A DNA stretch of 64,000 nucleotides from Vermamoeba vermiformis. Taxonomy: Eukaryota. Positions 1 to 64,000 of this stretch are shown one piece after another (the stretch's first letter is position 1; the number at the start of each line of letters is the position of its first letter). A program made the translations under genes and the position numbers. Location: assembly GCA_045837725.1 (NCBI GenBank), contig JBEWZL010000178.1, positions 124,001-188,000 of the forward strand. The letters are read 5' to 3'. A model generated the notes under the pieces. The model worked only from the letters and a program-made list of their open reading frames with translations. It ran no database searches and was not told the DNA's origin.

Positions 1-1185
1 CTTGTTGTCTTCTCCCAATGAAGAAGTTAGAGAACAAGCCGTCTGGGCTTTGGGTAACATTGCTGGTGACTCAGCTGCTGTAAGTACTATTCTACAAATT
101 TTATGATTTTTCTTTCCGATCCACATCCAAGATCCTTTCGTCATTACAAATTGTTCAACGATTTCAACATTGATTTCTAACATTGTACTCAGTACCGTGA
201 CTACGTTTTGGCCAACAAGATTATGCCTCCTCTCTTGCAAAACTTGGTTGACTCGCACAAACTCTCCATGTTGCGCAACGCTACTTGGACTTTGAGCAAC
301 TTGTGCCGTGGCAAGCCTCAACCCAAATGGGAAATCGTCTCTCAATCTTTGCCCACCCTTGCTCGTTTGATCTACAGCACTGACGAAGAAGTCTTGACTG
401 ACGCCTGCTGGGCTTTGTCATACCTCTCTGACGGTCCCAACGATCGCATCCAACAAGTCATCGACTCTGGTGTTTGCCGCCGCTTGGTCGAGTTGTTGAT
501 GCACGGTTCTTTCGCCGTTCAAACCCCTGCTCTTCGTACCATTGGTAACATCGTCACTGGTGATGACACACAAACTCAATTCGTGCTCAACATTGGCATC
601 TTGCCTTGCTTGCACTCTCTCTTGTCTAGCCCCAAGAAGGGTATCCGAAAGGAGGCTTGCTGGACGATCTCCAACATCACTGCTGGCAACAGCGCTCAAA
701 TTCAAACCATCGTCGAGGCTGACATCTTCCCTCCTTTGATCCACTTGCTCGGCAGCGCTGAGTTCGATATTAAGAAGGAAGCTGCTTGGGCCATCTCCAA
801 CGCTACTTCTGGTGGTAGCCCGGATCAACTGCGCTACTTGGTTGCTCACGGCATCGTCAAGCCATTGTGCGATCTGTTGGAGTTCCCCGACCCCAAGATC
901 ATTATGGTCGCTTTGGAAGGCTTGGAGAACTTGCTGCGCATTGGTCCTAAGGGTCCTGGCAATGAGGTCGCCACTCAAATCGACGAGCACGGTGGTGTTC
1001 AAAAGCTCGAAGCTTTGCAACGTCACCAAGCCAACGAAATTTACGAGAAGTCGCTCAAGATCCTGGAAACTTACTTCGAAGCCGAGGACGACGATCAAAA
1101 CATCGCCCCGAACGTCAACGTCAACACTCAAACCTACGCTTTTGGTCACAACCCTAACGTGCCCAACACCTTCCAATTCCATTAA
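1..1185 (+). CDS. KPNA: Importin alpha (karyopherin alpha), 5'-truncated by the window edge
   Basis: ARM-repeat motifs [53 protein letters not shown]; intron 80..192 (GT-AG). Confidence 0.97.
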
Positions 1186-1699
1186 GCGATCTACAGATCC
1201 GGCGCGAAGAAAACAATATTTATTCATCAGTTCTAAGCGCTTGGTCGTTTGCCCGACCATTGGTCAACGCAGAATCAATCGTTAATCACCATCTACATAC
1301 ACCCCTGATTGTGCCAGTTCAACTCATCTAAATCCACATCCACCCAACAACCCAACTTCATGTGAATAGTTTGGATCAAGCCCGATTCGTTTGTAACGTG
1401 TCGGTATTGATTGGCTTTTATTTCGAACTTCAAATATTATTATTGCAAGCGAACTTTTGTAAACTTTTACCCAACCTTATCCAAACCCAACCCAATCCTT
1501 TCTCAACATTTGATCGGTCAAGTTTCCAACAATTTTGTCAAAAATAAACTTGAAACTTAATTCAAAACAACCACGAACTTCTTCGTTATAACTTAAACTT
1601 GCAAAATGCGGATCGAACAAGTTGAAAAGAATTCAATGCGGTTTTTTAGCACTTATACTTCACTAACGTTGTCTTTCGGCCCGTATTATGGATGGACTA

Positions 1700-3094
1700 C
1701 TAGCTTTTATTGAACTGTCCTCTCGATAAGTACACTCCAAGAGCAGCAATAGCTAACATGACGATCGTTTTTTTGTACTCCATTGCCCGACTAAAAACAG
1801 ATGCAACCATCCACAGAATTCCTGTTTGCATGCGGTGTTCGAACGGACCGGCAAATTTAGCTACGTTGTTTAAGAGTTCGCTGGTCATGCTTAACGACAG
1901 ACCCCACATCTGATAATCAAGCACAACTTTTTCTTCAACTCCATTCGGAAAATGTTCATCGTCCCGAGGCAACATAATACTGAAAACGAGCAAGTTAGAA
2001 TAAACTATCGAAGTTTAAAAGACTGGATCCAGATCAACTTTTAGATCGAGTAACACTGGATCTCGTAAGTGAAAAGGTATTGTATTACTGTGCATACCTA
2101 GGAAAGTGTGCCGAATCACCGTAAAATTTCTTCAAAATTGCAATGAACACGGCAAAAGTTTTGTAAATGCCGATCAGACCCGTCAAAGGGTACTTCAATA
2201 TGCGATGTTCAGGGTTCTTAAAGTATCCTATGGACACCCAACGACATGAATGTACTTCACTATGTTGTAAATTCACTGGCTCGTTCATCCACGTCAGCTG
2301 TAAGAAGACTGAGCGGATCCAAAAAAATAAATTAGATATTACGCATCAATAGAGGAGATAATCGATGGTAAAGAAAACGTACCAAAGCACGATACGACCA
2401 TGTTGTTCTTTCGTACGCGTGATGTCTCTCTGTCGCTGATCCGGCCCAGCAACAAAAATTTATTTCTAAATTATTCAACGTTAATAATTGGCTCACTGTA
2501 TAAATAAAAGGTTAAATATACATACTTATTAGTCAAATCGAGGCCAACTTCTTCGAGTGTCTCGCGCATAGCATTTTCTTCGGCAGTTTCATTTGGTTCT
2601 CTTTTTCCGCCCGGAAAAGCAACCTAGGTTTGTATTTATTAATAATATATATTAATATAAAGATATTATCATTACGTACATGTCCGCTCCATTTATCTGT
2701 TGGGCGTGTAGTTCGTTTTATGTACAGCAATTGGGCGTGCCCTGTCTGAACCCATTCCTCTAAAAATTCATATTAAATAAGCTTTGTATATTTTCAGTGA
2801 TATTATTCGTTATATTGGGAACTTGGAAAGGACCCAGAAGCGGGATATTATTTTTAATTATTGTTCTAATTAACGCAGTATTTACTTACGCTGTAAAAAC
2901 TCCTCTATAATTTCTTCACGTGTTTTGTGGTCTGTATTAATTATTTTGTATTTTTTCAGAGCGTCGTAGCCGGATTTCGGTTTGACCCGCAAGATCAACG
3001 CTACAGCCGCACGTCTACCGGTCCATTCTTCGAATAACTTTGGTTTGTATATCGGTAAGTTAGAAATGACCGATTTAAGGAAATCATAGTCCAT
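1700..3094 (-). CDS. Nudix hydrolase, CoA-diphosphatase-like (NUDT7/8/PCD1 type), with C-terminal hydrophobic segments; multi-exon
   Basis: Spliced translation gives RRAAVALIL, WSGHVAFPGG, Nudix box GGKREPNETAEENAMRETLEEVGL and MWGLS near the C-terminus. Confidence 0.85.
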
Positions 3095-3608
3095 TTGTAT
3101 TCGCTTGGAAAAACTGGATAAAATTCGAACTGTCAGCGGAGGTTGATTTGTGCGGTTCGAACCTTTTAAGGTGCTGCAAGCGTATCTAGCATATGAATAC
3201 TTTCAGACTCCAATATTTCATCGGACCTAAGCATTCTATGGCTGGGATCCCTTTTTACAACTCACTTTGCGATGGGTTAGCAGCACAATATTCGCTAATT
3301 TATCATTGTTATTGTACTTTTCAAGCGGAAGGTCATAATATTTATCTCTTAATTCCTCATAGTCGGTAGATCTCATTCGTTGTTGATAAATCGATGTCAA
3401 TATTTAAATGATGCCTTCAATTCTTGATAGGCGAGTAAGCGACAATAATATCTTATTACATATGGAGATATTTGTAACGCACTCATTACTATTCTAAATC
3501 ATCACCTGTCAATTTCGAGTGTCAAATAACGGACAAGACAGAAATTGAGCAGAAACGCATTTCTAACATTTATTTTGGCTGCACGTCCACATATAATCAC
3601 AAAATAAT

Positions 3609-6600
3609 ATGACGGAACAAAGAAGCGGCTTTTCTAGGCTGGGATTGGCCTTGAATAGCAAACCCGTTATTATTTTGCTTTTTATTGGATTGTGGATGAA
3701 TTGCATGGCTGCACCGCCGAAAATTACCGATTTTACATATAGATTCAAGCAATTAGAGTTGATAGACACCGTTTTGGACGCAATTACGGTCACGGCGAAA
3801 TTCGATCAAGAAGTATTTCATAATGTAACGTGCAGCGACCCGTCGGAACAAGAGCCTGCTATATTCAGCCCATGTTGTATATATAACAACGTTACTGGCT
3901 GCGTAAACAGTGGTTACAACAAAGTTCAATGCATGGATTATGCTCATCCGAGCCTCAACAACAGCATTGTTTACGACCAGTATATTTACTACTACGCACA
4001 CGTAGAGAACTACGCAACATGCCATTCAGTAACAATAGAAAATCACGCCAGCATAGGTAATGTAATCAACGGCTCTTGTATTTACGGATCCAAATACTTA
4101 AAAATTAATAACCGATTTAATTTTACACATGGTATTAAGCACTTCTAGTGCGATTGTATTTTAATAATTTAGCGCGGTAGTTGATTCTCCCAAACTAAAA
4201 TTAGCTATTATTTTTGTGTTCAATTTTTTTTAATAATCATACTCAAGGAGGCCTAAATCAAGCTTCTTCCGACCTAAAATTCGAGTATAATGTTTCAATT
4301 AGATTCTCCAGTTTTGCAAAGAATATTTACCGTGGCCAATCGCGTGCGGTGAACACCCAATTGAAGTATGATTTTTAATTGATTTAATTTGGCTAGGGTT
4401 GGGCTACTTGATGGTATCAGTGCGAGGAGATGAAGCAACGGTGTACAATACTGCGGATTTTTTGGGTCTGACTTACGGAGGTGCAGCGCTTCCTATGTGT
4501 TGTAGCGAAATCCGTCGCAGAAACCCGAGTTGGACTGGTGATCTTTATTTTGGCGTAATTGGAAGCGCACCGTCAATAGTAGATGTCAGACTATGGAGTA
4601 AGCCCGATAATCCTTGCGAGAATTTTGCTTGGCGGAATTTCAAACGATCCTCGAAAAGATCTCGCTTGCTTCAATCAATTTTGACCGTTATTAACACGTC
4701 ATTTCATTTAGACGATACCAAATTGCCTATTGATAGGTTTTGGCATCAACGTAAGTATATTGACAACATTGCTACCTCGAAAATTATTGCTGATTCGATT
4801 GTTTATTCTAAAAATAGCTCCTGTCACTGTCTCGTGCGATGGTTACCAATTTGGCGTAAAAGATTGCTTGAATAATGTTGGCTGCTTTTTTACTCCTCCT
4901 ACGGTTGACCCTTTGTTTGATCTGGCGAAATTAATCAGGTACTAAAAATTGTTCATTATTCACTGAACCGCTTATTCACTGAAAATCTTGTAGTGCAATC
5001 GAAGGTTTTAATATAATTCCATTACAACATTCAGTTGCTATTATTACAAGACAAGTTCAGTACCGCAATCTTGAGGTAACGTTTTATTTCAGATAAAATT
5101 CAGAAGTATTTGTTAATAGTTTACTCTATAGAACGCAAACGTAGTATTTCCGTTCCCTATTGCCCGATTACAAGATTCAAGCTGCAAATATTCATTCCCG
5201 ACGTTGGTGAATAGTGCAGGAGAAGTGGTTGAAAGCGTTGGTCCTCCAACTTTCAAACGGATTGAATGTAACAAGGACGCATATGTCAATAATGTAGAGC
5301 GTAAGTACATACCAATAATATGCATAATAATCCTTATTAATGCTTTTTGAACAATTTTCAGTGTTCCGAAAGTACGTCGATAATTTGGGTCAGACACAAA
5401 CGGTCACATTTGCAGACGCAGGTGTTGCGTTATTAAAGGTATAGTACCACCAATGTATTAAAGGTACCTAGCGGTAATAATATTAATCAATTAGGTTCTA
5501 CCTTTTGTCGTGGCTGATGCGTGGGTCGCGTGCAATGAGCTTGTCAAAGCTGATTTTCTGAAGCAATCCACGGAACAAGTGAACATCCTTCAAACAACAA
5601 ATTGCTACGAAACATTTGCGTCTGAGACTTATTTGAACGATTCGTGTTGTAATCCCGAGTACGTATAACGCAACCATAACTACAGTCAAGCTAACTTGCC
5701 CCTTCAGTATGCAATTGATCGAATGTTGTGCTGCACGTGATGTTGTGGCCAGTGCTGACAAGTACGAGATCATTTCAGACAACGTCCAAGCAGCTTGTTC
5801 TGCGTACCGTTGCTCTCTCGTAAGTACACACACGTGAATGAATTTGACACGTGTCAAAGTGTCACTTTTAACACGGCTAATAGAATAACCTTGGCGACTA
5901 CATGGTGTTATCTGCTTCGTCTGCTGATCGAAGATCTGGCTGTGCCACTCGCAGTACTGAGGTCAGTCAAATCCATTTGCTACGATTGTTTTTTCTGACA
6001 CCCGTTACTTAGGCGACCAATGCAATCTTCACTTCGAGAAACGGACTTTTTGCTTGCATTCAGAATTTCAATCCTCAATATTGCAATTATGAGTACGTTT
6101 AGTCCATTAGATCTCACAAATCGATAACTAATTGCATTTTTGTAGTGTCCAATGTCGATCTACTGACATACGCTCAGTGTGCCTGCCTTCGCATTACTGC
6201 TCAATTCCATGCTCAACAGATTACGACTGCATCACTGGCTCGTGTACAACTTTCCCGTACACGAATGTTTCGACGTGTCAAACTCTTTCAACGGACCAAC
6301 TCGCTTCACTAAACGATACCAGTTTGATGGACCTTGGGTTGAAGGTAACACATAGGTTAATTAAATAGACCAAACAAATTATAATGGTCCTTTCGTAGTG
6401 TATGGAGCTAAACTTGGACGAAATTATTTTGTTTTTCATTAAACAAAACCAAGGCTTACCAGGTAAGATTTAACTTACATAATGATTATCTGTTGCTCAT
6501 TCGATCCTAGTGACTGCTACGCGTGATGAGTTGATCAGTGCTTTAATTGCAAATGGCACCGACCCGCAATGTCAAGGCATTGCTCCTGCTGACACCGAAG

Positions 6601-9600
6601 AAGCATGTAAAGCGGTTCAGACTTGCAATTGGATGCCTTGTGACTCGACGACTAATCCATACTGTAACGCGCGTAAGTGTCACTTGTCAAAATGTCAAAG
6701 TGTCACAAAGTTAACTTCTTCTAACAGAAAATTGTACAACGCCGTTACTTGGCTCAAACAATTTCTGTGCCACTTGTGAAGCTGGATTTTGCATTGAAGT
6801 ACGTTAGTTAATGATAACATGCTGGGTTACAATTCTGAAATTTCGTCAGGTCTCAACATTTGGTCACTGTGAATACACCAGCTTGAACTTAAACCCCTCG
6901 GATTGTGCTAGTGTTGGCGGCTCATTCAACGGCCTTGCTTATGCGCCATTCGTCAAGACCCGCTGTTTAGCTCCAGCCTTGACTCAAGACACCTGTTACG
7001 ACCCCCAATACTGCAGTTCGTCAACGGTATGTTATCGACAAGCTACTGCCAAACAATTATTAATGTGATCTACCAGGCTGCTTGTGACAGCAAGTGTTAT
7101 GTGTCGGGAGTTACAAGTCAAACACAGTGCAATACAGTAGGACAAATCAACGGTCAAACACCGTCGTGGAGTTCTTGGACAAGAGGCAGCACTTCATATG
7201 GCTTGTGCACGGTCTCCTATACTTCTTATTCGTCGTGCACAACAGCGGATAGTCGATTGAGATACTGGCCTGGCAGCACGTGGGCCAGTGAACTGTTCAA
7301 CACGCAGGACTTTTGTGAGTCTTTTGGCCGATGTGACACGTTGACAGGACTGTACAACAAGCAAACTTGCGAAGCTCTGTCTCATTGTGTTGGCAATGAC
7401 GCGTTAACGACACAAGAAAGTTGTGAGGCACCTGGCTCTTGCAACGACTTTGACGGCTGTGTTTTCCCGTTACGAGAAAATTCTTTGGACTGCGAGCTCC
7501 CGTACTTCTGGACTCCGATTGGATGCTTGAGCTACGCACATGACACGCCGGCATTGTGCTCTGCTGCGAACGGGTATGTTTCACTGAACTAAACAACTTT
7601 CGTAAGAATCAATTTCCTAATTTGGTAATAATCTAGCACGTGGGCGACGAGGTCTACTACTAAAGCGGAGTGCTTGGCAAAAGTGTCAATTTGTTTCGAA
7701 CCACCCTCATCAGGATTGTTAGCTAATCGCCCGAGAATCGGTGCTCAAACTCCGATAGATTACACGTTCAAATCTCCTGAAGAATGTACGGCATGCAACG
7801 GTGTACCTGGAAATTTCTATTCGTGGAGGCAACAGTATTATTGGGCTCCCAGACAGTTCTCAAATTTCCAATGGAAGACACGAGAAATGATTCCTGCCAA
7901 CTTTTGGATTCGTGCACCGAGCTCGCCGTACTTTTATGCCATAGTTCAAGCTGCAGTCGGTCAAAGATTTGCAAAGATTCTTGAGTCGGAACAACTCTGT
8001 CGGTACGCACCTTAATATATTTTTTTGTCCTAAGATTGACACGTGTCAAAAGCGAACTCTGACTGACTTGTTGACACTTTAAACTAATTTGCAATGTTTG
8101 CAGATACGCACAAATCCAAGCTTCGCTCCAAGGCATAGTTTGTGATTGTACGAACAGTGGCTCAAATGATTGTTACGACGGCTTCTCTTCGTCAGTAGTA
8201 GCACTAGCAGCCTTCTGCTCGGGCGTTCAAGACTCGTTCAGCGAAGGCCTTGTGTCTCTCAGCTGTGCCAGCGACCTTCGCGTACAAGACACAGACTGCT
8301 TGGACATCAAAATCTCCGTCATTCCGATTTCACAGTTCGAGTCTCGTGGTGTGTCTTCGATTAGCGCAGCTTCAATCTCGTCATCAAGAGCCGATCAACG
8401 TCGTTCTGTAAGTTTTAACTTTATGTATCCGCCGAGCACGTTCTAAGAAACAAAAATTTTTCAGGCTTTGTACATTAAGAACAGTGCCGGAGTTGCCGTT
8501 GGAAAAGTGTTGAGCAGTGGTTCAAAAGTCGAAACAGACCGTTCTTTTACTGGAAATATCACCGTCTGTCTTACGTTCCCTTCGGTAAGACTGTCATTGC
8601 TGAACCGAAGTTTTGAACGAATTTGCTGATTTCCTTTTTAGGACTTCACCTCGGACTTGCCTTTGCAATTATACGACTACGCAGTGCCTAACGAGGATTA
8701 CACGCAGTTTGTACCGCTTGGCTGGACAGACCGCGTGAAACCTAACGGAACTGTCTGCTTTGAATTGAATAATAATTCACTGACCTACTTCCCGATTGGT
8801 CTGCAAGAAAACTGGGAGAACGCACCATTCATCACTACGTACTTCCCTGCAGAGATATTTTATCTCTTCTTTGGCGCGTTCATGTACTTGCTCGTGTTGG
8901 CCTTTACCATGTTCCACTTCATTTATCACATCCGCATGCGAGAGCTTGGCAGACCCTTCTTCAACTTGTCGACAACGGCGCTCTTGATATTGATCATTTT
9001 CTTGATGAGTAAGTGTCAACACAACTTGACACGTGTCAAATTTACGTGGATTTACTTTGACACGTTCGTTCAAACCCATCGAGCCTCGATTTACTAATAC
9101 GCTTATTTTATTATAGATCGCTTCGTGTACATGATGCTGATCGTTTCTGGTGTTATGGATAGCAACGGAGAAGTCGAAGTCGTTTTCTCATCGTTCCCTG
9201 CACTCCTGTTCTACGTCATTTATTCCATCATCGTATTAAGATGGTAAGTCGAGCAATATTAAAATTGGTAATAGGTCTCACCTACTATACTTAGGGCGGA
9301 AATTTATCACTTTACGATTGAAGCTGGTCAACGCGGAGGTCTGACAAAACTGAAGCCAGCAATTATTGCCATGAACGCGTTCCTCACACTTGCGTTCGCT
9401 TTGTTGCTGATCTTATATTATACTTTGGACGATCATACGCCACAAGTGATTAACTGTGCCACGCCTGATTCAGAACTCAATCAAATGACGCGCGGTGACA
9501 TTGTGGCTATTATCTACAAAGCCTTCTTTGCAGCTGTTTCGATCACTTTGTCGGCCTTGTTTGTCATCTATGGCGCTCGGTAAGTCACTTTAAATAGAAT

Positions 9601-10174
9601 AATTTCATATTATATTCGACCCTATAAAGGTTCTCGAGAAGCGAAATAAATCGCTCGGATCGAGCAAGATCCGGATCTTGAACTTACGCGTACATACTCT
9701 AGCCTTTACTAATATTCTTATAGTGTTATGAACCTCGTACTTAAGTCACTGAAGAGCGAGAACGTTCATTTGCAAAAACGTCAATCAAGAGTCAAAGCGT
9801 TCCAAAAGGTAAGTCCCAATGCAAAGATTTGAAAAAATAGCTAAAAAAAATCTGTACTGTTCTAATTGTATAATATTTTTTAGTTATTGGCAGTCTCATG
9901 TGTTTGTACGTTATGTTTATTAGCTCAAGCGGCGTTTTTGCTTTGGAGTTCAGTTAGTGTTGCCAGTACGGACGATCAGCAACAATTCTACGGCATTTTA
10001 TCGTTCCTTTACGCCACTGAAATTCCGTCGTCCATTATTTTCGTAATTATGTTCAAAAAGGCGTCGTTCTTTGTGAAAGCAGGCAAACATGGAAATCTCG
10101 CGGGAAGTACCGCTAGTACCTCTGCTCCCACGAATTCTTATCAACCGATGACTTCCATGAACTCTTCCACGTAA
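3609..10174 (+). CDS. Large Cys-rich ectodomain plus 7TM (TOM1/THH1/GPR137-like) receptor-like protein; many exons
   Basis: N-terminal hydrophobic signal, many Cys-rich exons, a C...TYFPI motif before TM1, seven hydrophobic helices including LLFYVIYSIIVLRWAEIYH. Confidence 0.75.
5843..5858. promoter_or_regulatory. Intronic palindrome TTTGACACGTGTCAAA (one of six TGACACGTGTCA sites)
   Basis: Perfect 16-bp palindrome inside intron 5820..5883; function inferred only. Confidence 0.5.
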
Positions 10175-10563
10175 AAGCGTTACTGTTCCGAATTAAACTA
10201 TTGTATTAATAAATTCTCTGTAATTCAAAATTCATTCTCGTAGATCTTGCAACGCCGTTAAGTGAGCGGTTCATAAGTCTTTCGTACTGCTTTTAAGATA
10301 TCAATTCAAAACTGCTCCAGTTGGTCCTATCTGTGACGTTCTTAGAAATGCAAATGAAGAGACCCACCCAACACGTAAGATCCAAGGATTGATGAATTGT
10401 AAACTTCCTTTGAATAAGTCAAATCTGAAGCCGATTCTATCGGAGAATCGTTCCGACCAATCAAATCGTTGCAATGCCAACTAATGATAAATTTGATAAA
10501 GTTAGAGCTGGATTTGTCGTGCGCAAAAAAGCTAGAACGACTATCATTTCGAATGTTGGATTT

Positions 10564-13112
10564 TTATTTAGTTGCACAGTCAAGCAAATTCTTAGTGTTC
10601 AAGTTGAAAATAACACAATAAATATCTTGTTTGCACATCTTGTCGCATTCAAACTGCTCACTGACCTTAGTGTACTTTATGTACTTTTCAAATGCCTTGC
10701 TTTGCACCTCACCATTCCCATTGATCTCTTTTGAAAATTGATCCAATAATTTACTCCAAGACTCTACGGAACTAAAATATGGATAAAAATTAGTTATTAG
10801 CCAAACAAATAAGGATTATTCCCGATTTATTAAAAACGGCACCCACAAAATTTATAAAAACTTTTGATTATTTTGAAGCGGTGGATCTATTATTAAATAC
10901 CCGCTAATCCTTTCGCTCTTGCAGGAGTTATTAGGACTATGGACCTGCCTACTAAATACGTAGCTATCGCACAACTTGTCATTTTTTAAAAGAAAAGTTT
11001 GTGCGTATCAAAATTATCAAAAAAAATTTGATACTTTATCGGTGGTATCATTTTTAGTAAACTGGGAACTACTATTATTATATATATGTACTTACAAATC
11101 TTGCAGTCCATAAGCCTGCACTGCATTGTACTCCAGTTTCCAGTCAATTCTTCCAAGTTGATTGGCTTTCGTCAAATTTGCAAAAAACTGATAATAGTTT
11201 ATGATCTAAATACGGTATAATTAGAACTAAAATATTGTATATTACTCATCATAGTATTAAAATTTACCGTTGAATCCGATGAATTGTATTTGAACAATCG
11301 CAATCCAGGATTATTTCCAGTATCGTTCGTCCAGCCGTTCTATTATGATGTTAATTATAAGGTTAATAAAAATACTATTTTTTAATTCTTACTCGCCAAG
11401 GCGTTAGACTAGGAGCAATATTCATAACGACTTCGAAATTTTTGGATGTGTTCGACTTGAAAAGTCTGAACGAGTCAACTATAACGGAATAACCATTAAT
11501 ATATAATACTTCATAATAAAATTATTATTTATCCATTAAATTTCTTACTGTGAGTGTGGCCGAAAATACATCCGGTAATAACGTCGTTGTACTGGCTAAT
11601 AATGTTCAATAGCTGGTCATTGTATATATCCCACAAATTCATATATTTAACGCTTTGTTCGTAACCACCTGGAGGTGAATGCCCAATAATATAGACCTAC
11701 AATAGAAACAATAGATGTTAGATCCGGATTTGGATCGGATGCTTCCGAAAAGGAATTTTCAGCTCAATTATAACACTTGTATGAGATAATAAAATATACT
11801 ATACCTTCTCGTTATTGTCTCTAGAGTATTGTAGCGTTTGTTGGAGCCATTTGAATTGATCTGCCGGATCTGATCCGTAATTCGTTGCGTTGAGATTTTC
11901 GGACAGCCATAATATAGTATTAAGCGATACTATTCTTAATTGCTTATTTGATCGTGTCAATTGACTATAATATCCTCCTGTATTCCAATTAACGTAATTA
12001 GCGAAATGAAATTAGATCTGGATCCGCACCGGATTATTTTCATACCTTTGAGAAATGTCTTTATCGATTCATTATTTAGCCAATGCTTCCATAATAGTGC
12101 CAGGTCAGTATATAACCAATAGGGCCCTATAATAATTCACGTTAGAAAAAATTAATTTTGCATCGAAAAATATCGTATTTGCAATTGAATTACATTGCAA
12201 AATTTTCATTTGCAGATTTAATTAATGACTTAAATATGTCCAAATAAGGAAAATATGCGATTGATTTGGATTTTCGCACGTACCTGGTCTCGCGTCATCA
12301 ACAGGAAAAACATCGTGATTACCGATCGATGGGAACACTTCCGTATTAGGAAATGCTTGTAGTAATAGGTTCGTAATATTTTTGTTACTATTTTCAATGA
12401 ATGAGCGGTTGACCATCGTCCAAAGATCATGCGGCGCTGAATCTCCTAAAAAAACAAATTTTCAAAATCCACTCCAGCCTCGTAAATATCAATTATAATA
12501 TGATATCAACCTTAATATAAGTACCTGTATATAATACAAAGTCTGTTGGAATTGTTTGCATGAAATTCAAAGCATTTTTTACGAGGGTGATCGGTGAGTC
12601 GCACGAAAAATCGCCGTAAAGACCAGCCTCTATATTATTAAATTTATAATTATAATAATTACGAGGTTGGTAAAGAATTCACGACGTACTTGGGCCATTC
12701 GGATCCTTCTGTATGTAATGACAATTTTCGCCCTGCGGTTTCAATGGATCTCCACCCTGTAACCAATTGAACCGTTTAATTACACCAATATATTTCTTTA
12801 ATACGTATACTAATATAGAAGCGCTGGATCTGCCATTGTTACTGTACACAGAAATGGAAATAAAAATTTAGTTTATTGAATTATTATTATTCGCCGACTG
12901 CGCATGAAAATTGCATACTATATGCTATATAAATTATTTGATATTTTAAAATGCGTTTTGATGCTTGCCTGAATGTAATCCGGATCCAGATGAATGTCCG
13001 CGAGGTGCCAAAACAATCCAGTAGGCTTACATACTATTAAACTCGTATATAATACAATAATATATAATAAATATACAAATAATGGAACCTTCGCCCTTGT
13101 TGTGGTCCTCAT
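10564..13112 (-). CDS. Acid sphingomyelinase-like metallophosphodiesterase (SMPDL3-like); multi-exon
   Basis: Signal peptide; FWHLADIHLDPDY, GDFSCDSP, TGDSAPHD, GNHDVFP, IGHSPPG, FGHTH, NNPGLRLF. Confidence 0.92.
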
Positions 13113-13360
13113 TTCAAATCTAAAAAAAAAACTATCACGCGACTTTAACACAGTTGCAGCCGTTTGTCCGGACCGCTCTACATGATACTTATCATAGCGA
13201 TATTAACAACTTAATTCGCGCCTTATCCTTCAAAACACTCGAGGTAGGGAATCTGCGTCTCCCTAAAATTTGCCGCCAAAAATCTAATTCGTTAGTCTCC
13301 TCGTTTTATTTTTATTGATGAAGAGACCTCGTAGGTGACAAGTATATTATTAAATAGTCC

Positions 13361-16300
13361 ATGCAATCTAGAGGCATTTCGTCCTCGAGGAGTGCCTTCG
13401 TTCGGTTTGATCGAGAACAGCGAACGGATGTGATCACCGCCGAAACTCGTCGAGCTGAATTCTCCTGCAATCCAACACATTATTTAACTGTTGGTATTGA
13501 ACATATATGGCAAAAAGTAGATACTGCACGCAAGCTAAAAAGAGCGATTGGTTCGGATTTGGATGTTACCGGTAAGACGGCCAAAATAATTTTTTCAAAT
13601 ATTCTATAATATTCCTATATTTATTTTTATTCATTTAATCTGAGTATTGGTTTCATTCCCAGCGTTGATTCAAATTTATCGATTTTTTCACAATTTCGGA
13701 ATTAGTGTGCTCCTTCTCGTCCAATAATTCCTGGTATTTATTAAATAATTTTTATTGCATTAGATAACGATGATGGATCAATCGTGCTCTTTCCTGAAAT
13801 GTCTTTATTGGCGAGCAGGTAAAACAAATCTCCATTGAAATACTCACAAATACGAATATGATTAAAACTGTAATCCAGTTCTATACTAAATTTAATAGCC
13901 ATAATAATGTTCAATATTTATCGTAGATTGTAAATCGAGACAGATTTTTCGTCAATTTTTCCGCCGCGAAAGAAAGACGATGATCAAGATAATTAATTTT
14001 GCTATTTTTAGGTATAAATATGCCGCTAAATTAGCACGAGGAACATTTTCAGTGCTTATTGCGGCCTATGACCTATTCTCACAAAAGGCCAATAAACAGC
14101 AACAGCCACAACTCGTCGCTATCAAAATTATGAACAAAGATTGCAATAAAATAGGCATACAAGTAAGATTAGCTATAATTAACATTATTTCAATTCAATT
14201 GATATTTTTTAAAAATATTTTAAGTATTTTTTTTCTGATTTTTTCTTCTTTATTATTAGGAAGCGCTTAGACTGCATGAAATTAATGCAACTGATAGTAA
14301 AAAGTTCAGCGGAGTCGTTAGATTACTTAATACGTTCCATTACAAGTCTCATTATTGTCTCGTTTTGGAGCTACTAAATTCAACGCTACAAAAATACAAA
14401 GACGAAAAGAAGCTGACAATGAAAGATATTCGGTGGATTGCATTTCAGTTATTAAGCACTGTTTCTTTCTTGCATTCAAACGAATATATTCACGCAGATC
14501 TCAAACCTGAAAATATTTTATTCGGATCCAGTACGTTACCAATAAGATTATGCTAACATTTAAATAATCACCACTAATATTATATCATATAGTCGGTGAT
14601 TCTTTATCGTTACAAAACAGCACATTGAAGCTAGTTGACTTTGGCAACACGATGAAAGTCTCAGAAACATCGTATTATTCCAACGCGAGAAATTTTGAAG
14701 TTCAAACTCTCCATTATCGTGCACCCGAGGTACGTGATTTATATGCGCATATTAGTAGGGCGATCGATTCGATTATAACTTTATGTAACAGCGGAATTTT
14801 TTTTTCCTTTTTTGGAAATTCGTTCGTAGGATAATATTGAGCTTACAAATCATTACAATGAACCTTATTAATATTCAAGAGTCTATTAACACCCGTAATA
14901 GCTTATTCTAGGCATCAATTTTGGCAAGCCAATTGATATTTGGTCGATTGGTTGTATTATCGCAGAGCTTGTAATCGGAGCACCTGTATTCGAGATATGT
15001 ACGACCCCACAAGAGCTGTTGCATTGTATAGTACAATTATTGGGACCGTTACCGCAAGCCAAGTATAAGAACGCCTGTTATTACAACGATTATTACGATT
15101 CGAGCGACTTTTTACGCGATTATAGTCCAAAGTAAGTACACTTATATCAATTTATTATTTAGTATTGAATTAAAATACCATTACTTCGCAATAATTGTTA
15201 CAGTTATCAAGACAATATGCAATTTAAATTAGTTTTTGTAACGGAAATTTTATTAATTTTATTTTCATTTTCAGTGAACGTTTAGAAGACTGGCCGTTAC
15301 ACAGCTACACCGATGAATCACTGTCCGTTAAATACAAGTACTGCCAAGCGTACAACAATTTGAAGAGTTTGTTGGCTACAGAAGACAGAGACTTTATTGA
15401 TTTAATGCTGGGTTTACTGGAAATTGATCCTGAAGAACGATTGACCGCCAAAGAAGCGTTGTTTCATCCATTTTTTGGACAATTAATGCCATTTGAATTG
15501 TGCATTGGTAGCGGCAACGGTACGTACAATTATATATAATAATACCGTTTTATTTGTTATTTTTATTTTAAGGTGATAGGCTAGCGTATCATAAGAGTTT
15601 GCTAACGAAATATTTCCTTTTTAGGCAATCTTTATTGCGAGCGATCGACGTGGAATAAAATAGTTAATCGAAGTTTGAAGAGAATGGAAGATATTGATAT
15701 GAATACTGATGCGAATACCTCAATAGTAAGTATACTCATATAGTATTTTTTAATGTGCCAGTATTAATTTTATTTTTGTTGTTAGTCTCGAGATAACCAC
15801 AGCGGATCTGATCTACAAAATATTTTGAACTCAAGGAACAAACAAGATACGACTCTGCCATTCGGGTTTGAAGCAGTACGTATTATAATAATGCCGATAT
15901 GCCTAAATTTAGTAATATTAATATCTTATGTTCAGCCCAAGCTCGATCTGTCGCCGATCAAGATCAGCAACAACAATAATCATAGCGATGATACTGCGAT
16001 GGCTATAGATACTATCGACGATCTTAAGAGCAGCACTGATAAGGACTTAGAGAATTTGCGACAAATTAACCAAAAAAGGCAATTACTGCGACAAAAATTG
16101 GCGGCAAAGAAAACCGGAGATAATACAGTTAGCAATACTACTGCTGCCTCTACGAAGAAAGAAGACGCTAAATCTCGTCAAATAAGCCCTGCGCCATCAA
16201 AAATGAGCGTTTCTTCAACGAATCCAGCAAATCGATACAAAAAGTATGATTACAGACGATTTGTTGGTATCGATACATCGTCAAGCGACAGCAGTAACCA

Positions 16301-16679
16301 TACTATTTTTCACAGTGATAATAGCTCGATGTCAGAAGGCGAATCAGCATATTTGGGTCCATCAGATCTGATCTTAAACGACTCTTTCGACGGATTAGAA
16401 ATTTTGACGATCGAATCTGAAGTTAAATCTGAACAAATTAAGGCAAAGACTACATCGCTTAGTAATTCTAGGAAGAGGCTCATGGAAGAACGAAATGAAG
16501 CCGAAGAACAAGCGAAGAAAAAACAAAGGTTATTGCCGCCAACAAATCCGCCGCCTGGATCCGCAAAACTAGGCGGAAGATCCATAGCCGTACCTCCTAA
16601 AGCAAGTAGCAAGTATGGATCGCCAAGTAACAACAATTCGGGCGCCTCAAAGTCGTCTTCGAAACCGACGAAAAAATAG
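13361..16679 (+). CDS. CMGC (DYRK/HIPK-like) Ser/Thr protein kinase with low-complexity C-terminal tail; multi-exon
   Basis: LARGTFS, VAIK, IHADLKPENILF, DFG, VQTLHYRAPE, DIWSIGCI. Start codon uncertain. Confidence 0.88.
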
Positions 16680-16999
16680 AATTCTTATTTATTGAAAATG
16701 TGTACAGTGTAAATTAAAATGGCATTAATGGTATAGAGTAGATTTATATAATTTAGTATTAATGCACTATAGAGTCCTCTTACAATTACATTTTTGACAC
16801 CTGTAACGTTTAGATGCGAAGAGCCTTTTAGTAACTTGTGGTGCTCCCTTTAAAATGTCATGGTTGTAGACTGTGCGTTCTTTCTTTATTCTGAAGCTTA
16901 CAGATTTCATCAGGTACCTCCGTGTCCTTCTGATATTTTTCGCTTAACGCTAAATTATTTATCTTCCTGTCAAGATCGGCAAACCATCACAAAGGAGTA

Positions 17000-19720
17000 A
17001 TGGAAAAGCCAGGCAAAAAAGGTAATATTAAGCGATATCACTTTCTCTGCCTCTCTAGGCTGCTAATTGTCAGAGATCTAACGCAATTTGACGCCAAAAC
17101 GTAAATTCGTTAGGCTCCCCCCAAATTTATGATCCTTTATCGATCCATTAATTTGTCGCATAATTATTTTTAATATTAATGTGCCTTAAGGCTATTTTTC
17201 TCTCGCGCGCATCTCTACGTCCACATCTAAAAATTTGGAATTCAAAATTCGTAATTATCGAAACCCTTTTGCATTAATCTACAATAATACGATGTATATA
17301 TATTAATTTTTTCAACAGATACCAGCCCCACTTCAATTTTCAAAGGCAAAAGCAAAATCTTGTTTGCCGTTGATTACAGTGGCTCAACAGGCGGCAGTGG
17401 CAAATATTGGAACGGCGTTTTAGGCGTTTTAAGTCGCGTCTCGGAAGAAAAAGACGTCTCATATTTGCTTTGGGACGATGGCGCTTTCCATTGCGATTTT
17501 TATACCATGAACGAATTTTGCTTTCGCAAACGAGGCATGGGCGGAACAGATCCGGCAGTCGTCGCATCGCATATTACGAAAAACTTTAATAATAACGAGC
17601 CAGTGACGTTATATCTCTTCAGCGATGGTCAAGTCAGCGCATCCAGCGTCGAAAAATGCGACACCATTTTGAAGAACAGCAACGTTACCTTTGCAAAAGT
17701 TTATGTCTATATTTGGAATACAGGCGGTGCAGTCAATTTATCGGTGTCAGCTCCGTTCACCAGATCCTGCGAATTCGAGATCCATGTTGAAGGACAAAAT
17801 CTTGCTGGTGGAGATTCAAAGATGGCTCTTGATAATAACAATTTAAAGCAATGGGAAGACGTGGATTATTTCTTGGAAAATTACGAAAAGCTCCAATCAG
17901 CAATTACCATGCAAAATCTCGGAAGAATGAATAACGAATTACGCAACGCGTTGTTAGAATTGAAGAAGAAATTAATTGCTAATTATATGAAGAAATCTAA
18001 TGTCAATTCGACTGATCATCCGCTCATTCAATCATTGGACAAAAAAGATTATGCAAAGGCAATTAAAGAAGTCAATTCGCTCGTCATTTCTTATCAAAAT
18101 CAAATGAACGGACCGAAAGTCATCGAAAAGGCTATTCAAGATATGATAGTAGCATGCACTTCACCCGGAAATTTCAGTTTTGATTTAATCAAATCAGCTC
18201 GCGCTCAACGCGCCGAATCCGTTACCAACATCCAGCCGGATCAGATCGAAGAAGTTTTGGCCAATGAAAAGACATTCGAATGTCCTATTACTTATGATAA
18301 CGACGTTCCTGCTATTCTCGTCGTTCAGCCAAACCGACCAATCCTTGCAGACGTTGATGCAAATATCGTCGATGACATTATCAATTGTCCGCTTAATCTC
18401 TGGAAATACGAAGATCTCGTCGCAAAAGTTGCATCGTACTTGGACCACCCTGTCGGCTGTCAATCGATGAAAGGCGGAATATTCCGAAATTCTCCGATGA
18501 CCCGTCGTCCGTTGCTCGGAGCAATCACGCTTGGCGCAGCTGAAGACCACTGCAAAGCTACGAACTGGACCTTGGCGCAACTTTTTTCAGGAGGAAAATT
18601 GCTCGGCAACCCTGATTTATGGACCTTATTAGTATACTACATTACTAGAACCCGAGTTGGATTTTTGAAAGAGAACGTGGATCTGATGAACAGTTTTTGC
18701 CACCACTTGAAATTTCGCTTGCGCAATCACAACACGAATCTCGGTCTCTCAGGCTTGCCAGATTTTCCGCTCGTGAAAGTTCCCGTTGGCGTTGCTCTCT
18801 GGTACTGCGTTGCTTCGGCGGATTTATTCGCGGAAAAAAACGTGGCTCAAGATCGATTACGAGCCTTCGGACAAATCGGAGAAATTTTCTTGCATATTCT
18901 CGATGTGCTGGAATTTCCGTATAAGAAGGAATACACGCAAGATCGACTTAATATATTGCGCGTATTCTATTGGATGATGTCGATGAAATTGAACAAACAG
19001 AAGTTATTGGATCTGCTCCGATCTTATTACCAGAACTACATCTACTTGGCCAGCAAAGATAGATTTGTTTTCTTGGACGGTCCAGCCTCCGAAATTCGCA
19101 AAGAAGGAATTCCCTGCGTGCCCGAATTTGCCAAAGATATTCCGCTGGAGATTTTGATCACCATCGCTAATCTCGTGGATCCAGGCAAAAAGAATTCCGA
19201 CGTCATTATTGAAAAGCACGTGGCACCTACTCGCGTTCATTTTAAGCGAAATTATGGATACCCTGCCGGCTTGCCTAAAGAGGAAATTGCGAAAAAGTTG
19301 GATCAAGTCAAGATCTGCCCGGCAACTATGCGACCTTATTACACAGACCCTGTTAAGAAGAAACAATGGGACATTTGTCTTAAAGAAGTATGGAACGTGC
19401 CACCTGCAAATATGCTCAGTTTACGAAATTACGCGAACAAGTACGTCGTCGAAATGAAGAAATTTCCGCACAAAAAAGACGATTTTTACGCGTACTTATA
19501 CGACAAACAATGCAAGAAAGAAGTTCATGCCAAAGATACTCTGCCAGAATACATCGAACAATTCGTATCAAATCTGTTTGTCGTTATGAACGATGCAATT
19601 AAGGCCTATGAAGCCAAACATAATGTCAAAATGACGCCAAAATTGTACAAACAACTCGTTGAAGCTAGTCGAAAGACTGAAGACCGCAAACGATTAGAGC
19701 GCCAATGGAACTCGTCATGA
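17000..19720 (+). CDS. VWA-domain protein resembling baculovirus p94 (Ac134 family), ~808 aa
   Basis: Exon 1 at 17000..17021, intron 17022..17318, then a 2.4-kb exon. MIDAS-like DYSGST, GGT and FSDG; further motifs SPMTRRP, PLVKVPVGVALWY and TMRP match my recollection of p94. Confidence 0.7.
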
Positions 19721-19935
19721 GCTCTAGGCATAATAAAAACATTATGATAGGTTTCTTGTAAACTCTTTATCTTGTCATTTAATACAACGAGAAGCAAATT
19801 CAATATTTTTTGCCTAAATAGGCAATTGAGTTTGATTCGCGGAGAATTTTTTAGTCGATCGTATTTCAGCTGGTAAGTTGACGAAATGATTTATAGGGCA
19901 TATTTTGAGTGATATTTGGGTATCTTTAGTGCACT

Positions 19936-21570
19936 TCACTCTTCTGTAATGATCGTCATCTTTTGACGTCGTGGCAAACGATTCAAAATGTCAAGGTTAA
20001 TTGTACTTATTTTCTGTCGGAAATCTAAACGCGTGAGCCTTTGAAGGCCTGTCAACGCAAGTATCTGATTGTTTGAGGTGAAACGCAAACTGAGCTCGCG
20101 AATTTTTTGCAATTTGGCGAGCTCATTGGCCGGTATTGTGGCACCTCGACCGGAGCACGTCAAGGAGGTCAGTTTGATAAAATTGGATAAAAATGAATAG
20201 TCTGTCGCTGATCCAATTCTCATTCTTCTTAATTTGGTAAGATTGGGTAATGGATTAATAGCTCCGTATACTTCTAACGACGTTAAATGGATCAAGCTGG
20301 TCAGATCCATGGGTACTCCGTTGTTGCTAAATGTCAACTCTAAGTTCTCTAAAGATGTTAAATGACTAGCCCAGCTCATATCCATATCACGCCAATCCGT
20401 TCTTACTGTCAATGACTTCAGCTGCGATAAACTGACTAAAGCATTCGTCAAATTTTGTGGTTTTGCATTCGGTACGATGATCAGCTGTAAATTCCGTATA
20501 TTTGTGAATGAATATATTCTACTGTTAATAAAATCTTCATCTATTCCAAAAGCTAATCGCGTCAAAGTGTCCGGATTCAAATAATCCAAAAAATCTCCAT
20601 AGTAGCCGCTATTCTCAGCAAAAGTATTCCATTGAAATGAATTCAGCTGCTTCATATTTGATAATATCGATAATGAATTTTCGGGGAAACGACAAGAATA
20701 TCCCAAGGTGAGTTCTCGTAGATTCGTTGCTGAGCGGATAGTATCCAAATTTTGGGCTCGATTGATCTTCAATTTGGTGAGTTGGGGGCAATTATCAATG
20801 CAACTTTCTTCATTTAATTTTAGGATTTCCATATTTGGAAGCACTGTGTTCTTGTATTGATCAATGCTAGGAAGGTGCAGCACTCGCAGATCTTTAATGA
20901 AGTCAATGCCGTTCGGTGCTGTCAAAACGCCATTAAATTTGAACGCTGATAATTTTGGTGTTCTTGGGAGAATATTGATTCTCTTTGTAACCGCCAAATA
21001 CTCCAGATTCGGAAAACTGTTTGGATCCGAAAATTCAATTAACGCCTCCAAGTATGTCAGACGAGGTAGGACTACAGTTGTGAACAGTTTTAAATGAGGT
21101 GCTGCAATTCGTTGTAGATTGGTTAGCTGATCCAGACGAATAGGTGCCAACTCGTTTACAACACTGTTCCTCGCTAGACTAGTAAAAGACAGATCTAATG
21201 AAACCATGTTCGTTAAGTTTGCTAATAGATCTTCATAACATCTGGATGCCAGTACATTGGTATGAATTGTCAAACTGAAAGATTGTGCGCATCTGCCAAA
21301 CGTTTCGGAGATGGGCTGCATTTCATTTCGGCGTGGCCAATAAATATCAAAATCAGCTTGGCCAATAAATTTTGCCCATTTTTTGCACACTGCTCGTGCT
21401 AGTCGTTTTCGTTTATTCGATTTGAGGAATGACAGTGTCAACTCGATCAGCTCGTTTGGAAAATCATTAAATAATATCTGTGCAATTGATTAATTCGTGC
21501 TCTGAAATAAACTACCTAGAATAAATAACGAAAATGTTTTTAATCTGAAAAGGCTGGGTACCTGATCCAT
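19936..21570 (-). CDS. F-box plus leucine-rich-repeat protein
   Basis: Micro-exon MDQ and intron 21478..21561, then ILFNDFPNELIELTLSFL...RAVCKKW (F-box) and repeated LxxLxxL units. Confidence 0.88.
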
Positions 21571-21900
21571 TATCAAGAAGCTTTATACTGAAGTTAATTC
21601 TATTCTATTTCAATGCTTTATATATGCTTGGTTGTTGAGGCTGTCTCGTCAATTTTATTTATTCTACGACGATGTGACGGCGTGTACACACTTTGTTTTC
21701 TGGGAACCACGGTTGTGACCGTGTGTGTATTCTCCAGATGCTGTGATCATTAAAAAGGAGAACAATGAGTGTTCAATCGTACGAAAATAAGATCTTTACA
21801 AAATTGACAAGATTTCAGCCCAGATTTCGTTCGACCAGATTCGCAGTAACTTTAAATCGAACAATGAACAATCAATAACCACAATTGAATATTAATTATT

Positions 21901-24763
21901 ATGGAACATAAGAAAAACGGAAAGATGAAGAAGCACCGCTTCTGCTCTTGGTGCTTTAAAAAGACAGATCACCGATTGAAAGAGGAACATATGATTGGAC
22001 GTGATATGTACGAGTGCCTTAATTGCTTTGGCAATGTATGCGAGTGCATTAGCTGCGAAGGTAATTATGAGTTGAAATTACTAAAAATCGAAAAATTTTC
22101 AATAAAATCTTTATTTAATTCCTTAATATTGATATGTATTACTGATAATATGACTCTATTTATTTCATATTGGAAAATTAATAATATTTATGTTGCTTGT
22201 TATGCAATAATAAATCAATTTTCGCGAAACTTTCGGTGATTCGGCGGTGGTTGCCTCTGCATGTATTGACATAAATAAAATTTCATAGGCATGGCAAGAC
22301 GATACGACGATAAATCCGCCGATAAACTTTGCTTCAAGTGCGATCCCAGATTCACAAGTACGTAACCGATCTACCGTCACGACGCCGTCGTTACTTACCA
22401 TTTATCAATATTTGCAGATGAGGACGAAGAGTCGCTGAGCGAAATGGGCTGGTGCTCGTGGTGTTTATTGCACACTCAGCAGATCTTGGTTCAACCCAGT
22501 CTCATCACGCGCAACGTGTACAAATGCAGTCACTGTCACAGACGAACATTGTCTTGCAGAAGTACGTCAACACGATGTTATTTATATAGGTCCCGGTCAT
22601 AACTCATTCCATCTCCTTTTAGGCTGTCGTGAAGGATTTGTGCGTGGCCACGGGTCTTACGATGACCAGGTACGCACGGAATATTTTATTCGTTAACGAA
22701 GTTGCTAATGACCTAATGCAGTTATGCCTCAAATGCGACGGAACTATTGAGCACTGGCACGAGAGAGAACTCAATTTCCAAAAGTTGTCACGTCCTGGCT
22801 GGTGTTCGTGGTGCCTCGATTACAGCCGTCATCAGTTGGAACAAGTAAGCACTTTGGATAATAATCTATTCGTTATTAATTGCTAAATCACCTCAGGTCA
22901 ACCAAGTACGTCGCAGTGTGTACATGTGCATTCAATGTCAAAACCGCACGCTGCCGTGTAACTCGTGCAACATTGGAATGACACGCGGCGGCGCAGGATG
23001 GGACGACGATAATTGTAGCGTTTGCACTGAGGACTATAAGCATCAAGGCAAAAACCACCCTGAAATCTTCGACAAAGCAACTCCAAACGAGGTCAGTTTT
23101 TGACACGTGGTGCCGTTCATTTACCTCAAGGCACGTGTAGCTAACATACCTTTGCAGATGCAAGATGACGTAAAGAAAGCATTCGAGATTGCAACGGATA
23201 TCGACAAGAACTACTTCCTGAAGTGGCTGTTGATGCAAGCTAGGAAAGATGTCATGGTCAAACAGAGCAGAACTGAAGAGCTTGTGCGCAAGGAGATGGT
23301 AAGCATCGTAGCTCAAAAACGCTTTACAGATAGACGAAAATTTGTCGCGAGATTTGAGTTGTCCGGCTGAGAAAGGGCACAGAGAACATTTTTCGTTTAG
23401 TCTAGTGGTCGGGACATGGTTTTTTTTTCAGGACGGAGCATCAAGCACCTATGGCCGAGTTGGTCTAAGGCGTTAGACTCAAGTTCTAATGGGGGTAACT
23501 CCGCGTGGGTTCGAATCCCACTGGGTGCAAGCAATTAATTTTTTTTTTTGCCTTCGCTCCCTTCCTCATGCTCTGTTTTGTTTGTCTTCTTGCTTAGCGA
23601 AGCACTGGGTGCAAACGAATATATTATTTTTTTCCCTCGCACTCAACTTGAGCGGATCTGTCGTTTTGTTGACTGGCTTGCGTTAGTGACTGACAGTTTT
23701 CTTAGGCCAGACATTCCGAGTTCCGTGATCTTGCTGCGCAATCAGGCATGGTTAGGCCGTTCTTGATCTTAGTAGCCATGCCCGCGTTCTTCAGAAACAA
23801 AGTCGCGAACTTTTTGGGTTGGACGCTCTTCACGCAACGTAAGTTCCAATTGGGCCTATTGTTTCGTCTTTATTATTAACGTACAACATTTACAGCCTAC
23901 TTTGGAGACGCTCATGAAGAAGCTTGGGTGATTTTATCCAAAGACATGTCAGGCATGATGTCACGAGCAATCAAAGCCTACGAACGCATCGCATTGCTGA
24001 ACCGTATGCCATGGTACGTCCTACCTATCAAGTAGATGTAACTTTTTGACTCATTTGTGACGTCAGGTACAATGTGGTTTATCGAGTGACAGCTGAAATC
24101 TTCCGACGGGTTGATGCTCCTGAAATGGACTACGACGATGCCGTTAAGATCTCTAACCTGCGTAATAACGATTACATGAAGAACATTGAACAAGAGTTCT
24201 TGTTGAAGTTAGGCGAGTTGCAACAACGCGTAAGTGTCAAAAGTCATTCGTGTCAAAATCCGTCTAATTCTAATTTTGATTGACAGACTGCTCAAATGCC
24301 CGACAAAGTGCCCAAGACTCAAGCCGAGATTGAGGCCGATGAAATCATTCGCGAACGAGTCATTAAGAACGCGGGTATTAATAGACCTGAAGTACTCAAC
24401 TATGCCGTTCGGTTGACTAAGACGATTGTTGGTGCTCCCGGTCAATTGACTCTTGCTGTATTTGCTGTCAACACTGCTGCCACGATCCTTCCTGCCCTCT
24501 CTGGCGTAGCCGTAAGTAATTTAGTGTCACTTGTCATACGCTACAATACTTAGTTACGATGTTATCAGGTGCCGCTCACGTCAGCCGCAGCGTTAGTTAC
24601 AACTCCTCTGTTCATCATCGGTATCTTCAGCTTGATCAAAGACGCAATCACGTTAGGTCTCGGCAGCTCCGAAGGCCGATTGTTCGGTCCTTTGATGGTG
24701 ATTATGAACCAAAAGATCTTGTTGGCCGTTGAAGGCATTGATGTTGAAGACTTCATGCCCTAA
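21901..24763 (+). CDS. Uncharacterised protein with three 8-Cys (CxxC x4) repeats and a hydrophobic C-terminal domain; multi-exon
   Basis: Repeats begin FCSWC, GWCSWC, GWCSWC; the exons I joined have in-frame GT-AG junctions. Confidence 0.75.
23345..23633 (+). repeat. Copy 1 of a ~290-nt tRNA-Leu-containing intronic module
   Basis: Near-identical to the reverse complement of 26458..26750. Confidence 0.95.
23445..23529 (+). tRNA. trnL-CAA: tRNA-Leu(CAA), inside intron 23299..23705
   Basis: Acceptor stem GCACCTA/TGGGTGC, anticodon arm TTAGA-CTCAAGT-TCTAA, long variable arm, GGTTCGAATCC B-box, downstream T-run. Confidence 0.97.
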
Positions 24764-24861
24764 GATAAAAAACAGTCTTCTCTTGTAAATAGAGGTTTAT
24801 TATCGAAGCAATAAACTCTTTCTTGTAACTAGAAGTTAGTGTTGTGTGGTAGCAGATCCGC

Positions 24862-27800
24862 TTAGATAACGAACAACTTGACGAACTCAGTGACGGGCAT
24901 GTTGCAGAAGTCTTCCAACTTGCTTCTCAAGCAGGTGTCAACGATGCGTTGAATTTGCTTTTGAGGGAAGCGAGTGGCAATGTTGTGAAGGAACTTCTTC
25001 TCGATCTCGGGGATGGCTTCTTGACGTCTGCGGCGGTGACCCAAGGGGTACTTGATCTCGATCACGTCAGTCTTGGTACCATCAGCGAACTCGACTTGAA
25101 CAGCGTTGGCAATGCTGCGCTCAGCAGGGTCCAAGTAGCTGACAGAGTAGGACTCGTCTTCGGTGACTTCCATCTTCTCTCTCAAGGCGTCAATTCTGGG
25201 GTCCTTGGCGAAGTGATCCTCGTAGTGATCAGCAGTCAAGTTGCCAAAGATGAGACCGATGGCAGTCATGTACTGCAAGCAGTGGTCACGATCAGCAGGG
25301 TTGACGAGAGGACCCTTCTTGTCGATGATGCGAATAGCAGACTTGTGAGTCTTGATGTAGACCTTCTTGACTTGGTCCAAGCGAGGAGCGACTTGAGGGT
25401 GCAACTTGATGGCACATTCGACAGCAGTTTGCGCGTGGAATTCCTAGCGCGGGTAAGTACAATAATTATAGATAGTGCAGAGCAATTAAACTTACAGCAG
25501 GGAAAGAGACCTTGAACAAAACGTTCTCCATGACGTACTCCTCGAAGGGGCGTTGGAACTTGAGGGGTTGGCCCTTGAACAAAACATCGGAGAAACCCCA
25601 CTTGGGAGCAGAGAGAGCGGTCTTGTAGCCCATCTCGCCCTTCAAGGACATCAAGGCCAAACGAACACCACGGGAAGTAGCATCACCAGCAGCCCAAGAT
25701 TTGCGAGAACCAGTGTTGGGGAAGTGTCTAGGGTTAAGTCAGTACAAGTTTTTATTTTAAAATGGAAAAAAGTATTTGCAATGTTATGTTGTTGCATAAA
25801 ATCGGAGTCAACAAGGCAAACACGCTTTGGCAGTGCGCAAACAGAAAGCAAAAAAAAAAAGAAATTGGATTCGCAGGGTTTCGATCCCCGTACCTCCCGC
25901 ATGCTAAGCGGACGTGCTACCAAGTGCACCACGAACCCGTTGGTTGATTGGCTCGAGGGGGAGCACGTGAGCAGGTCACTACAGACCACCCGAATAACAC
26001 CTTCCTGACTGGGTTCGGGGGAAAGAAGTTCCTCCCGGTGTTTGACCGATCGGTGTAGGTTTCAAATTGATACTCAATGGGTAACCACGTTCCTTAAATA
26101 GCAAGAAAAAAAAAAATTCGACCCATCAGTTTCAGGAGGTGCCAGTGGTTTCAAGCGACGAAGCGCTGATCGCCCAGAAAAGATTTACCTCTAATTCAGC
26201 AAAAAGGTAATCGACAGCAGCAGGATTTGAACCTGCGCGGGCAAGCCCAGATGATTTCTAGTCATCCTCCTTAGACCACTCGGACATGCTGTCTTGTTGA
26301 AGGAGCAGCGCGGCCCCATCATGCGCCACCAGGATGGATCGGGCAAACGCACTCGCGTCAACTTCAACAAAAAAAGTAATTGCAAGTGCCGCATCAAACA
26401 AGCCAATTGCTTCACAATAAGGAAGGCTACTACGGACAAAACAAAGCGTGCTTGGGCAAAAAAATAATAATATTTGTTTGCGCCCAGTGCCTCGCGAAGC
26501 AAGAAGAACAAACAAAACAGAGCATTGAGGAAGGGAGCGAAGGCAAAAAAAAAAATTTAATTGCTTGCACCCAGTGGGATTCGAACCCACGCGGAGTTAC
26601 CCCCATTAGAACTTGAGTCTAACGCCTTAGACCAACTCGGCCATAGGTGCTTGATGTTCCGAACCTCAAAAAAAAGCGTGTGCCGACCACTAGACTAAAC
26701 GAAATATGTTCTCTGTGTCCTTTCTCAGCCCGACAACTCAAATCTCGCGAATAAATTTGTATATAATGATGCTTACCTGTAAGTTCGCAAGCTGTGACCA
26801 TCGACCCAACATTGGCTTACGGTGTTCAAGATGGCCTCGCGATCGCCACCGAGGAGACCAGCAGAGACAGAAGCGGAGGCTAACTTGACAAGCAAGACGT
26901 GATCCAAACCAACAGCGTTGAAACTGTTTTCCAAAGCCAAACCACCCTGGTAAGAATTAGCGCGTGTAATCATCCATCCGAATCTTCAGCTACGTACTTG
27001 GATTTCGTAGGTCTTAATCAAACCGTGGAGGACGTCCTTCATAGTCAAAGGAGCCTTGCCTTCAGCGACACGTTGGTTGGAGATGTACTCGCAAACAGCA
27101 AGAATAGCACCCAAGTTGTCAGAAGGGTGACCTAGACATTTGTTAACACGAATACTCCAATAGAGGCACTACTAACCCCACTCAGCGGCCAACCAAGTGT
27201 CCTACAATGATTTGTTAGGCACGGTAAAATAACGAGGTGACATTGTTAAATGACTCACATTGAAGTCCAACCAACGGATGATAGTGCCGATGTTGAAGGC
27301 ACCCTGAACAGGATCCAAGACGAACTACATATTGCGGTCAATGCACGTTCGCAACACGCTAAGTAATCGAAAGAAAAATACCTGAGTTCCAGGGACGTGA
27401 ACTCCGTTAGGAACGACGGTGCCTTTAAAGTCATTAATACGGATATTTTTCCTTTAAAAAAATATTCAACATACCAGGGACGATGGGGCCCAAGTGCTTG
27501 GTGCACTCGGGGAATTGCAAAGCGAGCATACCACAACCTGATCACAAACAAAATATAAAATTGCAATTACACCATGACAATTATCAAATAATGTATAGAA
27601 TATTATAGAACAATTAATCATTAAATTTGTTTCGTTTGGGCATCCGAAAAAATTTCATCTAGTTTTTAACGTGAAATATTCGATTGAGTAACAGCTATTT
27701 GTCAATTTCGCTCACCTAAGGCATCGAGCAAAGTATATCTGGCGGTGCTCAAAGCTTCTTGGCTCTTGCAAGAGAAGTTTTGCACGTAGTCAGTAATTTG

Positions 27801-27889
27801 CTTGATGGGTTCGTCGTAATCCTATTGTTGCCTTAGGTGAGTCGTGCTATCTCATAATTACTAAGTTATTGTCTTACTAAGTTGGCCAT
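24862..27889 (-). CDS. prpD: 2-methylcitrate dehydratase (PrpD/MmgE); multi-exon
   Basis: [59 protein letters not shown]. Confidence 0.97.
25866..25938 (-). tRNA. trnA-AGC: tRNA-Ala(AGC), inside the prpD intron
   Basis: Acceptor GGGTTCG/CGAATCC with the G3:U70 Ala identity pair; anticodon loop TTAGCAT; T-run terminator. Confidence 0.96.
26212..26293 (-). tRNA. trnS-AGA: tRNA-Ser(AGA), inside the prpD intron
   Basis: Acceptor GACAGCA/TGCTGTC, discriminator G, anticodon arm GATGA-CTAGAAA-TCATC, long variable arm. Confidence 0.97.
26458..26750 (-). repeat. Copy 2 (inverted) of the tRNA-Leu intronic module
   Basis: About 100 nt of flank on each side of the tRNA align with copy 1. Confidence 0.95.
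26566..26650 (-). tRNA. trnL-CAA: tRNA-Leu(CAA), inside the prpD intron; identical to 23445..23529
   Basis: Same 85-nt cloverleaf on the minus strand. Confidence 0.97.
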
Positions 27890-28459
27890 TGTTGTTCGTC
27901 AAATCAAATAGATTGATGAAAGGAAATTTGGTGCGAGGCCAAAAACCAAACAGGCGAGCCTCTCGCCCAAAATTAACTGATTAAATACTAGATGATTTAA
28001 TATTGACTCAAAATATTCATTTATTTAACGCAATTAAGCATTAAATCTGTACAAAATTATTCAAAAACGGATTTCGAAAACTATTTTACATTCGCCACCA
28101 GCGCTTGCGAGTTTTAATTGGCCAATTCCTCGAGTTTTGTCCTAACTGTTCGGCTTTCATCTACGAAGTGCTTAATCTTGGCCTGAGACTTAGTAGTGAA
28201 GTCCTTGATCTGTCGATCAAATTCTGCTTTGATAAAATCTTCGACTGTAAGTCCTCGGTATTCTTGTGGAACGTCCATTTTCGAAGTTGTGGTTTGTGCG
28301 GTTTAAAATAAAGATTATCGGGATGCTAGCCAAACAACAAAAATTGTCAGGCTGTTCAAAAGAAACGGCTAGTAATTTGAGCGGGAACTCAATTTTAACC
28401 TTATTTTACTTATGACACAATTAGACAACACATTGGACGCATGCTGATCGTCTCGGAAC

Positions 28460-30457
<1,998 letters not shown>

Positions 30458-30640
30458 TTTTGGACTAATGGTATGTATTGCCTCTATAAATCAAACACGG
30501 AGCACTGCTTGCTGGCTCCTTCCTTTCTGATGTTCGAAAAAGCGCGCAAATGAATTTGACGGTCAAACGGTTTTGGTAGGCAAAAAAGTACGAGTCTGCG
30601 CTCCTTTACTTTTTGTCAACAAATTGATACATTTGACCGC

Positions 30641-32380
30641 TTATTGGCGGAAGTTGAAGGTTTGAGCGGCGTTCACGGCACCGGCTAAGTTGAAGCTGAA
30701 AGAAGCCTTTTGGGTGTAAATGGAAACAGGGTTCAACCAAGCGACTTTAACGTGGTTCAAGAACTCTCCCTTCAAGTGATCAGCGTAGGAAGTAACGAAA
30801 GACAAGTTGTTAACCTAGGCAAGAGTTAGTAATTGCTATCTCTAGTGTAAATCTTCTGACGTACTTGGTTGTCACCGGCGAGCAAAACACCCTTGGCTTG
30901 AGTAATGACGCACAAAGTTTGAGCAACACGCATAAGGAATTTGTAGTGAATACCAAGAGCCTTCAAGGCGTTAGCATCAGGGGGTGAGGCGGTGGCACGA
31001 GCAACAACTAAAGAGCACGTTAGTTGAGGGTATCGAAGGCGATATTACGTGGCAGTGGTGCCGTAAAACAAGAGGTGGTTTCTACTTACCGTCTTGTGCC
31101 TTCAAACCTTTAGCGGTCTCAGGGTGATCCTTGACGGTCCATTCGTAGACATTCACCAAACCACGACCACTGCAGATATCTTCGAATTCAATTGTGGTCT
31201 TGCCACCATACCTAAAGCAAACTGTCAACATACGCACGTCACGTTAGTATTCACCAAATACGTACAGCTTCTTGCTGATGAACTCAATGACGTCGCGGTC
31301 TTCCTTGCTTTCGCTAGAGGCAGATCCGAGCTCGTTGACAAGAGCGTGGCCAGCTTCAAGAGGTAAGACCTAAACATTATATATGAGACTTGGGCCGATT
31401 GTACCCGTTGGTGGCGCTTACGGTGTGCTTGCTAACAGTGGAAGGAGCTTGTTGAAGAAGAGCAGTTCCGAGACCAGTACCCATGGCCAAAACAACGTCT
31501 ATATAAGAGTATTAGATCATTTATACGACTGCTGTTACGGGATGAAATTAAAATAAGCTTACAGTGGTAGGGAAGCAAAGAAAATTTATCGCCTTGTTGC
31601 TTGCTGTAAAGTTTGACGTTAGATTGACGCGGCCAAGCGCGCAATAATACGTACGTGGTGTCGTTCTGCCACAAAGGTTGGAAAAACTCGCAAAGACGTC
31701 CTTGTTGGTTGAGGGAGTTGATGCCGTAGCACGTGCTCTCCAAATCGTTAATGAAGCGAGAAGCCTTAGGAGGGAAGATATCGGGTGAAATGTGAGAAGT
31801 AGTGAGTGTTCTCTCAGCTTCAGATCCTTCGTAGTTGGTGACGGTAACCTTGGTGCGAATGAGTTTAAGACCGAGATCGATTACGACCTAATATGTGTAC
31901 CTTAGTTCCGTTGTCAGTAACGGGTCCGGCGACGGCCAAGACGGCAGCTTGGGGACGTCTGTGGAGGATTTGAATCAATTGATTGCCGACGGCCTTCAAT
32001 CCTTCGATCAAATGAGCAGTGGTGTTGGCTTGAAATTTGACAACTTGGATCAGAGCAAGAGAATCAGCCTTTGAAACGGCAACTCGTGTGTTGGTACCAC
32101 CGACATCAATGCCGACGAAGTAAATAGCCTGGTTGTTTTGATTCAGTCAATAAAATAATTTTTTTTTGGATTCGATTTTATAATCGCAAAGTTTTTCGCC
32201 TGTAAAGAAAATGTGCAATATGGTATATTACAATTTTTAAAATTGAGGTCCCGATTTTATATTGCGTTAAATTTCAAAAAGGCTGTGCGTGCCTTTGCAA
32301 TCTTCTATAAAACTTACTTCAGTGCCCCAGGCTTGCAATTGCTGGACAACCTCGTGGGTGAAGTCGTATTGAGATGACAT
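30641..32380 (-). CDS. Glucokinase (bacterial/trypanosomatid Glk-type); multi-exon
   Basis: GIDVGGTNTR, AVAGPV, INDLE, MGTGLG, PLEAGH. Confidence 0.88.
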
Positions 32381-33140
32381 AATTAATGAATTGTTGTTGA
32401 TGAAGTACTGCAGTAAAAATAGTAAACGCAAAGCGCTGATATTCATGTTTCTCCCTTCTTCCAGAACAATCGACAACCATTGTATAACAACCTAGATGAT
32501 ACTGACGCGAGTTCGTATGTAAATGCAATCAATGTACTCTATCCCGTTCTTTCCTTCGAGAAAATGACGAACAAACTGTAAATGCAATCTGGCATCTTAC
32601 GATGTATGGCGTATAAGGGGACAAATTACGCTCTAAATAATCAAAGATAATATTTTACATACGATAACAGCACTTGGCACGACCAGTAAGCCGATCCTCA
32701 CCAGATTTTGAAAATTGAATTTTTGCTCCGATCTGGGCTTTCTCTGCGTGTCTTTGTGGTTTACAAAATGAAGTTCATCGTAAGGGCATCAAAATACTGA
32801 TTATTCAAAAATTTCGGCTGTTGAGTGGATGTGATCATGCTCGCCCCTCGGCGTATTTTTGAGTTGTGTCGCTTCCTTAAACTTTTTTTATACAACGCCT
32901 TCGCAGGCAGGGGTACATGGCCGATTTTCCTTCGGTTCGCATAATTTTTTTTGCTGAGCGGTAGTGCACAACACCAAACAAGTAAGGGTACTAAACCTTC
33001 AAATTGCGTACCAAATTTTATCCGTTTAAAACCTGTTTTCCCGCGTGTTTCAGCGCTGACCTTTCGAATACCTAGGACGCTGAATGGTCCCGAAGAATCA
33101 TACAAGACCTTGAATTCGATCAGTACCAACGTAAAATGAA

Positions 33141-36100
33141 ATGAGCAATGCAAATTTTGACGATAGAGGTAAGATCTTGCATTGACCGAATCTCGATGCG
33201 AAAATAAAATCGAACTAATCGTTATAAAAATCAACAGAATTGAATTTCTTGGTACTTCACTACCTAAGGAATCGATTATCAGCAAATACAGCGTCGAATC
33301 TAGAAAGTGAGCTAAAAAATTCGAATCTGCTTCCAAAGCGGGTTGACTGGACAGGAAATGAGATAGATTTAGATTATGATGACTTGGTAAATATTATTAG
33401 TATTCTAAATAATTCAATAATCGACGAAATCAATATTTCAAGATCTTTTCGCGAACATCAATTAGAAAGAATAGCCAATTTAAGCTATTGCTCAATAATG
33501 ATTTGTAGGCACGCAAATATGCACACGTTACACCAGATCATCTACCGGTGCTTTTACAACGACTTATTGAGACGGCCCTTCCGCGACTACCTCAACCTCC
33601 AGTCGCTACATTGACAGGCCACGATATTTTTGATTTGACTAAGAACGGCGCATCGGAGTCATCGAGTAGCGCACCGAATCAAGGTTCAGCCCCATCCAAG
33701 GCAGCAGATCAAAGTGCACTTGTCCCATTAAATGAATCGTCAGACACAAAACGCAGACGGATATTAGATGCGATTGAAAGTCGATTACCAGCATTTAGAC
33801 AACGATTACCTAAGCATGTATCGTCAAATACAGCTAATGGAGCTGATGAAATTATGGATCAGTTCGAGTCAATGACACTTGAAGAGCGTGCAGCGCTTTT
33901 GAAGAGATTTTCATCGAATAGATACTTAGTGTCAAGAGTTCCTAGACAGAAGTTTAATTTATGTAAGTCTGATTTATATACAGCCCTCGCGTGTACTGAC
34001 ATCATTTGTAACTCGAAGTTAACATCGTGCAAGGACGACAGTCCACAGCTCTTGTGCCACATAGGGATTGGCCACCTCAACTAACATACTCACGATATCG
34101 ACGTGTAAGTACAATGCGCTATATACTGTTTCACCGACTAACTGTTTCGTCAGATCAAATCTGCGAAGGGACACATCATGCCCGCGTACTGCTTGATATT
34201 TGATAGAACAGGCGACAGACTATTTACGGTAAGCATGGTGTTTTGTATAGGACTCCCAACGAACTATTATTAGGGCTCGGATGATAAGCTAGTGAAGGTC
34301 TGGTCCACTTTGACCGGAGATCTGTTGCACACGCTGCGCGGTCATGCGGTACGTGTATTACGTCATTTTAAAGGCAAGCCTAACGTAACATTACTACAGG
34401 CCGATATTACGGATCTTTCCATAAATGAGGATAACACACTACTAGTGTCCAGTGGTAACGATCACGTGCTCCGGGTGTGGTCTTTGGAGGACTATCATCC
34501 GAATGCAATCCTCGTGGGTCACACAGATGCCATCTCAAACGTGTCCTTTTGCCCCAAGCCTGGCTTGAATCGCATATTGAGCATTTCTTACGACGGCACA
34601 GTGCGGTTGTGGAACACTGAAGATTTTAGTCAGCCTTCCGTCAGTTTGGAAGCAGGTGGTTCTTTATTGTGCACGTCGTGGAGTCCTGGCGGTACTTGGT
34701 TCGTGACAGGTGTATCGGACTGTACTGCTCGAATATGGTCGACTGACCCTCCAAAGCTTGTTCAAATCCTGCGTGGCCACCGAGCAGTAGTCAGTACCAT
34801 TGGATGGAGTCACACTGGCACAAAAATCATCACAGGTTCTACAGACGGCACAGCCCGCATTTGGGACTTTGATCCCAAGTACAAGTTCTGGGTCTGCAAG
34901 CACGTGCTCGTAATGAACCCCAACGAAAAGAGGACGACATCGCACTCACAAGTCACGATGGTGCAATGGAGTTTGGATGACAGATACGTCTTAACAGCTA
35001 TTCAAAACTCGGAGTTGAAAGTCTGGGACGCCAATACTGGTCAATTAGTCCACGTTCTCAAAGCACACTCCCGACAAGTCTTTGTTTTGGACGCTCATCC
35101 CACTGACCCGCGAATCATGTTGTCTGCAGGCTATGATGGCATGGTAATCCTATGGAACGTCGAGACTGGACAGCCCATCAAGATCTTCACGGAGGATGAG
35201 CACACGATGACTGATGGAGGCTTTTCATCAACTGGATCTTTTGGAATTACAGACATTGAAGGCTACTTCCACTTGTACGGCACGGGAGGTGGAGATCGTC
35301 TGAGACGTGCGCCGGTCGAGCAGTTCTTCTCCAACGACTACGCACCGTTGATGCGCGATGATCATGGTTACGTCATTGATGAGGAGCATCAAATAGCACC
35401 ACATTTGATACCCAAGAGGCCTCTGTGTGATTCATACAATAGACCGTACATCGATCAGCCACAGCCCGAGAAGATGGCTTACATCAACTCTCACAAGTAC
35501 GAGCGATCGGTGCTCGAGGAAGTAAGAAAGCAACGAGAAGCTATGGCTGAGATGGAGAACAAGCTCGCCGTTGTGCTCAGTGACAATCCAATGCCCTTCC
35601 CCGAAGAAATGCCAGCTGAGCCGGCACCAGTAAATAATAGAAGGCGAAGAGAACCAGAGAACCCATTCCAGGCAGTGCCTATTCCAGAAGATCTTTTGCA
35701 AGGGCCTCCTTCGGAATCTGAGGAGGACGAAGAAGATGACGATGCCTTTGAGGAGGCTGAGCGCGATGGCGTGCGCCGTAGCTCTCGCTTGAAAACTCAA
35801 CGAAAGCTTCGCCGAAGACTTCGCAAAAGAAGCGAACGAATTCGCACAAGAACAGACGAGGCAGGCGAAGAAGGGGAAGAAAAGTCACAGGATGGAAACA
35901 ACGAAATGGAACTTGTTGACGATTCGTACGAGTTCAGCGATGAAAGCAACGAGGATGACATGTCCATCGATTCAAACGACTCTGCTTTTGAAGACGATAC
36001 TGATACACGTGCCATCCGCCGTGAGCGTCGAGAGCGTCAGGCTGCAATAGACGCTGTTGAGAATAGAACTTCTCGTCGCACCCGCACATCAACCGTCAGT

Positions 36101-39100
36101 TTGGGCGATCGAGTGCGTAACAAGAAGCTCGAGAAGCACAAGAAAAAGCTGTCAAGTTACCCTCCTTGGTTGACTCAAACCATCCCGCACTCGTTGATTG
36201 GTTCTTACTCCCCTCAGGTACGTGTAGTGTAGACCTCCCATGATTCATTTGGCTAACAATTTGCAGCTGCGGGATCGCGTTGTGTATTTCCGTCAAGGCC
36301 ACGAGAGTTATTTGAACGAGTTCATTGAGTTCACTAACTTGGTCCCGAGTGAGGTTCCCGAAGTAGCTTATTGCACCGTTAAAGGTATGTTTATTTTCTT
36401 CATTTCAATGCTAATTGCGTTTGTAGCTATTATCTTCAAAGTTGAGCCTTTCATTCACTGTGAAATCTTGTTGGAAACTGTTATTGAGTCAGATCTGCGC
36501 GAGGAGTACCCGCTTTACAATGTCGATAAGCCAGCGGAAAACAACACGAGCACGAATAACACAAATGTTCCAACGGAGACTGGCGCGAGTAATACCAACG
36601 GTGTTGAGGCGAACAATAATAACACAAATATTATGGAGACGGAGAACGCAAACGAGAATTCCGACAGCGAGAAAAAAGCGAAGAAACAAATCACGTCGCC
36701 GATTGCTACCCGTTCTCAGCGTCATAGAAGCGATGAAGACATTGTCGAGAAGGCACGCAGATTGAGCTTGCTGGATGTTATTCGTAATATGAAGCAGAAT
36801 AACAGAATCTCGGCCTATAACAAGACTATCCCAACAAAACTCGAGTTCACCGTTCATTACCACGCCTCCGAACTGCCAGACTTCTTGATCCTTGCTAGGT
36901 AAGTTGAGAACAAGTTAGGCCTATTTATTGCACTTACTAACGGCTTATTGCAGCCGTTTTGATCAAGCGCTGAGCGTGGACTGGCAAGTCGGCAATCGCT
37001 TCCGAACATGGATGTTCTTCCAAGAGTCGGAGCAAACTAAACAGGGTTCGTGGTACGAGGGCACGATCGTTGACTTGAGTCTCAACACTTTGGTATCAAA
37101 GAAAAAAATAAGCGAAAGACGTAGAAGTCTCAGCCTCAACAACAATAATAACAACGAAGAAGAGATGAAACCTCCATCAGCTCTTATAGAACAAATGATG
37201 ATGGCGGATGCAGTGCCCGAGGGTTTAGCAGTCGAACCCAATCCCGTCCAAGAGGTTGCTGACGACACGCTCTTGCTTGACACTAAGATGGAGCCTGTAT
37301 CTAATAATGTCAATTCAAACAACGTTGATGAGAAGGCTCAGCCTGTCGAGGAGGCTGTTGTACCAGAGAAGCCGATAGAAGAAAAAGCTCAGGAAGAAGT
37401 ACCAGCCAACAACGTCACTAGTGAGCCGGTTCAAGTGCTTGAAGAGAAGCAACCCGAGCCCGAGCCAGAAAAGCCAGTACGCACATCTCCAGTGAAGATC
37501 AAGATCCGCGTGAACCCCGAATCGAATACAAACAACGCTTCAGAAAAAGAAGAAAAGGGCGAGAATGCGATGGAGCTGAGCGATCAAAACGATATCGAGC
37601 TGAGCAACCCTTGGGAAATGCTCGTAATTAAATGGTAAGGCGCATCGAACCTCTTTAATCTTTTATACTAACATCGGTACAGGGACGAAGACGATGACGA
37701 GGACGAAGAGGATCATATGAGTCCTTGGGAAGTTGAGCAGTTGGATGACAGTGGCAAGAAAGCCAGGATATTCACCATCGAATCTATCGACCCTGACATT
37801 GCACACTTGATCATACAAGAAGTTCAAGAGCGCATCTTGACAATGGACGAGGTTGATGCGTTTGTAGAGCCAGTAGATGTTGATCGTTATGACGACTATC
37901 CCGAGTCCGTCCCGTGTCCTATGGACGTATCAACAATTTGCGATCGATTGCGCAACAATTACTATCGCAGTATTGACGTAAGTTATTCAAAGAGAGTTGA
38001 AAAAGATTAGATCTAACTGATTTTTTTGTAGCAATTGAAATTCGAGATTCAAATGATCGAAGGCAACGCTGCGCTTTACAACGAAGAGAACTCTATTCTC
38101 GTGACTTACGCTAAAATTATCGTGCGCAAGTTTTTGGACATTGTTAAACACTTTGAGGAGAGTCTGTCGTCTGTGACTGCCGAGCCAATGGCCACGGAAA
38201 GTAACAACAATAACAACATCAACGTAATGGAGAGCAACACCAATGTATCAGTTCCTCGCACTGGCGGAATTTCAACCGTTCGAGTTGTGCCTAACGATGA
38301 AGCGTACGAAGAGTTGATCAACAAGCGCTCCAACAGGCGTCGAACTCGCAAGCAGCGGGCAGAGCACCCTGATGAAACTGAGCGAGAAAACAGGCGCGAG
38401 AGACGACGAGAAAGCGAGGAACAAACATTGCAGCGTGAAGAGCGTCGTACTCGTGCTGCAGCGAGCAGGCAACTGAGACAATTTGTTGAAAATGAAGAGG
38501 GCAGCGAAGGCGGTGAAGAGGTTAGTGACCGCGACATTGACTTTGACGAAGATGAGTCCATGGATGCTGAGGATGATGACATGGACGAGGACGGATACAG
38601 TGACGATGAGGACAGTCGAGGCCGTCGAAGACGCAGCCAACGAAGGTCTGACACGAGAAACAACAATAACAGACCCCGAAGATCTGGACGATCAATTGAT
38701 GATCCAGCGGTCAATCCGTATGCTCAGCGATACGGAGTGTACAGTTACAGCGGATCGAATGTTCACGGCTTCAATGATTATCGAAGTACGAGAAGTTCAT
38801 CGAGAATCCAACAAATTCACTCGGAGCGATCGACGCAGCAATCCCGCAATAGACCTGCTCCTCGCGTTCAGACCCGATCGCATGCAACATCGACCAACAA
38901 CACGATCAACAACTTCAACAACAATAATAACGAAGGTTCGCGTATAAGAACCTTGAGCGACAGAAGCACGAGATCTGCTGGTAATTCGAACAACAGCGGC
39001 AATAATAATAGAAGAATTACTGTTAGAAACTTGCGCAGTGGAAGAGTGCTGAACGAGCCTCACCATGAAGTCCAGCCATTCCCGAGCATTAGAAGAGATC

Positions 39101-40374
39101 CCACGAACCCACTTGTTCTGCGGTTCAATTCACAACGTCGTGCGGCCGCTGAAGAAGCAACGCTCGGTGTGCAGGGACGAAGAACGCGCAATTCATTGAG
39201 CGCTTCTCTTGATACGAACTTGATTAACAACAATAATTACGAAGACGATAATGAAGGAGACGAAGAGGTATGCTTAACATAGACCTAATTAGCTGTGTTG
39301 CTTTACTAACATACTGTAAAGGATGAGGCTGACGACAGCGGATCCGAGTTCGAATCTGGCGGCAGACGTGCCAGTTCAGCTAATACACGTCCCACACGAA
39401 CTTCAGCACGCCGGTCCGAAGCACACGAGGACCAAGACGATGGAGTTAGACGTAGTTCGCGCAAGAGAAAGTTGAACATAATGCTCGAATCTGAAGACTT
39501 TTTGCACGATGAGGAGAGCAGCTCAGCAAATGACCCGTCAAAGCGCCGATCTGGCCGTTTGCGCGAGAAAGAGTTCATTAAAAAGAGTGTTGAAGAGGCT
39601 TATCCGCCACAAAGACAACAACACGAAGAAGAATATCACGCGCACGTGACTACCCGAAGACGAGCTGAGAGCTTGAAAGAGAAGTCAGTGTCTGAGGCTA
39701 AAAGCGAGAGCGAAGATCAACTCAAGCCACGTGTTACAACGCGCAGACGAACTGGATCTTTCGCGGAAAAGCCTGTTGAGAGCGAGGAAGAGGAGGTCAA
39801 TGATGAGCCCGAGCACGAAGAGAAGCAAGAAGACGAAGTGAAAGAAGAGCAGAATAACGTTAATAACGTTAATGTCAATCACGTAGAGCCTTTAGAACAG
39901 CTCGATGCTCGTGAAGAGGTCGCAGCAAATGGGCCTCAAACTAGCTCAGATCCAAACGAGCTGGATCCGTCACTCGTCGAGTACTTTGCTTCACGCATTC
40001 GATTTGTGTTCCCTAGTGCTGATAAGCCTAAGAAACAAGCTGCCAATCGAAAGAGAAAACGTGACAGTGATGAAGAAGAGTACGGCGGGGAGACGAAACG
40101 AGCTCCTGCCCGATCCAACAAACGTCGAAAGATTAGCGAGGACGAAGATGATGACGATGAGGTCGATGAAGATGACGACTTTTCAGAGGGTTATGATGAA
40201 CGACCGAAGAAAAGACAACGCGCTGCTGCGGCACCAAAAAGTAATGCAAGATCTGCTCGAAGTACGAAGCGTTCAGCACCAACTCGAAGGCGAGCAGCTA
40301 GTAGATACGGCGATGATGATGACGAGGATGATGTATCTGAAGAAGAAGACTTTGATGATGATGACGATTATTGA
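33141..40374 (+). CDS. Bromodomain and WD-repeat protein (BRWD1/PHIP family); multi-exon
   Basis: N-terminal ELNFLVLHYL, WD40 repeats, EQFFSNDYAPL, VVYFRQGH, MSPWE, bromodomain (PMDVSTI...NNYYR...NAALYN), acidic/basic tail. Confidence 0.93.
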
Positions 40375-40541
40375 AAAATCGGATCAGATCTTGTACACAA
40401 AATGTAAAATAATCAATTTTTGCAGAACGCGCATTCAAAATATAAGCAAATCATTTGCATTTGCACTATGTACCTCATTTTCTATCTTCTATTTGCAGAA
40501 ACAAAACATAACGTCAGTTGGCTACCACAACGATTCAAACT

Positions 40542-40724
40542 ATGCCTTCTATTGCCTCAAAAAGGATCACCTGCGTAATTCGAGCGGTATTAAGCAGCGA
40601 TTTACACGAAAAAGAAGCCGCCGTTCTCAAGCTGATAGCAACATTAATAAAAATTGTCGAAGCCCACCCATCTAAGCGCCACGACGTCAAGGAATTACTC
40701 TCCAAATTTGGGATTATAAAATGA
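40542..40724 (+). CDS. Possible 60-aa small protein
   Basis: ATG..TGA ORF with a helical-looking sequence and AATAAA downstream; no recognisable family. Confidence 0.25.
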   Translation: MPSIASKRITCVIRAVLSSDLHEKEAAVLKLIATLIKIVEAHPSKRHDVKELLSKFGIIK

Positions 40725-41019
40725 GTTAATCAAGCCTGTACATGGAGGAATAAAGTCACTACTTCATGTCGAAAAAAAAAAACTTTGTTTGAACTTCAAC
40801 GAACGAAAAAAGACAAAATATTTCTTGCTTATTTCGATTGCCCTGCTGAAATCATGGGACACGCCAAGCTGCCGAACCTTTGCAAAGATTTAGAACGGGA
40901 CTCTTTCAAAGAAAGGCTGCCGCGACCCAGTCTCGTTTTAGCATTCTCTTGTTTGTTAACAGCTGAACATCACAGGCAAAAGCGAGCTTTTTTCTTCCTT
41001 GAATGAAAGACCTTTGACA

Positions 41020-44000
41020 ATGGAAGCTAGTGATCAAGCAAATGAAGATCTAACAGTAAGTTGCGAAATTAATCAGAAAAATCGATAGTTGAAAGCGCGA
41101 TTTATTAAATAGACGTATTAAGAATTAATTAATTATAATTATAATTATTTAGAGCTTGCGAACTTTAATTGAGGGTTCAGATCTTGAATCCATTAAAATA
41201 CTTCTTTCACACTACACCACCGAGCAAATAAGAGCGGAATTAGAGCGTATTATAGCAGGAGAAAATCATATATCATTCGTAAGTCTGTTTTAGTCAGATT
41301 AACTGTGATCTAACCATAGAAAATTTAGGCGCTTCGGTTGGGCCATAAAAAAATCGCTACAGAGCTACTTATTCGATCAATTGTAGGGCTTGATCAATGG
41401 TCGTACAACTATGAAGAGTTCTCGTGGTTAAAGCTATTTGGTATGCAGCCATGTTTTATAATTATTACGCGTTGCTAATTCCATTGCTAATTCCACCAAG
41501 AAACCGTCGATAAAAGAGAAACAATATCTCAATTAAAGGATATAATGAAGTATGCAGAGGCTTTTGCAAAGAAGGGTCTGATTGATTTAGAGTCATTACT
41601 CGCAAGACCGAAATTCGTCAAAGTGGCAATTTTACTTGGCGCTCGTCCTAAAGACGGTACGTACAAAATTACTTATTATAATAAATATTAACGAATTATT
41701 ATTTAGAAAAGAGCTTTGGTAAAAAGATTTTGGGCTCAAACTTGGGTGCGGATGCAAGACAACTTTTCATTTGGTTAGTACAAAGCGGGATCTGCAACAA
41801 ATTTCCGTTGCCGCAAGAAGAAATGATTACGCACTTTAAAGCGAGCCATAAGTTTTTCTTGGATGCTTTAAAATCTCATCCGAATTGGATGTCAGGTTCG
41901 AACCGTATAATTTTTAGATCTTAAGAAATGTGAACTAATATGTTTTCTTTTAGAGCAAGATGATGATGGAAATAATATATTTCATTTAGTCCTCAAAAAG
42001 AAGGTGCGACAAAAAAACGGTCCTATTTGGAGAAATCTGTTCGCTCTTGGTTTAACAGATCGAGAAGCGTTAATTAATGCAGTAATTCAACAGTAAGACA
42101 ATATTTAATTGCGAAAAACGAGTATTTCCATGTTAATTATAATAACTATTCTCTACTATTCATTCTTAAATATCGGTGGAGATTTTGGATCTGACTAACA
42201 AATGTTACTCATTTTTAGAAATAAGATAAAAGAAATTCCAGCGCTTTTGTACTTCAAAAGGAAGTATCCCAGAAGTTATCCAAATGAATTCTTAATTGGA
42301 CTGAAGCGTTTGATTGATACAAATCAGATGGAGGCTTTGCAGCAATTTTTTTACAAAGAAGCAAGTATAATCAAGGGAAGTAAGGCAGCTACATTAGTGG
42401 CAATATGCTTTTATTTGCTCCAATGTGGATTTGCCCCAGACAGTGGTGGAAACTTGGCTTGGGTGATTGATCGACAAATCTCGGCTGGTTTTCCTTTTCA
42501 CAAGTTATTCCACTCCAAATGTCTTGGTAAAAACTTTAGAATACCAAAAAAGAAGAAGAAAAAATCCAAAAAATCCACAGAACTGACAAGAATTGAACCA
42601 CTAATGACTGAAGAAGAAACTGGACTTAAGTACTGTTATTTATTGGAAATGCCTCAAGAAATACTGCACATAATCATTGCAAATCTTTCACTTGGAGCTA
42701 TGAACACATTATTCTCGTGCAACAAGATGTTGAATGAGCTTTTCAAAGAATTGATCAACACTGCTGACACTCTTTGGCAAGGAATTTTCCCTTCAAAATA
42801 CGTACGCACAACATACCAAAGAACTATGGGACAATACATCAAGTAAGTCATGACAATATTTTGTGATAACCAATAACGGCAGTTTGATGATGACATCATG
42901 ACATGTCAAACTTCCTTAGCTGTTTTTTGTTTAAGCAAAGTTTGTGGTCAGATATTTGTTGCAAATGTCATGTGAAAAAATTACTGTTGACACGTGTCAT
43001 GTTTGACAAGTGCATTGTAACTTGACTCAACTGATTTTTGCAGCCTTGACTTTACAAAGCCCATTTTGATCTACAATAAGACTTGGACTAACTTTTTGAG
43101 CCTAGTTTGCGTTCACATTGGTACCACAACAAGTACATTGATATTGAGCTGCCATCAAAATATTTGGCAATAACAATGGACGAACATTGGTTATTACTAC
43201 ACGACAACAGGCATTATCATTATTGGAACTGTCATTCACAAGAGTTAACACCAACATCAGTGCCTGCTGTCAAACATCATACACATGTCATGATGAATAA
43301 TTACCACAAGTATTCTGGACCAACAGTTCTCAACGCAAAGGAGTGGACAATAATTCGTGGAAATGAGACATTTGTATTGAACAATATTACGGAGAATATG
43401 AGAACACGTCTTCGTGTGTCGAAAGTCACACCAATTGATCACAAAATGTTAGTGTCTAGTTATACAGGTACAGTGAAACATATCTTAAATTTTTACTTAT
43501 AACTTTACTAATACTGATGCATTAATAATTCAGAAAAATTTCTGTACGACATTGAAAAAGATGCAATCTTGTATTCGCTTCCAGACAAGTTCAATACACA
43601 TTATATGCATGCTGTCTATAACCCGTTTAGGGAAGTAGTCATATTGTTCAGCGATAATACAAGCAGCTCCGAAAAATACATTCTAGATCCACGCAGCAAA
43701 CAAATAGTGCCAATAAGTGAAGGCAAAGCAAAGAGCAATCGTATTCCGAGATTTCAAAACTGCGTTTTTACGGACGAAAATACAGCGTTTTTCACTGAAC
43801 CAAAGTACCAACTGATAGGAGCTGGGTTTATTGATATGCGAACATTGCAGCCAATTTATTCGGCGACTAATTTACTCTCAATAAGTGGTGTAAGTAATTT
43901 TTCAACTTTGCAATTGAATTGATAATTAATGGTATTTTGGTTAGGCACAAATATTTACTAGCGACAGAGTGATATTTACGGCACATGACGCACCAATTAT

Positions 44001-44148
44001 GTCTTCGTGGAATGTATCATCGCAAAAGATCGAGTGGATGGAGGTTATTGAAGAGTACTGCCCCGTTGCAGCTAATGCAAGATATTTGGTCGGAACTAAA
44101 TTATCCGGATCGCAAGCCGGCGTTTTTATTCGAGACTATTCCATGTAG
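41020..44148 (+). CDS. Ankyrin-like repeats plus F-box plus beta-rich C-terminal domain; multi-exon
   Basis: ENHISFALRLGHKKIATELL and DDDGNNIFHL (ankyrin-like); LLEMPQEILHIIIANLS (F-box). Confidence 0.7.
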
Positions 44149-44411
44149 CCTAAAACAAACCAATTTTACTATCATTTATAAATTCTCGATAACAGTAACA
44201 ATATGTGATAATTTTGTAAGTTATTAAGTTCAGACCGATCTACGTGTGAGTTCGGTTATTAAATCGTACGATTAAAGATATTTATCCAAAGAATGTTTTT
44301 TATTCTTTTTTTGACCCAATTACTTGATTATAGAGTCGATTAGTAACAATAAAAAATACACTGTCGCTATTAACGGCAACAAATACGACAACTTTTCCGC
44401 AAGACTATTTT

Positions 44412-47400
44412 TTACGAATCAGTCTCGCTTGAGCTGTGTTGCGTTATTTCGTGATGCCTCTCGAGCAACGGAATCAACGCCTTATTGTCCGTAGCAGCCG
44501 ACACCAACCATGGGTGCTAAAAATAGATCGGAGTTAGTGACACGTGTCAAAGTGAAGCCTCCGAAAAATGTGTACCTGAATGAGCTCGTGACTTGTAGGA
44601 CGCGAGCCAGGTTTCATGTTCAAACATTTGCCCAAGAAATCTCGGAACTGTTCACTGAACCGCTCGGGCTCTTTCAATGGCGGAACACCCTTCTTGCTGA
44701 TCTCAACCAGGGCTTTTAACATGGGCAGTTCCATCAATGGTGGATCTCCTTCGGCCATTTCCATAATAAGAATGCCTAATGACCAAATATCGACTTTACT
44801 GTCGTACTTTTTGCCTCGAATAAGTTCGGGAGCCATCCTTTGATCGAGTTGTTAGGACTTCCAAAAAAGGATATTTTCAAAAAATCCGCTGCTTACCAAT
44901 AGGGCGTGCCTAGCGTTGTCTTTCGCTTTTGTTTTTGTTTTGTTAATTGTGCGGCAAAGCCAAAATCAGCTACGCAAAAGTAGGGTCAAACCGAGATCCA
45001 AATTTCAGATCCTGCATTTAAAACTTACCAATTTTAACGACACCATTGTTGCCCAATAAAATATTGTCACTCTTAATATCACGGTGGATGCGCAGCTTTT
45101 CATGAATGTGACAAAGACCTCGCAACACGTTAAGTGTCACCCACTTCATTTGCGCTTCGGTCATCGGGTTCTGTGAATGTTGTTCCAAAATCTCCGCGAG
45201 GGATCCTAAAAAAGGAAATATTTAGTTGCCATGGCCGACGGGTACGATAAATTTTCGCAAAGATTGGGCAGGTTGATTGCCTTATAAGGAAAGTACGGTT
45301 CATGAAACATACCTGCAGACATGTACTCCATAACGACCCACAAATAATCGCCTTTCAAATAGGAGTCAATATATTTGACAATATTGACGTGACGACTAGT
45401 CTTCATAATATAAATTTCTGCAGCCAATTCGTCCAACTTTTGATTTTTCAAATTGACCTTCTTAATCGCAACTTTTTCATTCGTGCGAATATCAATCGCT
45501 AAAAATACAACACCACCAGAACTAGCGGAAAAATTACATTAGATTATGATTTCCTTATTTGGTAATGTTACGTACCCTTCACCAATCTCGTGGCCAATAA
45601 CGCGGTAAATGTCATCGACGTTTTGTTTCTTGTTAACCAACGGATCTGCCATACAAGACGGTTAATGACACGTGTCAAATTATAAAGTCTCGTTGACATA
45701 GAATAATTGCAAAGCTTACCGATAGTCGTTGGAACTTCTTTATCATCGGGAATCATTTCCGCAATTCTTCGTCTTCGTTTTTCATCCATCGATCGCAAAA
45801 TATCTAAAATAACATCCGTGTGCTCCATTAGTTCCGCTTTAGGAATACCACTTTCGTTAATAATTTTTTCCCATTCTGGCGGCAATTTAACACCGGCAAA
45901 ACCGATTGTAGTGAAAATATCTCGATTGACACCAGCTGTGTGCACGACACCTGTGGGACCACTGATTTCTTTGATTTGGCCTGTAACATAATTAACGACA
46001 TTAGATCCAGTTCAGCGGACATAAAAGAAAAATTTTCTGATTAATTTTTCATAAAATCGAACCAAAATTGAATTATTTAGGATTAGTTCAATTAATATTG
46101 ATTAATATTTGGGTTAAATTAAGGAAAAAATATTGTTACGGTTCATACCTTTCTTTTTCTTCTTGAAAATTCCAACCAATAATCTGTCCAATGATTTTTT
46201 CTCGCCGCTCTTGGCCGACTGTTTGTCAATGTCGTCTAGTGTTGGCCGTTCGATCAAAAATTTATTCATTTTATCTTTAATCGCGCCTTTTTGCTCGACG
46301 ATAGAATCGTATGAGACCGACTAGTTTCAACCAATTAGTATACCTTAGTAATTGATAACCATATATAGTATTATAATAGTATACTTACGGCCTCGGGCTG
46401 AGTATTTGTGTTGGTTCCTGAAGATGAGGATTGCAATACAGATCCAGACTTGACGCGTGTATCAACGGCTCCGCCCGATGCTGATCGCTTCAAATCATCA
46501 GTGGTGTTGGTATTATTTATAGTGTTAGAGCTGGGTCCGCTGTTCTTTCGTTCAACTTTATCTTTACTGCTGTCAATCGCTTTGTCTTTATCGCCCTTTG
46601 AATTCTCTCGACTCTTCAACTTTTTTCTTTCTTTGTCTGGATCCAACAAAACATTAACCTCTCTATAATACTATACTATGATATCAATATATTACCGTGC
46701 TCTTTATCCTTTTCTTTGTCCTTTCGTTTCTTGCGACTAGATCCGGGTGTACTCGGGGTTTCAGATATCGGTGACACGTCACGTGGTGTAGCTGTTTTGG
46801 GCGGAGGTGGCAGAGGTAACACGTCTGTCGGGGGTGGTGGCAAAAATGAAGCTGGTGGCAGTGGCAATTTGACTGTCTCTCGTGGCGAGGGTCCAGCAGA
46901 TCGAGGTGAAGGCGATGGCGAAGGACCGGGAAGCACTAAATATGGACGATAAATAATATAGCCGACATTATATTAACATAATTATGTAATAAGCAATTTT
47001 GTAAAGCCTAATAATTCGGATCTAAATTTTAATTGATTTCACTAGCCGGAACAATTATTCCTCAGATCTTAAGTGTCGGAGTGAACTTACCTTCACCAAG
47101 TGGAGGCAATTTAGCGCCAGGAGGAGGAGGCAGATTTAATGGTGGCGCTATTGTGCCCGGTGGAGCAGATCTACGTGAAGAAACTTCGACGTTTGGTGGT
47201 GGAAGGCCTAAACATTATAAATTATTAGCGCAGTCCTCTATATTGCTAGAATAAGGTGCATATAGAGCCTTGCATATCGAGTTAATTTTTTTGGAGCTGG
47301 TCTAAGCTCATGTAAAGCAAAATCAGTGCTCGATCTAAAATTTAATTAATTTGCACACCTTCTAAAACAAGTACATTTTAATTCCGCATTACGAATAAAT

Positions 47401-47928
47401 TGTGGTACGTTAATAGGGTTAATCTCGGGTTAAAGCAATTAGCCGCCAAGGCGCCGATCAAAAACGAAATTTAAACTGATACGGTATCATCAGAATTTTA
47501 GTAGCAAAATACATGTGAATTATATTTATAGCCATATTACCTGTTGGCGAGGTGGATAAAGAGGTTGCGCTCTTTTCAGCAGGAGCGGTTGGGATTTTGA
47601 AAGAGCTGTTACTTGAAGCACTTTGTACCTTATCATTAGATAATTTGAAGTCATCAGAAACACTTGTTGAAGATCCAGCTTTTGAAGGAGCTCGTTTTCT
47701 AGACTCTTTTTTGACGTAAGTGCACGGAAACCATCCGATCTTTCCTTTGCATTCTCCTCGAGCCCAGCCCTTTGGATCACGTTCTCCTTGATATACAATA
47801 GTATCTCCAGCTGTAAGTGGGAGCTGATCTCGATTTGAGCCATCTGGAGTGAAATTGAACAAGGCAATAAGTTTAACGCCCGTTTTTAATTTCTCCCAGT
47901 TGATTTTGGAGTTTGTAGGTGTTGACAT
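44412..47928 (-). CDS. STE20/PAK-family kinase with N-terminal SH3, Pro-rich linker and CRIB-like motif; multi-exon
   Basis: SH3 ALFNF...GWARG...GWFPCTYV; ISGPTGVVH; IHRDIKSDNILL; GTPYWMAPE. Confidence 0.92.
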
Positions 47929-48322
47929 GGTCTTATTAATCGATATAATACACTGCTGGAATTATTTAAATTATTTAATAACGCGGAGCTGGATTTTGTT
48001 GGGTCTTTTTTTTTTGGTTTTTCTGTTGACTAGACTGCAGTAATAAATACAAATAACAATAAATAAATAAATAAATACCACACTACCGTGCCTTTATGTG
48101 GTATTCAGTGTATTAATTTCGTTCTAATGCAATTTTTTCCGCCTGGGAGATTAACGGGGAGAACAAAATCTGGCACTTTTGCAATTTTCAGTTCTATTTC
48201 GGCTATTTGCACTGTACACCACCTCGCAAATATTTATTATGCAACGTGGTCGTATTGCTTCTCTAAATCGTGCATTTTGAAAGTAGATTTACCGTCGGCA
48301 ATTAAATCTGACGAATCCAGCG

Positions 48323-49173
48323 ATGCAAGTGCCAAATCATACATTACAAAATGGTCATGACCAGCCAGTAGCAAATAATAATATACCACAGCGGAAAAGA
48401 GGTGCCGCTATAGAAGTTTACGGATTCGTTGGTTGGATTGCCAGCTTCGTCGCTTATGGTAATTAAAATCATTATTACTACTATATTCGTAGCAGTATAT
48501 AACATTCTAATATTATTTTAGTTGTATTTATTGCCTGGGCATTTTTACCAGATTCGGTTTTGCAACCTCTTGGCATCACTTACTATCCAGACAGGTAATT
48601 ATTTTTATTTAATGGAAAATTAAATGATAATTTTTTTGGTTGAATTATGCAAATTATTTTGCAGCTTCACTGACGTCGCCAATTTTTTTCAAATTGGATC
48701 TGTTTACAAAATGTTTACTTCATTATGATTGACGCAATTTTTATTGATGCAATTTTACTTAGATATTGGGCTATTGCTATTCCAGTCTGGATCATGGTTT
48801 TTGGCGCCTTTGCCGTTATTTTTTACTTCGGAATCAATTTGACGAACACAGAGCCTTTAAATTCGATCTATACAGTCGTGGGTAAGTGCAATATATCAAT
48901 AGCGTACTATGTTAGAATTTATGTGGCTCTATAATTCATACAAAGCGATTTTGAAATTTTCGGCTTCGTATCCGAATCTGACTTGCAATTTCAGATGAAC
49001 ATTCGAGAAGTATACAACACGAGAGAAATCCTCCACCTGGAAGTATTCCGGCAACGGTTGATATTCCAGTGACTGTAGTTAACGAGCTGATGTTTATGCG
49101 TCGCCCGAATCTGACAATGCGACGTGTTAAAAGTACACCTATGCTTATGCCTGATGGAGATGATCTCGATTAA
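48323..49173 (+). CDS. PIGP: GPI-GlcNAc transferase subunit PIG-P; multi-exon
   Basis: EVYGFVGW, WAFLPD, LGITYYPDRYWAIAIP, DIPVTVVNELMF. Confidence 0.92.
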
Positions 49174-49453
49174 TAAGAAGGCACGTGCATATTCACGTTA
49201 GTTTGCAGCTAGCCAATTTTTCAGATCAAGTTCTTGATCAGATTTGGAGCGATACACGACGGTTAGTCTTCGGCTTTTAACGAAGTATCAGTAAGACAAA
49301 TCAACATTGCAGTTTAATTTTGCTTCGCAATCAATAAAAGCTCCAGAACTAGTTCTGTTCGGATCATGCCAGTACGTTGCTTTAAAAATGAATTATTTGT
49401 AGAGCTTGAAGGAAGGAAAGTTTATGAACGAATGGCGTACAGATTGAATACGA

Positions 49454-51022
49454 TTAAATAAGAAGAGATAGAACAAAAGCGAATGACATAGTGAGGACTG
49501 TTGGAAGAACAGCTGAGCTGGCAGAAACGATCTGACCGCTTTGATTCAACGAGGGCAAATCAACCGTAGCATTAGCTCTGCATCCTTGTGCATCAATAGC
49601 AACGACTGTAGCGCCGTTATCGAATGCAGCCGAGAGATTATCTCCGTTCAAGATCCACTCGTACTTGTACTCTCCGTAGCCACCCGTAGCCGAAGCCTGG
49701 AAATTTCCACTATTTTGAACCGTAACAGCCAAGTTCTCTTGTGGGGCTTTAGCAGTAAACGAATGAGATTTCGTGCCGCAAACAGCTGTGCGTTCCCAAG
49801 ATACTTCGTAAGTGCCACCAACGAGTTCCAACGAAATTTCGCCAGATTGAGGCACAGGAACATTTCCAACGGTTGAGAGGGTCAAGTTGAGACCAACAGT
49901 GTTAGTTCTGAAGGTAATTTGAGCTGGAGTCACGCAAGTAGTTTCAGAAACGACGTCGAAAACGGCACCGCACAGATCCCAGTTGAAGATTTGCGGAATA
50001 ATCGCCGCATCCAAGTTCTGGAAGATTTCAAGTGGTTGTTGCACGATCCTTTTGACGCCATTGACTGCCTCTGGAGCAGATCGAAATTGACTCAAGATGT
50101 GCATGATAGAAACTCGCTTGCCTAATAATAAAAGTATTCTTTAGCAACAATATCTAAGTGGATTGATTATGAACCAAAATTATGAATTCCTTTGCGAGGA
50201 GATCAACGACCCATAAAAGGAAATTGTTGGTTCATGAAACGTACCTGCACCCAACGCATTAACGTTGAACCTCCAAGATAATGCATCACTGAAAAACCTC
50301 GTGTTGCTCGGTAGTCCTCCTCCTTGGCCTGCAAAGTTCATGCCAAAAGGCGTATCATTGGTTCCGTTCCCGCCATCCGAACTAAAAAAAATTTTTAGAA
50401 CGCTTTTAACTAAGCATGATTGGCTTACCTTGCAATGTAATAGGCAGATTGGGCTTCGAAGACGGTTTCTATATCAGAACCAAGGTTGCCTTCATAAAAC
50501 ACTGTCAGATTTTGTGATTCCTCGCTACTGTGCCCGATGGTGTCAATAACCCGGATCCAATTCGCATCTAGTGCAAAAAAAGTTAGCATATATTAAGCCA
50601 TGTATATTTTACGTACTTATAGGAGCGTAGAAACTGCGAGTTACATTGAGCACGGTGGTTTGTACGTTAATGGAGTGGTAGTACTCGACATAAGCGTAGG
50701 GATTTTCAGTGTCGTTGATATGGTCCAAGTCGCAGTGCACTCCAACAGCAGTGCTAAGTGAATTGCCGTAATCGCCATATTCATTCACTTGAGTGGTAAA
50801 TCGCAAGAATCCGTCGAACGTGTCGCTAGTACCATCGTTAAAACCATCGCTAATGAGATTATAGTCCCATCTCATGGCAAGATAGCGATTGGCATCGGGA
50901 ACGTAGTCGTTGTAGAACGTGAATTGAGTTGCGTTGCAAATAAACGGCAGCGGGATCGCTGACTGGATCTGGCTTATGTAAGTCAAAGTGACGCAAATAG
51001 CAAGAAGGGTTCTAATAGACAT
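49454..51022 (-). CDS. Secreted, probably GPI-anchored surface protein; multi-exon
   Basis: Signal peptide, SprB-like ATGGYGEYKYEW...DAQGC segment, small-residue site followed by a hydrophobic C-terminus. Confidence 0.7.
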
Positions 51023-52220
51023 GAGTTAATGAGTTGCAAATGTATACTTGATAATGAATTTCACGTTGCGATATCGCTGGCTTTTTGTTTGTTTCGTTTT
51101 TGCACATGAAATGTGAATTTTTATGATAACGGTTCTTCGAAGCAGAACTCACATTGACAAGTCTCGGTGACATTTTGACACCGTACACGTGCATGAAATC
51201 GTCGGATTGGTCCACTGCCTGGGGATAGGAAACCGATGTCCTATTAGCTGCGTTAGTTTTGCATTCGTGAGTAGGATCCGGCACCCGCAATTAATAGCTT
51301 TACCTCAAAGGGAGGAAACAATACGCTCTTGAGAGAACACTCACTGTGATCTGGGTAGTTATACTAACTAGTATACGATGGCTTGATTCGTGTAGGTAGT
51401 GTTCAAACCTTGTAACGACTAGTAGTCATTTGGCTTGTTTCGTTTTTCAACGGCAACAAGCACAAACGGAGAAACAAAATGAGCGAGCACAAATCTTCTA
51501 GTTTTCGGCTCTTTTGGAGGCTAGGTTCGGTACTGCGGGAGATGAGCTCAAGCCCTGATCTGCCTAGCATCAGTATGTGAAAAATTTAATATTATTCGTA
51601 ATAATATATATATGTTATTTAAGATTTATTATTATGCTCTAAAATAACCAATTTTAACAAAATTTAATCGAAACGAACAAAATAATTAATCTACGGTGGA
51701 AGTAATACGAATAACTACGGCTCGAATACTAATACTATAATTATTACGTAATTTGCTAGATAATAATTCTTTTGTTTTTTCGGTTTATGCTTTACCTCGA
51801 AGATCTTGATTTTAATTAACTCTCCATAAATGCTTACAACTTTTTTCATATCAAACAAAACGCTGCGTTGTGGATGAACAGCCAAGGCATTACGCAATTG
51901 ATCCAATTTGTTTAATAGACTTGCGTTCTGTGGTAGCTGTTCTGTTTTCATCAGTCGTTTAGTGACATGACAGTTTCAGAAACGTTAATGGAGAAAGAGA
52001 TAGTAACGAAAAGAGTAAGGCATTGGAAGTTCAATACAGATCCTACAGATTGTTCCTTCTTATTGTAACCGTAAGGTTCGCTCTAATTGGTGAAACTGAC
52101 TAACGAGACCACCTTTGGTAGATCGCAGGGAGCACAACGTGTCCCATAAGCTAAGCCCAAAAAGGTCTTGGATCTTTTATTTGAACTTTGATCACGCACT
52201 TAAACAACACAACTCATTCC

Positions 52221-54110
52221 ATGGAATTATTTGAAGCAAGACGCGAGGGATATATCCAAGCGCTTAAGGATCTCCATAATGATGGCATTCTGCCGATAGA
52301 GGAGCTCAAAAAGCGCGAGGCAGAACAGATGGCGGTAAGCATAGTACCACCAAAAAAAACCTTATACAGTTTGACATAGAAATTAGCTAATTATACATCA
52401 TTTAAACTCTATAGATATCGTTAAACAAATTATTGATTTATTTTCGTGGTATTTTTTAATGTAATTGCTAACGCCTTTAGAAACAATATACCAGTCCATT
52501 TCAACATACAAGTCCATTTGCTAGTACGATCTTTGGCAGCACAACCATGTTTGGTGGACAGACGAGTGACAATTCTCCGTTTGGCGGATCGACGTCGTCT
52601 ACTATTACTTTTGCAACGGATCTCAACCCTAATCCCTCATCGTTTGATCTTCGTGCAACTTCCAACACCTCCACATTTGGCTCTTCGTTGAATAGCACTA
52701 TCGAAAACGCGGCCCCGACGTTCGGTTTCGGTTTACCTAGCGCTCCTACATCCGGATCTGTTGAGCTCAACAAAGGTCAGATATCGTTATAACGATTTAT
52801 TACACAATATTAGAGATTACTTTCGTCAAATTGATTTATTATTTTGCACCAGGTGTCCCGGATGAAGTCGATAAATTAGCCGCACAAGTCCAATCAAGCT
52901 CATTAGGAGCGTCAGACTTTGTTATGGGAAGCAGCCAATTCGGTGACACAATCCCATCATTCAAAATTACCGTTGTGGGTGACGGCGGTGTTGGCAAAAC
53001 AGTGTGGGTCGATCGCCTGCGCACCGGCGAATTTGAAAAAAAATACATCGGTAAGTTGCAAATTATTTTGGTTGTTGCTCTACGTAGAGTATGATAGTTC
53101 GTATCGACTGAGAGAGATAATAATATAATCAATATTGTCGTTCCTTTTACGTAACAGTTGTTTTTAAAACCAATTCATAAGTTTAAATTAATGGATCCGG
53201 TGAACTTGGAAATTCAAATAATAACACCAACAGTATTATATAAGAGTTTTTAACTCGCGATTAATTAGTTTAATAGCCACCATCGGAGTATCAGTGCAGT
53301 CGTTGAAGTTAAATACGAGTTTGGGTCCTGTAAACCTTAACGTGTGGGATGTAGCAGGACAAGAGAAGTTCGGTGGAATTCGAGACGGCTATTAGTAAGC
53401 ATAATCGTAATACACGAATAATTTACTGGCTAAAAAACGTGTTGGATCCGCTTTGTGAAACTTAATCAACCAAATTTAACAAATGGCGACATTTTTTATT
53501 ATTACCATTATTAGTAATATTAATGTTTTATTTAGTATTCAGTCTCACGGTTTTGTCATTATGTTTGATGTAACAAGCAGACTGACGTACAAAAACGTTC
53601 CAAACTGGTACACAGAAATACGAAAAGAGAATCATCATCAACCAATTGTACTGGTTGGCAACAAAGTTGACGTTAGGGAGCGCATGGTGCAGGCAAAAAC
53701 CATAAATTTTCATCGCAAAAAAGTAAGTTAAAGTTCTTATTTTATTCGGATCTGGTCTTTATTTTTGTTTGCAAAACATATCAACAAGGCGCCCAGTATT
53801 AACACGAATATATATACTTAGAATTTGCAGTACTATGAACTGTCAGTGAAGAGTTGTTATAACATTGAAAAGCCATTTTTGCACTTGCTACGAGTACTAA
53901 CTGCGTAAGTCTCTTACTTTTATTCCAAGTAATATTTACTAATGCTATTCAAATAGAGATCCAAATTTAGTATTTGTGAGTGCTAATAAAGAAAGCTCTG
54001 CAGAACAGCCACCGACGATTAACATCTCCAAGGAAGACATTGCTAAGTATGAAGCTGAATTGGAACAAGCTGCGTCGACACGACTTCCTGATGCAGATGA
54101 GGACTTGTAA
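52221..54110 (+). CDS. Ran-like GTPase with N-terminal SHOCT-like helix and FG-repeat extension; 7 exons
   Basis: [42 protein letters not shown], acidic tail PDADEDL; upstream exons splice in frame. Confidence 0.9.
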
Positions 54111-54415
54111 TATACTTAAGAGTTCTTGTTGCTGGTTTCGAACGAAAAAAAAAACTGAATTTAACAAACGATCATTAACTGTCACAGTCACCGTCTGTGG
54201 CCGATAGAATGTATTTTACGGATACAAAAGAATAATTTATATTGTCTTACTAAAGAGACGAATACTCCGATTTTCGTTTAAGAAATTGTACGATAGGAAC
54301 TGGATTCGGACAAAACTTGATAACTCACCTGATTTTAGCGTATAGCTAGCGTTTAGAGTTATTTATAGTATTATTTATTAATAATCTTACAGTACCACAT
54401 AGATGCAGCATCTTA

Positions 54416-56570
54416 TTACTCCATCTTTTGTGCGATCGTTGTCCATCCGGTTCTCTTCGTTCCTTTCTTGGCCCAACTAGTAGCATATCGTTAATATTTG
54501 ATGCCAAATAACAAATTATATTGCAGTAACGTACATTTCTAATAATTTTCCAGGGTTCTTTTCGTCTTTGTAAACGGCATCCGGCAATAAAGTTTCGATA
54601 ATGTCGTAGACTTGTACGGGCTTGTCGTCAGTCAAATATTTCTCACCAGGCAAAACAAAGTCGAAAATAACGTCAGGGTTTCTTTGATGTCTCAATTGCA
54701 TGCAGTTCAGATCACCCTACCAACGGATTCATTTTAGTACGTAACTATGGATGCGTAATGTATTTTCGCTAAATTAATCGCTTATTACCTTCTTAAAGAT
54801 TAATAGCGTTGATTTTGATTTGTAGCAGAACTCGGCATCCTCTTCTAAGAACGAGTTGTTTACCCGCTGTCTGATCCAAGACAAGTTCTCAACGTAATGG
54901 AAGTCCCATTTCTTCAAAACTCTGATAGACTGGTAATATTATACAGTTAGAATTTGTATATTGCAGCTTGATTGAAGGTTGCCAAAAGGAATTCGAAATT
55001 CGAAATTGACTTACATCCGCGATCGTTTCGTTCTCAACCCAAATGAAAATGAAGCCAAAAGGCATAACCTTGTCTAACCTTAATTTGTACTATAGGAATA
55101 CATTATTAGAGGATAATTCAAGAAGTTGTAAGTAAATTAATTTTAGCTTACCAGATCCAATGCCGGTACACGGTGTTTGTGAGGCTCGTGCTTGGGCAAC
55201 AACCAAGGCACGTCAATAAGCGCTCCCATAAATTGCTTATTAAGGGTAGTGAAGTCGAAATCCATAATATCAGTTTCAATGTAGTTCGAGGCGATCGGAT
55301 TTTCAACAGGATTCCAAGGAGCGATAGTACGAGCCCAAGAAGGCGGAATTGGAACTGAAGGAATACGCATATATGCTGGTTCGAAAGGATCGACCTTGCT
55401 AATAATTGCCAAAAGGTTAGAGATTGATCCAAAATAGTTAACGAATCTGAATCCAGTTTCAGAGGTCTAAAACTTACGTGACTTTCTTCTTGATTGTATA
55501 GGTATACCCATCAGCGCCTACAACTTCCATAGAGATCATCTTGGTGGTCTTAGGGCCTCCTTGCTCCTTCTTTCTCTTCTTGTTTCCGCCACTCGAAGAA
55601 CTTTTCTTGCCTTTATTATCATCACCTCGATCGTTCCAAAATGCTGCTTCGTCATTGCCAAAATAGCTATAAAATACGGAGTCAGTACTAACACGCAACA
55701 AAAATGCTGTTCAGATCGAATTAGAAGATCTGAATTTCATTAGAATAGTAGTAATTCGTACTTCTCTTCCATATCTGAGTCATCGTCTTCATAGTCAGGC
55801 ATAAGATATCCGTCATTATCTATAATCATGCCTTGACCCATAACTTCAGGGATCAAAATATTCGAAGTCTTTTGGAACAGCTTCTCCAATTGTTCCTCGC
55901 CAAGTGTAGGCTCAGATCCATTGGTGGAATTAGCATCCTAGCAGATTGTGTTAGCACATAGCTACTAACGAAGATCTAGCTCGGAGGAATTAAGATCTCC
56001 GTCCAAAATATTAAATAACTCGATTCAAACATTAAATATTGTTTAAAAAGAATGTGTAATATGATAAGTGTCCAGGAATAATGCGTTAGCCTCAGTGTGC
56101 TGCAGATTTCGATATTTACGATCCGATCTGACGTTCGTAAGGAAACAAAACATTAAAACTTACAGTAGTCGTCTTATTTTGCTCTTGAATTTTCTCTAAT
56201 TCCATAAACTTCGCCATAATCATTTCAGGCGTTTCATTGTCGTCCACGTAACCTACATAGTAGCTGGCCCTTTATTTAAAAAAAATATTAGCATTTATAA
56301 TATCACGACAATAAATTCCTTGTTGGTTTGCACGATGAAAAATAATTGATTGATCCGTTTGAATTTTTCTAACGGTCAAATAAATTATTTGTCACTCTTT
56401 GGCTTGATCTGCACGTATTTATCTTTTTGTATCTCAAAACTATTGATAAATAATTCGTACTTTGGCTTGACTTGATTTTTCTTGCACTTTCTGCCGGGAT
56501 TCTTTTTAGTATCGACATCAGCCTACAAACAAAGTCAGATGCGCTTATTTGCACGCTTGGTGCTTACCAT
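54416..56570 (-). CDS. MT-A70 family protein, probably the inactive AMT6/7 (MTA9-like) partner type; multi-exon
   Basis: YYVGYVDDNETPEMIMAKF, LIDVPW (degenerate DPPW), GFIFIWVE, YVENLSW, LRHQRNPDVIFD, LLEIWA...RTGW. Confidence 0.8.
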
Positions 56571-56848
56571 CGTGGTAGATTGTTATAAAAATGTATTATG
56601 AATGGATAAACGGCGTTGTCAAAAAGCTCGTTCTAAAGTAGCCGTTTAATCCAGCAAGAAAATTCAAAAATTGGGCGGCAAAACTGTTTTCGCTTGTAAC
56701 GATAGGTAGGAGCACAATAATTGCGAGTTTCAGTATAAAACATAACAAAGTCCTAATTATAAGCACTGAATAGACATGTTTCAATCAGAAGCTCGAAATC
56801 TGATCTCGTGGAAGTGTGTTGTTGATGAAGAGGAATTTTTACATGATT

Positions 56849-58574
<1,726 letters not shown>

Positions 58575-58730
58575 ATGATTAAATTAATTATTTACAACGT
58601 AGATTGCCACAAGTTGTGCTCGATCAACGAAAAAATAAGACGTGACAGAAAAAATTTGCTTCTTTTCATTTTAAACTTTTCTTTTGTCGCGAACCACACC
58701 GCTCATATTTAGGAATCATCGAATTATAAC

Positions 58731-60751
58731 ATGGCAGAACAAAACAACAATATGGAAGTCGAGTGGGATGGAGATCCAAGGATCATCCGTTTGCTTAATA
58801 TCATGGACGACGTAGGGTACGTAAATAATATTTAATTATATCACGTAATCTATCAATAGCATTCATTAAGCTACTTATTGGCTTTACTTCCAGATCCACC
58901 ACAAATAAAATAAAGAAATATTATAGAAAATTACAAAATTCGTTTTAACGCGTTTCAATTTCACATTTAAGCTAATTAAATATCTTATGCAGGTTGCAAG
59001 AAAATCAGTTCGCTTCTCCTGAAGCACTCGTGGATCTTGCTGAGAATACTCATAACAACGACTTCTACACATTATGCAGTTCTATATCATCTTTATTAAG
59101 CGAGGTTGTCCCGCCAGAATTACCCACAACTTTACAATTCTCATTTGAGAATGAAAATGATTTGAAACAATTGTTGACTAGCTTAGGTAACGCGCATGAC
59201 CCTCGAATTATTTCAATATAATATTAACTGACTTATATATATAGGATTTACTGATGTGCAAAAGATTAATGAATATGAAACAAAATTGGCCGTTCTCGGT
59301 ACGAAAACAAATCCGATCGCAGCAAGCGTTACGTTCAATGGTTTACTTAATATTAACCGTTTCTATAGACTTTCTATTATGCGAGCTTCAAGTATATCGT
59401 ATGCTAGCGCATCAATCGCTCAAAGGAGAATCGAATCCGGGGTCAGAAACAAACTTCATGGAAACAGATCAGTACATTGTAAGCATTCGTTGTTATTATA
59501 GATTCGTATTTACTATTTTATAGGTATCAGGCAAACCATTGCGAGAGTTAACCGATGAAGATAAAATTCAACGGATGTGTTCGACGCTGGATGTACCCTT
59601 CTCCAAAAATTATGCGAGTACATTGCAAGCTATCACGGAAAAAGCTCAAAATATTATCAATGAGACGCCTGAATTGAAATCTAAGAATATATGGGAGTAC
59701 AGTTTAACACCTAAGCATATGGCAAGTAGATCTCAAAGTTTTAATTGGATCTAACAAATTCGTTTAGCAACTCTTGGAAGAAATTAACCTTATGTTGAAA
59801 CAAGACTATAGTAGTCGAAAAACAGTATTATTGAAGCGATTAGACGTTACTTTGCAAACATTTTTGTGGTCAGAAAAGGCTATCGTAAGTAACACTTGCA
59901 ATCATTGCCAAATTAGTCCTAATTCTTTTTCAGCGAAATAAAGATGAAGTCGATGCAACGCTTGCCGAGCAGAAGAAAGAAATTGCTAAACTAGGTGAAA
60001 GCTCTATTAACGTGTTTGATATTTTTGCTGCGAATAGCGACCTGACGAGCATCGTAAAAACTTCTGCAAAGTCAGTTGAAAGCAAAGACGCGTTGAAAAA
60101 GATCGTTATAGGCACAGTACGTTATCTTATAATTGGCTAATGCGAACTTTATATCACCGGATCATTATTAATGTTGATGACCGCTGTAGGTTCCAGATCG
60201 AGGTGGTCGGTTAGAACAAAAAGGACAAAGCAGCATGCCATCATTTACTTCACGATCTGGTGCTGCACACGATAAAAATAATGTCGCACCTGCTCCGCAA
60301 AGACAACAGCCCAACAATAATAAGCGACGAATTCAGGTATGTCATATCATTTCGAATATTCTGGCCCATAGAGGACTATTTCGCATTAGTAACAATAGTA
60401 TTAATAATTATCCGATATAAATCTCATATTAACTAATAAATAAGAGAACGTACTGTGCCTATGACGATCTTTTTCAATGCGTCTTTGCTTTCAACTGACT
60501 TTGCAGAAGCAATAATTATTAACAAATATAATTTGTTGATATAGTACATTATGGTGCCTTAGAAAATTTGCTGATAATTCTTATAGGGAAATTGGAACGC
60601 AGATGAACGATCGAATAAGCGTGCTAATACGGGCAAGAAAGATAACACGGCTGCAAAGAATAATGAACCCACTGAGTCAAATGCTAATACTAGTAACCGT
60701 GGAGGTCGTGGAGGCAAGCACAAAGGTGGCGGACGCTGGCAAAAGAAATAA
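58731..60751 (+). CDS. FAM98: FAM98 family protein; multi-exon
   Basis: DYSSRKTVLLKRLDVTLQTFLWSEKA, IGTVPDRGGR, MPSF, C-terminal RGGRGG. Confidence 0.9.
60447..60509 (-). repeat. 63-nt inverted copy of 60061..60123 (FAM98 exon end plus splice donor) in a downstream intron
   Basis: 61 of 63 positions identical to the reverse complement. Confidence 0.97.
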
Positions 60752-61084
60752 AAAACGCAATTCATTTGTACAATTCTAACCGTACGGACTCCTAGTTCAT
60801 TGGTACTGTGGCCATGAGTGAGTCTTGTTCGCCAACAGCATCGTGTCCATGAAACAGAATGTATGCCGCAAACAAAAAGAGTTGCAGGATTTGTAAGTAC
60901 TGTCCTACGCCAATGTTTGCCTACACTATGACGAGGTGAACAACAGGTCTTAGCACTGGCTTCTTGATTGAGAAGGCATAACCGGAAATAACATGCAAAT
61001 GAGATTTTCAGTCAATCGATTGAAAATAACAGTATTTTTTGACATCGTCTTTGATACAATTAACCACTAGTAAGTAGAACAAGA

Positions 61085-63781
61085 ATGACAGAACGTGGCA
61101 TTTTAAGTGTGATTTCACTTGTAGTATCACGATTGAAGCGCTCAGAAGACAGCCTCGAAGTATTCAAATCAGTATTGAATTTATCAATCGCTTCAAAATC
61201 ATCCAAAAATTATTTGAACGATAAATTATTGGTAGAAATAAGCTATAGATACGTTAGAGGTGAGTTTTGTAATTTAGCAAATTCTTTTATTAATAATTCT
61301 GAAAATTTTCTTCAGATCGAACGCGATTCATCAACAACAAGCTTAATTACTTTATTCGCAATGACAACTTCGATGGATTTAAAGCGTGTAAGTATATACG
61401 TTATCCATTAACTCGTCGCTCATATTTCATTCTTTTTCAGTTGCAGATTTAGTCGTGGATCAATTCTCAACGCTTGAAGGCGTTAGAATACTCAACAACA
61501 GATTATTATATATATCTGAGCATGCATCAAGCATATTTTTACGCTCGTACGTGCACTATTTACGCGGATATCCTCATGAAGTTTTTTTGAACCGAAAATC
61601 AGCGCGACCAACACTAGTTTATCCGAATATACGACCAAATTTATTGATCAATACGATGAAAATAATGTGCAATAACGTATGGGCCAGCACGAAAGCCGTC
61701 GTATTGTTTCGTCATTTATTGCGCTATTTGACATTGATCGAGACCGACTTTCCGCCAGTCGTTAAAGCAATTTCCAAGCAAAAAAAGCTCAATTTTGCCA
61801 CATTGAGCTATTATTTGAATCGTTATTATCATGAAGGAGGCTTAGATCGGTACTACTACGTTCGACTTCCGACGGTTATCAACTCGTTATTGAATCCACC
61901 AGGTATTTTTAGGACTAACGGAAATTTCAAACGAAATTAATAGCATTATATTTCTTAGATGATCAAGAAATAATAGAAGGCACTATTAAAGTGACGAAAG
62001 AACTAGTTCAACTACCAATTCAAGAACACCCGTGGTTCTTTGGCAACGCATCCAGAGAAGAGATTAAAAGCGCTCTTAATAGTAAGTCTTTTTGCAACAC
62101 AAATATATTTTATAGGAATTTCTAATTAGCGTTGAACAGTTTCATCAACAAACAAATGTTTTCTGGTTATTTTTACCGGATCGCGTTTGTTTCGTTGCCA
62201 AACTTATCGAAGAACGTTAATTCATAATGAAAACAGCATTAACGGACTAAATCAGTTCGGAGTGTCGAACAAAGGCGTTGTTAAAGACTTTGAACTTTAT
62301 CAATTTTATTGCAGCCTCGTGGCGCAAGATCTTCAAAGCATGAAACAGCTTCAAACTACTCATAGTAAGTAAATTACTTATATACCATATTAAATATTTA
62401 ACTTTTTGCCTTAATATATATCCGAGATACTTTAATAAAAAGTCGTTCTGATCCGGTTGATATTTTTTTCAGAATTCAATTGGGCCACTATAGCCAGACG
62501 TGAACATCCGAAACCTTCATATGTTTCAAAACTAATTGGCCATCAACCGCATCCATTAGTTGAGTACTTGAACGTTGTTGATGACATTCGTCAAGACATC
62601 GTTGAATGGCTCTTTCAACTTTGTCCGCTCAAAGGGTAAGTACAATTAAATACTATACTAACTTAATCGTATCGTTTTATCTAAATCATATGAATTTATT
62701 TTACTTCGGTACAAAATTTTTGTTAGATCCGATAGTGCCGAAGTCAATTTTTTGGTTATATAAACGTGTGCTTTTTAAAATAATTTATTCGTACTCTATA
62801 TATATTAAATATTCTTTTAACACTTAATTTCACAGAATCAGCTTTGACTGGCAGAGGAACGAAATTTCCGATCAGCAGTTGAGAATTATCCAAAGAATTA
62901 TTGAAGATGGCGGCTATATTTCAGCAAACTTGTTGATTCAATATGTTACTAAAGTGGTGCCAACAAAAAGAAGCGAGTTGACCATGTTGGCAAGTGCATG
63001 GGACGATGTCGACCGTAACAAAGTGTGGCCGTTCGTGCTTGAAAAGTACCAAGATTTATACAAACAACGACGAGTAACTTCAGAGACAAATATGGCAATA
63101 TTATTGGCTTGGAAATATGCGGACGGCGAGTCAGTCGGATTTCGAAGTCTGCCGAAAGAGTTGATCCGATTGATCGTTGATTTTATTGACGAACCTCCGC
63201 TGACTGTTCGAATCTTTGCAGAAATTCTTGCTGTTCGGTGCGCGAAATTCAGCATTCATTTCAAACTTAATTGGAAAACTTGGCTAGAAAAAAATCTTTG
63301 GGGAATTGAATTCTTTGCTAAAACACGTGACGGTGGCTTTACCCATGGAATTATTGGATCTGTCGCTAGAGCAGCTATAAATATGAAATACCACGTATTT
63401 AGGCGTTACAAGAATACTATCTTGGATCTGGCAGTACGATCGAATTCATACAGCCAAAAATTCCTGGAATTTATCATCAAGTACGAGACACAAGTTCCAA
63501 ATTTAGAAAAAATGTGGTCAGTCGTATTAACGAACGATTACATGATGTTTTCTAGCGCGGCCATTTTGCGCAAGCGGAAAGAGAAAATTGTTTCGACTGC
63601 AGCATTCAGAGCAAAAAATGTAACTTCCTTGAAATTTCTTCTCTCAAAAGCAGCGCTATGGATACCAACAAAAGAACAATTTGACCAATTTATCAAACCA
63701 AAGCATAATGTAACGTACCAAGAAGCTATGAACCTAATCGAAGAGATCAAGAACTCCAAAACGATTGATTCGCGAAAATAA
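61085..63781 (+). CDS. Uncharacterised multi-exon protein with degenerate SH2-like and F-box-like motifs
   Basis: EHPWFFGNASREE...CFLVIF; FRSLPKELIRLIVDFI; in-frame GT-AG junction checked across the SH2-like region. Confidence 0.6.
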
Positions 63782-64000
63782 ATGTCATTAATTGCCATTA
63801 ATCTACAAAATAAATGCTATCGCTCGATTTCTTTCAACACGAAAAAATTTACTTAGCCTGTAGTCACGTGATCGTTAGTCTTTATCAGTATCATTATTGG
63901 TTCTTGCGCTCTACCTTCGTTGATTATTAGCGTCTCCAGTTCATTGTACCGCATTTAAAAAATATTGAAGAAGTAAATGGTGAACTATTTGAACGTACTG

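Follow-up and report, generated by a model that had tools for sequence, protein, structure and literature searches.

Introduction

Intron-nested tRNA genes have, to our knowledge, been described mainly for nematodes. Introner elements represent a route of intron gain through copied intron sequence, and classical gene conversion requires homology at both sides of the converted tract. When the literature was searched for tRNA genes within introns of fungal nuclear genomes, the matches listed were all papers on mitochondrial genomes. In Caenorhabditis, 44-47% of the tRNA genes are intronic, 56% are in sense orientation, and tRNA-host pairs are conserved between species (PMC4999229). It is established that dispersed tRNA genes can evolve in concert through intergenic conversion (PMC4981973); the classic case concerns three serine tRNA genes at unlinked loci in Schizosaccharomyces pombe (Amstutz et al. 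1985, cited in PMC4981973). Here we describe a tRNA-Leu(CAA) gene and its flanks shared by introns of two unrelated, convergent protein-coding genes in a window of 64 kb (the whole stretch of DNA that was analysed), and compare the locus with contigs from a diverged relative.

Results

BLASTN detected an inverted repeat of about 300 nt in the window (92.4% identity over 304 columns, E about 1e-121; Table 1), and ARAGORN called four tRNA genes, two of which, the tRNA-Leu copies A and B, lie in the repeat and are identical at 85 of 85 positions. T-runs of 11 (Leu), 5 (Ser) and 11 (Ala) nt follow the tRNAs, and box A/B-like motifs are found inside them. The sequence-only reading had reported the same tRNA-Leu(CAA) block in both introns, with either copy oriented like its host gene; the repeat, the tRNA identity and the strands of tRNAs and host genes bear this out, the sense orientation being automatic for an inverted pair within two convergent genes. 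It had placed the block 46 and 26 nt past the donors, which we measured as 39 and 18 nt, and had named one tRNA in the prpD intron, which holds three tRNA genes (Leu, Ser and Ala). Further copies of the flanks in the window were not found by BLASTN (next best E 0.74 and 4e-4); the match at 4e-4 is a partial, internal repeat. The flank unitigs in the DNA sample X1 had depths of 222 and 261 vs about 310, i.e. at or below single-copy.

Table 1. Positions of introns, exons, shared block and tRNA genes in the window and, where indicated, in contig L004 of the relative
Feature	Position	Strand	Basis and remarks
Intron A, Cys-pair-repeat ('CxxC') gene, 407 nt, phase 0	23299-23705	+	X7 contig, GT..AG
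Exons flanking intron A	23158-23298 and 23706-23838	+	reading frames
Copy A of shared block (flank 107 nt, tRNA-Leu, flank 107 nt)	23338-23636	+	BLASTN, alignment
Putative tRNA-like 5' fragment, then T9, in upstream flank	23396-23428	+	inspection; also in copy B
tRNA-Leu(CAA) copy A	23445-23529	+	ARAGORN; Rfam RF00005, 60.1 bits; no tRNA intron; followed by T11
tRNA-Leu 3'-end remnant of 11 nt, followed by a trailer and a T-run of its own	23603-23637	+	direct-repeat families D1, D2
Intron B, prpD (2-methylcitrate dehydratase), 1049 nt, phase 2	25728-26776	-	X7 contig
prpD exons flanking intron B	26777-26946 and 25496-25727	-	Pfam
Copy B of shared block	26455-26758	-	BLASTN, alignment
tRNA-Leu(CAA) copy B	26566-26650	-	ARAGORN; Rfam tRNA, 60.1 bits
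tRNA-Ser(AGA), prpD intron, sense	26212-26293	-	ARAGORN; Rfam tRNA, 55.4 bits
tRNA-Ala(AGC), prpD intron, sense	25866-25938	-	ARAGORN; Rfam tRNA, 49.6 bits; followed by T11
tRNA-Ser, prpD intron of the relative	L004 3724-3808		
tRNA-Ala, prpD intron of the relative	L004 4018-4092		

The tRNA-Leu remnant lies 84 nt downstream of the 3' end of the intact tRNA-Leu (the equivalent in copy B is at 26455-26489), and its trailer starts with AAAC, as do the trailers of the relative, whereas the trailers of the intact genes of the window start with AAGC. The putative 5' fragment in the upstream flank contains a box-A-like GTCTAGTGGTC that might pair as a D-arm; a 30-mer at 23396 has a third context in X1, where it follows the apparent 3' end of another tRNA. 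An Rfam search of the flanks with E up to 10 returned no partial tRNA or other RNA family. A T-run about 17-28 nt upstream and a CATCAA motif accompany all tRNA-Leu copies of both organisms. The tRNA-Ala likewise has a conserved upstream motif.

The transcript-like contigs of X7 skip the 407 nt of intron A, the 1049 nt of intron B (with boundaries CT..AC on the plus strand) and all small introns of both genes. The junctions read from the frames are ..GAG ATG/GT for intron A and ..TAC AG/GT..AG/A for intron B, confirming the earlier assignment of phases 0 and 2. The prpD exons beside intron B match MmgE_PrpD_N and MmgE_PrpD_C in Pfam, and none of the four exons tested from the Cys-pair-repeat gene matched a Pfam family. 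Taken together, tRNA calls, X7 splicing and Pfam matches on the prpD exons agree on introns with complete tRNA genes within protein-coding genes. RNA reads from X21/X23 are only 95-99% like the window and have no depth at the prpD exons 26786-27107, and are therefore silent on the full 1049-nt splice. tRNAs fall outside what the RNA-seq libraries capture. A cryptic donor within tRNA-Ala is used in RNA reads. The last prpD exon falls in protein clusters labelled as bacterial in the protein atlas, a label that carries no information on the organism. Other introns of this eukaryote are 45-66 nt long with GT..AG borders, so that the tRNA-bearing introns reach 7-20 times the normal length.

Short-read unitigs end at every tRNA, as would be expected of a collapsed or mis-joined tRNA repeat; however, the DNA unitigs of X1 connect each flank variant to its own unique exons with 0 differences, the flanks of copies A and B differ at 25 positions, and the same arrangement occurs in contigs from another organism and other samples, and the probability of an assembly artefact is practically negligible. 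X1 may be the source sample of the window itself, and the independent check is provided by the contigs of the relative.

The relative is represented by metagenome contigs bearing the same tRNA (six contigs, none being of the window's own type), and all statements on orthologs refer to this one relative. Over 441 aligned codons it shares 91% amino-acid identity with the window, with a dS of 1.31 and a K of 1.0 at four-fold sites. L004 carries the prpD ortholog, with the donor after the same ..TAC AG codon and an intron containing Leu, Ser and Ala tRNAs. L003 and L005, which are 100% identical over 1641 nt, carry the ortholog of the Cys-pair-repeat gene, with 156 nt from tRNA-Leu to the same acceptor codon (176 nt in the window) and, in L003, the exon after this conserved codon beginning at 249; these two contigs end 7 and 19 nt upstream of the tRNA and cover neither the upstream exon nor the upstream flank. 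Both introns are thus present in the relative, each with tRNA-Leu, and the tRNA-host pairing is kept in both orthologs. Both tRNA-Leu intron sites predate the divergence from this relative, in which synonymous positions have reached saturation.

This bears on a recent local inverted duplication, in which about 300 nt would have been copied from one intron into the other, then tRNA-free intron. The inverted arrangement at a distance of 3 kb, the 92% identity and the scarcity of other non-coding space (the small introns sum to about 600 nt, and 98 nt separate the two stop codons) would suit such an event, but since the relative has tRNA-Leu in both introns, a fresh gain would imply that the tRNA was lost and then regained, or that a parallel insertion hit the same intron; we regard such a duplication as unlikely. 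Loss followed by regain is indistinguishable from conversion on these data.

The flanks tell a different story from the sites. In a shuffle test, copies A and B of the window gave z scores of 47 downstream and 41 upstream, with 0 of 300 shuffles reaching the score, whereas orthologous flanks of window and relative showed no detectable homology (A flank: z -0.4, score reached by 231 of 300 shuffles; B flank: z 1.3, 40 of 300), i.e. flanks are more alike within the genome than between orthologs. A weak resemblance of the window's downstream flank to the module flank of the relative (z 1.0-2.5, 9-45 of 300 shuffles) was not counted as homology. Copies A and B differ by K 0.155 in the upstream flank and by K 0.10 in the downstream flank (0.10-0.16; tRNA 0/85), about one tenth of the neutral distance to the relative. 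Leader and trailer follow the same pattern: both window copies have one type (CATCAA, then the tRNA, then AAGCAATT), and the relative has another at 4 of 4 loci (CAACAAAAA, then the tRNA, then AAACAAAT). With sites that predate the split, flanks that have diverged by no more than 10-16% and orthologous flanks that are unlike, conversion between resident copies is indicated, and we consider it probable that old, resident tRNA-Leu sites later underwent flank copying by ectopic gene conversion or templated repair (concerted evolution). The sequence-only reading had left open an inverted duplication or gene conversion, and it is the conversion half that these observations favour.

Mismatches along the block number 6/73, 9/34, 0/85, 2/73 and 8/34 by segment (chi-square 18.3, p 0.0004, for segments picked post hoc), and no substitutions occur between -7 and about +61, although T-runs and AT-rich stretches readily mutate or misalign. 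Such mosaic divergence may reflect tracts of different age.

Selection might also keep the flanks alike, for instance because they act as promoter extensions, as leader or trailer elements or as part of a co-transcribed RNA, and recent copying would be unnecessary. The T-run upstream and the CATCAA motif in every copy of both organisms, together with the upstream motif of tRNA-Ala, would fit this explanation; nevertheless, orthologous flanks have nothing in common farther out than about 40 nt on the upstream and about 20 nt on the downstream side, the window segment from -107 to -40 has no counterpart (in the relative's prpD only 66 nt separate donor and tRNA), and Rfam matches in the flanks are lacking, which makes it highly unlikely. 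A tRNA-derived SINE was considered and rejected: both copies hold the same intact tRNA with an adjoining terminator, no tail or duplication was seen, and the depth is single-copy.

As had been noticed from the sequence, both introns open alike, with GTAAGCATC, a 9-mer that occurs at these two places only on either strand of the window. It had been proposed that a tRNA-bearing intron unit and its donor were copied in one piece, which would open a way to intron gain. This proposal finds no support: the block reaches neither splice site (block to acceptor, 69 nt in A and 727 nt in B), the stretches of 29 and 9 nt that separate GTAAGCATC from the block cannot be aligned, and the relative has a GTAAGCA donor in prpD (GTAAGCAAT, at the same codon) besides tRNA-Leu in both introns. 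Two random GTAAG sites would agree in the following four bases with a probability of 0.016, and the common GTAAGCATC is most likely a coincidence on a common GTAAGCA-type donor. A more general version is a mobile tRNA-bearing intron module, introner-like or spread by reverse splicing, which would bring its own donor and disperse introns and tRNA genes. It could draw on GGTAAGCATC, common to both intron starts (p about 0.016), on the tRNA-Leu modules of the relative, which lie 62-66 nt past the donors of prpD and HMG-CoA synthase in sense orientation, and on the intronic, sense position of tRNA-Leu at 2/2 loci in the window and 3/4 in the relative. But homology reaches no donor or acceptor, the 18-42 nt past the donor are unrelated at every locus (upstream comparisons, z about 0), the 3' ends of the introns are unrelated, inspection of the sequence revealed no target-site duplication at either copy, the GTAAGCA donor of prpD is ancestral, the X1 unitig depth does not exceed single-copy, and the module in L001/L006 sits ahead of a gene start instead of following a donor. 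Such a mobile module is very unlikely.

In the relative, a Leu(-Ser/-Ala) module is common to the prpD intron, the HMG-CoA synthase intron and a third locus (L001/L006), the three being 94-99% identical over hundreds of non-tRNA bases, and the same copying process appears to have acted there. The L001/L006 module lies about 120 nt upstream of the start codon of a divergent EH-domain gene and precedes an ORF whose match to the GlfB_C profile is confined to the C-terminal half. It is conceivable, though doubtful, that tRNA modules (Leu, Leu-Ser, Leu-Ala, Leu-Ser-Ala) prefer the 5' part of spliceosomal introns in unrelated housekeeping genes of this lineage, always in sense, and are exchanged or seeded as DNA; modules have been observed in prpD, the HMG-CoA synthase gene and the Cys-pair-repeat gene. 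If true, this would amount to a lineage-specific coupling of polymerase III genes to polymerase II introns, by targeted integration or repair at transcribed introns or by tying tRNA output to host transcription, with side effects on splicing such as introns of 7-20 times the usual length and the cryptic donor in tRNA-Ala.

Discussion

We propose that two polymerase III tRNA-Leu(CAA) genes, each with internal box A/B-like sequence, a T-run terminator and a T-rich element some 20-30 nt upstream, are long-standing residents of spliceosomal introns in convergent polymerase II genes. In the lineage of the window, non-reciprocal copying would have taken place between the resident copies, 3 kb apart and inverted, through ectopic gene conversion or through repair of a break with the paralog as template, with the shared tRNA and its nearest flanks as a possible seed. 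Copying probably occurred more than once, and afterwards the flanks would drift, while the identity of the tRNA could be held by selection and/or further conversion. By alignment, the outer block ends show no homology between A and B, and copying over about 70 nt of unlike upstream flank would therefore need template switching or end joining. The mode and the direction of recombination are inferred, as is expression by polymerase III. The 300-nt inverted repeat in introns of convergent genes could serve as a substrate for an inversion that swaps their 3' halves, and only non-crossover outcomes of recombination between the repeats should survive.

Likeness between introns of unrelated genes can mimic intron mobility. 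A syntenic comparison with a diverged relative tells how old a site is independently of how old its sequence is, and here it points to concerted evolution. The case also documents, for a compact eukaryote with short introns, tRNA genes that are nested in introns in a stable and conserved way, three of them as a cluster.

Among known systems, introners share with this locus the similarity between introns of unrelated genes, but here the similarity omits both splice sites, no target-site duplication was found at either copy, neither the window (two copies) nor the flank depth in X1 gives a sign of many copies, and both introns predate the similarity. Like Caenorhabditis, the locus has complete tRNA genes in spliceosomal introns of protein-coding genes, with the pairing kept in a diverged relative; unlike in Caenorhabditis, the usual introns are very short (45-66 nt), all intronic cases observed here are sense, and one intron holds a cluster of three tRNAs. 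The closest match is the concerted evolution of tRNA genes, with which the locus shares identical paralogs, species-specific sequence, positions older than the similarity and, probably, non-reciprocal transfer. It differs in that the event is deduced from sequence comparison and not seen directly in a genetic cross, and in that about 100 nt of non-tRNA flank would have been transferred on each side, between partners that are inverted, 3 kb apart and both inside introns of protein-coding genes. The process itself is of a known kind, and what is uncommon is its setting.

Host genes and introns

Both tRNA-bearing introns and both of their hosts are real. The exons bordering intron B (in prpD) match the Pfam families MmgE_PrpD_N and MmgE_PrpD_C and join as ..LRTYR|HFPNTG.. 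in phase 2, and intron A lies in phase 0 in a multi-exon gene that carries a series of Cys-pair motifs; the exon frames thus bear out the differing phases of the sequence-only reading. None of the four exons tested of the Cys-pair-repeat gene matched a Pfam family; its product has W/F-C-S-W-C ... C-x-x-C motifs in several copies and a C-terminal part that is hydrophobic, and the gene is kept in R, a relative known from metagenome contigs, at 82-95% amino-acid identity per exon. Transcript-like contigs (X7) omit exactly 407 nt (intron A) and 1049 nt (intron B), together with every small intron of both genes. X7 represents a strain a few percent diverged from the window and its RNA label is a tool's guess; we take it as cDNA-like because all introns are gone, as cDNA gives. 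In DNA unitigs (X1) both flank variants run, with 0 differences, into the unique exons of their respective genes.

GT..AG introns elsewhere in this region of the window measure 45-66 nt. The stop codons of the two convergent genes are 98 nt apart, and over 22600-27400 the ordinary small introns total about 600 nt versus these 98 nt of intergenic DNA; introns may just be the main permissive space for tRNA genes here. Among raw RNA reads 95-99% like the window, 4 (X21) and 13 (X23) join 25727 to 25894 (-), with the normal prpD acceptor and a donor GT at 25893-25892 within tRNA-Ala, and continue upstream into diverged intron sequence. This junction is a cryptic or stepwise splice exploiting the tRNA gene's own sequence.

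Features of the window and of loci L002, L004 and L006 of the relative R
Feature	Location	Strand	Basis or remark
Cys-pair-repeat gene	21889-24763	+
Intron A (Cys-pair-repeat gene)	23299-23705	+
Intron B (prpD)	25728-26776	-
tRNA-Leu(CAA)	23445-23529	+	tRNA call, Rfam
tRNA-Leu(CAA)	26566-26650	-	tRNA call, Rfam
tRNA-Ser(AGA)	26212-26293	-	tRNA call, Rfam
tRNA-Ala(AGC)	25866-25938	-	tRNA call, Rfam
Inverted repeat	23338-23636 / 26758-26455		encloses both tRNA-Leu
tRNA-like 5' fragment	23396-23428	+
tRNA-like 5' fragment	26667-26699	-
TGCTCACGTGC motif	25960-25975	-	contains CACGTG
Internal junction, prpD intron	25728-25894	-	RNA reads
HMG-CoA synthase intron	within L002 885-1760	-	~840 nt
Tandem repeat	L004 3384-3731
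Tandem repeat	L006 1984-2086
tRNA-Ser(AGA)	L004 3724-3808
TGCTCACGTGC motif	L004 about 3985-4000
EH-domain gene start	L006 1450-1556	-
ORF	L006 2332-2724	+

The shared block and its edges

The window is eukaryotic DNA of 40% G+C with four tRNA genes (Rfam scores 49.6-60.1 bits), all of them sense to their hosts as had been noticed for the tRNA-Leu pair, for which their inverted placement within convergent genes makes this automatic. The block described in both introns is there: the inverted repeat is 92.4% identical over 304 columns (E ~1e-121) and the two tRNA-Leu genes over 85/85 positions, and a search of the window found no further copy of either flank.

Both introns do open with GTAAGCATC, a 9-mer absent elsewhere in the window, and the chance of two random GTAAG sites agreeing at the next four bases is 0.016 (134 GTAAG sites). 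Past this shared start, 29 nt of A and 9 nt of B do not align; the block begins 39 nt (A) and 18 nt (B) into the introns and leaves 69 nt (A) and 727 nt (B) to the acceptors, and the introns' 3' ends show no similarity. Inspection of the sequence at either copy revealed no target-site duplication. The proposal that a tRNA-bearing intron was copied with its donor, as a route to intron gain, is not supported: homology is not continuous from the donor and the 3' ends are unrelated.

Loci in the relative R

Scanning metagenome contigs with a 41-nt tRNA piece yielded six loci of R, none of the window's own type. L004, the prpD ortholog, has the same ..TAC AG|GTAAGCAAT donor followed by Leu, Ser and Ala tRNAs; in L003 and L005, identical in sequence and orthologous to the Cys-pair-repeat gene, tRNA-Leu lies 156 nt upstream of the same acceptor codon as in the window. 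Over 441 codons, window and R share 91% protein identity at dS 1.31 (four-fold K 1.0), and since both tRNA-Leu sites are present in R, they are older than a split so deep that neutral sites are saturated.

The flanks tell a different age. Orthologous flanks are no more alike than shuffled sequence (A, z -0.4, 231/300 shuffles reaching the score; B, z 1.3, 40/300), whereas the window's A and B flanks match each other at z 41 upstream and z 47 downstream (0/300 each), with K 0.155 upstream and 0.10 downstream; against dS 1.31, their identity is about one tenth as old as the sites. Nothing in R's prpD intron, where donor and tRNA are 66 nt apart, corresponds to the window's upstream segment from -107 to -40.

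Three of R's modules, those of the prpD intron, an HMG-CoA synthase intron and L001/L006, show 94-99% identity across hundreds of bases outside the tRNAs. The HMG-CoA synthase locus (L002; PF08540 matches both bordering exons, over positions 91-182 and 179-236 of the profile) has tRNA-Leu 62 nt from the donor. Its intron carries tRNA-Leu(CAA) and tRNA-Ala(AGC), both sense, in a module 94-96% identical to that of the prpD intron. R's Cys-pair-gene copy has in common with these modules only 19 nt upstream (a limit set by the end of its contig), the tRNA and about 21 nt downstream.

A tandem repeat of 98-nt spacing, directly upstream of the prpD-intron tRNA-Ser in L004, differs in copy number between the paralogous L004 and L006 modules. 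The Leu-Ser module of L006 lies between a divergent EH-domain gene start and an ORF whose match to the 227-position GlfB_C profile is confined to positions 109-223; no upstream exon was found for this ORF. tRNA-Ser(AGA) differs between window and L004 at several stem positions, with both acceptor-stem strands changed; the eight copies of tRNA-Leu(CAA) seen in the window and R do not differ at all.

Likely conversion between tRNA-Leu paralogs

Of the second alternative, a local inverted duplication or gene conversion, it is the conversion part that is supported, because the sites are older than the flank identity, and conversion between tRNA-Leu paralogs is the likely explanation of that identity. 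Copying would have been ectopic and non-reciprocal between two resident paralogs, and probably repeated; some 70 nt of unlike upstream flank might have been carried along by break repair with priming in the tRNA region that both copies share, the far end of the tract being sealed without homology.

The leader/trailer type near the tRNA is organism-specific, being common to both window copies and to 4/4 copies of R. Upstream of the tRNA, mismatches number 6/73 in the distal and 9/34 in the proximal part; the tRNA itself has 0/85, the first downstream part 2/73 and the one with a remnant tRNA 3' end 8/34, with a substitution-free run from -7 to about +61; the block's divergence is suggestive of a mosaic (chi-square 18.3, p 0.0004, for segments picked after viewing the alignment). 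In both copies an 11-nt remnant of a tRNA-Leu 3' end lies 84 nt past the intact one; it has a trailer of R's type and is a trace of an older rearrangement, from before the last transfer. In X1 the tRNA-body unitig has a depth of 1974 versus ~310 for single-copy sequence, about six-fold, and the flank unitigs are at or below single-copy depth, suggesting, as far as depth (a poor measure of copy number) allows, that other genomic Leu copies are without near-identical flanks.

The common upstream flank also contains a tRNA-like 5' fragment, cut short by T9, with a box-A-like motif able to pair as a D-arm; X1 has the same 30-mer at a third locus, behind the apparent 3' end of another tRNA, and the fragment resembles what a rearranged tRNA cluster would leave behind. 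The motif TGCTCACGTGC, some 25-35 nt upstream of tRNA-Ala(AGC), is kept in the window and both R copies (L004, L002) despite dS ~1.3, and may be an upstream control element. Loose ends in X1 suggest that other genomic Ala copies have the same upstream flank.

Comparison with other intron-nested tRNA genes

Intronic tRNA-Leu occurs in three independent hosts, plus one probably intergenic locus, numbers at which a preference for sense, donor-proximal intron positions is not statistically established. In literature of partial coverage, from which we claim no absence, we found no account of intron-nested nuclear tRNA genes in fungi or similar short-intron eukaryotes. In Caenorhabditis such genes are well documented, with conserved host pairing, 44-47% of tRNA genes being intronic and 56% of those sense (PMC4999229). 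Families of tRNA genes are known to evolve by ectopic non-reciprocal copying (PMC4981973), and the present case is a further example of this known process, tRNA gene conversion, in an uncommon setting.

Follow-up and report, generated by a model that had tools for sequence, protein, structure and literature searches.

Does the gene at 52221-54110 on the + strand of the window (the whole 64-kb stretch of DNA analysed here) really join a Ran GTPase to a region of FG repeats, and if it does, what could such a protein do? In the textbook split of nuclear transport, Ran gives direction, the barrier is made of FG nucleoporins, and karyopherins connect the two. A Ran that is covalently joined to an FG domain, and that is probably dimeric, would break this separation of roles.

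Gene structure and transcript support

The gene, which we refer to as Ran-FG, has seven exons with 1149 nt of coding sequence that translate to a protein of 382 aa, and its stop codon is a TAA at 54108-54110. We compared it with X1, one public run in the form of Logan contigs, of which five pieces aligned, 95-99% alike to the window. The RNA label of X1 is a guess, and its intron-less contigs have a cDNA-like pattern. The features of the gene are as follows.

52203..52220, + strand: 5' untranslated leader, the portion seen in the spliced contig (X1 record 1 starts at 52203)
52221..52334, + strand: exon 1, start codon and 38-aa helical hairpin, SHOCT-like, a probable pairing module
52335..52480, + strand: intron 1, 146 nt, GT..AG, absent from X1 record 1
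52481..52775, + strand: exon 2, low-charge S/T-rich FG-repeat region with six FG and three SPF
52484..52519, + strand: 18-nt tandem duplication within exon 2, two copies
52776..52852, + strand: intron 2, 77 nt, GT..AG, between the FG exon and the GTPase exon, absent from X1 record 2
52853..53050, + strand: exon 3, linker with the seventh FG (aa 166), then the P-loop and the beginning of switch I (translation; Pfam Ras/Roc)
52924..52926, + strand: Met161 codon, possible ancestral start (read from the sequence)
52978..53001, + strand: G1 / P-loop GDGGVGKT, aa 179-186
53277..53394, + strand: exon 4, switch I Thr, beta2-beta3 and switch II (Pfam Ras, E 1.2e-5)
53348..53362, + strand: G3 DVAGQ, aa 227-231 (DTAGQ in canonical Ran), catalytic Gln retained
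53536..53722, + strand: exon 5, G-domain core with NKVD at 53660-53671 and the basic patch HRKK at 53711-53722 (Pfam Ras, E 3.9e-13)
53822..53904, + strand: exon 6, G5 region, both junctions in X1
53843..53851, + strand: G5 SVK, aa 312-314 (SAK in canonical Ran)
53957..54110, + strand: exon 7, C-terminal helix region, acidic tail DADEDL at 54090-54107 and stop TAA

All six introns are skipped at the exact predicted GT..AG junctions in the X1 contigs. The first-pass annotation of this locus assigned phase 0 to the splice between exons 1 and 2 and phase 1 to that between exons 2 and 3, and both phases hold in the gene model. It had pointed to these two junctions as the ones that transcript data should confirm, and both are spliced in X1: 52334/52481 in record 1, with 131 letters on its shorter side, and 52775/52853, which connects the FG exon to the GTPase exon, in one contig with 26 letters on its shorter side. 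The shorter side of junction 53050/53277 has 23 letters, and junctions 53394/53536, 53722/53822 and 53904/53957 are likewise spliced. No read of the three raw-read RNA runs X13-X15 aligned to the gene, which counts neither for nor against its transcription. The sole indel listed between X1 and the window is a 5-letter deletion at 52215, outside the reading frame, and no frame-breaking changes were seen in X1. The GC content is 0.444 in the exons versus 0.277 in the introns. Upstream of the start codon there is an in-frame TGA at 52182, and no ATG is found between 51989 and 52220. A divergently oriented ORF begins about 270 nt upstream of the gene, so there is little space for additional 5' exons. 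We conclude that 52221-54110 on the + strand is a real spliced protein-coding gene. All sequence statements of the first-pass annotation were found again when we re-checked them.

The neighbouring ORFs are of SH3, NAD-dependent sugar dehydratase, WD40 and LRR types. No transport-linked neighbour of Ran-FG was found among them except an importin-alpha fragment 51 kb away. The 64-kb window holds no second copy of Ran, and a loose end in X1 hints at another copy that is more diverged.

The N-terminal hairpin and the FG-repeat region

The peptide encoded by exon 1 is predicted by AF2 to form two helices, at residues 2-20 and 26-37, with a mean pLDDT of 91. It had been described as SHOCT-like, and this description stands in part. 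The Pfam match of exon 1 is to DUF1707 (SHOCT-like) at E 0.11, with 13 bits against a cut-off of 27.6, and SHOCT itself (PF09851) is absent from the Pfam matches of this peptide. The turn of the hairpin is compatible with the SHOCT pattern, in which a Gly-hydrophobic turn is followed by a helix start with acidic and aromatic/aliphatic residues. The label becomes plausible only by way of a relative, P0071, a Physarum polycephalum transcript protein (EukProt record) whose N-terminus matches PF09851 at E 2.7e-5 with 24.2 bits, slightly short of the cut-off of 27. Exon 1 has an ungapped 30-aa match to this N-terminus with a score equalled by 29 of 5000 shuffles, and BLASTP of exon 1 against P0071 gave no alignment. 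SHOCT is usually found at the C-terminus of bacterial proteins, whereas the Ran-FG hairpin is N-terminal and in a eukaryotic protein. A relationship of exon 1 to protein A was rejected: the whole-sequence E-value is 1.3e-6, but each repeat scores only about 6 bits with E >100, and the low E-value is an artefact of summing weak repeat scores.

When exon 1 was modelled as a homodimer, the fold model scored 0.85, compared with 0.13 for the best of three controls, a score that expresses model confidence for the 38-aa peptide outside its protein context. The model runs had 100% contact agreement and a partner pLDDT of at least 94. Among microbial proteins, the mark that we use for this pairing score is passed by 21 of 30 solved one-chain pairs and 0 of 23 solved single chains, and among eukaryotic proteins by 17 of 29 one-chain pairs and 0 of 30 single chains. 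Pairing of two chains by the hairpin, parallel and in register, is supported by the modelling, though not proven, and the earlier suggestion that the protein is possibly oligomeric gains from it.

Exon 2 encodes a peptide of 99 residues with the composition S19 T16 F10 G10 P8 N7, in which only nine residues are charged or His (D3 E2 K2 R1 H1). FG dipeptides are found at aa 56, 62, 72, 104, 119 and 121, with another in exon 3 at aa 166, and SPF motifs at aa 43, 49 and 70. The six FG dipeptides and three SPF motifs of the first-pass annotation are confirmed, as is the Ser/Thr-rich character of the exon, and the FG excess is far above chance: Gly follows 6 of the 10 Phe, and shuffled versions of the peptide have a mean of 1.0 FG, with 0 of 100000 reaching six. 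Together with the start of exon 3 this makes a low-charge, S/T-rich, disorder-type stretch of about 130 aa with seven FG roughly 5-15 residues apart. The copies of the 18-nt duplication in exon 2 are 88-89% alike and double an xxTSPF unit. Given that this is the only duplication at the DNA level, the FG spacing is not a recent repeat artefact. FG-type composition by itself does not show receptor binding. The FG Phe residues within range of the differences listed between the window and X1 are all unchanged in X1.

The Ran domain and its relatives

The Ran domain had been described as complete and ending in an acidic tail, and this is confirmed, with Gsp1 and Ran as the closest solved structures. 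The exon-5 peptide scores 76 bits against Gsp1 and 71 bits against human Ran in the PDB, and the next GTPase, Rab26, scores 33 bits. The Pfam scan for Ras/Ran that the first-pass annotation had suggested finds Ras in exon 5 (E 3.9e-13) and exon 4 (E 1.2e-5), and the exon-3 peptide has a Ras/Roc match at its residues 37-64. In the translation we read GDGGVGKT at aa 179, Thr204 of switch I, DVAGQ at 227, NKVD at 284, HRKK at 301, SVK at 312 and DADEDL at 377-382; G3 and G5 therefore read DVAGQ and SVK, as annotated. The catalytic Gln231 is retained in DVAGQ, and the Ran-specific patches EFEKKY (aa 196), HRKK (aa 301) and the C-terminal DADEDL are all present. No lipid-anchor motif or CAAX was found in the protein. 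Out of 17 listed nucleotide-binding, catalytic, switch and basic-patch positions, the only changes are T25V, T66V, L75I and A151V.

Housekeeping Ran is usually more than 70-80% identical between kingdoms. The whole Ran domain of Ran-FG is 55-59% identical to many Rans, and its identity to the human-type Ran contained in P0171 is 124/212, or just 58.5%, so by sequence we take it for a diverged, long-branch paralog and not the housekeeping copy. Its end branch is 0.72-0.78 long versus medians of 0.08-0.25. Helices alpha3 and alpha4, which we take to be the RCC1 contact surface of canonical Ran, are the most diverged patches: WHRDLVRVCENI is replaced by 12 other residues, and KDRKVKAK by RERMVQAK.

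The SVK of G5 had been read as a possible sign that the protein depends less on RCC1, by analogy to the equivalent Ras change A146V, which accelerates nucleotide exchange. The literature agrees as far as Ras and Rho are concerned: one paper reports fast exchange with unchanged GTPase activity for HRAS A146V (PMC6813200), and another describes RHOA A161V as fast-cycling (PMC11339415). Ran-FG has the same Ala-to-Val change in its SAK motif; those two are disease mutants, whereas SVK in Ran-type proteins is a natural recurrent variant. It is also found in P0089, in P0098 (which represents an 11-member cluster) and in the translations of the metagenome loci L001, L011 and L012, and DVAGQ is also found in P0031 and P0089. 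SVK and DVAGQ are therefore recurrent natural variants and not peculiar to the Ran-FG gene. The L001 product is an otherwise ordinary-looking Ran, so SVK need not alter the behaviour of a Ran much. SVK is present as annotated, and the analogy that would make it lower the dependence on RCC1 is weaker than first implied because the same variant recurs in other Rans.

Large protein searches with exons 2, 3 and 5 found no ortholog of Ran-FG. With exon 3, 33 of 80 candidates matched at E<=0.001, in the G1 half; P0010 (53%/88%) and P0031 (43%/83%) span more of the query at low identity, and we rejected both as orthologs, as they lack FG and are Rans of normal or nearly normal size. In a closer-range search with the same exon, six of seven candidates matched, each over 48-58% of the query. 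With exon 5, exhaustive phmmer gave 2086 matches at E<=0.001, with a best identity of 69% among the 150 matches listed. The metagenome loci L001-L015 are Ran genes of various kinds, and tblastn of the 382-aa model against them matched Ran-domain residues only (aa 170-382).

Ten N-terminally extended Ran candidates were also considered. Seven of them look canonical, with 5' ends that are unrelated and probably mis-called, P0184 is missing the P-loop region, and P0041 consists of an incomplete tandem. P0089, a diverged Ran with SVK and DVAGQ, was sister to the window Ran with 97 SH-aLRT in a quick tree, but it moved to L001 in a more careful tree, and we therefore judge the sisterhood to be long-branch attraction. 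The N-terminus of P0001 resembles exon 1 by eye (ELF..LKDL), but there is no BLAST alignment and 346 of 5000 shuffles equal the score, so the resemblance is not supported.

More similar in layout are P0071 and the metagenome protein P0044. P0071 has a SHOCT-like N-terminus, eight FG in 100 aa and then two Ran-like domains. P0044 has FG motifs and two Ran-like domains, with a different N-terminal module that resembles that of P0001. Both thus have the module order of Ran-FG, an N-terminal helical module followed by an FG-rich low-complexity region and a Ran-like domain. With composition correction off, BLAST aligns them colinearly with the Ran-FG model (model 22-356 to P0071 45-330, and model 9-339 to P0044 61-382). 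They differ in that their Ran-like domains are a tandem pair where Ran-FG has one, and in that their second domains lack the catalytic Gln motif (DIPGS, DVSGE), which Ran-FG keeps as DVAGQ. The identity of the Ran part of Ran-FG to these proteins is just 40-47%, and KSCYN(I/L)EKPF is common to the window Ran domain and the second domain of P0044. The careful tree, which has 26 rows, places the window Ran beside P0071_d2 and P0044_d2, the second domains of those two proteins, at a moderate support of 89/83 and on long branches; the quick tree of 44 rows did not resolve this grouping. The 89/83 grouping may also be long-branch attraction, since the earlier P0089 grouping dissolved under a better model and sampling. 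That Ran-FG is one of a small group of fast-evolving Ran-like proteins with N-terminal extensions, P0071 and P0044 among them, is supported by these comparisons, not proven. The relatives hint at an amoebozoan affinity.

A shorter FG extension is found in P0033, a nearly canonical Ran of alveolate type in which the N-terminal extension is 51 aa long and has three FG. As in Ran-FG, the FG lie directly upstream of the Ran G domain. Unlike Ran-FG, P0033 has no hairpin, a far shorter extension and the canonical DTAGQ, and it clusters with the Perkinsus/dinoflagellate Rans with a support of 100/98. Given that it belongs to a different clade, its FG extension was probably gained independently. The first-pass annotation knew of no described protein with the architecture of Ran-FG and proposed a search for the fusion elsewhere. 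Among the papers that we searched, none describes Ran fused to FG repeats, so for that literature the statement holds. It does not hold for the sequence databases, where P0071, P0044 and P0033 all join FG to Ran-like domains.

Possible function and comparison with known systems

The reading that we favour, at somewhat less than even confidence, is that Ran-FG encodes a dimeric Ran-type switch whose FG motifs bind FG partners and thereby concentrate Ran at pores or receptors. The protein would be a Ran-type GTP/GDP switch held as a dimer, and the roughly 14 FG per dimer would give it affinity for the usual partners of FG motifs, namely NTF2, receptors of the importin-beta type or the pore's FG phase. 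Ran could then be enriched as a pool at or within nuclear pores, or be held on transport receptors through the Ran and FG surfaces together, and by analogy with Ras and Rho the G5 Ala-to-Val change may speed spontaneous nucleotide exchange. We infer that karyopherin binding and RCC1 independence may be properties of the protein; the first-pass annotation had proposed a karyopherin-binding or pore-partitioning module and, as a possibility, a lower dependence on RCC1.

The fusion could also be real while the FG stretch is a disordered, low-complexity tail of a generic kind, without particular affinity for transport receptors. Its role might then be that of a spacer, of a region for regulation or condensate formation, or of a target for modification, and the protein would be a Ran paralog specific to a stage or tissue and made special by its diverged G domain. 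We regard this as somewhat less likely than the reading above. In its favour, among the differences listed between the window and X1, the extension has six replacements and two silent changes, which is almost neutral, and such near-neutral change would fit an unconstrained disordered tail as well as an FG domain. Exon 2 has no relative at E<=0.01 among 534 word-sharing candidates, no PDB match, and no Pfam family at E up to 1, Nucleoporin_FG (PF13634) included. Its recognition by the Atlas is low (1273), and its named neighbours there, although mostly FG nucleoporins (Nucleoporin_FG 0.85, Nup42 0.83, NUP98A 0.82, NUP42 0.79, POM121 0.75), are all below the line of 0.9 and are leads only. The strong divergence of the Ran domain itself would also agree with a tail of this kind. 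However, a generic tail does not account for the FG-specific excess of exon 2, and FG beside Ran-like domains in at least three other proteins (P0071, P0033 and P0044), from different lineages, is unexpected for a random tail.

The two other explanations question the product or its fate. The main product might be a Ran of canonical size started at Met161 (52924), by an internal promoter or leaky scanning, with exons 1 and 2 mostly serving as 5' leader or a minor isoform. Met161 sits 18 residues before GDGG, where canonical Ran would start, and its ATG is flanked by G at both -3 and +4, compared with T at -3 for the first ATG; X1 depth is about 5-8 over exons 4-7 versus about 3-4 over exons 1-3, although contig depth is a poor measure. 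We nevertheless consider this start improbable as the main one, because the 160 codons upstream of Met161 are open over two splice junctions, which is rare by chance (equalled by 19 of 20000 dinucleotide shuffles, while the other two frames of this stretch have 4 and 13 stops), because intervening ATGs (Met37 and Met61 in frame, 52279-52285 out of frame) would intercept scanning ribosomes, and because the relatives retain their FG regions in frame with Ran-like domains. More improbable still is that the gene is a duplicate in decay, in which a copy of Ran took up exons from upstream and is now on its way to loss of function. This would agree with the long branch of the Ran domain, with the absence of an ortholog from the large protein searches, and with the differences listed between the window and X1 in the Ran part, which are the replacements A156V, T268A, K272Q and H275Q and three silent changes. 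Against it, the frame is intact across seven exons with canonical splice sites, the gene is spliced in the relative X1 and free of frame-breaking change there, and the nucleotide-binding, catalytic and Ran-specific patches are retained together with the acidic tail.

Ran-FG offers a natural instrument for two questions: what follows when Ran is made to enter the FG phase, and whether a local Ran cycle exists at the pore. Should the G5 Ala-to-Val change have the same effect in Ran as in Ras and Rho, the protein would in addition be a naturally fast-cycling Ran. The occurrence of the layout in a slime-mould transcript, and of a shorter form on an alveolate-type Ran, argues for selection over accident. 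A broader proposal, which we think unlikely at present, is that FG-Ran fusions are a recurrent and undescribed class of nuclear-transport proteins, pore-resident or receptor-riding, doubled by the hairpin here, partly bypassing RCC1 and arisen more than once. If true, a pore-resident pool of Ran would release or load cargo locally, fast spontaneous exchange would partly free Ran from chromatin-bound RCC1, and there would be separate origins in the window's lineage together with Physarum-type amoebae, and in the alveolate-type Ran of P0033.

Among known systems, canonical Ran/Gsp1 shares with Ran-FG the G motifs, the switch-I EFEKKY..T, the catalytic Gln, HRKK, the acidic tail and the lack of a lipid anchor. 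Ran-FG differs by its 169-aa N-terminal extension with the hairpin and FG repeats, by the Thr-to-Val change in G3 and by the Ala-to-Val change in G5. FG nucleoporins of the Nup42, N-terminal Nsp1 and Nup98 type have S/T/N-rich, low-charge FG domains, and Ran-FG resembles them in its S/T/G/F/P/N composition, few charges, FG spacing and predicted disorder. In contrast to them it has just seven FG, no match to Pfam Nucleoporin_FG and no pore-anchoring domain, its other modules being the 38-aa hairpin and the Ran domain.

Further parallels in design are the FG-bearing Ran-binding proteins Nup50/Nup2, RanBP3/Yrb2 and Nup358/RanBP2, which like Ran-FG have a handful of FG and a module of the Ran system in one polypeptide; RanBP3 is the subject of PMC3045386. 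In these proteins the FG part is able to hold a transport receptor, and Ran is left to the other part. The partner of the FG there is a Ran-binding domain, whereas in Ran-FG it is Ran itself, which is the mirror image of their logic.

Splice structure and transcripts of the Ran paralog

A real spliced gene encodes the hairpin-FG-Ran protein. Our reading of 51500-54800 and its frames gives a + strand gene of seven exons:

52221-52334, +, exon 1, ends in phase 0
52481-52775, +, exon 2, ends in phase 1
52853-53050, +, exon 3
53277-53394, +, exon 4
53536-53722, +, exon 5
53822-53904, +, exon 6
53957-54110, +, exon 7

The introns, in order, are 146, 77, 226, 141, 99 and 52 nt, all six are bounded by GT..AG, and the spliced frame of 1149 nt encodes 382 aa, with exons 1 and 2 joined in the phases assigned by the first-pass annotation. 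GC content is 0.444 in the exons versus 0.277 in the introns.

Transcript support comes from Logan contigs of a public sequencing run (X1, RNA by guess), of which five pieces were placed on the gene, each 95-99% alike to the window; three runs of raw RNA reads with the shared species label (X13-X15) gave 0 reads and are uninformative. All six introns are absent from the X1 contigs, with gaps at the predicted positions, and because the contigs are intron-less with GT..AG gaps they look like cDNA. One contig joins 52203-52333 to 52480-52678, that is, exon 1 to the FG exon (shorter side 131 letters), another passes from the end of exon 2 into exon 3 (shorter side 26 letters) and then 23 letters of exon 4, and a third joins exons 4, 5, 6 and 7. 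The junctions proposed from sequence, 52334/52481 and 52775/52853, are thus both seen spliced, the second of them, which links FG exon to GTPase, in one contig of this one run. The sole indel between X1 and the window is at 52215, in the leader and outside the frame.

The third contig matches exons 4-6 from 53276, but its 29 upstream letters are unlike the end of exon 3 (by hand, ..NREFELKYI versus ..TGEFEKKYI in the window), and it has 8 differences across 119 letters of exon 4. Both features suggest that the X1 organism also has another copy or allele of the Ran paralog, one that has diverged further.

The hairpin, the FG-rich exon and alternative readings

Exon 1 is predicted with confidence to fold as a hairpin of helices 2-20 and 26-37 (pLDDT 91). 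The first-pass annotation called this N-terminus SHOCT-like; the single match in a Pfam scan is indeed DUF1707 'SHOCT-like', but at E 0.11 it falls under the cut-off. Two copies of exon 1 were modelled in parallel, in-register pairing with a score of 0.85 versus 0.13 for the best of 3 controls, 100% contact agreement between runs and a partner pLDDT of at least 94. Among microbial proteins, 21 of 30 solved as pairs of one chain passed the pairing mark, against none of 23 solved as single chains; for eukaryotic proteins the figures were 17/29 and 0/30. These predictions support pairing of the Ran paralog through the hairpin, so the earlier 'possibly oligomeric' gains a modelled interface, although the model does not demonstrate pairing.

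Exon 2 encodes 99 residues with six FG and three SPF motifs, as counted before, and a seventh FG follows at aa 166 in exon 3. The only DNA-level repeat in exon 2 is an 18-nt tandem duplication (52484-52519, copies 88-89% alike), and therefore the FG pattern is not a fresh repeat. The duplication doubles a six-residue xxTSPF unit near the start of the exon and illustrates how such a repeat region can grow. The named Atlas neighbours of exon 2 are mostly FG nucleoporins at scores of 0.75-0.85, and since every score is below the 0.9 line we treat them as leads only.

Exon 2 is composed largely of S19, T16, F10, G10, P8 and N7, with 9/99 residues charged or His, no Pfam family for it was found in the Pfam scan, and nothing comparable was found in the PDB; shuffled versions average 1.0 FG, and none of 100000 has six. 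The differences listed between window and X1 in the extension comprise 6 replacement and 2 silent changes, and none of them hits the Phe of an FG motif. The 160 codons 5' of Met161 (52924-52926, where canonical Ran would start) are open, which was matched by 19/20000 dinucleotide shuffles, and the alternative frames of this stretch hold 4 and 13 stops. Because a TGA lies in frame with exon 1 at 52182, a sequence scan found no ATG between 51989 and 52220, upstream of exon 1, and an opposite-strand ORF starts ~270 nt upstream of the gene (~51951) and heads away from it, the long frame very likely does begin at the first ATG, in exon 1. Rival readings of the gene are a generic disordered tail in the FG stretch, a short isoform starting at Met161, and a decaying duplicate.

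The Ran domain and its relatives

Exons 3-7 encode the complete Ran domain with the acidic tail noted at first pass, ending in DADEDL. Its motifs include GDGGVGKT, EFEKKY in switch I, DVAGQ, NKVD, the basic patch HRKK and SVK. Against the PDB, exon 5 scores 76 bits with Gsp1 and 71 bits with human Ran, and 33 bits with the next GTPase. The domain is 58.5% identical to human-type Ran (124/212) and 55-59% to many other Rans, and its end branch in trees is long (0.72-0.78), so by sequence this is a diverged paralog and not the housekeeping Ran. Much of the RCC1 contact surface of Ran comes from alpha3 and alpha4; the patches most altered relative to human-type Ran are helices alpha1, alpha3 and alpha4 and beta2-beta3.

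SVK in G5 also occurs in the database proteins P0089 and P0098 (standing for an 11-member cluster) and in translations of three metagenome loci (L001, L011, L012), while P0031 reads AVK; DVAGQ in G3 is shared with P0031 and P0089. These occurrences mark SVK and DVAGQ as recurrent natural variants. Because the three metagenome Ran genes are otherwise ordinary-looking, with DTAGQ and an acidic tail, yet read SVK, Ala-to-Val in G5 is a natural state in some lineage. HRAS A146V shows fast exchange with unchanged GTPase activity (PMC6813200) and RHOA A161V is fast-cycling (PMC11339415). These papers support the general effect of the G5 change noted at first pass; the literature search found nothing on Ala-to-Val in G5 of Ran.

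No close ortholog was found among the matches listed in large sequence searches. Scans for P-loops (213 retrieved proteins, 84 with a Ran-type P-loop) and for FG windows found FG-bearing extensions in several proteins. P0071 (538 aa, a Physarum polycephalum transcript protein per its source record) has an N-terminus matching SHOCT (E 2.7e-5, 24.2 bits versus a cut-off of 27), eight FG inside 100 aa and then two Ran-like domains. In the unnamed P0044 (611 aa), a different helical module at the N-terminus and FSFG/FNFG motifs accompany two Ran-like domains, and P0043 has three FG ahead of two degenerate ones. P0033 (252 aa, Perkinsus/dinoflagellate cluster), a near-canonical Ran with three FG in a 51-aa N-terminal extension, seems to represent an independent and less elaborate FG-Ran fusion.

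An ungapped alignment of exon 1 with residues 1-31 of P0071 has a score matched by 29/5000 shuffles; BLASTP of exon 1 found no match to P0071. With composition correction off, BLAST matches the whole model in colinear order to the first half of each of P0071 and P0044. When 26 rows were put into a careful site-heterogeneous tree, the window Ran domain fell with domain 2 of P0071 and of P0044 (89/83), and the first domains of these two proteins paired at 86/94. We consider the 89/83 grouping moderate evidence only, because a quick tree of 44 rows leaves the placement unresolved and an earlier pairing with P0089 as sister dissolved once L001 was added. The comparisons support membership of the Ran paralog in a small family that includes P0071. 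These relatives also hint that the gene comes from an amoeba.

Tandem Ran-like domains, two or three per protein, were seen in the eukaryotic P0071, P0044, P0043, P0072 and P0040; in the first three, one domain has degenerate G motifs, e.g. without the catalytic Gln or P-loop Lys. By eye, the extended Ran-like P0001 and P0044 appear to have a common N-terminal helical module of a distinct type (..VEVYRLTSDLSDFLDT.. / ..IVEAYRISNDVDDFVES..), for which no Pfam family was found.

Genomic neighbors and comparison with known FG proteins

The C-terminal part of an importin-alpha, with six Armadillo repeats (Arm E 6.7e-65) and the atypical Arm_3 repeat, is encoded by a 334-aa open frame (181-1185, +) that lies 51 kb away from the Ran gene. 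A cluster of four tRNAs, Leu(CAA) x2, Ser(AGA) and Ala(AGC), occupies 23445-26650. No Pfam family was found for the large frames 17288-19720, 38032-40374 and 62828-63781. Other features are:

19936-21489, -, LRR frame
23445-23529, +, tRNA Leu(CAA), Rfam, score equal to the other Leu(CAA)
26566-26650, -, tRNA Leu(CAA), Rfam, score equal to the other Leu(CAA)
34274-36232, +, WD40 frame, 652 aa
47458-47961, -, SH3 domain
57143-58083, -, pieces of an NAD-dependent sugar 4,6-dehydratase/epimerase

We propose that the Ran paralog would act as a dimeric Ran-type switch, possibly with faster spontaneous nucleotide exchange, whose FG motifs may bind transport receptors or enter the FG phase of the pore. 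The first-pass annotation knew of no described protein with this architecture. A search of full-text literature (main texts) found no description of Ran fused to FG repeats; relatives are present in sequence databases, without a functional name. Nup50/Nup2, RanBP3/Yrb2 and Nup358 are FG-bearing Ran-binding proteins that hold FG motifs and a Ran-binding domain in one protein. They are the nearest in logic, but in them FG is joined to a Ran-binding domain, whereas here it is joined to Ran itself.
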